Part shown: piece after piece, positions 1-64,000 of the stretch
Layout of the letters: each line of letters opens with the position of its first letter
Numbering within the stretch: the stretch's first letter is position 1
Source: Chrysomallon squamiferum
Taxonomy: Eukaryota; Animalia; Mollusca
Reading direction: 5' to 3'
Length of the DNA stretch: 64,000 nt
Assembly (NCBI GenBank): GCA_012295275.1
Contig: CM022671.1
Coordinates: forward strand, 19,158,001-19,222,000
Translations under genes and position numbers: made by a program
Notes under the pieces: generated by a model
Databases searched by the model: none
What the model was told of the DNA's origin: nothing
The model's input: the letters and a program-made list of their open reading frames with translations, nothing else

Positions 1-1180
1 ATGCTTTTTATTTATGTAAGTTCTAAACTTTAATATATATTTCAAGCTAATGGCTTTTATGCGAGTTCTGCATATTATTTTTCTTTCTTTTTATTCAGGG
101 TTTAAAACAAAACAAAACAAAAATAAAAAAAATTATAAAAAAAATTAAGTAAAGTTAAACATAAAAATCCCTCAATTTTAATTGCATTTTTATTCCACTA
201 TAACATTTCACACTCGTACACGCCCATAGACACTTTCCATATATTTTGAGCATAAAATAACAGTCGAAGCGGAAAAATCGTTCCTGGTTGTCCATGATCT
301 CTTAGCAGGTATCTGAATATAACCAATACTTCTTTAGCATGATTACGTTTTAATACGAAAATGTCAAATGTTTAACTGCAAAATGTTAAACTGTTTAGAA
401 CAATAGGTATATTCTGAGACAGTGCTTACGTGCAAGCAGTATACAAACACCAACGTGTGTTTGGAAAAGAGCCATTGTTTTAGATTAGTAAATAGTTGTT
501 AATCTGAATGCATTTAAACAATGAATTATCAAATCATATGCGTGACTTATTAAAATAATTTCATGTAAATCATGTTTTATTGGTATTATTATTATTTATA
601 TTTTCTGTAATGTTGACTAGTCAAGCGTATTTGATAATTATGTAACTGTTTAATATATATTACCCGAAAGTATTTCTATTTTTTTTTTTTTTTTTTTTCA
701 GTATGTAACAGCTATCAAAACATATATATTTGTGGATACACAAGGCAATGCAAATTTTTATGAATATGCAGTAGAATACAAATGTAATTTTGAGTTCATA
801 ATTTAAAGTTTTAAGTAAAACACGTCTTCTCTCTCATTTTGAATTATTAATATCATGTTAAACAGTTTATTTTTTTCTATCCTATTAATTAGACCACTTG
901 GTTAATTATTACTTCTTCTTTTCTTTTTTTTATAAATACTATAGACAAAGTTTTTTTTTTTTTTTTTTTTTTTCACTGATTACAGATAACGAAGGGTGTG
1001 GTTACACAAAGAGATTATTATTCAAGTAATTTAATACGACGAACTTACGTCTCCGTTTAGAATTCATTTAACAAAAACTTATCGTAAATATGAATCTAAA
1101 TTATAACTGCCTGTAATTAATAGATTTTTGTTTTTATTTTTTTATGATTTTTGTTTTCGCTAACTGGATTTATTTACTTA

Positions 1181-1232
1181 TTTGTTTGTTTGTTTGTTTT
1201 GTTTTGTTTTGTTTTGTTTTGTTTTGTTTTGT
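1181..1232. repeat. (TTTG)n/(TTTTG)n microsatellite
   Basis: Direct reading. Confidence 0.85.
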
Positions 1233-1611
1233 TATTTATTTTGTTCATATTTAATTCCTTTAAATCAAGGGATCGGTTTTTTATTTGGGGGGGTGGGAGT
1301 GTAATTTACTCTACATTTTTTTTTTTTTTTTTTTGCCAATTTTAAAATCAATAAGTCTACATGTATGCTATTGTTTATTTCAGTAAAAGTTTACAGTTTT
1401 AAATATGATAAATTAAATAGCTGTAAACACTCGGAAGTCACTTGAGATATTTTTCCGGAGTGGCTGATTCACTGGCTGCAACATGCGTACGCAAACATAC
1501 ACCAAATGTATTAAATCTGTCGACTGTCTGTTTCTTTAGAGAACTCCCACCCTCTCGCGTGTTTGTGTTAACAAATATTTACTTCAACTGCTATTTGTAA
1601 GCCAAAGATTC

Positions 1612-1670
1612 ATATATATATATATATACTTTCATTCAGTTTTTGCCTTAGAAAGAGATAAAAGGTAAAC
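1612..1670 (+). promoter_or_regulatory. Candidate core promoter / non-coding first exon start
   Basis: (TA)n tract at 1612-1628 followed by Inr-like TCAGTT at 1636-1641, in a CpG-retaining region. The ATG exon has a strong acceptor at 2087, which implies an upstream 5'UTR exon. Candidate donors at 1665, 1805 and 2005. Confidence 0.3.
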
Positions 1671-2214
1671 GCATCAGTGAATCGTACTGGAATTTGTTTT
1701 TCAAAGTTTGTTTTGCTTGAGACAGCTCTTAAGAGACGGTACTTTTGGTGGGTTAACATCTTTTGAACGTTTGTTTGCATAATAAGCAAAAATAATAAGC
1801 GCAGGTAATGCAGCTGTTGAAATATGGATTTTTCAAAACTACCGTAATTATAGTAAATATATATAGAGGCAATAATTATGATGTGGGAGTTTTTCAATTT
1901 CTTTTGTACTAATGTTACAATGTTTGTTTTCACTCATTCGTAACATTTAAAACAAAGTGTTACAGTGTAGAACTATGTGACATTTCTGCTTTCCTTTGAA
2001 AGGTGTAAGTGCACTTACTAACATGACATTCTTTAGCTCATCCCCCTGCCCACTGCAATGAATATATTTCCTTTTCTTTTATTTCAGTTAGGAAATTCAA
2101 CAAACGGCGGTCAAAGCCACTCCTGGGGTAGTCCATCTCATCTGCCTGTGTGAAAAGCGACAATAAGTTGACTCGTGCGAGGTCACCTGCGCGTGCTATT
2201 CAAGGGAGATAAAT

Positions 2215-2551
2215 ATGCAGCATGGAAATGAGGCAGATCAGTTCGAAGACGACGAGGACATGCCGGAGACGGAACGCGAGCTCGCTGCGGACGCGCAGTG
2301 GAAGCTTATTCAAAAGAATACTTTCTCAAGATGGGCAAACGAACACCTGAAGACAGTGAACAAACAGCTGGCGGATTTGGAAACCGATCTAAGCGATGGT
2401 TTGCGACTTATTGCTCTCGTCGAGGTTTTGTCCGGCAAAAAGTTCAAACACATCAACAAGCGTCCCAACTTCCGAACACAGAAGTTGGAGAATGTTACCA
2501 TGGTACTTAAGTTTCTGGAGGAAGATGAAGGGATACGTATTGTCAACATAG
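2215..2551 (+). CDS. FLN: Filamin coding exon 1 (CH1); exon starts at 2088 including 5'UTR
   Basis: ttttatttcag acceptor at 2087; MQHG...[22 protein letters not shown]...IRIVNI; donor G|gtaagt, phase 1. Confidence 0.96.
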
Positions 2552-4000
2552 GTAAGTCACAGTAATGTCAGTTTGAGTATCAGTAATATATTCTTAACGA
2601 TCTTTCTTTGCTGTCACACCTTTTTAATACACATCGAAAACGTCTGTCGACTCTATGCATCAGCGTAATACATTCCATAAATCATTTACATTGCATTGTT
2701 CTTCATTAACTGAGTTGCACCAATTTATTTGTATTACTATATTTGTATAACTGCCCAGTATTTAAAATGTTCAGTTAGCTGGATCTTTCATGTCCAATTC
2801 TGAATTTACTTGTATAGAACATTTTTTCCCCCCACCGCTTACTTTTAGAATGTTGTTAATCTCGCACAATATCAGGGCAGTGACAGGAGTTAACCAGTGA
2901 AGTGTGACAAGCCACACCTTTGCTGTCATTGAAGTACTTCACACCTACCAGACTGTATTATTAACATGATTAAGTCATACATTGTTGGAGAACAATACAA
3001 CATTTTTATGTCTTGACAGTACTTGCTGGTATGCTGGTGAATAATAATGTCAACACTTGTCAGTTGTATCAACATGCTTGAGTGAACTTACAAAAAAGAC
3101 GGGTTTAAGTGTTCACCTAAAACCATATCTGTTCCCATTTGTTAATTATCATGTTGATAGATAACACCTGGAAAACATTACTAATTTTTCTGGCATAATC
3201 TCAGTGCAAACAAATTTTGGCTAAACTGATGTATTGTCTAAATATTTATTTATTCTAAAAATAATTTTGTACTGGCCAGAATTTAGTTTTTTATTTGGTT
3301 CAGTGTGACAAAATAAAATTCTAAGACTATTTTCAAAGCCCACTTAAGGTGGGGGTTAACAAAGTGATTTAGTTTTTTGAATATACAGTGCAGTACATAT
3401 ACACAGATAAAGGGGCACATTTGTAATCTAATTACATTCTGAATGGGAGGCTATAGTAGCTTATATACCAGGGTAAGTGGATTTAGACTGGGGTAAGTCT
3501 ACTAATCTGAGATAATAGAGAGTGATTCATAACTGACAGTCATCTAGATGTATACATGGGGAAAGTTTCACATGAAAGAATGGCTATTATGAAATAATTC
3601 AGTTGTGTGTGAGTGTCTGCATTTGTATTTCAAAGTCAGTACAAATCATTAAATGTTTAGCTACACATATTTTTTATTTCACATTCATATATACAAACAT
3701 TATAAATATTTAAATTAATTTATAAACAGTATTGTATGATTTTAAAGTATTTTTTTTGGTTTTAGACTGGGCAACATTTTTTTTTTTATTTCATTTAAAA
3801 AAAAATTAGGGCAGTACATTTTCTTAATGTGTCTTCAGAGATAAAGAAATCCTTGCTTTTAAGCATATTGTTATAAACATGTCAGATACTAAGAGCTATC
3901 TTCACTTTACCAGTAAGGTGTTTTAACACTGTCACTAGACATGTCATGTAAAATAGGTCACTTTACAAAGGCTTTTTATTAAACCTTGTTTGCCACTAAA

Positions 4001-4042
<42 letters not shown>

Positions 4043-6206
4043 TTTTCAAAAATCTAAACTGCAAATACTGATTTTATTGTTTATTTGTGAATATTTTCAG
4101 ATGTGCATTGATAAAAGGAATGATAAAACATATTTTATTAATATATAAGAGTGTTTTTATATCACAAGATATGAATAAATCTGCACCTTCTCAGTCATAA
4201 TAAAAACAACACTTTAATCTGATCCCATACTTCTTTATAATTTGTCCTTTGATATGAAGATTGTAATTACAAAATGACATGAGCAAAGAATACCAGAATA
4301 AAGCATTAGATTCCAGTGTATCTAAATAGATACAAGATACAGTCATTTGTAACCTATACTTTTTTATGTATCCTTTTGATAGTGCAGACAATGCTTATAT
4401 ATATTTTAAAACTATTTTCTTAAACCATTCTTTTTTTACATAATGACATCAAAATAAATAATAATTTGTCAGCCTCATCCCATCCTAAATATTTTATTTT
4501 ATTGCTAAACTTTATTACTAGCAAATCATTTTTAAGAAATTAAACCTAAACTTGATATTCAAAATGTGCCTATAAGTTATAGATAAATAACCAGTGATAT
4601 TGCATGTTCTTTCAACTGAAATGGTTTAGTTTTATTATAAAGTATACAGAAAGTTAACATTTAATCTTGTTTTAAAAAAATCTCCAAAACAAACAAACCC
4701 TAAAACCCAACAAATTTACACCCCTGATGCACAAACTGGTTAATAATTTGATTTCAGGACAATTCAGATATTATAATGCTCATTACTGTCCAGATGTTAC
4801 TTGTACTGAATTAATCATGCAAATATATATTATAGATATTACTTTCATTATTACTTGAATATAAACATGTTCATGATGTTTGAACTATTAAGTTATAGCA
4901 GCCTTGAATTGACCATACATGCACACCTGTATAAGTGTGTTCTGTCTAATGACCTATATCTGTTATTGATCTTGGCAATTTCTGATGGAGTAGGTAGGCC
5001 CACATGTTATTGAAATAAGCTTGACAGTTTGTATTGCACGGTTGATTGACTTATCAGATGGGTGGTCTCATCAAGTGAGCATTTCCTTTTTAAGATTTGA
5101 ATATTTGCATATACAGGATATTTATAACCAAGTGCATTGTAAAACAGAAGCATCCAAAAATGTTTTAAAAATGGACAAACCAAAATATCTTCAAAACATC
5201 AACCTAATTATCTTTCAAAAGAAACGAAATGTAAAACACAAATTATATAGTAAAATATTTAATGCTATAACCCATTTCATAAACTAAGTTAACAACCAAA
5301 GGTGCAGTATCTTGATTATCACTGTAAATGATTCATTAAGTTTATTTTTGGACACCCCTTTGAAGATCTGTTTACAATACTGGCCTTGAAATGTTTAATA
5401 AAGGAATATAATTATCTTTTGCATGTATTTCCCCCCCCCCCATTTACTTAAATTTAAAAATTTGCTTTATAAATTTGTATTTCTTCTGACTGAACGAAAC
5501 AGTCATTATTTCTTTTTAGGAATTAGTTCAGTAAAATCCTTTTTTTATTTTTTTTAAACTTGAATTTTTAGTTTAATTCCTTTGTAACTCAATATTTCTA
5601 TGTAATCCATATTTTTCCCAGTTGTACAATAAATAATAACGTGTCAGTTTAATGTTTGGAATTAATTAAATGGTAATTTAAAAGGAAAACTAAAATTATT
5701 ACCTATCCAATCATTTCGACACTGAATTAACCTGTTCTTCTCTAGTTTCATCCACTATTTCATTATAAATCAATATCCAGTTTAATATTAACTATGAAAT
5801 TGTGTTTTAATGATAATCATTTAAAATAACTAGTTTTTAAATTAATAATTATTTATATGTTGATTGGTGTTTAAATATATAGCCAATCCCCCACCCCCCA
5901 AAACAATAAATAAATAAATAAAAAATAAAAAATATAATTAATAAATATCAATAATAAATAACAATAATACAGGTACACAAATAAAATAGGACTTCAGTTT
6001 TTAACCTTTTCTTTTTTAAATTTAATTTATTTATTGTCAACTGTATACTCTTGGGCATTCATTCTTTTACAATTTGTTTAAAATCAGATTTCTTAATTAC
6101 ATATAAACTATAGAAACATCACAATGGGCCAAGGTTTAAGTAGTTAACATCAGATTTGAAAAAAAAACATTGGCTAGAAACTAATTTCTTACATAGATAT
6201 GGTATG

Positions 6207-6255
<49 letters not shown>

Positions 6256-6712
6256 GTCCACGACATACCTACTTTGACACTTCTCAAGCAGAAAATGGTC
6301 TACACACTAATTTACATTTGTATTGGTATAACACTGAGCATTCATACATTATTATTTATATATGGAAACTGATTGTCAAACATCAGAATTGCAAGCTGCA
6401 GTAATTTCAAGACCAAGTAGCCTAATTAATTTAATCTTAGCTTTGTCTGTCACAGAACTGAAGACTAATCAGTAGCATGTTGTCATACTGGCTAATTTAC
6501 TGGATACACTTCTGAGTGTGTGTGGTAGTGAAAATGTGTGTATTGTAGGAAATCTTTTGATGCTACAGTAACAGCTTATGAGCAGATATTGTAACCCTGG
6601 AAGTAGCTTTCCATGTTAATCAGCTACAGTTGATAAATCTGTGATGATCATTCTGATATTATGAAAACCTTTAAATAAGTTAATATTTCTTGTTTCTAAC
6701 CAGCATTTATTG

Positions 6713-6759
<47 letters not shown>

Positions 6760-9700
6760 TCATATATAGTATTCATGATTTTCCTTTCATCTTTTCCCCT
6801 ATTTAAGAAAATTCAAATACATACATAAGTAACAACTTAAAATAACAATATACAGTTAATTTGTTTATGTATTAATTTATCATACTAATTAACTATGAAG
6901 TAAAGTAATACTACATACATGTACTCACTGACATATGAAACAAGTATATAATTCATGTTGATATATTTAATATCAGCCTGTCATTAAATTATTATCATTT
7001 CATTGACAGCTACAGTTTAAATGTCATGCAACTAATGATATAAAATTAACAATAATTCCTGCTTTTAATGTGTTTTTCTTCTGCTTTGTTTTATAGCAAT
7101 ATGTATATATACACAACCCACTCACAAATGCTTAAATACTTATGTTAAAATAACTATTCTGTTAAATGGACAGTATATTTAAAATCTAAATTAATTTATA
7201 TTTATTTCTCATTCCAGTTGGTGTCATATGACTTGTTTATCATATTCTTTGGTATGTGATAATTACAAAAAAATAACTTATTTGCAGGATTCTTCATATG
7301 TTGTACAAAAAACTGGTGTTTTGACACCTAATAATAAATGAATACAAATCTGTATAAAGCAGTAGGGTGTTTGATGAAGTAAGTGATAGCTATAAATTTT
7401 GTAAAGGATGAGGTGTTTGGTATAGTAAATGATACCTACAGATAATGTTAAAGGATGGGGTGTTTGGTAAAGTAAATGCTATCTACAGATAAAGTAGAGG
7501 ATTGGGGTGTTTGGTACAGTAAATGTTATCTACATATCGTGCATGGTTAGGGTGTTTGGTATGGCAGATGCTATCTGCAGATGACGTAAAGGGCTGGAGA
7601 TAGTGTATTGTAAAAACACTCCATTCTTTTCATCTACAAAGGAATAGACATGGTAATCTAGAAGCTGCCATGAAGCAGAATATGATAACTTGCAGTACAC
7701 ATTCCTGTGACTTGAAGAAGATGATAACATTGACCTTTGGCTGACATAAGACATTGGATAACATAAATATATGCACCTAGCAAGTCTGGGTATCTTCATG
7801 CATCATCTGTAATCATCAAGGTTATTTACATGTAAGATGAACCTTCTAAGTGCATTGGCTGTAGTTAAATCCGTGCAGAAATTATTTGAGAAAAAAAAGT
7901 CTGGGAATGTTTACAGCTCTACCCAAATTCTCAGTATATACACATTATTATTATTATTATTATTATTATTGCTTTCATTAATTTCATTTAAAGGAATAAA
8001 GTTTATATTTGTATATATTTAAAGTATGATGTTTTACCTTTAGTTCTGAACTGTTTATTCTGGAAACCTTGAGTTGTGTTACAGATGATTAAATCTGCTG
8101 TTAGATGTGTTATAATCCAGAGTTTTTCACCTGTCCTAGGGCAAGTAAAGTGTCAAAATATATCAAAGATGAAATAGCTGAAGACTGATTACACTGCCTT
8201 GAGTAGCTTGTGATACTTAGATTCATTAAACCATGGAAAATAAAACATTGTCAGTTGATATATAAATTTAAAAATTTATATTTTTGTAAAATATAAAACA
8301 ATACAGGGTAGATTTAGATGTGTATAATATTTATAGTAGCATTTATTTAATCTGCATGCCAATGACTTATTTTTTCAACTCAAAGTATTATAGATGCATA
8401 AATCATTTTTGATTATTTTTTTAAGGACTGATTTTATCACATACAGCATGACTATTAAACTTAAAGCTTAAATAACTGAAATTCTAATACATTTTTTAAA
8501 AGTTTTTTGAAATATTTTTTTCTATTAAAGTTTGTTATTAAAGCAGCTCTATGATGAGAACATATAATGCTACATAATGTTATTTTAAAAATTAGGAAAA
8601 GTATATAAAAACAATCCTGCTAATTCCTGCAGACAGTGACTGAAAATTGCAGCTGAAAGCAACTGTGTGAACTTTTTACAGTCAACCAGGCAATTAAACT
8701 TGAGTGATTATTCCACAGTAAGAACTCTGCAGAATTGTTTGAAACCAAAGTTTGTGCCAGGGCTAGGAATGCTATCGGAGTGGAAGTCGTATATTAAGAG
8801 ACTTTATCTGGTGTGACAAGGGTTTCTGTATGCTGAGTTGTTAGTGGAGTGCACAGTGTGTAAATGATGGGCAGTGTTGATTACAGAACACACTGCCTCC
8901 ATTGAACTGTCATCACGATAATGGAATTCTACACTGCAGGCGTATATGTGACTGGTGATAAAAATAAAATAAGGTCTCTTTGGTGGCAGTAACCAAAATA
9001 TTGGTTAGTGTCAAAATGTTCTATATCAAAATGCATGCAGAATCTCAGTTTGAACGATCACAAACAGTTTGAATTCTGTTCAAAGTATTAGAAGCATTAC
9101 AATCTATCTGAAATACATTTGAAGCATGAGAAGTATCACACTCTGTCTATTTATATATCTGAAATAATACATACTGTCTCTGAAATATATTGGTATTACA
9201 CACTGTCTCAATTGTATCTGAAGTATTTCAAAGTGTTTGAAGGAAGAAACACACAGTTGTGGTGTTTGATATGACATATATTATGGAAAGAACATTATAT
9301 AGAAAAAAGAAAAAAAACATACCATAATATTGGTACATTACAAGAACTCAGTCCTGAGTTCCCAATTATTTCTGTAAAAGGTAGAGGTGTAGAAACACTG
9401 AAGTCTAGTTTAGATTCATATAATCAGATTCTCTAAACCTTGTATTTCATTTGATCATTCTTTTTAAAATAGTTCTAACACCTATATTATTACAGAATAA
9501 AAAAAATTAAAAAAAAAAATGTTATAGATTTATATTGAACCTATAATATGAACATATCTGAAATAACCAGTTCGATTTCATACATAGCACATAAGACATG
9601 TTTAAGCAGCAGAAATAAACACATTCTTGATAAATTAACAAAAACAAATGGTTCCATGAGACAGAACAACTGCAGTAGACTAATATGAGGAATCTCATTA

Positions 9701-12700
9701 TTAATAGAATTTTTTCATCACAGCTTTGTACATGTGCTCTACTGTAATGTGGTTTTCATTAAAGTGTGATTAATTTATTTGATTCAAATTGCTGAGAAAG
9801 GTTTGTTGTTAGTGCAGATTTCTTTCAGTTATAATTATGCAGTCTCAAAGCAATGTGCATCTATACATTATACAAACTGCATGTTTCTCTGTTTGCAGTA
9901 TTATTTATTTAAATGTTATTGTATAAATGAAACAGTCCAAAGATAGCCTTAATAGAAGTACATACATCTATATTTTTATACATACATAAGCAAACAACAC
10001 ACATTTCATGTGGTGTATATTATTCAAAAATAGTTGCATTCTATAATTCGGATTGGCCTTTTTCAGACATCTGTTGTTTCAGTGGGTTAATGTTCAGAGA
10101 TTTTAAGTAACACTACTTCATTATCATTATGTGCAATTCAACTGATTTATGGTGAAGCTTTAATTTAGCCATTAATTTTATCTCCAAGCCTAAAATGTCA
10201 CCTGAATGCAATTGCTTTTTGCTGGAATTAGCTGTATATCTGACATTCTCAGCTGAAGGATTTAATTAGTACTTGAAATATCAGAATAAATGAAATACCT
10301 GAATAAATGAAATATCAGAGTAAATAGACTCTACACTTTTTTGACAGTAACATACAATGAAGTAACTCATGGAAAATACTTTTAACTTTTAGTAGTGTAC
10401 ATGGTTCTACAACTGGAGCAGTTCTCTAAATGTTAATGTATGTAATTAGTTTATATATGAATATATGCGTGAATAATTGTTGTATTGATACTTCTGAATT
10501 TTCTTGATAAAATTCTTTACTGAAATGCCACGTTTTCTACAATTAAAACTATTTTCGATTCTGTTAATGTTTATAAACAAAGTTTACAATACAGTATTTA
10601 TGCTGTGGACATGTACTGTAGCATTCATATTGCCAAAAAAAAAAAAATGAAAAAACAGTAAATAATTTTTTGCATAAAACCAAAGATGTTTGGCATGTGT
10701 ATAGAAAGTAATGGTTATTGACATACAAATGTTTATTTTTACCTGCAAAGAAAATATAATAGAGTAATAAATACAATATACAATATACAAAAAGAACTGA
10801 AATGTTTACATGGTTGTGGTCCTGTTATCAAATGGGCTAACATATAGTATCAGGAAAAGGTCTTTAAAAATGTTTGGTATAATACAATATATAGATAAAG
10901 TTTCACTGTAACTGTGCTATTTATAACTATTGACACATGTTTATGAACACATGACATTTAAATTAATACATTATACTGTCTTACCATATTTTACATACAA
11001 ATGTACTAATTAATGCATTATTATTTTTTTTAAATCCAAAATCAATATTATACCAAGGACAGATTTCAGCAATACATTTTGTTATCAATAAATATTCATT
11101 CATATTTTCTTCAAGTAGAATTTGCTCAGTATATGGTAAAGTCATTATTTGTTTTACCTTTTTATATTTTTTTCCCACAAGTTGTAAGCTAAATATAATG
11201 GCTTTAAAACAGAAGAGCAAAAGCCCAAGATTTTTATGAATAATAAAAAAGGAAAGAAAAAAAGTATTTTGAATGAAAATAAACTCAAGAGATTATTTTA
11301 ATCAGATGACTAAAATACTTGATTATGTCTTTGTATGTCAAGAATATCGGTAAGCTCATCAGAATAAGCTTTCAGCATATTGATTTGGGGATAAGTTCTA
11401 ACCCTTATTTTCAGTCTGGATCTTGCAGTATCTGTTTGATGACAAGGAATGTCAATGACTTGGCACCACAGATTTTATCTCTAGCTGAAAGATCAAACAT
11501 GTTGACCTTAACTTAAACTCGAGTATTAATTGAACTACTTGACTTGTTAGAAAATTACTGAAAGATAAAATTCTTGAATGCTTTAATTACTTTTAATATA
11601 TAACTATATACATGTGGCATATATTCTGTACAGGAACAGACAGTAAAGATTGGAGACAGTGCATTTGTAAAGTGTGCTCAAGCCTGAGGTCATGCACATG
11701 ACAGGTATATTTGTGTCAGTGCATATACTTCAGTCATAGCTCATGTATAATAGACACCCATCAGAAGTCTTGTTTGTAACAGACAGCTTGAAGCAGATAT
11801 AATAAACATAAAATATTTTTGAACTGCCTGATACTGTTTTAATGGTTACATTATTTCAGTCATTATTATGCATTTTACAAGAACAATACATATTTCTTAA
11901 GTATGTATTTTTTTTTTTTACCTTTTCTGCTGATTAGAAATAAATAACGTGTCCATATGCAACAATGTATTTTTGGTAAATGTTGGGAAAAAACTAAAAT
12001 CTCAACATCATAGAAAGGATCTAGGATATAAGTAAAAATAAACTACATGAATCTGACTAGTGAATCTAAAACTGGTCAGTTTGCTTAAGGACTGGTCAGA
12101 AAAAAATAACTGTGGCTTTTCACAATCTAAAATTAGTTTCAGTGGAAGAAGTTAAGCACCTGTCATTGTTGAGTCTGATAACTGACAATTGCATTATCAG
12201 TATGTGTATATTTTTAATTATTTTTTTAATGTGAATTGAGGAGTTCCAATACATTTCTGTTGCTAGGGAATTGGTAAGAATATAATAATTAATGAGATTA
12301 AATATATGGAAATGTGATAAAGTTCTGCACACAATGATTAACAACACTGCACCTGAAGACAATTGGAAAACAATCCCTGAACTGTTTGGCTCAAAGGCAC
12401 ACAACTTATAAACCTGGTGAAAAAATGTATCTAGCATTTCCGTGTGGCAATGTGTATGCAGTGTATTATAGTAGTAGCTGTAATTATTGTTCTGTATAAA
12501 CTGAGGTGAGATTGTAGGAAAGCTGATTTATCATGACTTGCAATTGATAGTCCAGTCAAACTTGTCAGACTTGTTTTAGAAGTGTAACAGACGGCCATTG
12601 TCAAGGACATAAGGAATCAAACTCTTTGTTAAAATTCAGAATGATGTGTTTTTAAAAACGTACAGCAGATTTACTGCAAATATAATTGTTTTGTCATTTG

Positions 12701-15700
12701 AATATTAATTAAAGAACACAAAAGATTTTCATAAGAAAAATAAAATTATCATAAATCATTATTATAAAATGTCAGATTAATTTGCTGTGATAAATAAGAA
12801 ACTGTTTACTAATTTAAAAAAAAATATTTTAATAAAAAAGAAAATTGTTTTTAAAAGAGGTAGATCTAATCAAACAAATGCATCACAGAGTTGGGCACTT
12901 GTAAGAAAAAAGGATATTTTAACAGAGTTGGAGCTGTATAAAATGTCAGCTAAACAAAGTAAAGCTATAAAATAGCATTTAAAATAAGTTTTCTTCAGAC
13001 ATTAAATTTTATTTTGTATTGTTTGTGTACTAAATCATGCAGCTGTTTTGTTGTCTGGGCATTTGCCAAGATAATTATTAAAGCTTTAAAATATATTAAC
13101 ACACGAAGTGATATTTATTTATCTGTTGTTCACTGAAATGTTTTATAGACATGCAGCATTATGGCACTTGAAAATATTTGTATTTAACAAGGGCTGAGTG
13201 TTGATGTATTATCCCAGAAAATTGTAAAAAAAAAATCAAAACAATCTGTTTTATCTTCAACTTGTTTAATGGTAGCTGAAATGACGTCATATTTCCTAAC
13301 TTTATAAAGATAATGTGCATAGAATCTTTTGTAATTGAAATTTTTATGTAGTATCTTGATATATTAGTTCAGCAGTTTTTCTACAAATATAAGTCAGAAA
13401 GAAATGCTACAATATTTATACAACAGCTTCTAGGTGCCATGAGAAATTAAGACCAGTAAAATTAAAAAAAACAAAATAATAAAAATTATAATAATAATAA
13501 AAACAATAAAGGAGTTTTCATTTGTAAATTGTTCTTTTTAATAAGTAAATTCTGTGAAATAAAGTGGCATTTTGTATATATATTGCATAAATTACCTTAA
13601 AAAATATTTAAACAAAATCAATTCAGTGGAAAAAAAAAAAAAAAAGCTTATTAAATACATAAATTTCACATATATTATGAAATCAAAAACAGAAAATAGA
13701 TTCAGACCACAGTCTTTTTTTTAATTATTATTAAAGGCAAAGTAAAATATAAAAAGAAAATGGCTGTGCTTAAACTGATATGGTTAATGATTTTATTTTA
13801 TTTTCTCACTCCCAAAAATGTTGTCATATTGAACCAGGCTACATTACATTGATGTAATAGCAGTTCATTGTACTGACTATTGTTATCAGTTATTGCATCA
13901 CAACTTATTAATAAGTAAATGTCTGTTTTCCTGATGCAGCCACAGTTGACAAAATGATAAAGGTTGATATTAGAGAAAGAATTTCATATGTCTTATTTTC
14001 TACTGACAAAGAGAAAAGACCAGCTAACCACTTCATTTAACTTAAAACATTGTGGTTTGTAATGTTCTGACTCAGAAAAGGTAAGCTTAATACATTTCTA
14101 AGCTGGTTATCAATACAAGTAGCCCAGCTTATTAATAGATGTTAATAAATATGTTGAGAGGTCACACGGTTATTTCATACAGGTTTCTAATTGTGGTCAA
14201 ATGTATGATATATCACATACAGTTTACGTGAAATCCACTTCAGCTATTATTCATCATGATTTCATATTTTTGATATATTAAGTATTTTTACTGGTTAAGC
14301 TCTTACAGAAGGGTTCATGCTAAAACTCAAAAGGAAAAGCTTACATAGTTCTCATCTCAGTGATTGATGACTGCTTTTACACATTATGTTTTTGTAATGG
14401 TGAAATGTGAACAGCCAACTTCACATTATTATAAACAATGGCTTTATTTTATCATTACCACGTGAAATGTGTGTAGAAATAAAACTTTGTACCATAAAAA
14501 ACATAACATAAATAATCCTCTGTGTTTGTTATACATAAATTCCCAATTTAAACTTCTTTAAAAAAAAAAATTAATAATATTAAAAATAAAATAATACGCT
14601 CCCTTACAAAAAATATAACAAAACAAAACAAAGCAAAGCAAAAAAAAATTAATGGTTTAATTCTGCTGTATGAATAATTGGGTATATGTTTTTTGTTTTT
14701 TTGTTTTTTGTTTAATATGTTTAAACACCAAACTAAATAAAATAGCTGATGCATATGATTATATCTGCATTTGCATGTCGGCACAGTTTTTTATAAAGCT
14801 GTATTTTATAGTAACTCGAAAGTGCAGATTCAGAACTTCAGTAAACCACACCATCAGTAATGCTATGTTCTGCTAGCTCATGTCTTGGAGAAAACATATC
14901 TAATAGGATAGGTTGTCCTTGACCTTTCTGTATGTCTGCTGAAATAGCATTTCCAGATGTGGGCAAAGGCTTAGTGTATTTCCACAGGGCTATGTTTAGA
15001 AATAAGGAATACTGAAGAAGACACCAGGTATTTTACCTGCCAAACACGTTCTTCTTCAGTGTTGTCTGCCAGTTAGCACACAGTTGATAAGATAATAATA
15101 CCCACAATACATCAGGATGGCAAACAGCCATGAATTTGTATCTTCATATACCAAACTTTCCATATATTCTGTTTATGTTTTAGTAATTTTGGTAAAGTAA
15201 CTTTCAAAAAGTTTTTTAAAAAAGGAAAAAGAAGAAAAAAGTATGAATAAATGCTTTAACACAACAACATTTTCTCAGTAAACTTGATTTGCACCACTGT
15301 ATAATTAGAAAATTGTTGTAAAATTTATTAAGATAACTAGCGTGTTTTAATGTCTTTATATAATTAAGTAAATCTAATGTTGCTGCACAGTAAAGTAATG
15401 CTGAGGAATTTCATTTTGGCTACTAATTCCTGTAATCAGTGCTGCAAGGCAGGTTTATCAAAGATCATGGTATATGCTTTCCTGTTCTGGGAGAGATGCA
15501 GTAAACAGATACATTTTTCTAATTGATAAAGCTTTATTGTGATGGCAGTTGGTTTTATCTCAAACTGTCACAATGCCAAAAAAAAAATTAAAAATTAATT
15601 ATGATATGAATACATGCTGAAATTAAAATGTTTAAATGGTGACATATTATAAATGTTTCATCAATATACTGATTTGTAGCTGTTCTTGCTTCAATCCTGT

Positions 15701-18476
15701 AGATGTGGCTTTCCAGGTATATGCAAAAACAATTCAGATTTGACAATTAATAACTAAATCTAAAAGAGATAATTATATGTTAGTTGATAAATTTCATTGA
15801 TAAATAAATTAATCTACAACTGATGGACATGTTTTATCAAAAGACAAATACAATTTGAATAATTTAACATTCTCTTTTATTTCCACACCATATCTGAGAA
15901 TTTATTAAACAGGTGGGATCAATCATAGACTATTAACTTGAGATGAAATGCATGCATGTAAGCTTTCAAAACTTTAGCTGTTAAAAACATAAAAATACAT
16001 CCTTTTCTTCAGCCTGGCAATATAAGATATATAAAAAAAATATTAAATGAACATGCATGTATTTTTCTTGATATGTGTTACTGTGCATTTCTTTCAGTTG
16101 TGTGTGTATTGAAATTCTGAATATGTTTGCTGGATCATTTTAAAACTTCTTTTAGTTTATCCACAAATGAACATTTGGTATATTGTAACTATCGTTACTG
16201 TTTTTTCTTTTGCTTCAATTACTAGTTTCCATTCTGAGTGAAATATTCATCGAAGCATTACACCATGAAGTGGAACGATGGCTCCATTGATAAAAAATAA
16301 ATTTCCATAACAGTAAAAGAAAAATACACAAATGTATGTGACCTACCTAAATGTCACCAAATGCCTTTTATAGTCCTGTTTCCATTCAATAAATGATCGT
16401 ATTATCCACTTGGCCATGAAGCAGGTCACACAGGAAATTAATATTAAAATCATAGGAACTGGTTTGTCCTGTTGATAAAAATATCTGAATTTGTTAAAGG
16501 ATGGGCATTGAAGAAAAAATATGTGCACAGTTAAAAATACAGAAATAATATTGTGATTAAAATAAAATACTGAAGTATTAAAACTGCTTTTCAAATTCAG
16601 AATGATACAACGGAATAGCCATAAAATGGATTAAAAATCGATCTGATTTATAAAGCAGAATAAAAATAGTGAAACAATATATTAATACTGTACATGAAAA
16701 TAACAAGATTGTAACTGTAAACAATATTATAGATTGATTTGTCAAGCTGTAATATCTGCTAAAACCAGTTTTCCATGACTGGCTATTCTATAGGCTGCTG
16801 TTTTACACTAAAGTGTTTGTAGAAAATGGAAATATGCATTTACACAAGATGAACCCAGTAAAACTGAATAACAGCTTGAAAGCTTGTTTCTTCTATACAT
16901 TTTGCATAGTGTTTACAAAATTCAAATTTTAAATGAATGCTTTTTTAATATGATTAGATACAAAAATTGTTACATCTTGATATGTATATTTTTCTTAAAT
17001 ATCATATTTATATCTCAGATGATAAATAAGCAAAACTGTCCTATAAACCACATTTTTTTTTACTCATGAAAGGTCAAAAAGTTAATGTGAACATGATATC
17101 AACTGCCAAAGATAAGTCATAAAAATGACACAGTATAAAAATATTTTTAATACTATTTATAAATATATTTATTTACTTATTTTGTTATTTATGTTAATAC
17201 CATTTTTCACATAAAATATTCACTAAACTAGTTTTTGTTGAATCATAAATAAGAATAATAAACAGTGTGACATTAATGACAGGTGCCTGTACTATGTGGG
17301 TCAAATTTACTAAAGAATAAAATGTGATGGTGACTGAGGGTTCTTTGAATGTGTTAGCACTTGACCTTTTAAATTTAAGTGACTCCACCTTTCAGAGTGT
17401 TTAACTTACTCTCACTGTTAGGCAGTGTCTTGAATTCTACTTCATGTCAGATTCTTAATATCACTTGCTCAGCAGTAAACTGTTGAAATTTTAAAGAAAA
17501 CAATCACAAAATGTTTTAAATAGTTTAATAAATGAATAAATAAATGATTTAAAAATTAATAATTTAAGAACCAAGATAAAATTTATAAAAATAAAAAGTA
17601 AAAGATTGATGTTAACAGTAAAGGTAATGATTTTAAATGCATTGGAATTAACTTTTTAAATTTAAAAAAAAAAAAAATGAAAAATGGAAGAGGTGTTGTT
17701 TTATAAGTCCAGATAGGAAGAAATGGAAAATTTGGTACAAACATTACAAAATCTAATTTTAACATATTCTGTGGAAACATCAGAAACTTAATATTTTTTT
17801 TCATATCAATAGTTTAAATATTTGTTTTTTCACAATATAAAAACAATAATAGTAATGAGTACAAAAGGGAAAAAAAAAGAAAAGAAAAGAAAAACTAAAA
17901 AGATGCTTTAAGTTTTACTGTTATTTGTTTTGTGTTTGTCATGATCTTAACTAGGCTTCAGTTCTTCCTTTTAGGGTAATCAACCTGGTAAAGAATTTCA
18001 CATATACATGTGGGAGTTACTTACTCATCACTGTTTGTTCTCTAGTTTGTTCGTCCAGCCACCTTTTTGTACCACAACTGTTTTTCTACCTTACTTTTAT
18101 TTCACACATCTTGCAGTGACTAGCTCTAATAGATCCACGATTTGTTTACCTTGAATCTAAAGCAGGTGTGTTTCTTGTCTTCACAAAGATATATTCGTTT
18201 CAACATTTTTATTTTTTCTATTTTTTTTTTTTTTTTATTATGTAGTCAGTTCAGGTTAACAAAATATTTGAATAATTATTTGATCAAGAAACTTAATGTA
18301 TTTGTGGATGTGTATTTATATGTGGATTAGGAATTTATCTGTCTGCTAACAAAAGGAGAAGTGTATTTTGTGAATGAGAATCATAAGAGTTTTATAATGT
18401 GAGTTGGAGAAAAATATTCTTCTCTTAATAGATATCTTTCATCTGGAATTTAACCAAACTTCCCTTTGTAAACTAA

Positions 18477-18542
<66 letters not shown>

Positions 18543-20208
18543 TGTTTATGTGTGTGTGTTCTCAGTCATATCCTTATTTCAGTGTACATGTACAAAAACG
18601 TGAAGACAGTTGGATGTGTAAAATTATATAACCTTTCCCAGTTTCAAATAGCCTTCCTATATTTAAAATTTAAAAGAAATAAACTTATTTCAAACAATAT
18701 CTTAATGTGCAAAACAAATATTGCAGTATTTTCTGTATCAGAGGAAATAAAACAGATTAATGTGTGTGTATATAATAGATATTAATTTTGTAGTCAGTGT
18801 CCATTACCCAGTTGTTTTTGACACCATGTTAAAGATACAGTATAGGAATCAGTGATTGACCTTGAATTTATTTTAGTATGCTGCATAGAAAATCCATTGT
18901 AAGAACAGCAGCAACATCATTAAAATTTAATGTACACTTGTTGTGCATCTGTTGATTTGCACCTGTATTTGAACAGGGCGAGTAATTTACATCCACGTAT
19001 GCCCATGTTACCAATGAAGAGAAGATCATTATTTAGGCTGTGATCAAAGCATGCAGAACTGTCAATATAAGCAGCTGGTAGGTGTTAACATGCCAACTGA
19101 GTAACATGGTATGAGAAAATGAACTGGGCAAATAGTGCAAAATGTTTAGTGCCATACTTTGGGGGTGCAAAAAGCAGAAACTAAAAAAAAAAAAAATTAT
19201 AATAATACATATATGTATATGTATATGTATTATTTTATTTTATATATTCATTCCCCACCAATTTCCTTAAAATATTCATTATAATTTTAAATAAGTATAT
19301 GAAATTGATTTTTGTAATCTAGAATTAAAAGTAACATTGCCATATTAAAAGTAACAAAACAGCATTTAAGTTTATATAAAATACTGACAACCAGGAGGCA
19401 TAAAATATTTTTCCATTATATATTCCAATTAAATTACACAGCAAGGTAACATTTGTATTGCTAATATTTTATAAAGATAAAAATTTAATTGTCAATTTGC
19501 TGTTCAAACATACACAATCATGCATACTCAAGTGATGAATGTAGACATATACATATATTGAAGTGTACAAATATATAAGAATATTTATAGACATACATTC
19601 ATGGATTTAAGCAGACATACACATTTATCCATTGACATTTGCATTTGTGCAGCTTCGAACACATAAGAACAGTGATAAATGCACAAAGATTTAAGGACAC
19701 TTGTATATACATATACCCAGTAACATGCACAGACACACACATACACCTAGAGACTCTTTCAAAGATCTACGCTCATAAATGCATTGTACAGCAGCATACA
19801 AAAAAACTGTCTTTTGATGGTAAATACTTCCCCTAGATAATAACCCATATCCTGCAGAACACTGCTAAAAGTTTGCTGACGTTTTTATTGCCTCATTTAT
19901 AATAACTTTGATATTTTCCTATCTGTTTCTGCATCCATTTATGGAGAGAGTGGAGGGGATTTGGGGACTGGAGGGTGTCACATTTTTTTGCTTACAGAGG
20001 TTAATATAGAAAATCACTGCTGGAGCTGATACATATGTATTACCACTGACAGGAATGAATAATTGTTATGAGTAAGATGATGAATGGTGACACACTTTTC
20101 TAGGGTTACTTTTTAATTTCATTTCATGTTTTGCATGTTAATGTACTACCATCTATACCTTAATATCCTTTTAGGGCTGTTTCTCAATGTTTCTTTTTAC
20201 TCCAGAGC

Positions 20209-20243
<35 letters not shown>

Positions 20244-20341
20244 TATATGAATATCCTTGCAGTTAAATGGTGAAAGAAATCAAAATCATAATGAATAGCA
20301 AGAACACTTTTCAAGGCCAAAACAAAATAAAAAAATTGTTT

Positions 20342-20377
<36 letters not shown>

Positions 20378-21971
20378 ATATCAAATACTTTTAAATGTAC
20401 AAGAAAACAAAATTGTTTGATAACAACACAGGTTTTATTGTTTTAAAATTAACACAAAAGCTTAACACATGAGCACAAATAGTACAATTCAGATATTTTG
20501 TTCTATTAAACCAACAACCCTGCTACTAATCAATTTATACTGATTTAAAAGATAAAAGTAACCATTGCCTTGTTTTTAGGAATAGAATTAATTATCAGTG
20601 ACCATATGTTTCTTTCTAACTGCATATATTACTTTTGTTAGAGTATAAAAACACAAGATTTGTGTCAAAAAAAAAAAAATAATAATAATAATAATCAAAT
20701 GAAACAAAAAATTGAAATAATAAAATCATTATTTTTCTTTTTAAAGTTGAATTAAGGATAGAAATTTCAATTTAAAAAAAAAAAAAAAAAAAAAAATCCT
20801 ACACAAAACAATAAGATATTCAAAATAAATTAATAATAAGACATGCTGCACAAGAAACAGTAGCTCAGTCATTTAGTTACTGAAACAAATAATAAGTAAC
20901 AAAGGGAGAAAAATATTTAAAATATAATGTATTCATTTTAGCTGCAATATTGGTCAGCACAGGAACAAAGGCTTTTTCTCACGTAACTTCATGTCTGCAT
21001 GTGCCAGCACGGCCACACCCACACTGTTAACACCCACTGAAATCCTAACCTTGCAGCACTTGTTCTGTTTGAAACACACGTTTTCTTGTTATAATCCCCC
21101 AGACAAAGCCAGGACACATAAACTTGGCCTGATTTTGATATTCACTTACGTTATATGGAGAAATAAAACCTATGAAATGAGTGTTTTGATCACACTGAGT
21201 AAGTGAAGGCAACATGAAAATGGAATAATTTAGATGACTATAAACTTGTAAACATTAAAATAATAGTACTTTTCCAGATAAAGAAACTAATTTAACATTG
21301 TTTGAAACTGTACACTTTCACATTATATATATTTTGAAATATTTTATGATGATTATAAAATCATATATATTAAATTTTGTCACTTAAATAAAAATGATTT
21401 TACCAAAAACAAAATTTAATTGTCTATTATCACTTTATATAAACAACAAACTTTTAACAGAAAATAAATGTTGTGAATAACCTGAAACTCTTGAATAAAT
21501 TATTGATAATTTTCCAGTTAATTAAACTAATTAATTTTATGCTTAAAATGTGCACAGTCAATACCTAAATATCTTGGATCTTTGTTAATTCTCCAATCAT
21601 TTATACTTTACTGCAAATAATTTAGAACTGACTGTGATAAAATATTTATAGTCACGCCCTCTGCTTGTTGTGGGTGGATGTGATAGAAGAGCATTACAAT
21701 GTTGTTACTGTAACTAATCTATGATTAATCTAGAACATCAGTTAAAGCCTGGTCTGGTCTCTGCTGGTGGGCAGTATATCTGAACCAGGACCAATAAACA
21801 TGTCCTGTATTCTGTTTGCACCAAGATAATACTGACGAGGGCCTGATAAAGATGGCAAGCTAATTCCTTATTTATTATAACCAGATAAATAAATTGTACT
21901 GTATCCATCTTATCTAGAGATGAACTTTTATTGTCTTTATTGGAAATGTGTATATATTTTGTTACATTCAC

Positions 21972-22019
<48 letters not shown>

Positions 22020-25000
22020 GCATGTACATGTTTGTGTGTGTGTATGTGTGTGTGTGCATGCATGTGCACCTGCATGCATATATAGATCCATACATAAATA
22101 CCCAAATGTAAAATTTATATATACTTGAATACTCAATCTATGTGTATATACGTATTTGCAGATATATGCATTCACATATTGATATTTTAAGCACATACTC
22201 AGAAGGAAAAAAACAATACAAATAACCCAGTTCATCATATCAAAAACAAACATACCTTCAATCTATTTTTATGCTGATCAAGAATGCCAGAAATGTGTTT
22301 TCGATGCACACGTAGCTCTGTTATGACCAGTGAAGAATGCAGCAGAAAAAAAGAAAAAAGAAAATTGTAATTGCTCTGTAGCTCATTCTCTGCTATGGTC
22401 ATTCATGAAAGCAAATAATTTGTTTTGAATATATGCCAAAGCTCTGTCAAAACTATCAAAAGTTACAAACGTTTTGATTGTCAGAATCTGTAAAACTGTT
22501 ACCTTTACTGATATTTATTTTTATTATTATTATTATTTTCTTTTTTTTCCACTAACAGTGCTTCTGAAGTATCATGAAAGAAATAATCATATCATAATAC
22601 TGAAGTAGATTAAAATAAATTTATACAGTGTATGTTGGCAGTTATATTTATTATTTATAATCATTTACTATTATTGGAAAAGGCTATAGTGCAGTAGTTA
22701 CATAAGCTAGGTTCTAATAATGATCATTTCCACATAGTCCACTAATCAGATAGTCATGCCAGGACATTATGACTGGTTTATCACAGTCCATTGTTGTTTA
22801 CCTGTGTGTGGGAAGGTATGTGCAAGATTCCTTTCTGCTTACAGATAAGATTTATTATTTTTTAACCGTTATATAAAATGAATTTATTTTAGAACTTTAT
22901 ATAATAATAGCAAAAAACAAAAAATAAAAAAAAACACAACCCCAGCCCAAAAAAAAACCAAAACAATTTCATTAAAAAAAATCAAAAAAATAAAAATTTC
23001 AGATATAAAATTTTCAATAACAATTTAAATTGACAGCCTATCCATCTTGTTTCTCACTCCTAGTTATCTACATAGCTTGATATCACAGTTACCTGCAAGC
23101 CATAAATAACATAGATATTTGTTATAGGTGTGATACATAATTCAGTCATCTGAGTGGGTTTAGTGAGTGGGTTTAGTGAGTGGGTTTTAGTTCTTAACTA
23201 AAGCATGTATCAGAGGATTGACAGGTATCGGGATCAGTTCTTCTTGCTTGACCCAATCAAAAATTTCATAGTAAAAGATACAAGTTAAACATTTCAAAGA
23301 TATAAACAATTTGTAGCATACAAATAATCAAAAATAATCTTTGAGAATAATGGCAATGGACATAAATAGCAAACAATGGGTAAATTAATATCTACTCCAA
23401 AAAAAAAACAATGGTCTTGTTTTCTAATAATTTACTATCTGTAAAAATAACACTTTGTATGGTATTACTTCTGAATTTTATTTATTTATTTTTTTTGCAT
23501 ATTAACACCCACAAGATATATCTTTAACATTGTTGTATTACAACTTGCAGATTTTATTATACCTTTCTAAAATAACATTTGTTCATATTAACTCTAGTCA
23601 GTAGATGATATCAAATATCCATTCTTTTAGCTGTGTGATATTAAAATCAGTAATTCTCTCCATTCGAGAAATGCTAAATATTAACTACAGTGTGGGTAAA
23701 AAGAAAACACGAGATTTATTGGAGATTCTAATTCTGTATATTGCCTAAGTTTGGTCACTTTAAAAACAAGCAAAGTTTTGATTACTGTAAAGATCAGTAA
23801 AAGTGCTGAAAAGATTAATTCTGTATCTCATTGAAAATGTTTATATTTTTCAGACAGTGGAGATATTGTGGACAGACGACTAAAGCTCATTCTAGGTCTA
23901 ATATGGACGCTCATTTTGCATTACTCAATTTCTATGCCCATGTGGGAAGGAGAAGAACAAGGCCCCTCAGAGGGAGGACCCACCCCCAAACAACGTTTGC
24001 TCAACTGGGTACAGAGCAAGGTGCCTGACATTCCTATCCGTAACTTCAGCACTGACTGGAATGATGGAAAAGCCATTGGGGCTCTTGTTGATGCTTGCGG
24101 ACCAGGTAAAGCTGAACTTGGAATCAGTGTTCGAAATTTCTCTTGGCATTTATATTTATAGCTCCAGTCTTTGTTTACTTTACATGCTGTTATCCGCAGT
24201 AAAAAAAACATTAATAACATCTTGTACCATATAAATCCATCCTGCATAACTACTGCATAAATTAAAGAAATCAGGACATTAACATATAAAAAAAAAAAAA
24301 AAAAAATAAAATAAAAAAAATGTGATATCTTGATATATATTTGTAAAATATTGATCAATGCTCTCTTTAAATTACTTACTTTTATTATTATTGTTAATTT
24401 TTTTTTTAGTTTTTTTTTCAGTCAAAAATTTCTTAATAACATTAAACTAACTGAGAAATGATTCTGTTCTATTATGTTAGGTCTGTGCCCTGACTGGGAG
24501 GACTGGGACCCAAAGAAAGCCAAGGAAAATGCCAAGGAGGCCATGGATGCTGCTGAGAAATGGCTTGATGTCCCACAGGTAAAAATATTTTTACTGTTCT
24601 TGTGGCCTAAAATCACCAATAATTTATTAATGCACCAGATTGCAGTTAATTAACAAAGCCATAAAATTTCAAAATCAGTTTCACATTCTTTCATTTATTC
24701 AAAATAAATCCTTAATGCAATTAATATTTCAAATGATGCACATGTGTAATTAAGATATCTTAAAAAACGAGTATAATTTTTGAATAATTATCAAAATCCT
24801 GACTAAAGGATTAGATAAGCAATTTTTGTGGTTCTTTATTTTTGAAATATTTCTTTTGCTTTATGCATATAAGTAACATTTTCACCATAGATTAAAAATA
24901 TGAATTGAACACAAAAAGTAATGTTGTATATTTTATCTGCTGTGGTTTGGATTATTATTATTCTTATTATTATAACTAAGTGTACCATTATTACTGACAC

Positions 25001-28000
25001 ACTGTTTCTTTATTGTCTTCAGCTTCTAAAACCAACAGAACTGGCCAACCCAAAGATTGATGAAATGAGTGTAATGACTTACATCTCACAGTTCCCAAAA
25101 GCCAAGCTCAAACCCGGAGCACCCACTCGCCCTAGAGTGAATGCTGGCAGAGTGAGGGCGTGGGGACCTGGCCTGGAGGCCACTGGTAATCAGGTGGGAG
25201 CCCCAGCTCGCTTCACTGTGGAAACATTCAGCGCTGGGAAAGGCCAAGTTGAAGTTATCATTCTTAACCCCAAGGGCAAACAGGAACCTGTGAGTTTTAA
25301 CATAGTTCCTCATCTCAATCTTCTATACATGTTATCTTGTTAAGTTGACATTTGAGATTTGAATATCAGATATTCCAAACTAGTCATCCTTTGGATATTT
25401 AGAATAAGTGATATTAGTAATTCATGTATTAAATAATATAAAGATAAATAATTTAGATTTGAAAAATTGGTTTGGAGAAAACTTTATTAGATTTATTGGA
25501 GTAATGCTATATATTTTTTTTGATAATCTATTATCAGTGTATCTGGTTTGAGTTTTCTATTGTTATTAAAATGAACAATAAATGTAAAAATCAGTATCTA
25601 AAAAAATCTGATAAAATTAACTTAGCTAGGACAAAGTATCATTTTAAGAAGTTATTCTTATTGGAAGCCTTTTTATAGATCAGAATAATTTGTACAATTT
25701 TTTGATTTATTAAGCATTTTATAGCAAGTGAAGACAAGAAATTCAATTTAAACTCTATCTTTTTTCTAGCTTAAATACATTAGTCATGGTGACACAGAAT
25801 CATATCAGTGGCATTAAGGAAAATCTGTTATTTCAAGAATAATTATTTACAACTCCATATGTCTTAATTAGTTATTAGAAACTAAATACATAATATATTA
25901 CATTATTAAATACCTTACGTATAATGACACTATACATTTTTCTTGATTATGCAAGTTATTTTCAGTTGCACTTAGAGTAAATCATCTGATGTTGTGAGAT
26001 ATTTAACATCTTGTTTTTCTTTACACAGGCCTGAAGGATCTTGATATATGTAAAAACAAAATCACTTTTAGAAAGTCAGTCAGCCAAATAAGACTCTTGA
26101 GCACAATCTGTTTCATTTTTTAAATATATTTTCTTAAACATGAACAGAATAATAACATTTGATTGCTCATTTCCAGTGTGAAGTTGTCTTCAACAATGAC
26201 AGAAATCTCACATACTCCTGTGTGTATGTGGCAAGCATGGAGGGAATGTACAAGGTTTGTCTAATTTGTCAGTTGTTTCTCTCGTTTTCATTCTGTGTTT
26301 CATCATGATGATTACCATTTCAGTGTGAAATTGTGCTCACCTCTAATGATGTTGCTGAGGACAAGCAACTCTTTACCTGTACTTACACCCCAGAGGTGGA
26401 GGGCATTTTCAAGGTAGGTTGCGCATCCGGTGGTTTGCCGCTCGATCGCTGTAGAATGGTTGATCTAGACTTGGATGCTCCGAAATGTAGTCTTTCTCAC
26501 AGACTGATTCTGTCCATGTAAATCCACTTACAGTGAGGATTAAATTTCACGCAATTTTAGTAAATCTGTTCACTGAAATTTTCAAAGCCCATTTGTACAT
26601 AGCTTTAATAATTCCATTTTACGCAATTCAAGTAATTCTCTTTTATTGTTTTGAGTAAATTCATTTTACAAAATTGCTGAAGGGTTCAGTATTTTAAAAC
26701 ATGTTTGACAATTTTATTTTCTTAATTGGAAATTGGTCATAAGGAAAATAAAATATTAATGCTGTAAAAGAAATATTTACTGAAATGTTTAAGTGTAATG
26801 GTACAATGCAAAGGGAGTTTAGTAAGAAAAGCAGGAATAAACTATTCGGTGAATAATTTCTTTATTATCATTTCATCCTAAAAAGTTTCTAAATTTGTCA
26901 TATAAAATGTGAAATCAAACTGTTATCATAATAATAATAAAATAGTAGTAACAATAATAATAATATTAACTTTAATTCTTTAAAATTTAATATTCTCATT
27001 CAAAAATTCAAAGGAAAAAAAGTTAAGGATTCTTTAACAGAAGTGTTTATTAAAATTGCTTGAAATTTAAAACAAAAAAACACAAAACAGAAGTGTTAAG
27101 ATTTACATGGCTGTAGATGACTTTAGTTTGGATGTGATAAAACCCGAGTGAATATGGCCGCTAGTCAACAAATTAGGTTTGTGTATCAGTGTTTTGTTGT
27201 GAAAACCTGTTGTTATTGTTGTGTAACTTTTAGTTTTGTCCTTGTATAGTTCTAAGAAAATTGTGTATTAATTATAAAAACTTCTGGGATTATGACATTA
27301 TTATTTTGACAATAAATAAAAGTAATGTTGCCAAGTATCTAACTTGCGTGCTGTTGGGCACAAAATCAGTTCTTCTCTGACGAATTTTTCACACTGCTCC
27401 TATCATTTGATCCTACTGACTATTTACTTCAAACCCTACCAGACAACTATGTCTTATCATAAATTTGGGTATTTTCTAAGGGAATATACATCTATTTAAT
27501 ATATGCACAAAAAAAAAAAAAAAAAAAAAAATTGGTATTTGGTGACAGTAGCCCATGGCATTCAGTTTTCAATTCTTGTATCTGTAGAAGAAAATTTAAT
27601 AACATTAAATACTGTAAATGGCTGAAGTGTTGTTAAATATTTATTAACTTTGGGTATTGTAAATGTCCTTAAAGGATAATAAAGTCAGTATAAACTTACA
27701 TGGTGGAAGTAATCATTATCTAACACTTACATGCATACTATCTTCTTATTGTATATTATATCCAGTAATGACTAATGAAGTCTTTAAATGCTTTAAATAT
27801 TCCTTTTCACTGGACCATTTAGTTTGGTCTTTTGACAAAAATTCTATCCTCTGTACTGAAAAGTCAGAGCCTAGAAAATCCCAAATTTCCAGTCTGAAAC
27901 TGAAATTGAATTCAGTCGTTACCAGTAAAGTACTTGAAATATAATTAAAGTAAAGCTTTTCCAGTATGGGCTACACCTTCTGATTCTAGATAATAAGCTA

Positions 28001-31000
28001 TCCATCCATTGAACAAATTCTGTATTTTAATTGTATTAAGAGATGATGGTTAACAGTAATTACATAACCATTAGTTGTCTTGATCCGTTGATATACTTTA
28101 CTGTTAAAACTAGGGCAATATTCTATGTTGTAACTTACAGAGCATGTTAGAAAACAAAAATAAAGCTGTGCTTTTTCTAATATGTTGATGTATTTAATGT
28201 AATCCATTTAAAGCTGTTGTCTTTTTAACTATAAAACCTTACCCAACCCTTAATTTTTGTTTTATATTAAACAAAGGCAAAGTATAAATTTTTTAAATTG
28301 TTTTAAAAATGTAACAAGTTTTGTAAATTTAACAATTTTTGTTTAAAACTCATATTTAATACAGAGGCTTTATTTCTGTTTGATATTTTTCTTGTTAGAT
28401 TTTGGGTGAAAAAAACAACTACCACCAACAACAATAAAAAAAATGGGGAAGAAAAATCCCAATTATTAATGCTGTGAATACAGTTTAGATATCTTGTTTT
28501 GAGATTAAACTACTTAACTATTTAGGTGACTGAATAATACTTCTGAGCCTTGTTATTATTGAGATGACTGAAAGACATTAATTGGACTCATTATCATCAA
28601 AATAACTGAATAAATGATTTTCAAGGAAGTGAATAAATGTTATTTGTTGACGTTGTTAAACATTTTCCTCTAGATAAATGTTGGAATGTTGAAATGTTTT
28701 TTGATGCCCTGTTTTAATGTTTATTATGAAGATAAACATTTTTGAAATAGAATTTGTATTCATATTTGTAATATAATCTTTGCTGTGTGAATTGTAATGA
28801 CTTCCTAGTTTCATTATTAGATTGATGTTAGATAATCCTACAAAAAAATATATATATATTTGTTAATTCATAAAAAGTATGTACATTTTTAAAATCAATA
28901 TTAGGTCAATAAAAGTGTTAAAAAAACCCAATAATAATTTAAATGATCATAATGCTAATACAAGTAGACTGTCCAGTAATGATAATTCAGAAATCTGAAA
29001 CATTGGATATATCCCCAAATGTTAATTTTGTTTTGGCCACATATTTTATTGAACATTTCCTAAAAAAAATAAATAAAAAATCCTGTAGAGTATTAAGTGA
29101 GTAATTATTGCAAATTTCATTATCAGTTATTATACTACAAATAAACAGCATATCTATTAATTACTATTATTTAAATTATTGAGGCTGTTCACTAGAAATA
29201 CTTAAATATTTTGCTTTTAAAGCTTTGCCACTAAATCACAATTTGTATATTGTACACTACTTTTTCAAAATCAAAGATAGACTTTCTACTGATGATTTCA
29301 CATTATGGATAGCTAATCTGAAATAACAGAACATTTATTAGAAAAAGTGAAATTAGCATAGTTTATTACAGTTTAAATTTTTTGAATATTGTAACTTGGA
29401 CTTCTTAAAGATTAGAAATATTTACTTAATATATGTTAATATTAAATAATTTTGGTTTCCAAAAATACTTAATTTACTATATTATTAGTTATTTTTATTT
29501 TTTTTTTTTTTTTGTATGTTTTTTCATCATTTTTATATATATATAAGTAGCAAAAATATTTAGGTTACTAATAAGATATATATTTTTAATAAATCTGGTT
29601 GTTGTTTGTTTATTGTTTGTTGTAATAAATTACTTGAACAGGTAACTAAAAACATTTATTTATGATTCATTTTGTGTATTATTTAGGTGATCATCAAATT
29701 TGCAGGAAAAGAAATTCCAAAGAGCCCATACACTGTGAAGGTAGAGGGAGTGGCTGGGGACCCATCCAAGGTAACTGCCAAGGGGCCTGGCCTTGAGAAA
29801 ACTGGGGTGGTTGCTGGCAAGAAAACATACTTTGAGGTCTATACAAAAGGTATTGACACAATTTAATAACAGTGTATGTGCTTCTTTCTAAAGATTAAAT
29901 GAATTGTAAGCAAATTAAAGTAGATTGGTATATAAAATAAAATAATTATTTTTGTTGATTTTAATTTACAGTGCTTTTAAAAGAATTGTCCCTGTTTGCA
30001 TAAGCTCAGTCTTCAAAACCATTTTGTATTCAATACCATCATAGAAATGTTTGTATTTCATTGAAATTAATAAACTCCATACACATGACAACCATAATTC
30101 CTATTATTTTAGGCAAATAGATTATAATGCATCATTGAAACAAAACATTTAAATCTATATATATATATATATAATATGTAAAATGATGAAAAATAATGAA
30201 TTTGCAAATGTTCAGTTAATCAGCATAATCATTTCTTTATTTATCTCTGATGAACAATGCATGCTTAGGCTGAGGGTTCATTAAATTTAATTATTAGCTG
30301 TTAATCAAAATACATTAAAAAAAAACCCAACTTTGGTCTTCTATTACAACAGGAGCTGGCAATGGTAATGTGGACGTAGCCATCTTGGATCCTCGTGGAC
30401 GCAAGGACTCGGTGCGAGCCAGTATTCAGCCAGTGAGGGGAAAAGAAGGGACCTTCCTAGTGGAGTACACCCCAGTGGAACCCGGACAATACTCGGTCAA
30501 TGTGTTCTTCTCTGGCCACCAGATTCCAAACAGCCCGTTTGGAGTTAATGTGTCACCAGGTATGTACCTGTTTTTCTAAACATTTTAGCTCTAAATATAA
30601 GGACCACAACTTTCTAAAACTTTTTATTATTACTATTATCGCTGTTATTATTTTTATAAAGGTCTTTTTAGATATTTCTGATGATCTTATAGCTCAGAAA
30701 AATAGAATTTAAATTACTTCATTTTAATTTATCATCATCTTTGTTTTTGTTATTGTTTTTTTATACACATCTATATGCAAATTTGTACATACAGAAATAT
30801 AATAAACAAACACAAAGGTAAACATATACATGCATGTGTACATATACATACATACTTATTTTAAAGAATTTTATTTTAAAATTTATGATCATATAGTACA
30901 AAATGGAGAAATGTTATTAGAAATTTTATATCTTATATTTTTTCCTTTCTAAATTACACATTATTAAAAAAACAACAAAAAAACAATGCCTTGTTAATAA

Positions 31001-33117
31001 ATGAAATCTTAAGTGGGATTTTGTTTTGTTTTCTTAACTGCTTTAAAAATAAATTGGAAATTGATTCTTTTGGTAAAAAGACTTCACATTACAAAAAAAT
31101 TCTTCTTAGTTTCACATTCATCACTTACTCTATTTATATTGCAAAATATTTTTAAAATAAAATTAATTTTTCATAACTATTCACTAAATATGAAATTTAA
31201 AATTTTTTTTCTTTTTTTTTAATAAAATAAACAATGCTTTAATTTTTTGTATAAATACAGTATTTGCTTTCATTTAGCATTTTTCTTTAAAAAATACAGT
31301 ATATTTGTTCAAATATGCCTGTTTTCATGTTAGACAATCTTGTGATATCCAGTCGAGCTCGCAGGTTATCAGGTAGTTTCTTAATCCTTCCCAACTCCTT
31401 CCCCTATTTTAAATTAAACTAACTTCTGAAAATCAGCATAGGTGTTTGGTCTTTATAATTAGCTTAATATTCTGAAATAAGAGATGAAGGACTTACTGAC
31501 ACAGTGTTTACATTGTTTTACTGATCTGACCACTTGTTACTGGTATTTATTATACAAAAATATTAGTAATATAAGTAATGAATTTTCAGCTTTAGGTTGT
31601 TGTTTTTTTCTGTTACACAACTGTGGGAAATATAACTTCCAAACTGAGCAAAAATTAACATTTTTTGTGCCTATTTATATGGACGTGTCAGTATTATACT
31701 TTCACGGAAATGTGTGAATGAAAATGCTAACATAAAGTAGAAGGGGAGAGAAATCAGTTTTAAATATGTATTATGTTATAGTATAATGTATGAAATTTAA
31801 AGCAAATAACAAAGTACACATATATATTATATAATATTATATAGTATATTATATATATAATATAATATAGTGTAGTATAATATAATATAATATAATATAA
31901 TATAATATAATATAATATAATATAATATAATATAATATAATATAATATAACTGTAACATAATTTAACACATACCTCTATGAAATAATACTCAGATTTTTA
32001 AAATACACATTTTTATATCTGGGTAGATGATTTAGTCATGTCCAGTGAAGCCCGCAGGTTATCAGGTAGTTTCTTTTTCTTATTAAATTGTTTCATAAAT
32101 TTTATAATCTTTCATAATGATACAGTCAAAAAGCCAAATTAAAAATACTTTAATTATAGTATTTATTTATTTATTTATTTATTTATTTTTTTTTTTTTTT
32201 ATAATTTGTAAATACTTCTGTTAAACTTGATAAGTTATATGAATATCTGTCTATTTATACCTTGTTGTTTTGTCAGATTGTTTTTTAAATATTTAAAAAA
32301 AAAATGTTTTTACAAAAATTATTACTTGAACAATGTAGCATAGAGTAATTTAAATAAACTTTGTTTTTAATACTAGTCACTTTAGTGGCATACCAATCCA
32401 GCTAGGAGATTTCCATCAGGTAGTTCCTTGTTTTAAAATTTTTAAAAATTCTTTAAAGTGATAGTCCAGTCTAAGTACTTTTTTTTATTAAACATTTCTA
32501 GCATAGTCCATGCAGACTCCTTATTCTAAAATTCTTAAATTATTTCCCTTTTTTCAAAAAACAAAACAGAAAACAACACAAAAAACACTCTCTCCACTTT
32601 TGTTTCAGATCTTGTGTTTACATTATATTTAAAATCTGAAGAAGCATTAAAATTAGTATTAAAACAAAATATTTCTTTTATCACAGGCTTATTACAAGAC
32701 CATTTTTATTTTTAAATGTATTTCATTCCCATACAGAATTGCATTTATCATTTCTTTTGCCATGTTTTTTAATCCTTTTTTTTTTTTTTCTCATATTCTG
32801 TAAAAACATTATTTTTGGTGAATAATCCTTTTATATTAGTATAGTATTTTTCAGTGTTATAAATGCCCTCCAAGATGCCTAATTTGTTATTTTCAGGAAT
32901 ATTTTAATTGTAAAATAGCTCGTTTTTCTGATCTGGTTCCAGTATATTAAATTATTAATTTTCCTCAGTTAAAATTAAATTTAGAACTTTTTACCTTATA
33001 TTCAAAATTAATAATTCTTACAAATGTCTAACTTAATAAAGGTTTTATAATTCAGTCATAATAAATAGCATTTAATATATATGAAACCCAAAACTGAAAT
33101 GGGTGGATCAACAACAA

Positions 33118-33156
<39 letters not shown>

Positions 33157-34025
33157 TAATAATAATAATAATAAAAAATAAAAATAATAATAATAATAAA
33201 ATAACAAATATTTTTTTTAAATTACAGAAAAAGGCAATATTTTATAACTGATTTCATAAAAGGCATATACACTTTTTTTATTACTATTTTTTTGTTTAAC
33301 TTTGTTTGGTGCTGGGACATTGGGAAAGAAAAATATGGATAGAATTATTCAACTAGTTGTATTACATTTCAGCTGGAAGAATTTTATGAAATGAGCTTAC
33401 TAATTCATTATGCATCTTTACATTGCTTCAAAAATATTTAACCTGCATTTATAAAGAAATATAAACATGATTAATTTCTTTCTTTTTTTTAAATAACAAC
33501 TATAAATTTTACCAAAACATTTTTAATGACAAATTATAAATATGTATATACTTACTATCATATACACATATATTTTTACTTAATTATAATTTTTTTCTGC
33601 AAATTTGATTCCACATGTTTATAGCAACATTATTAATATAACAGGCATTCATTATAACATAATTAATATTTAGTGTTACTGCTAATTATCATTTTAATTT
33701 AAAAGTCTTCTGTTTTCATTGTGGCAGCTTTACTTTTATAGGCAAACAAGTATCATTCTTTATTGAATTGTATGTTTGGGCTTTCCCCATTCGAAACAGT
33801 GATCAGTATAACAGATATCATGATACAGCATGCTTTCCTGTCTCTTTGAAACATGCCTAGCAGTATTCAACAGCAGTGGGTTTCATTCTTATTATGTGAT
33901 ATAAAAATAACTAAATATTATTTTAATTCATTCATTCTTTCATTCATTCATTTGTTAATTCTTTTGTTAGTTTATTGATTTATAAGTCATCAGATCAGTA
34001 AATATTTGTACTTGAAAAATAGTTT

Positions 34026-34060
<35 letters not shown>

Positions 34061-37000
34061 TATTTCAGCCTCCAATGCCAAGGCTTGCTATGCAACTGGC
34101 CGTGGTATTCAGCCAAGAGGAATCAGGGTCAAGGACAATGCTGAGTTCAAAGTTCACACAGCAGGAGCAGGAAAGGGTGATCTTAACGTTCAGATTATTG
34201 GACCAGGTGGGTACTTAGTTATTTATTTCATAATTAATTAATTAATATAAAAATAAATGTACAATATGAAGTAACTGGTGATTAAAGAAATTGAATATGT
34301 GAGAGTAATAATAATTTTATTAAATTTATATCTTTTTAAATTATCAGGACTTGTTTGTTACTGATAAAAACAAAATATAAGCATTTAAATATGTGATCCA
34401 AAAACATTTAAATGGCAAAATATAATGTGGAAAACTTTTTAAAATTTTCTTTTTTCCTTCATTATTTCTGAAAAAATAATGGTAATTTATTGCATAATTC
34501 TAACCATATTCCTTTTAATATTATTTTACTTGCTTTTGTTATAAAAAGGTGGGATACCAGAGAAGTGCAATGTAAGGAAATCTCCAACTGAAGAAGGAGT
34601 TTACCTCTGCAGCTATGTCCCTACAAAACAAGGATCATATGTCATCAATGTCACTTTTGACAATGCTCACATTGCCAAGAGTCCATTTAAGGTTGATGTT
34701 GGTCCTTTTGTTCTGTCTAAGATTGTTGCATATGGTCCAGGATTGGAATCTGGAGTTGTTGGCCAGCCTGCTGTCTTTACAGTGGAAACAAATGGAGAAA
34801 CTGGTGCTCTTGGTATGTAATGTCTGTGTACTAACACATACATAAGAAATTTCATAAAATGTATTTATTTATTTAATATGTCTTTATTATTATTATTATA
34901 TACACAAGTTTTGAAAATTTAAATATATTTGTATTAACTTAAAAAATGATCAAAACATTTTTGTACATGTAAATATAGTATAATATTACATATTTCCAAG
35001 GTTTCTCCATTGAGGGCCCATCACAAGCAAAAATAGACTGCAAGGACAATGGTGATGGATCAGCTGATGTCACCTACTGGCCTACACAAGAAGGGGAATA
35101 TGCAGTGCACATCCTTTGCAATGAACAGGACATCCCCAACTCCCCATACATGGCCCAGATCCGCCCTGCTGAACCATTTGATGCATCGAGGGTTTGTTAA
35201 TGATGTTTTTTTTAGAATATGATGTATTAAAGAGCTCTTCATAATTCATTTTAAATATAAAACAACAACAAAAACAGAAGTGAAGTTTATTAAGTTTGGA
35301 GCACAAAAAGTCAAGATCTGTTGTAACAAAGCTGATATCTCCTGGCTCTAATTGGAATGAAATATTCATTTTAAACATTGTGCAGCTTTTGCTTTCTTCT
35401 AATTAAAATAGTTTACCTCTATGATGTAGTAACCATTGTTGCAGGTTACTGGTGAAGGGATGTTTCTATAACAGTTAAATGAATTCTCTTTTCCAATTAA
35501 AACAATATCTTAATTTTATTGTTTCATTACAGGTCATTGCTAAAGGGCCAGGGCTGCAGAAGACAGGTGTTACTGTTGGACAAAAGGCTGATTTTCATGT
35601 GGACACAAGATCAGCAGGAAAAGCACCACTGTCCATCCAGTGTTTTGATGTGGACTACAAACCTGTGGACGTTCTCATCAGAGACAACAAGAATGGAACA
35701 TTTGATTGTCACTACACCCCAAAACGCAATGTGAAACACACAGTTGTCATTTCATATGGTGGAGTGAATGTACCCAATAGTCCATTTAGGGTGAGATGTA
35801 AAATAATTTGATAGAAAATATATTTACTGTATCACTTTTTGTCTGACTCTTTTACAAAGTTACTGGATAACTCATAATTAATTTTCATCTTTACATAAAA
35901 ATGTTGATATATTTATTGCAGTATATATTTAGTGAGTTGTATAATGCTGAATTATAAATATATGATCATCCTAGAACAGTTATTTACAAGGTAATTTAGA
36001 ATTGTTTTTGCTGTTATTACTTTCATCTTTATTTATTTAATGTTTGGTAATTAATCTGTTAATTAATCCATAGATACTTTCTTTCTGTAAACAGATAATT
36101 ATAATGTAGTTTCTCATCATTCTTAACAGATTTTTGTGTCTGAACCGACCAATCCTTCCAAGGTAAAAGTTTATGGACCTGGTGTAGAAAAAGGTGTAAA
36201 AACCGGAAAACCAACCAGTTTCAAGGTGGACTGCAAAGAGGCTGGGCCAGGTAAAATTTTTAGTTAATGGATTTTATTAAATTAAAAATAATTATTTTCC
36301 ATGAATTAAGTATAGATATTTTTAAAATCTATATTATAGGAAGGATATTACTGTATATTTCCTTGATATGTTGAAATATTTAAAAAATTAAAAATGAAAA
36401 TTTAGGAAAAAGATATTAAAAACACAAGAAACCAAAGCATTTTTATATAAATTTAGTTGACTCAAGAAATACTTTTAAATTTATTATTTAAAAATGTATA
36501 TGTAAAATAATTTCATACTTGTCTAAAATAATATTCCTTCTGTTGTAGGTGATGTTGCTATTGCCTTAACTGACAGTAATGGCCAAGATGTTCCAGTGAA
36601 CGTTACTGACAATGGTGATGGTACTTTCACTGTGGATTATGAACCAAAGACACCAGGAACATATACTGTAATGGTGTATTTGGCAGGCAAGGAGATACCA
36701 AAAAGTCCTATCAAGGTTAATGTTGAGTCCAGCATTGATGTTAGCAAAGTCAAAGTTGTTGGCCTTGAACCAAGTAAGCATCTTTATTATTTAAATAATT
36801 TTTTTTACTTTAGCCACAGTATTAATAAAATATGAATAGATGAAATGTATGGCAGGATTAAAAATATGACTAAGGTATATGTGTATGTATAAAGTGACTC
36901 CCCTATCCAATAGTTTCTTGATACTTTAATATCTTAGTATGAATTGAAGATTTAGGCAGGTTAATCTAGGAAAATTATTTTACAAGGAGATAATGTATTT

Positions 37001-40000
37001 GTTTGGCATTGTCAGTTCAAAATTGAAGAACAACATAAAATCACAGATAAAAGATAAGCATGGATAGAAATAATGAGAACAAATTATCCAACAATTTTTC
37101 TTTTTGAAGCAGTTGTAAAAAAATGATTTTATACTCTGAAGTTATCCTTTAATTTTGTTGTTAATCTACTTGAAAATCATCAGAAAAAAACACTTTAATA
37201 TTTTCTTTGTAAAGAAATGCCTATGGGTGTGGAAAAGAAAATTGACATTATCTCGGCTGGCTTACCCAAAGCCGAGGCACGAGTGATGATAACCTCTCCT
37301 AGTGGACAAACAAGAACTGTCCCTACTCAAGAAATAGCTAATGGCCACACTGCTAGTGTTGCCTTCTTAGAGCCAGGCCCCCACATGGTCAGTGTTCAGT
37401 ATGCTGGTGTTGAGGTTCCCAAATCTCCCTTCAAGGTGGAATCGGTAAAAATGCCACCAAAAGTTAAAGCTTATGGCCCAGGTCTTACTTCTGGCCAGCC
37501 TGAGAAACCATGTTGCTTTACAATTGACACCAGAGAAGAAACCAACCCAGGACAGCTAGGTGTTACAGTGGAAGGACCCACAGAGTCCAAAATTGAATGT
37601 ACGGATAATGGGGATGGCACTTGTGCTGTGGCCTATTTCCCACAGAAGGAAGGAACCTACAAGGTGAATGTAACATATGGAGGTCAGCACATCCCCCAAT
37701 CTCCATTCACTGCTGAGATTGCCAAAGGTGCAGGAATTGATGTCAGTGGAATTACAACCAGTGGGCCTGGTCTGTCTCCTGATGGTAAAACGATATGTTC
37801 ATATGCATGGTTGAATGTCTCCCAAGCCTCTTGATGTCATTGCCTCAACTAATACTTTATGCTAACAATGGATTGAAGATAATCACTTCTTTAACATCTG
37901 CAGAATTTTTCATTGCATGTTTTCAGCTCTTTTGTTTTTTATTTTTTTTTATTTTTAATGATCTTTTTATATTTCAGTTTTAATGATTAGTCTTGGAGAA
38001 AAAAAAAATGTTTTCCTTTCATTTTATCTTTTTTTACTTGGCAGAAATGAAATTAAATTACTAACTTGATATTTGCAGCTGTAAAAAGATTGCATTATTT
38101 ATTTATTTATTGACAAAATGTAGACTTATGGGTATTAACACAATTAATAAGATATCATAGTGCAGGCAGGTGTTTGTGACATGAATTATCTCCCCTACAT
38201 AACAAAAAAATCATTTTAATTATATAACCAGATCTTGGAATACAATTTTTAAATTAATAAAAAAAAAATTTCCATTATATTTTATTGTTTCTTTTACAGT
38301 TATTTTTATTGTGCAGGATAAAAGAAAACATTGGTTATTTGTTTATTTTATTTTTTGTTTTGATGTTGTCATCTAATAAGTTTATTAATAACAGAATATC
38401 TAATACAAATGATTTTGTTACTAAAATATGCTAATCTGTTTGATATTATTAGTTAATAGTTTTATGTTTGAATGGTTAGATATAATTAGGCATTAAATGA
38501 ATTTTTTAGTTGTCACAGAATAGATGAAATGGCCATCAAGTGCTTTAGTTACGTTGAATGAAGAATGCATTGGCTTAAATATTCAGACATTTTCTGTTTA
38601 TTGTTTAGCAGTTCACATATCATCAGTGTATATTTCATATTTTCATGCATTATTATTCTAGAATATCTACCACTGATCTAAATTTTACCTGTTATTTCAC
38701 ATTCTGAGGATAACATATTTACTATGCCATCGTTAAAAAGCAATTCTCTAAATGTTTTGCATTATTCTTGATTTTTTTTTATATCTTTCATCATAGGCTC
38801 TCAGTAAAAAGCTGTGATCTAAAATGTTGTAATGTCTAAATAAAACCTATCATTGTAACCGTACTATTATTGAAAAGTAATGATCTAAATCTTGTTATGC
38901 CTTGGAACTGCTTATCTTGTGTCACTTCAGTATCTTTGACATCTGCAGATTCTATGATTTTGTGTTCAAGATTTGAAATATATTAATGATATTCAGTGTT
39001 AATGTTATTAATATTATTATTTTTATTATTACTATATTTTCTGTCAGTTTTAATCTATGATTAAGATTTTAGAATGTTGATTAATGTGGGAGAGAATAGA
39101 TAGTTTAATAAGAGAAATAAATTATTTTTAAATGTGCGTTTGTGTAAATATGAAGCAGTTTAGATACATGAATTGATGGAGAGTAATTTAGTTTGTTTTA
39201 TTTTTTTATAAAATCATTTATACATGTTTCAAGTGATAGAAAATCTTGATTTCTTTTAAAAAAGAATTGATTTCATTTTTATTTTTCTGTCTTTTGTTTT
39301 CTCTTTTCTTCCAAGTTCCATAAGCTAAGGTTTGTATTGTCAGATTCATTATGCAACTGAAGTTGAATTTAACATTGTTAATATTTTGTTATTAACCAGT
39401 TTTCCATGTCAGTATGTTTCACTGAATATTTCATTTATCACTATATTCCACTGAATGTTTTATTATGAGTGTGTTCCACTGAATGTTTCATAATGAATAA
39501 TACATACAGAAGACTAAAACTTATGTCATTTTAGGAGTATTTATTGAATCTCCTACTGAGTTCACTGTTGATGCTAAATCTGTCACTCCTGTTGGCGAAG
39601 GCAATGTCAAGGCCATCCTGACAAACCCAAAAGGTCAAAAGACAGAATGTCCAGTTCGCAACAATGGAGATGGTACCTACACAGTGCAGTATATTCCATT
39701 TGAGACTGGTAACTTTATTTTTTTTTATAATCTAATTTTGTGAAATAGTATTAATAAATAGTTTAATCTTTTATTCTGGGTAGGTTTGATAATGGCTTCT
39801 TGTTTATTAAAAAAATCCACTGAAGTCCAGTTATCAGAACTTCAAATTAATTTGTCTTCAAAAATATTTCAACCAGACATTGAAAAATAAAAAATATTTC
39901 AACCAGTAATTGAAAATAAACTGGTACTAGAAATGTTGCATATGTGATAATTTTAACACACTTACCTGTATAGGTGTAAATTGTTTCAGGACCGATGACA

Positions 40001-43000
40001 GTGGATGTTGCCTATGAAGATGCTGTTATTCCTCACAGTCCATTTTCTGTACAGGCTATTCCAGGATGTGATGCCAACAGAGTAAAAGCTTATGGACCTG
40101 GTATGTATTTGATACAGTTTTCATATTGTCAGTGAATTATTTAGTTTCAGATTAAATTTTAATTATTTATACAATATAAACATTAATGAAAGTTTTCTAC
40201 TGATGTTTCATCTTTTTACCTCTATTTTAAGTTAAGTTATCCCAGTTAGGTTATGGAAAGATATTCTGTTGGATGCTGATGAAGCTTTTTGGTTTTAAGT
40301 TGCATTGCTGGATGTGCAAACTGAAATAGAAAATGATAATATAATATAATTATTTTTAAAAACCTTTACATTTTAAATGATTACATTTAGAATATTCTTT
40401 CACATGTGTATATGTGTGGTTATGTTGGTAAAAATTTATTTATTTTTATATTTATTCAGGTCTTGAAGGTGGTATTGCAAATGAACCAGCTCGCTTCACA
40501 GTTGACATGAAAGGTGCTGGTAAGGGAGGACTTGGACTTGGTATTGAGGGACCTGTGGAGGCACAGATGAACTACACTGACAACCATGATGGCAGCTGTG
40601 GTGTTGAGTACATGCCCACAAAACCTGGCACTTACGACATTTCTATCAAATTTGACGAGAAGCATATCCCAGGTTGTTAATCATTGCATATTTTTGTGTC
40701 TTAACAGTAAAGTCAAAACATTTATCTGTTTTCAATGTTTTTATAAATGATTTTGAATATACAGTTTTTAACAAAAGAATTACACACCTAGGAAATTGAA
40801 AATTAGATGTATTTCATATTTTCTCCTTGAGTTACAAATATTTTGGGTATATATTAGCACTTTTTCATTAGTCCAGTATGATGCCTGTATATATGCCAGA
40901 GTTCTAATTTCTGCTAATACATGGCAATACCAATATTGCTAGAGAAGAGTTTAATCAGTCATAAGTTTTATTTTCTAGGTTTGAACAATGTATTTGTCCA
41001 ATTTGGGTTTTTTAAATGAATATTTCAGAAAATAAAATTACAGAGAATGTAATAATAATAATAATTTAAAAAAATAATAAAGATAACAACAAAATACATA
41101 TTGCAATGTAGCTTCCCTTCATTAAAACATTATAAACTTTTGTTCTATTTACAGGAAGTCCATTTAAAGTTAAGATTCAGAACCCAATTGATGCCAGCAA
41201 GGTGAAGTGTTATGGTCCTGGTCTTGACACAAAAGGGGTTAAAGCAGGAGAACCAGCAGTATTCACTGTGGATGCATCTGAGGTTGGTGAGGCACCAATT
41301 GAGGCAACTACAACTGATCAAGCAGGTGAATGTTGTTAAAAGTTGTTCTGTGAATTGTGGTTCAATAATGGTACAGAAATATTTCACTTTGACAGAAAAA
41401 CCAATACCTTTAATCTTGTATACAAATACATTTACTAGCAGGAAACTAAATTCAGTAAATGGTTGTCATATATTTAATAAAAATTAACTGTTCATTATCA
41501 GAATGTTCTAATTTATTACAGGAAACAAGAGACCTATTATGCTTGAGCCAATTGAAGAAGGCAAGTTCAAGGCCACATATCTCCCAACTGAGGAAGGAAA
41601 ATGTAAAATTGATGTCAAATATGCAAACCAAGATGTACCTGGCAGGTAAAAGTGAAATCTTTAAATGTGTTTACCTGTCTTAATTCAAAAGCATAAAAAT
41701 GAATAGGAAATTTTTATCCAAGCATGATTTGAATTTGAAAATGTGTTAAACATTTTCTTCTCACCATTATAAAGTTTTATTTAAATGAAGTTTATCTTGT
41801 TTCATCCTTAATTTTATCTTATTTTATTTATTAATATCAATATTTGTTCAATTATTTCAGTTAAATTTACTAATAATTAATCTGTTACATTTAACAGCCC
41901 ATTCAGCATGCGTGTCTTGCCTGGAATAGACCCAAGCAAGGTGAAGGTCACTGGTGCAGGAGTAGATAACAGCACACCTGCTAGTCTGCCCACCACATTT
42001 ACCATTGACACCAGAGAAGCTGGAACTGCTGATCTGGAGGTCTTTGTCCAGGTGAGTTATCTTCCTTGGCTGCTGATTTTCATTCAGTTAGTGAATATGT
42101 ATGTCATATGGGATTTGTATCTAATGCTAATATTGAGATTGTCAGAGTATCAAAGTTTGCATATAAGTTTTTTTCTTTACAAATAAGATGTATTAGTTTT
42201 TAATTCTATGTAGTTTTAAGCAGCAGCATTAATTTTGACAAAATGAAATAAAACCTCACAAATACAACATATAAAGTGGATGCAATCAGCTTTGGCATTA
42301 AAAACAAGCAAAAAAGAAAAAGCCCCAAAAACCCAATTCACTATAAAATTTAAATTTTGTAATTAATTTCTAAAATATCTTTTTCACTGACATAACAGTT
42401 AAGATTTGTGTAAAATTAGTGTGGGAATGTTTTCTTTAACATGTCTGTCATTGAAATAACCCTTTTCCTTGTTAGAGATTTCTTCCCAAGTCAGATACAA
42501 AAAACACATAGGAACTGTTAAAGACAATAAACAAAATTCCCTACTATTTGCTTTTAATTTCTGCAGCGCCCTGATGGTACATACATTGGTCCAATGATCA
42601 CAGACAATGGGGATGGTACATACAATGTTACTTACACACCAGAAGATCTTGGTGTTTATGACATCAAAGTGAAGTATGCTGGCAAAGATGTTCCAGGCTC
42701 ACCTTTCAATGTCAAGGCCACACCCACTGGAGATGCCAGCAGGTGTAAAATTACAGGTAAAGAGTTAATTGAAAAATTATTTCTGTTATAAGTAACAAAC
42801 TAGCAAAACAATTTGCATATTAATTTTTATACTTTAAATTAGTTTATCTGTTTATCAATTACTCTATTATGCTATCACTCTTGCTATCTGTCTGTTATCT
42901 ATATTAATTACCTTTTGAAATTTCAAATGAAATTGAAACCCCCATCAAGCTAAATGTTAACATGAAGCAATGCATATAATTATCTTTTCAGTGAAATCCT

Positions 43001-46000
43001 TCAACATGAGGTCTGTTAATTAAATTGTTGAAACAATGTTATTTTATTACAGAAGGTGCTGAAAAGACAGTTCCAGTGAACAAAGAAACATTTATCAGCA
43101 TTGATGCCAGCACTGCTGGTATTGGTAAAGTAACATGTCGCATTCGCAGCCCCAATGGGACTGACATTGACATTGACATCATTGACCAAGGTGATGGGAC
43201 CTTCACCATCTCCTTCATCCCCCAGTTCCCTGGCGAGTACACAATTGAAATCAAGTTTGGAGGAAATGCAATCCCAGATGGGCAGTACACCATTCAGGTT
43301 AGTCACTTCTTCAGGCTGTTTTTGTATTCTTAATGGGTTTTTTCACTGTCTGATTTGTAGTTAGTGAATTAACCTGGAGTTTCAATAACACAGTAGTTGT
43401 AGTTAGAGTGAGTCACTAACATGTTTGACCAACAATCTTAAAATAAGTATAATAATGAAACTGGTGAAAAACTAATGTGGGCTTATTGGGTGTAGCATTT
43501 TGTGGATTTTACATTTTATTTTGGCTAATATGTGTTACATTAAAAAAAATATATATATAAGATTTTAACATCATATTGTCTACTAAATCCGAAAATCTAA
43601 TTATAAACGTTTTACTATTGATTAGATTGATTGTTATAGATACATTTTATTTATTTGTGAATCCACAAGTCATAATACAAAATAATAGTTGCTTACATAC
43701 TATTAAATGCAAGTAATAAATTCAAAATTAGACTGAGTTGCCTCTGTAAAATTGTCATTACCTCCCTTCCTTTTTAGACACTGCTCATTATTTATCTAGA
43801 GGTATTTTCATTACCACATGATAATATGAAAAAACATAATTTTCCTTGTTTTTATTTTTCTAAACTTCATTGCTTTTGTTTGTTTTTGTTTTTTTACATA
43901 GATAACAGACAAAATTATTTGGAGAAAAAAAAAAAAAAAAAAAAACACAAAAAAAACCAAGGCCAACCAAACAAACAAATAATACAGAAATATTTATTTT
44001 TTCATTTTGTACAGATACTTCAATGTATCTAAATTAATCTAAAACAATTGTGCCCTACTTTGAATCATTCAATCATCTGAAATGACATTTATCTTTATAT
44101 TTGAAATCATCATCCTTAAATCATAATTTTAAGAGAATTATATTATTTTTTAAAGGTAAAATGAATAACATTTTTTTGCTATTATTATTGTGATCAACTG
44201 AGGTAATGACCAAAGATAATAAAAATTAGCAAGTGAGAACTCACATACACACATGAAAATTACACATACATGAACAACCACACATACATGAACAACCACA
44301 CATACATACATACACACATAAATGCATTTGCATACACACTAAATCCACATTCTAAGGAATTGTAATTTACTACATGTGTTATTTGTACACATCAACAAAT
44401 TTAAGGAAATGGAAGTATAATGATGCTAACAGCAGGAATTAACATTAAATGAATACAAAATGACTCTTATTTGAAGAAAAGGACTTACTAACCTGTGATT
44501 ATCTTTATTATTTACCCTGCTCCTGAACAGAAACAACATCATTAAGATTTATTTTGGGCGAAGAAGTCATGTGTACTTTTATAAACATTGTTTATTCAGT
44601 CATGTTGTTTTGTCTGTCCCTGCCAATAACTGGTGGTAATAATTTCCATTAATAAAAAAAACCATTAATAAAATTCCCATCATCTTGTATTTTATAACTG
44701 TACCAGTGGTGGAAGACAACGTTTTACCCATCACAGTGACAGTAAACAAAAATAAGTCAGATTAAATTTTCTACAACAAAACTGTTAGTTTTAAGACTAA
44801 AGTGATAAAGAATAAACGTGTTCACGTGCACGTGTGTATATTTATCAGGAGTCATGTTGACATTACAAGTATCAAGTTAAAAGTTGCAGGATACATGAAC
44901 TAAAAAGCTCTTTTGTCTAGACTGATAGGAAGAAGTGTATTTGTAAATATTATGTAAATGGTATTTCACACAGGAAGAAGCATAAATTATGATACTTCAT
45001 GATAACGATTAAATAAAATGAAAACTGTTCAAATTATCTAAACCTGTTACTGTGTATCTTATCTTCTGAAAAGAAAATTGTAAAGAAAGTTATTGTAGTT
45101 AAGTAAGCTGGTATTTTTAAAATGCATCTTGTAATTGTATATTGTGGCATGTGTATAAACATTCACTGGCTTGCTCATTTCCATGCACGTACACTACAAA
45201 AATATATCCATGAACATGTAACCAAATACCTTGCAAAAACATTGAAGAAAATAATAAACAAACACAATTTATTAATACAAAATATTTGTTTTTTCTTTTA
45301 GTTACTTGTTAATTTATGTATTTAATATACAATTTAATTTAATTATTAAAAAAAAAAAAAAAAAAAAAAGTCTGTAACAGTTCCAGACATTGCCCTCCAA
45401 ATTTTGTTTTTTTTAAATTATTTTGGCACCAGCTCAACTTGAGTTTTCTGAGCAGTCCTGTCAGTTTGACTCTAGTGCCACTTAACTGGCTTCTAAAGAA
45501 GTGAATTGGAATTTTAAAAAAATAAATAGAAATAATTCCAAAATGAAGCTAATTATCATTCATTTTTCTACCTGCCACTGGCTATACCTTTTGCAGTGGT
45601 GGAAAATGGAGCTAATTTAATTTATAACGTGCAGAAAAAAAAGGATAAAAGACTCCACAAAAAATCAAGGTCATTTCTTTATCATTTCAATACAATACAA
45701 TTCATGTAATCAGATTAGTGGAAGAGTAATATTTAGGTAATTGGCACACCACATAAGATGTTCTAGTGGGTTAAAAATGTTTTAGTAATAATTTCACTGC
45801 AGACATGGGGTTGCTTGTATTGTAAAACAGGTTGTGTGTTCATTGTTAAATAGTTTTAAGATGTTTGTGTGTGTTTGTTTCTCATGTGATACTAAAAATC
45901 TGCTAAACCCTCAGATAATATTAACAGTAATTCATAATTTTTTTTTTAACTTGTTAAATTATAATTTCAGGCAATTAAATTTAAAGGAGTCGGTTATCAA

Positions 46001-49000
46001 AAATGTAAAAGCTGGTTTTTACGTTTGATTTATTTGATGACATTAATCACAGAAATAGTTTAGAAGATATATAATTAAATTAAAACGTTTTAAAGCAATC
46101 GTATTTTTTCTTGTCTCTTTGGAGTTGCACTAAGGATAATAAATTTTAAAGATAGCTTTTTCAACAAGAAGTAATGTGATACAGTTTTGTATCATCTGAA
46201 ACCATTCATATCAGCTCTTGTCCTGGTTACTATCAGCAGTATCTCATATGAAGTCATTCCTGTGCTTTGGAAGGCAGTAAATGTTTTTCACAAGATGCTT
46301 TATGGTTTGTGCCTACTTAGAGAATTAAATTAACACGTTCACAGCAGCTATTTGTCAATATTTTCACCTCCACTGTGTGAAGTCCATTAATAAATTAATA
46401 ATTACTTAGTTAAAACAAGAGAAACTTGATCAGTGTGTCCAGAATGCATCTTTGTCCCATGTGAAAGTATTTAGGAAAAGTTTCATTTCAACCATGTCTA
46501 ATTACCAAAGCTACTTGGCAGAGTCTCTTTGCCTATTACTTTGAGGAATGCATATTTTCAATTGCCGTGTTCTCATTGGTTCAGAGTTTGGTCCAGTCAG
46601 CTTGTGAAATCATCTTAGCAATATATGCATCTGTGTAGTGAAGTGCATGTGTCACAACATGTTTTAAATAAATAATATTTGAGAGAGTTGAAGTAACAAG
46701 GAATTTTGTCATGTTGGGTGTATCTGTGTTTTGAACTTGTGTAAATTTATAGAAATTAACTTTGATGTCTGCAGCTAAATTATCTCTTTATTTTTTTCTT
46801 TAACATTTCGTAGCAAGGGTTTTGCACTTTCATAATTGTTTTGTGCAAAAAGAATGCACATGTAAAATTGAAGATCACTTGTCAGGATGCTAGTTTCCTC
46901 TCTGTTATGTCATCCAATCAACTTTGAGGAATTTTCCTTGGTTTCTGTCTTTGTGTAAACTTGTATAGGTTGTCTTTTGTTTGTTACAAAAGTGGAGCTG
47001 TAGAATATTTACAGATTTTCTTAAAACTTGACATCTAGGAAAAACAGTTTCTTCTAACAGAAGTAAAGGTGTGCAATATATAGGTAAGTTACATGTATAC
47101 TCAATGAAAATTAAATTTAATTTTTTTTTTCTATTTATTATATCAATATTTTGTATGTTTGCTTTTCATTTAATAATAAAATCAAGAAATGATAATAAAT
47201 ATATGCACATACTTTAAATTGTAATCAAAATGTACTTGATATAATGGGTTTCAATAATCCATTGATTATATTAATTTGTTTCAAAAACTTACTTGAAGTA
47301 AAATTTAATTTTTTTTTTTTTTTTTTTTTTTCATATTGTTAGTGTTAGTAAGGGCAACACTGATTACTTAGATATTGAAATGTTTAAAAATTTAACTTGA
47401 ACCATTTTTGGACAATTAAAAAATGCTACAGATGTAATTCATGTTATTCATTCAGATATGGTTTATTTTTTATGCTATCATTGAAAGAGTGATTTTTAAA
47501 AGACACAAATTCAAGAAAATAAGTATATTTCCTAAAAACATGCAGATTTTCACTGTTTGAGATTCTATTTTCAAGACATTTATTTTTTCACAAATATGTT
47601 TTGAAATCTTATTTTCAATAGTGAAAAATGAAATATGAATAGACAATTATTAACTGTCAAAATGAGTTGCATGTTTTTTGCCCATTTTACTAAGGCTTCA
47701 GCTGTTGAGATCAGTCATTTTACACAATTTCAAGCTATGTTCTCATTAAATATTTTGAAACTGAGCAATTTTATTCATTTTAATTTTCTTGTCTTCTAAA
47801 TAAAATTGTTAAGTTTTTAGTAGAAAAGAAAATAGCTACAAAACAAACAACAAAATATCAGAATACACCAAAGAATGTGGCAGACTGGATTTGTGCAGCT
47901 TGTGCATACCTTTTTTGTCAAGCAGTTCATGTAATTAGATTCACAGATCTGTGTACAAATGTCAGTGACTTTCTTATTTTTCCTTTTTCTTTTCTTTTTT
48001 TCATCCTATAATACTACTTCTGTTTATCATGCTCAAAATCCACAGAAGCAATTACACAATTTCTATTTCTCTGACATTAAGTTTTCAGACTGTTGAGGAA
48101 TTCAGACAGCTGAGTACAGGATAATCACTAAATATACTGTTAAGATTTTTTTTTTGTCCTTGTCTGGAAATGTTTTTTAAAAATAATGTAGAAGGTGTGC
48201 ATGTGTATGTATATATAACAAGAAATTAAAAAACATATCTCTTGAGTTAAATGAAAAGAAAACTGATTTACCATTGATTCTTGGCAGGTTAGCATTAGTA
48301 TTTCAAGACCCTCATAGGTTCAGTTCAAGTGGTTTAGGTTTATGTCAACTTCAATTAATTAAGAGACACAGTTTTGTGGAATCTGCCAGCCAAATGGCAA
48401 TGAGGGCTGAGCTCTTTTTATTTGACATGGAGCTAGGCTTGATTAATTTGCAAGATTCAGAAGCAAAACAGGTGAAAAAGAAATGTTTATGGGGATAGGC
48501 AGATATGATTTAATTGCTTCTGGTTGGTTGCCAGATCTTTATATACTAAACCAAGTCCTAACCTGAGCAGATAAAAATCTCTGTACAAAGTGCAAGGTTT
48601 TCTGCTTCTGTGAAATTGTCAAGAATTTATTACAGCAGAAACATTTTGCTGAAGGTTTTCTTTTAAATGATGCAAGTTTATATTTCACTTTTGTTCTAAA
48701 TTATTCTTCTGAAGAATGTTTTCAACATAGTTTTTCTTAATATTTACTAGACAGACCAAAAAACAAAAAGATCCAAAACATTCATCTTTATGACCATGGC
48801 CTTGATAGTCATCTTTCTTTCCATTATATTCTTTGTACTTTCCTCTATTTCACCATAGCCAAGGTAATTTTAAAGATAAAAAAAAAATAAGTAAAAATGT
48901 GCTGAAAAGCAATTACATCAATACAGATTGACTTATTATGTATCCACTCTTGTTCTTAGAGGGATGATGGCTCTCTGTTTTATTCTTCACATTCTTAGAG

Positions 49001-50296
49001 CAGACATTCTTGACTCTACAGTTATCATTTCTTGCTAACTTGTGTTAGTGTATTTCTACAGGAATGTACTTAGTTTTGTTAAAGCATTATTCATTGTATA
49101 CCAAGATCACAATCTCTCTGCATGTCCAGTTTTGTTTACTTGATATATGAGGTAGTCAGATAAGAAGCTACTGAACACCACAAATGACAGATTCTCTAAT
49201 TACAAGGGGAAAAGTAGATTGAAAATACATGTACTGATACAGGTTTAGATATAGATTTTCTTAAATCATTTCAAATTACCTTCTTGAAAATGCCTATAAA
49301 CTTTGGACTAGAAACAGTCAATTTGTCAGCCTTTTTAGTTTGGGTTCAATATTTTCTTGCTTATGATAGTAGTTTGTATAACAAGAGTGTAATAAATGTG
49401 GTATTTTGATATTAGCATAGCCCAAATAGTGCATATCTGTCTGCAGGTTAGTTTTGTGTAGAATTCAGTTTTAATTATCACTCAACTCTCCTAATACATG
49501 TATAAAAAAATATGTCTAAATAATGTTCTCATACTTTTTTAACATAACTTGCAGAGTCTGTTTAATTAGAATTTATTAGCAAAAAATTATTACCAGATAA
49601 CAGAAGAAAAAAAAATTAAAAGAAGAGAAATCCTAATGGCCATCTGTTTAAGGAAAGCAATCCCTTGTGTGTATGTTTTTTTTTCTGCATAAGATGACTT
49701 TCATAAAGCAAACATTTATACACAGAAAGAGGATGTAACCTGGTGAGAAGAAATGCAGTATAAATACTGAGATTTGTTTTATTTGGGACATATTGGTATT
49801 TGGCAAATGTTGAAAACCCTCACTGATAGTCATATGAAGGAAAACGATGACATAAATCTCTTTGCTTGACAGGTTACTTGCAGAGTTCACTTAAAATATG
49901 TGGAGCTTTGCCAGTTCCGGTAGATTCTTCTTCACATCTTTCTGAATATGATAGATTCATAAAAATTGCTCTAGGAAACCATTTTCATTTCTTTCATTTC
50001 CATTCTCTTGTTACAGTAGCCCCTGAGCTTGGATTATGGTCCAGTGCTATAGACATAACTACAGGAATAATGAATTACATGCTATAGCATATTTGTTTTT
50101 GTTATCTCCTTTCTCCATTTGACTTTTCTGTTAGTTTCAAAATTCTTTAGTTAAATAGTATTTGAAGGCTAAGGGCTTCAGCAAAATAATATTTTTTTAT
50201 TATGTACCATGTGAATGATATTTTTGACGTATTTTTGTGCCATTTTCTGTTCTTAGTTATTATGATGTTGTTCTGATTTGGGTTTTGGGTTTTTAG

Positions 50297-50329
<33 letters not shown>

Positions 50330-53300
50330 TTTATATGGATCATGAATTACAACATAATTCATTTTTAAAGATTGCCCATTCAGCTGTCAGTACATCATGG
50401 GTTTACTTTATAACAGAAAATTGTAATCATTTAAAAAAAGATAGCTTATTTCAGGATTTTTTTCTTTTTGTCAGATACTAACTTAATTTTGATGTACTAA
50501 ACATGCCATTTATATTATGATTATACTGAAACAGTTACAAAATATAATGTTATTTAGCCTACTTGATAATACCTATACTACAAAATTTTGTTACTTAATT
50601 ATATTTAATTTGTACAATACATAATAATATATGAGACATTAATCAATTAGTTAGGCTACAATATTTCAATAACATCTGTTGTAAATTTTTCAACATTAGT
50701 GCTCTACTTTTAATGTTAGGCTAATTTCAAAATCATTTAAAAGTAAATCACAATGTTTACAAGTTGTTTCAACTGAACTATTTTCTATTTTCATTTTATA
50801 AGCAATTTGAATGTGAGGAAAACAATACAGTACAAATGATCTAATTCACAGAACATAATCATGTTGGTTTTTTTTTGTGTGTCCATCACACATCCTAAAA
50901 TATCATTCCAGATAAGATATCCATACAGCAAGATGGAGGTTTGTTGTACAACATCTACTACAGTGGTTAAAGTGGTCTTATAACTCAGTCATGGCAAACC
51001 CATTTAACACCTGAATTTTCTTCATCCATATGAAATGTTAATTTTCTTCTCAGCAGCAACATTAAAAAAAACTTCCTGTCAGAGTGATTCAGTACATTAA
51101 CATAACGAAGTCATTAGATACACATAATTGTGTTGTCTTCTCAGTAGTACATGTGTGAAAATCATCTCTCTCTTTGTTGGGGAAAGGTATTTTCGATATT
51201 GATCACAATAAGTTTTGCATTTACCTGATAAAATATTTTCATAAGCTGTACATGTTACAGGTAAACAACATGTGTATTAGTCCAGTTTTGCTTTTATTTT
51301 AACAAATTTCTGTGTTCTAATTACTAATAATTAAATTAAATAATGGTTTGTAGGAATTGGTTCTTTTATGTTACAAAATTTTAAAAATGTTTCCCTCCAT
51401 GCAATTGTTAAGGTATCTATGGTATTTTTCACTATTGGAACTTAAGCTGAAATATCAAAGCACAGGAGGTAATAACTGATTGCACTCAACAGCAGTGATT
51501 ATTAGTAGCCATCTTGTTGAAGTATCCAACACACTTTTATCCATTCTCACACTTGGTCTGTTATTTTCTTGATAATAACAGAGCAAATTTTGTCCCAATT
51601 CTTTACACTTGGCGTTAACTTCAAAATGATATTTTAAACAGATGGGTCTATATCAAGATGGGCATAGATTATATATAACTGTTAAAAATAACAAAAAGGG
51701 AAATAAAAATTACATTTGGAACACAATAAAATTTGGATCACAACACTTTTGAGTGTTGATTATCAAGCTCTGCCATAAATTTGTTAGTGGAGTTGATAGC
51801 ATGCACATATACCTTTGAAAGCTACTGTTTGGCTATTAATTTAAAGCTTTCTCAGCATCTGTGAATTATGACTTTCAGAGGCAGTGGGCTCCCTGCTGGC
51901 AGTAAACTGGAACTGATCACTACCAGATTGAACTGTAATCCTCTAGCATGAAGCACTAAAGCTTTAGCTGGCAATTATATTTCTCCTGAGATGTAGCTTC
52001 ATAAGTCTTTGACCCGATGACCACAATTAATATGTCAGACATCTTTGAAAAAATATTAAAAATAAAGAAAAATGTAAAACAAATTCTGTTAGAGTTGGGT
52101 TATAGGAAAACGATATTTCAGTCTTTGAAATAATTTAGTGTTACTTGAAACACTGAAGTGTTTATTATATCATTTGATTCCAGTACTAGACAACAGGTGT
52201 TATATTCATCATCATAAATCCTGTTCAGATTCCTACCAGACATTAATTTGTAACTTCTTGTAACACCGAGATTGTTTTTATTTTGTTCTGTAAATAAATG
52301 AGAGATAGCTGGAAATAGCTGAGATGCAGTTGACTTCAAAACTAAATATTTTGATTCAATTACTATAATGACTATACTCCAGTCCTTGGTATGTTGTCCA
52401 TTCTCAAGCATGAACCTGAATTGTAGTTGTCAAGCTATTCCTTATATCGGTGGATTTATCTATTAAAGAAATAATAAAAATTTTTATATTTAAAAAGCAA
52501 TAACCAAGCAGAATAACAAATTTTATCTGGTTTGTATTTCTAGTGTTAAAATTCTTGAATGAATTTACAACATTTTATAATTATGTATATTATTTATTTT
52601 ACAGTTCAGAGAAAAAATGAAAAATAAGAGCAGATAATAATTTGTAGCCTTGTATGTCTATTAAAGTATAACATTAAAAATACTGAAAAAGTTCTGTAAC
52701 TCTTAAGCTTATCAGTGCAAATATAAGTGTTGAGACCAAAAAATCAGGAATTTATCATAGAGACAAACTGAAGAGCATTTGAGGAATACATATTTCCTCT
52801 GAATTGGCTGAGAATTCCAGCCACGCAATCTTCTGACTTTACCAGACTATTCTGCTCCACTATTATGTCATGTTCAATTACCAGTATATATTTCCTTGAT
52901 GTTCTGGTAATGGGTAGTTGCTATAAACTCATCTTCATTTTACCACATGTTGTCTTAATCCTGAAAGTCATTACTTTTTAAAATATTTTACACAGGTTAG
53001 TCATGATGATGTTGATTGAAAAACCCTTAATATAGCATCTTTCTATTATAGAGAACATTTTAGTTTTTTTTCAGTTTTTATTCCATGCTTTTTTAAAATG
53101 AATTTTATTTTTGTGTTTTTAAAGTGCTTCAGAGAGTAAAAATAATGCTACATTTCAACAGCAGAACTATTTTTAACTCATAATTTTGTTAGTTAATGAA
53201 AACAAAATGGACAAAACATATTCTTAACAAATTAGATTAAAAATTATTTTGGTTCCTTCAGTTACTGGTGCGCTGCCATACACTTATTTAATATTGCCTG

Positions 53301-54434
53301 TTAAGTGGTTTCAACATTCAAAACTCCACATTATAACTTACAGAATGTTGCATTAAACTGCTTCCACTATATGACTCAAATTGTTAACCTTTGTTTTAAG
53401 CTGTGGAAAGAAAGACTAAAAAGAAATAATTGCTTTAGAAAAACAATTTTGTGAATTAACAATTTAAAAAAAAAAAATTTGGTTCATAATTTTGTTTTTT
53501 ATAACTTTCATATGCATTTAAATGTTGAGGTGAATTACATCAGTTATTTGTTCATTATGGTCCACTTGCAATGGAATGACAGCAAATCATCATGCATTGA
53601 AGGTATGGCAATTGCTTGTTGCTGTTAGAAGCATACTGCTAATTGCAGCAAAACCAGAGGAAGCATTGTCTATTAACCAGACGTCTTCATGCATAAGATT
53701 GGTCATGCTTGGCTGTTTCGCTGGAGCCATAATGTGTCATGTTGGATTTGGCGAGTGATGAGCTTTCATCAGCTTCTGTGGCTTTAAGAACAGTTACAAG
53801 CAAAAGTGATGAATGCTTACATTCCATTAACACTGTAACAGATGTTTCGTACATTCACCAATGGCTGGCTTCTTAATTAATACAAGTAGTTGTTTGGAAA
53901 ATATCTTGCACACCATTTGATTAATATTTTCTTCTAAAATACTGAATGATCAAAATTAATTTTATAGTTGGTTTCTTTCATTCATAGAATATTTTAGAGC
54001 AGTTTATGAACTGGATGTTATGACTAAGAATATATTGTAGATTAAACTTCATATCTGAAGGTTTGTTAGTTGTTTTCTTTGTTTGCCCTAATGCCAAAAT
54101 AATTTTTTACTTCAAGGTCCTGCCTTGTTACTTGATGAATAATTCACCCCTGGAGGAAATGTATTATTTTAAGTCCTATGTCTGTAGATAAACAAAAACA
54201 CACACTCCAAAACAACAGTATTTTAACATTTTGCCCTAGTAAGTCCAGACAAATTAATGAATAGGAACTGCATTTTTATTCAATAAGATTTCTAACATGT
54301 CAATAGTTACCATGTTTTTCCTAGTGTTTAATGCTACATATGAAACTATGCATTTACTTGTGAATTTAAGCAGACGATGGTTTCTTTAATATTATAGGAA
54401 CCAATTACTTAAACATAAAACTTTATTTCTATAA

Positions 54435-54467
<33 letters not shown>

Positions 54468-55998
54468 AATAAATTAATCTCCATCCTTTACAATCAAAAG
54501 AAATGAAAATGACAAATTGCAGATTTTTCTAACAATTATTTTTCTGCAAAGAGAAATTTTCATTACTATAGTCACTATAGTTTAAAATCAATAATATACT
54601 GTTAATTCCTGTACAGTGTTATACTGATTGTTTTGACACAACACTCTGCGATCAATTACCCTCACTTGTCAAGGGTTAATTACATCATGACTGACATAAA
54701 CTACATTGAAACTTCATCATGATGATGAACATTGGTGTCTGTCTGTTAAGGTAACAAAAAATGAAACTGCTTTACCTAACTTTTTCTATTACTTCTGTTT
54801 ACACTTATTACTTCATTTTATTTTACCAGGTATAAGTAAACATATATTTGTGTATTATCTATAGTGGAAGTAATCTTTGACTTTTATTTTTAAAATTACA
54901 TTTTATTCTTTAAAAACCAAGAATGTGGCAATTCAGTCTAATAAAATATAAACAGATTTACAACATTTTTATGCTTTACCATCAAAACTTTAATATAAAA
55001 TTACTAATGATCTTGTCTGGATTTGTATGTCAGAAACACTGGTGGACACAATCAATCATTGTCAGTTTTAATAAAAACTGAATATCTTATAATAAATATA
55101 ATTATTTTGCTAATTTATTATTTTTCCCCTATGATTCTAGATTAGTGGGTCAGTTTTATTAAGTTAGCAGCATTTTATTTTAGTATGCTTTGTGGAAAAT
55201 AATAAATGAAAATATATTTTTTATTTTGCTGGCTTTTCTAATGAATTGAGTGTTTTTATAGTTGATAGTTAAGTGTTATTTTTTGGTAGTTAATAGTAAG
55301 ATTGTTTAAAATTAATTGCATGTTTTTAATATCTTAATAAATCTTGAATAACAACTTCACCTTATTAAAAATGTTCTGAAAAAATAATGTATACTGAACA
55401 AAAAACTTAGGGATCATGAATAAAAATAAAAATGCATTGTTACCTAATGGATATGTATCAATGACATGCAAGAGAACATTTTTATCTGATATTAGCAAAT
55501 GCAAAAACATTCTGTTAAAAGAATGAAAAACAAAATTCATGATTCCTACGTTTTTAAATTATTATTTGATTTAGCATATCTTGTCAGAACTTCCGCATGA
55601 AAAGTACTAAATTAAAAATCTTAATTAAAAAATATTAAACAGTTATGAGCATGTTGCATGTTGTGCATTGATTTAATTTTGTTTGTTTGTTTGTTTGTGT
55701 CTACTAGGCAGTGTCACCTGAAGAATATGAACAGTGGTTACAGGAGGTGAGTTGACAAACAGCCAACAGAATTCCATCCATTTTGTTTACATTTAATTTA
55801 CAGCGGTACATGTAAAATAGAAATACAATACTGAAACATGCATACAGCAACCGGCATTCCATCCATGACATTTTATTTACATTTTATCCATTACATATCA
55901 TTACATCCATTTTGTCTTCATTTTATCCTCATTTTATGCAAATCATATTACTTAAAAAGATAGGAATGAACATGCACACACACACACACACTCACTCA

Positions 55999-56038
<40 letters not shown>

Positions 56039-59000
56039 AACAAACAAACAAAAACATAAAAAACAACAAACACTATTTCATTTTCACGTGGTATGCACCT
56101 GTCATTTCTTTCTCTGATTCATTGCCCAAGATGTTATCTTGACTTGTATCCATTTAGAATCGTCTGCATCGAATATTTTTGGAAAATCGCTTCAAATAAC
56201 ACTTGTTGAAAATTTATGTTTAACGTATATAATGCAGAAGAATCTGAAAGCAGTGGAATCAAGATTGCATGATATAAATTTCTTTTAGAAACCTGCTAAA
56301 ACTGAATAAAACCTGATTGTTTCAGATAATTAATGTGATGATGATTAATCTAGGTAATTAGTCAAAAGTAATTGCATCTTATTTTGTTGCATGTGTAATG
56401 GCATGTACAGAATTGTTTTCACTAAACAGTTTCATCTTGCAGTCACTTTAATGTATGAATTTTCAGATGAGCATATTGAGTATAGTAGATTATATTAATT
56501 ATCAATGTATAAATTGTTTTTTTATTATTATAAACCTATAAATTCTGATACATTGATGTGTCAATTTAATAAACTGATTCAGTGTTAAGAAGTCCTTAAA
56601 ATCTTTTATGCTTACTAGATAAATTATTTTGATTCAGAAAAGTCAATAAAATACATGTACATGGTAATGAACATTTCGTAGTGTTCTGAAGTTATGCACA
56701 TGCTAGAAAGGAACATAAAAGCTGAATCTCAAAAAGTTGTATTTTAATTGCAAAAGACCAGCAGAGAGTAGACTGAAAATGCATTACAAAATTAAATCTT
56801 GTTACATATTACTTTTAAATGATAAATAAACATTTCCTTTCTTTTATGTTACCCCAAGCCATTACACAATTTTATGACAGTCATTTTTTGATCAGTTTAT
56901 TTATGTGGGTTTTTTTCTTTAATATGTTCAGGTTGAAAATTATTAAAAGCCTTTTACATTTATTACATCTATCTTTATATTAAATGCATTTTCTCTTCTG
57001 GGGTCATTAAAAAGCTTCCTTAACTTTGGAGTTAAAACATCTTGACAAGATAACGTAAGTTAAAAAGCAAATGAGATAAAACCCACAACATACTTTTTTT
57101 TTCCCTGTATTATAACCCAGTATATGATTCCCAGCAGTTCCTCAACATATTTTTGAAAATAAACTTTTCTGTAAGCCAAAAACAAATAAGGTTTTTTCCC
57201 ATTCATTTTCACTATCATATCTCAAATTATTAAGGATGATGGATACACAAGGTAAGGTGCCCTGCTTGGTATGTAGCTTCCTAAGCTGAAAACTATCAAG
57301 CCATTGCTTTTTTTGTTTTTTTGTTTATTTATTTATTTATTTATTTATTTAAATATTTTATTTATTTATTTTACTTTCTTTTCATTATCATCTAAACACA
57401 AATATTGTTAAAGTTTAAAAATTAAACTAAAATATATAAAATACCCTTTTCTTGAAACAAAGAAGAAAAAAATATATATGTATCATCAAGATAAGTTATC
57501 TAACCGTATTTCTAAGTGTATGGTTTAAGAGTGCTTTCAAGAATGTATGATAAGGTGTACTGCCAACCTTGAAACATTCCCCATCACATCGGCTGAGTTT
57601 TTAAATTTAAAAAAAAAAAAAAAATTAATCCTCAAAAATTACTTATTTACCTTGTTAATGCATTACAAATAATAATAATAATAAACAAAAACAAAATAAT
57701 TAAAAATTCAACAAATTTAAACTTCTTGCAATAAAGGGCCCCCCCCAAAAAAAAATTAAAAAAATGGGGAAGCAGCAAACTTATATTAATGATACCAAAC
57801 AAATGTTATGTAACAGGTGTATTTTCTTTTCTGATAAACACAGTACTGGCTTTCTGATCAAAGAAATTCAAAGTCAAACCTTTGTGGGATTTGAAAGTAT
57901 ATGATAATGAGCATACAAAGGAAATGACCACCCTGAAGTGTTTCATTAAGTTCTGGCTGACTTCAAGTTCTAAATGGCCAATTTAGGTTATTTAACAGAT
58001 GCTGCATAGAGATCAGGTTTCATTCACAAGCTTCAAGACTTGTGATAAATTTGCAGGTTCATCTCATCCTCTTTCTCTCTCCTCTTTTTTTTTTTTTTTT
58101 AATCGGAATTTCTGAAATATTTCCAGGTTTATCACCACACTTTTCAAACATTCTGACCGCCAGCTACTATCTTCAGCCTGTAGTGACTAATACAGCAGAA
58201 TATGTCTGTGAGAAGTATATCTGCTAAATAAAATAACTATTCAGCTTACACGCAAACACAGACAACTGAAGAATATTCTGCAGTTTTTAATAGCTATATC
58301 AAATAACTAAAGCAAAAAAGAAAAAGAAAAAAAAGAAACCTAGCACAGTATAAAAAAAAATGTTGGCTTAATATAATAAGAATTTGACATACTTGTAAAT
58401 AAACATTTGTTTTCAAAAATGTTTGTGATTCAGGTTGGACCTGGAGAAGAGTTCATTATACCTGATACAACTGACCGAGCTCAAGCAGCACCCCCCAGTG
58501 GACAAGGCCTATACTTACCTGTTGACTTCTGTATTCCAGTTGGACCTATCTTTAACTTTGTCTCAGGTAAGCATCGATTATATAAAAATTTATTAAAATT
58601 TCTCTTTAAAGGATATTTTAAAATGCAATGATTTTATTTCTGTATTCATATGGCAGTTTCATTTAACAAAATAATATTTATAAAATCCTAATGTGTTCAA
58701 AAAATAATGTTTTCTGGAAATAAAATGTATAATACCTATTTGACACTAAAATATTTTGTAAATAAGAATTTGGAATATTTATAAATTTGTTTAAAATTTA
58801 GTTAAGCTAAATCTTATTATATAATAAAACTATTCTTCAGTGCATTCTTTAATATTACCTCTTTTGTGTTTTAAGAAAATCTGAACTGAATATCTGCTGT
58901 AAAAATTTATTAAAAAATATAATGATAAAATGGACAAAAACAACAAAAATTCAAAAAAAAGAAAATTTTGAAAATAAAATGAAATCATAAAAAGGACAAA

Positions 59001-62000
59001 AAACAACAAAAAACAACAACAAATAAATAAATAAATTTATAAAAAAAGAAAGATTATAAATAAAATAAAATAATTAAATAAATAAATAAAAATAACTTCA
59101 TCTTAATTACAGCATTTGTCGTTATGCCATCTGGTAAGAAGTCCTACCCAAAGATTGATGACAACCAGGATGGCACTGTGACCATTCGTTACCAGCCAAT
59201 TGAAACCGGCCTGCATGAGCTGCATGTTCATTACAACAACCAGTCTATTGAAGGTCAGTTTACTCTGTTCATTTCTTTTGGACTTAAACGTTCTACAAGA
59301 ACTCTGTTTTAATTTTGTCACTCTTTATCCATTTGTCAAAGTGAATTATCATTTAATGATTCTGAAAAAGTTGTTTAAGTCAGTTTTCTTGATGATTAAA
59401 AAAATGATTTATTCAAATAAACAATTAAGATAACATAATGCAAACTTTTTGGAAGACCAGTCATGGTGCAGAAACAAATAGCAATTAAAAAAAAAAAATC
59501 ATTATACAGGAGCAATAACTAAGTAAGTAAAGAGAAAATTTTGGAGTGGGAGCATACCTTTTTAAATTTATTAAATATATTTTTTATAATCTTATTTTTA
59601 AATATTTGTTTTATAGGAAGCCCATTCCTGTTCCACGTTGATGCTGTTAACAGTGGTTATGTAACTGCATATGGTCCTGGTCTGACCCATGGTGTCGTCA
59701 ATGAACCAGCCTACTTCACCATCAACACTAAAGATGCAGGAGCAGGTACGTTTTGTGTTGTCATTATTACATGGCTAGATAGCTACATACACATCAGCTG
59801 AATCTTCCAATTTCTTCAATAATAAAACATAAATAATATACTTTTCAGATCACATCATAAAAATTAAGAAAAGATAAAAAATCCAAAAAATTCTGTATTA
59901 TTTACCAGATGAGATTATAGCATGATGTTCTGAAAAACCTTGTCAGCAAATAATGTTAAAATATTTATTATGAACTCCTAATTTTTAAAAATAAATAAAA
60001 ATAAATTTGATATTATCTTTTCAGGTAATATTATGATGTAAGATTAATAAAACTTCATTTTGTAATTTTTTATTTAGATATTTTCTCATTTTCTATTTTT
60101 AAGGATAATTAAATGTCATAAATATCTTTTCATGGGTTAGTAATGACTACATATTAAAGTGATGAAAATAAATGTTTCTGATTATGTGAGCATGTAATGA
60201 AATAACATATTTTAATAGTATGTACATAAAATTTGTTTGTAACAGTGCCTCTGTATCTATTTTAGGAGGTTTATCTCTTGCCATTGAGGGCCCTTCAAAG
60301 ACTGAGATCCAGTGCAAGGATAATGAAAATGGAACATGTACTGTATCGTACATACCCACAGCACCAGGAGAGTACTCCATCACGGTGAAGTTTGCTGACA
60401 AGCACATTGCTGGCTCTCCTTTCACTGCAAAGATTTCACGTAAGTTTATAAATAACATTTCTAGAGCTTTGTGATAAAGAATAATTGTTTTTAAGAGAGT
60501 TCTTGAAGCATCTTAAAAATGGAGGAGAACAAAATATGAAACCAGCTTATAAAAATATTTCTTTGATATTATATAATGAAATTTCATAGTGCGATCTGGA
60601 AGAAATTGAGGAATTTGAGTTTGTTTTAGAATTCGATGTTATCATAATACAGGCTTCAGATGATATAGATACATATAAGAGCTCAGTTAATAACCTTTTT
60701 AAAATTAGTATCAGTTACCCATCATTATATTAATTTCCAGACATTTCTGTTTCTGCATCATACCATTTTTCTGTCACATTTAATTTATTTTATGAACGTG
60801 GTATGTTATGTAACTTGTTGTAATTGTTTTGGAATTTGTTTTATAAAAATAAAATAAAATGAATCATTGTGTAGTTTCTAATTGGTATGATCTGTATGGC
60901 AACTTACTATATGTGTTTTCACATATAATTAAAGTTTAAAAAAAAAAAAAAATTATGAGTATGTGAAGTATTTCATTGCTTGCATTAATAATTTACATGA
61001 ATTTTATAACCTTTTTTCTATTTGAAATACTAATTACTCCTTCACAGTGATATATACACACACACACACACACACACTACTTAAACCAAATGCTATATAT
61101 TTTTTAAAAGGGCGTCTTCAAAATAATATTAATATAATTTTGTTTGTTTTGTCATTCAAAAATGTGTAAATGTTGTTTTTTGCCTTCACAGCTGGAGAGC
61201 CAAGACGAAGAGCTCAGTTGTCAGTGGGCAGTAGCAGTGAGGTGTCACTGAAGGTCACTGAAACAGATATTTCTTCTCTCAGTGCTTCCATCAAAAGTCC
61301 ATCTGGACGACTTGAGCCATGTCTCCTCAAACGCTTGGCTAATGGACATTTAGGTAAGCCATCAGCTCTGTCTACTGTAAAAGTTATTCTTTTTATATTA
61401 CCAAATGTGTATTATATATAAGATATACATTTGTATATAGATTTATGGTTTGTTTTTTGTAAAATATATATGAAAAGGAAAAATGTTTGGTACTGATTTG
61501 GAAAAACTTTAAGAGATATCACTTCTATCATACTAACTTCCTGTTTTTCTCTCTTGCATTCACATAACATAACCAAATATGAAAGGTTTTGGTGAAAAAT
61601 GCTGTTTGCATACCTTTGTAGTTGTTTTGATATTTTATATTAAAGAAATCTATCTAAAATACATTCAGAATTCACATAAACCACTGGTAGGTAATAATGA
61701 TGCATTATTTTAAACAAAAAGCACTTAAGAATATCATCATTAACGTCTGCCACACTTCTTGTACAAGTTGATGTTTCTCTGTAAAGCAGTCAAGCACAAA
61801 GTGTCTGCTTCCTGCTTAAATTGAATTAGCTAAAACAGAATAATTATTCAATTTTCACACAACCTGGAATAACTTGGAATTCTTTTTTAATCTATTCTTG
61901 AAGCATTCTGTGATAAACAGTCAATTTCCACTTTTAAGTTTATAGACCATTCTCACTGTAAAGAGAGGAATGAAATTATGTTTTGGTTTGTGAAAATCAG

Positions 62001-64000
62001 TTTATTATGTGCAGTATATTAATAAAATAATAATAATAAATATTAAAAAGTATTAAAATCAATAAATAAAAAAGATATTTGTTATTCCTTCAGTAGAAAT
62101 ATTTAAACATAACAGACTGTGTTCAAATAACATTTTATATCTACAAGTATTTCATAAAATTAGGTTTTCACATTTTTAGAATGGTTTATTATCATAAGAA
62201 CAAATAAAAAAAAAAAAAATAACAGAAACAAAAAAAAAGCATTTCCAAGACATACTTTTATTTTTCACCTTCATTTTTTTCAATGTAGCATTTGGTATAT
62301 TTTTACTTTTTTTAACCTTAGTTATATATAGTTCATTTCCAGATTATCAAAATTATTTAATTCATGCCTACAAAGTAAATAATAAAAGAAATAAGTAAAT
62401 AAATAAATTTTATCTTTTACTGACAATTTGAAAAGTTGCAGACTGATTAGATGTGGCTTCATTATTTTGTCTGTTTTTGTTACAAGTTTTAATGAGTTTT
62501 TCCAAATCTGTTCTATATAACCTGCGTGCTCAGTTTGTCTTTCTAACTGTTAGCCAAGAAACCTGAATCTTGAGTTACACAGGAAGGAAAAAAACGAAAA
62601 AGGGATATTTTTAACCTTGTGTTAAATAAAACAACAGTAGCATTCATTTGTTATGAATGTTGTTCTAGGTTGTTTTTTTTTTTTTTTTGGTTTTTTTTGG
62701 TATTCTGTTCAGCTCAATGTATTTAAATGTATTTTCTTTTGTGAATGTTGTCTCTTTTCTGGATATTGTTTTTAAACAAAAATTTAAAAAATGTTAATAA
62801 AATTCTCAGTAGTTAAATAATACATAATGTTTTAAATTGGTTCCCTTTCCAGAAAAAGATAATGAATTCTTCAAGTGTTTTGAAAATAAAATGTGTAAAG
62901 CAATTACATGTTTTTCTTTGTCATGGTGCAAAAGAAAATTTTGGCTTATTTTTAGTTTTGAAATCTGTTTGCTTAGCCCATCATCATCTTTGTCATCATC
63001 ATTACCATCATTTTCATAATAATAATAATAAAGAAAATAAAATTATTTTAAAAAAATAAAAAAATATTAACATTATCTTAAATTTTTTTTTTTTTTTTTT
63101 TTCAACAGGTATCACTTTCACTCCTCGTGAGACAGGAGAGCACCTGGTCAATGTTTTCAGAAATGGAGATCACATTGCAAACAGCCCTTTCAAAATATTT
63201 GTTGGAGAGAGTGAGCTGGGAAATGCTAGCAAGGTCAAGGTCAGTGGGAAGGGCCTCAAAGAAGGAATGGCCAATGAAATCAATGAATTTACCGTGGACA
63301 CCAGAGAAGCAGGTAAGATAAATAAAAAATAAAAATAATACTGTTTTAGATATTTTAGGTCAATAAAATTTAATACATATTTTAGTGTATGGTTTTAAAC
63401 AAACATGTTTTATTTTGTATGTGATTTATGTTTTTAAAATTAAATTGAATTTGAAGTAAAATGAGTGACAGTCAGTTTTAGTTTATAGTAGGCTTTTTAT
63501 TCAGCCTCTAGTTAAGATGAAATGGTTCTTAGCATATAATATTTTGTAAGAAACCACTTTTTTTCATGTAAACCTATTTTTTTTTTTTAATTATAGAAAT
63601 CATGGGACAAATTATAGTTATAAGGAAGCTTCTTTTAATTATTTTTACATTGTCTTTTAATATTTAATTTTTTTAATTTATTTATTTTTATTTATTTATA
63701 TTTTTTGATATTAACCATATGAAATACATAGAACTTTGACACAATATATTTTTTTCTGCTGAGTATCACTGAATATTCCTTTATTCATTATAATTATATA
63801 ATTATATTGTTATTTTAATTGTATTGTATTATTTAATATAATTTCAGGATATGGTGGAATGAGTCTGTCTATTGAAGGCCCCAGCAAGGCAGACATAGAA
63901 TGTCATGACAACGAAGATGGCACCTGTCAAGTAACCTATAAACCTACTGAGCCAGGAACCTACATCATTAACATCAAATTTGCTGATGAGCATGTGCCTG
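2215..64000 (+). CDS. FLN: Filamin gene (FLNA/cheerio family), multi-exon, 3'-truncated by the window
   Basis: Spliced translation gives [17 protein letters not shown] (CH1), [19 protein letters not shown]2, then repeated filamin Ig motifs (K.V.A.GPGL ... F.VDT..AG ... DNGDGT..V.Y.P...G.Y.......IP.SPF). All exons join in phase at GT-AG boundaries. Confidence 0.98.
6208..6253. repeat. (CA)n microsatellite
   Basis: Direct reading. Confidence 0.95.
6716..6757. repeat. (ATT)n microsatellite
   Basis: Direct reading. Confidence 0.9.
7362..7600. repeat. Diverged minisatellite, about 46-47 bp unit, about 5 copies
   Basis: GGTGTTTG recurs at about 7366, 7412, 7459, 7506 and 7551, each followed by variants of GTAAATGCTATCTACAGAT. 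Confidence 0.85.
18479..18558. repeat. (TG)n microsatellite
   Basis: Direct reading. Confidence 0.95.
20344..20375. repeat. (GT)n microsatellite
   Basis: Direct reading. Confidence 0.9.
21973..22056. repeat. (TG)n compound microsatellite
   Basis: Direct reading. Confidence 0.9.
23151..23190. repeat. 13-bp tandem repeat (TGAGTGGGTTTAG)x3
   Basis: Direct reading. Confidence 0.9.
23854..24105 (+). CDS. FLN: Filamin exon 2 (end of CH1, start of CH2)
   Basis: tttcag|AC; [29 protein letters not shown]...DACGP; G|gtaaag; 252 nt; follows a 21.3-kb intron. Confidence 0.96.
24481..24578 (+). CDS. FLN: Filamin exon 3 (CH2)
   Basis: [33 protein letters not shown]; ttag acceptor, gtaaaa donor. Confidence 0.95.
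25023..25289 (+). CDS. FLN: Filamin exon 4 (end of CH2, start of Ig1)
   Basis: [24 protein letters not shown]...[10 protein letters not shown]...KQEP|gtgagt; phase 0. Confidence 0.95.
26177..26254 (+). CDS. FLN: Filamin exon 5a (Ig1 middle; alternative, canonical-length version)
   Basis: ttccag|[26 protein letters not shown]|gtttgt; 78 nt, phase 0-0. Confidence 0.92.
26324..26413 (+). CDS. FLN: Filamin exon 5b (paralog of 5a, probably mutually exclusive)
   Basis: tttcag|[30 protein letters not shown]|gtaggt; 90 nt, phase 0-0; aligns end to end with 5a. Confidence 0.88.
29687..29849 (+). CDS. FLN: Filamin exon 6 (end of Ig1, start of Ig2)
   Basis: [54 protein letters not shown]; tttag / gtattg. 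Confidence 0.95.
30353..30559 (+). CDS. FLN: Filamin exon 7 (Ig2)
   Basis: [16 protein letters not shown]...[13 protein letters not shown]; G|gtatgt; phase 1-1. Confidence 0.95.
31334..31372 (+). CDS. FLN: Candidate 39-nt microexon A in the Ig2-Ig3 linker ([13 protein letters not shown])
   Basis: gttttcatgttag|...TTATCAG|gtagtt; phase 1-1, open; 30/39 nt identical to microexon B, with 5 of the 9 differences silent. Confidence 0.75.
31820..31950. repeat. (TATAA)n pentanucleotide repeat between microexons A and B
   Basis: Direct reading. Confidence 0.92.
32027..32065 (+). CDS. FLN: Candidate 39-nt microexon B in the Ig2-Ig3 linker ([13 protein letters not shown])
   Basis: tctgggtag|...TTATCAG|gtagtt; phase 1-1, open; paralog of microexon A. 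Confidence 0.72.
32377..32419 (+). pseudogene. Degenerate third microexon copy (pseudo-exon, or an 18-nt exon 32402-32419 encoding ARRFPS)
   Basis: Same ATCAG|gtagtt end and TTTAGT start as copy B; 43 nt with an in-frame TAG at 32403; deleting one G gives [14 protein letters not shown]. Confidence 0.5.
33119..33200. repeat. (AAT)n microsatellite
   Basis: Direct reading. Confidence 0.9.
34069..34206 (+). CDS. FLN: Filamin exon 8 (Ig3)
   Basis: [46 protein letters not shown]; phase 1-1. Confidence 0.95.
34549..34812 (+). CDS. FLN: Filamin exon 9 (Ig3/Ig4)
   Basis: [25 protein letters not shown]...[32 protein letters not shown]; G|gtatgt. Confidence 0.94.
35001..35191 (+). CDS. FLN: Filamin exon 10 (Ig4)
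   Basis: [28 protein letters not shown]...FDASR|gtttgt. Confidence 0.95.
35533..35790 (+). CDS. FLN: Filamin exon 11 (Ig5)
   Basis: [13 protein letters not shown]...[12 protein letters not shown]|gtgaga. Confidence 0.95.
36130..36250 (+). CDS. FLN: Filamin exon 12 (Ig6)
   Basis: [40 protein letters not shown]; G|gtaaaa. Confidence 0.95.
36549..36773 (+). CDS. FLN: Filamin exon 13 (Ig6, first strand of Ig7)
   Basis: GDVAIALTD...[13 protein letters not shown]...[12 protein letters not shown]; A|gtaagc. Confidence 0.95.
37215..37784 (+). CDS. FLN: Filamin exon 14 (Ig7, Ig8, first strand of Ig9; probable cassette exon)
   Basis: 570 nt, phase 1-1; KMPMGVEK...KVKAYGPGL...[15 protein letters not shown]; G|gtaaaa. 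Confidence 0.94.
39415..39498. repeat. Degenerate ~28-bp tandem repeat x3 (core CACTGAAT)
   Basis: ttcactgaatatt, tccactgaatgtt, tccactgaatgtt at roughly 28-bp spacing. Confidence 0.65.
39535..39708 (+). CDS. FLN: Filamin exon 15 (Ig9)
   Basis: [15 protein letters not shown]...[16 protein letters not shown]; G|gtaact. Confidence 0.95.
39861..39920. repeat. ~31-bp direct duplication (AAAATATTTCAACCAG...TTGAAAA)
   Basis: Two adjacent near-identical copies. Confidence 0.8.
39990..40100 (+). CDS. FLN: Filamin exon 16 (Ig9/Ig10)
   Basis: [37 protein letters not shown]; G|gtatgt. Confidence 0.95.
40460..40672 (+). CDS. FLN: Filamin exon 17 (Ig10)
   Basis: [32 protein letters not shown]...KFDEKHIP; G|gttgtt. 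Confidence 0.95.
41155..41325 (+). CDS. FLN: Filamin exon 18 (Ig10/Ig11)
   Basis: [29 protein letters not shown]...TTDQA; G|gtgaat. Confidence 0.95.
41522..41645 (+). CDS. FLN: Filamin exon 19 (Ig11)
   Basis: [41 protein letters not shown]; AG|gtaaaa, phase 2. Confidence 0.94.
41898..42051 (+). CDS. FLN: Filamin exon 20 (Ig12)
   Basis: [22 protein letters not shown]...EVFVQ|gtgagt. Confidence 0.95.
42567..42756 (+). CDS. FLN: Filamin exon 21 (Ig12/Ig13)
   Basis: [25 protein letters not shown]...GDASRCKIT; G|gtaaag. Confidence 0.95.
43053..43297 (+). CDS. FLN: Filamin exon 22 (Ig13, last rod-1 repeat)
   Basis: [20 protein letters not shown]...[16 protein letters not shown]|gttagt; CAGAAG tandem acceptor. 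Confidence 0.95.
50298..50329. repeat. (TTA)n microsatellite
   Basis: Direct reading. Confidence 0.9.
55708..55746 (+). CDS. FLN: Candidate 39-nt hinge-1 microexon ([13 protein letters not shown])
   Basis: (TTTG)n tract, ctactag|GCA...CAG GAG|gtgagt; phase 0-0, matching flanking exons 22 and 23; open frame. Confidence 0.8.
55975..56052. repeat. (CA)n/(CAAA)n compound microsatellite
   Basis: Direct reading. Confidence 0.9.
58434..58566 (+). CDS. FLN: Filamin exon 23 (hinge 1 and start of first rod-2 repeat)
   Basis: [44 protein letters not shown]; G|gtaagc. Confidence 0.92.
59113..59253 (+). CDS. FLN: Filamin exon 24 (Ig14, like vertebrate Ig16)
   Basis: [39 protein letters not shown]; G|gtcagt. 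Confidence 0.95.
59617..59745 (+). CDS. FLN: Filamin exon 25 (Ig15, like vertebrate Ig17)
   Basis: [43 protein letters not shown]; G|gtacgt. Confidence 0.95.
60266..60439 (+). CDS. FLN: Filamin exon 26 (Ig15)
   Basis: [29 protein letters not shown]...[10 protein letters not shown]; C|gtaagt. Confidence 0.95.
61192..61353 (+). CDS. FLN: Filamin exon 27 (Ig16, like vertebrate Ig18)
   Basis: [18 protein letters not shown]...[13 protein letters not shown]; G|gtaagc. Confidence 0.95.
63109..63312 (+). CDS. FLN: Filamin exon 28 (Ig16/Ig17)
   Basis: [28 protein letters not shown]...[13 protein letters not shown]...DTREA; G|gtaaga. Confidence 0.95.
63848..64000 (+). CDS. FLN: Filamin exon 29 (Ig17, like vertebrate Ig19), runs to the window edge
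   Basis: [51 protein letters not shown]. Confidence 0.95.

Follow-up and report, generated by a model that had tools for sequence, protein, structure and literature searches.

The intron between the Ig2 and Ig3 coding exons of a gastropod filamin gene contains two paralogous 39-nt units, A and B, which are best explained as duplicated optional cassette microexons that would add a flexible RRxS-bearing linker between Ig2 and Ig3 in some cell types. We assign this explanation a probability of about 0.6. According to it, a local exon duplication would have given rise to units A and B, and with one or both of them included the protein would gain a linker of 13 or 26 residues, predicted to be flexible, with one or two RRxS sites for a basophilic kinase, likely PKA. 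Inclusion may be tissue-restricted, with skipping as the default, and would loosen the Ig2–Ig3 joint near the actin-binding domain, where phosphorylation might alter cross-link geometry or partner binding. Judged from the sequence, A and B are likely to be real, lineage-restricted cassette microexons, and we consider their use as cassette exons quite probable. If they are included, the chances that the sites are phosphorylated by PKA or a related kinase appear about even.

Paired 39-nt units in the Ig2–Ig3 intron

The window, which is the whole 64-kb stretch of DNA analyzed, contains the first 30 coding exons of filamin on the + strand. The spliced model encodes 1,895 residues with no stop and aligns ungapped to P0125, an isoform of the closest relative, with 92.2% identity. 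In a quick IQ-TREE analysis with SH-aLRT support only (36 rows; actin-binding domain to ~Ig5), the model paired with P0026 (SH-aLRT 100), and this pair joined Haliotis (97) among molluscs, which makes a gastropod host likely. Constitutive exon 7 (30353..30559, + strand, phase 1-1; residues 399-467) encodes the second half of Ig2 and is 82% identical to P0026. Constitutive exon 8 (34069..34206, + strand, phase 1-1) encodes the start of Ig3 and matches the first 47 residues of the FLNA chains 4m9p_A and 6ew1_A. Their junction at residue 467/468 is flanked by the GPG/GRG motifs of Ig2 (377) and Ig3 (478), and the intron is 3.5 kb long, of phase 1, and has a GC content of 22%.

Unit A (31334..31372, + strand) and unit B (32027..32065, + strand) each encode 13 residues in phase 1. 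Both are preceded by AG and end with CAG followed by the intron bases gtagtttctt. They are identical at 30/39 nt, and the nine differences comprise five silent and four replacement changes; the pairing described in the sequence-only reading was confirmed. Past the donor, identity is 10/10 over the initial 10 intron bases and then 3, 6, 6, 3, and 3 per 10, and the identity of the upstream flanks is 6, 2, 4, 2, 6, and 2 per 10 nt. That similarity ends about 10 nt past the donor, as had been proposed, is therefore correct. When a degenerate pattern derived from A and B was searched in the window with up to 3 mismatches, it matched only A and B themselves, with 0.01 matches expected. No other 39-nt windows of the intron are as GC-rich (0.49-0.51) as units A, B, and C (a third copy described below), and these three are the sole matches to ARR(x1-2)S in the six frames of the 64 kb.

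For the coding constraint claimed earlier, this pattern is suggestive. Five of the nine differences are silent, and the phase-1 frame alone is open in both units, each of the other two frames having a stop in at least one of them. However, at least five silent differences of nine without a stop were obtained in 2.8-9.7% of random placements (P 0.03-0.10), and the silent bias is thus marginal. Inclusion of none, one, or both units preserves the reading frame of the phase-1 intron as previously stated, A and B together being 78 nt. Mutually exclusive use of A and B was ruled out as a forced arrangement, since neither the frame nor the 654-nt spacer between them bars double inclusion.

Splice-site matrices were trained on the gene's own sites, and all in-frame intronic AG-GT candidates of 9-60 nt (1,161 in total) were ranked. 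Unit A ranked 2, C18, an 18-nt form of unit C, ranked 4, and unit B ranked 31, and an in-frame 30-nt form of B with an alternative acceptor (B30, from 32036, + strand) ranked 36. Of 13,439 candidate pairs of equal length, A/B came first (0.77-0.79; runner-up 0.61). The acceptor and donor of A score above 95% and 98% of decoys, respectively, and in strength its splice signals equal those of the constitutive exons. The acceptor of B is weaker, at the 64th percentile of decoys, but is still inside the range of the gene's true acceptors; as a whole, the unit scores are in the range seen at the splice sites of the gene itself. Among 537 candidates of at least 30 nt, eight carry RRxS, and all eight are forms of A or B. 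The forms that match the phase of the intron, with a length divisible by three and no stop, are A, B, B30, and C18, but not the 43- and 34-nt forms of C (C43 and C34).

Neural microexons of the SRRM4/eMIC type have a UGC motif just upstream of the acceptor. TGC was found at -18 of the A acceptor and nowhere within 40 nt of B or C43. Microexons of this type are 3-27 nt long (PMC13542418, excerpt); at 39 nt A and B are too long, and C18 alone fits. The targets of QKI/How contain a downstream ACUAAY plus a nearby UAAY half-site. An ACTAAC (31418..31423, + strand) is indeed present 46 nt after the donor of A, where it had been noted before, and is a possible QKI/How or branch-point-like motif, with the TAAY nearest to this core at +10 and +84 of A. 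ACTAAY occurs 38 times on the + strand of the window, corresponding to a chance of ~8.5% within 150 nt, and none is found near B or C; hence the motif is not above chance and is absent at the other two units.

Further features were noted in other parts of the gene. A likely mutually exclusive pair of Ig1 exons was observed at 26177-26254 (78 nt, 26 residues) and 26324-26413 (a 90-nt paralog, 30 residues), both phase 0-0 and 69 nt apart. The splice scores of the second member are good, and the 30-residue form was found in none of the fetched homologs matched by the search pattern. A 570-nt phase 1-1 exon at 37215-37784 encodes about two Ig repeats. Since the matching stretch is absent from the short isoform P0124, rod length is likely tuned by splicing. 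The introns 43298-55707 (12 kb) and 2552-23853 (21 kb) contain several high-scoring in-frame microexon candidates, such as 46814-46861 and 18246-18254, which are probably mostly due to chance.

A third paralog and RNA coverage of unit A

The sequence-only reading counted two duplicated units, both of which were confirmed, and overlooked a third paralog. CAGGTAG occurs three times on the + strand, and the third occurrence ends an exon-like unit C at 32419. Unit C (32377..32419, + strand) is 43 nt long from the aligned acceptor and is out of frame with an in-frame TAG, as is its 34-nt form from 32386. Its donor is CAG followed by gtagttcctt, with 9/10 intron bases as in A and B. Unit C aligns to A and B from the AG to the donor, with one additional base in the 5' half and one additional codon near the 3' end. 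Translated in the A/B frame, the 5' part gives TLVA, and the 3' part gives NPARRFPS in another frame. As a local alignment, C is the next-best match to A (31 versus a background of up to 25) and to B (25 versus up to 23), a modest excess. An inner CCAG acceptor gives the in-frame 18-nt form C18 (32402..32419, + strand), which encodes ARRFPS (RRxPS). This acceptor is at the 88th percentile of decoys, with a branch-like TTAAT at -35.

The frameshift in C is the sole one in the gene region, the 30-exon model being otherwise free of any. It is unlikely that an assembly error caused it, because the 30 exons (1,895 codons) align gaplessly to P0125. Unit C is probably an older copy whose 5' part no longer keeps the frame, and most likely it persists as an 18-nt exon encoding ARRFPS or as one that carries a stop; its 43- and 34-nt forms may represent a poison exon or a decayed copy. 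That one copy is frameshifted in an otherwise intact gene shows that the copies can decay, which counts against the cassette explanation.

Part of the locus was matched in four RNA runs of one study, and a fifth run, of unknown kind, was also a match. The four RNA runs were compared with the surroundings of unit A. Two contigs were obtained, both of which run unspliced through the splice sites. The contig from run X2 (depth 3.8) spans the whole unit and that from X4 (depth 2) its 3' part, with no differences, and the sequence of A is confirmed in other samples by these contigs. Runs X1 and X3 had no cover over A and are uninformative. No spliced contig was found over A in the four runs (no joints and no loose ends), at a low depth and with contigs that drop minor isoforms.

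The Ig2–Ig3 junction in other filamins

We fetched 413 proteins, among which the Ig2–Ig3 junction was resolvable in 233. An insert is present at 33 of these junctions and absent from 200; about four of the 33 (P0395, P0396, P0251, and P0108) resemble intron read-through or mis-models. Filamin isoforms of the scallops Mizuhopecten and Argopecten have inserts of 0, 12, 17, 29, or 33 and of 0, 19, 32, or 37 residues, respectively, and that of Ylistrum has 17 residues. Inserts of 0 or 2 residues (KT) occur in the snails Biomphalaria and Pomacea, of 0 or 42 in filamin C of the pipefish Stigmatopora, of 64 in the flatworm Macrostomum, and of 56-73 in four spiralian-like proteins. A 16-residue insert encoded without introns was found in a nemertean-like protein (P0067, contig L001), which is sister to Lineus in the tree; the two fetched Lineus isoforms are without an insert. 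A profile search with exon 7 gave 105 candidate stretches, which were reduced to one locus, the same intronless L001.

Three modules (12+4+17 and 13+5+19) account for the lengths of the scallop inserts, suggesting that the Ig2–Ig3 junction of these animals has a combinatorial array of microexons. From these lengths we infer that the modules are separate exons; unlike A and B, they are not near-identical duplicates. The inserts of scallops, snails, pipefish, flatworm, and the nemertean-like animal occupy the same junction as A and B and are optional where several isoforms are known, in a combinatorial manner in scallops. The novelty of an optional hinge between Ig2 and Ig3 was overstated in the sequence-only reading, as the filamins of these animals already have inserts there. 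In their mode of working, A, B, and C would resemble both the scallop array and other duplicated cassette microexons.

In their sequences, the inserts elsewhere seem to be unrelated to A, B, and C, being Pro/Gly/Lys-rich or of two residues. Neither RRxS nor RRxxS was found in any of the 33 inserts, so the motif is without cross-species support. P0026, P0124, and P0125, the isoforms of the closest relative (92% identity), all have no Ig2–Ig3 insert, nor do 11 Haliotis records. The 33 matches of a further protein search included no RRLS isoform, and a search of 50% clusters yielded mostly distant filamin-repeat proteins and nothing new at this junction. Since inserts occur at the junction across lineages, an optional linker is recurrent there, whereas RRLS is so far private to this genome. 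No paper on filamin Ig2–Ig3 microexons in molluscs and no discussion of a variable Ig2–Ig3 hinge was found in open-access full text (main text only for the former).

Some further records differ in exon structure around this position. The short bivalve-like ORFs P0397-P0403 are unbroken across the Ig2–Ig3 junction and lose similarity at the outer boundaries of exons 7 and 8, which suggests that the Ig2–Ig3 intron was lost in some bivalves. Optional-looking inserts of ~11-14 residues were seen in P0387 and P0211 (Magallana and Haliotis asinina) at the exon 6/7 junction, inside Ig2.

Candidate kinase sites and rival explanations

R-R-x-S is the PKA consensus. As had been reported, RRxS is encoded by both A and B, and A also fits RxRxxS; these are motif matches, i.e. 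candidate sites. Neither the 1,895 visible filamin residues nor full-length P0125 contains RRxS/T, so that the units, if included, would be the only source of RRxS in the visible part of the protein. Inclusion would add one RRxS (A or B) or two (A and B), and C18 would add RRxPS. Among 147 mollusc-clade filamin records of at least 700 residues, four contain RRx[ST] or RRxPS, and all four represent one oyster site elsewhere in the protein. When A and B are both included, Asp directly follows the serine of A. Asp at +1 is poor for PKA, and the two sites may therefore not simply add up.

For the structure of a linker at this position, the 16-residue L001 insert was modeled with AlphaFold. Both Ig folds were intact, with a pLDDT of 52-69 over the insert and a pTM of 0.50, while an insert-free Lineus control gave a pTM of 0.61 and no weak segment. 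The model fits a loose linker, read with a small pTM gap, a nemertean-like stand-in, and an insert that lacks alignment support.

In human filamin A, PKA phosphorylates Ser2152, which lies in RRAPS in Ig20 (PMC11346442, excerpt), and a turtle FLNA (P0049) keeps RRRAPS. The candidate sites in A, B, and C are likewise basophilic PKA-type filamin sites, and RRFPS of C18 has the same RRxPS form. Ser2152 is constitutive and lies in rod 2, where autoinhibition by Ig20-21 gates it, whereas the sites in A, B, and C would be optional and near the actin-binding end; the mollusc records checked are without a Ser2152-type site. The same excerpt names two filamin hinges, hinge 1 (Ig15-16) and hinge 2 (Ig23-24), which resemble the proposed linker as short inter-Ig segments but are at positions other than Ig2–Ig3. 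A 39-nt phase-0 microexon encoding 13 residues is present in the likely hinge 1 region of our model (55708-55746), surrounded by intron in a stretch of 15 kb. The isoforms P0125 and P0026 show this microexon to be optional in the closest relative, and Biomphalaria, Pomacea, and Haliotis have counterparts that are likewise optional.

Exon N of FLNA presumably lies in intron 9 and would then share the Ig2/Ig3 phase-1 intron with the present units. In mammalian Flna, this exon is a poison exon repressed by PTBP1 (PMC8652244, PMC13542418, and PMC5816070, in excerpt). It is thus a stop-carrying optional filamin exon, as C43 or C34 would be, though C may simply be decayed. In a 2012 study attributed to Mendez-Lopez, PKA reportedly phosphorylates one Mytilus filamin isoform in vitro. 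The PKA sites of twitchin are placed in inter-Ig linkers, and the units had been compared with this system. Phosphorylation of twitchin by PKA releases catch, and catch muscle is tied to bivalves (PMC12040844, excerpt). The comparison stands as an analogy, in that cAMP/PKA controls a multi-Ig muscle protein in a mollusc, but twitchin is another protein and its role is in bivalve catch according to this excerpt, while the present filamin is that of a gastropod.

Even if A and B are real optional exons, their role may be that of basic spacers or of binding motifs, such as an actin-binding Arg-rich linker or a protease site, with RRLS being incidental or used by another basophilic kinase. The Pro/Gly/Lys-rich or two-residue inserts of all other lineages, none of which has RRxS, would agree with such a role, and an Arg-rich inter-Ig linker is present in palladin (PMC12637626, excerpt). 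In addition, the 3' 13 nt do not vary between A and B and lie directly at the donor, where splice constraint or gene conversion could have preserved them. We regard this explanation as unlikely, since ARR and the terminal Ser are kept in all three copies despite the other codons of C (AGG AGA versus CGC AGG) and its extra codon, and since RRxS, like RRxPS, is a PKA-type form (RRAPS in PMC11346442, excerpt). It seems quite unlikely that the units are fossil or decaying duplicates that once were coding but have dropped out of splicing, C being the most decayed. Such a history would account for the absence of junctions from the RNA contigs over A, the frameshift in C, the insert-free isoforms of the closest relative, and the weak acceptor of B. 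However, A and B keep their length, frame, AG, donor, and a GC content of 46% while their flanks have diverged to background, and the splice signals of A match those of constitutive exons in strength.

We consider it highly improbable that the units are non-coding, i.e. a short dispersed repeat, a structured RNA, or decoy splice sites. It is true that the GTAGT donor common to the units is used by none of 29 exons of the gene model. But the open frame agrees with the intron phase, and the 64 kb contain just three copies, all in sense orientation within a single intron. In a search of metagenome and viral contigs, the shared 3' pattern had no exact match. A structured RNA was rejected because there was no Rfam match and the folding z-scores were -0.5, +1.3, and -0.6.

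The cassette explanation thus draws on the restriction of A/B similarity to the exon plus 10 donor bases, the frame open in phase 1 only, the splice ranks, the GC-rich units, and a junction that tolerates inserts. Against it are the unspliced-only contigs over A, the insert-free closest relative and Haliotis, the 0/33 inserts with RRxS elsewhere, the marginal silent bias, the weak acceptor of B, and the Asp after the serine of A. A bolder extension, which we hold to be doubtful, is that the Ig2/Ig3 intron is an old bilaterian slot reused for a third optional hinge. In that case the snail array might be the only PKA input of this filamin, replacing Ser2152, with splicing setting the number of sites and C doubling as an 18-nt site or a poison exon.

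If the units are included, it would be up to splicing whether a given filamin responds to cAMP at all, and the response would be at the actin-binding end and not in rod 2, in a group whose filamins appear to be without the vertebrate PKA site. Duplicated cassette microexons with phospho-motifs are already known as a kind, and the RRLS motif is known in one genome. Unrelated optional linkers between Ig2 and Ig3 occur in scallops, snails, a pipefish, a flatworm, and a nemertean-like animal, suggesting that filamins have a variable hinge there which has been overlooked. This broader by-product of the analysis may matter more than the kinase-site exons themselves.
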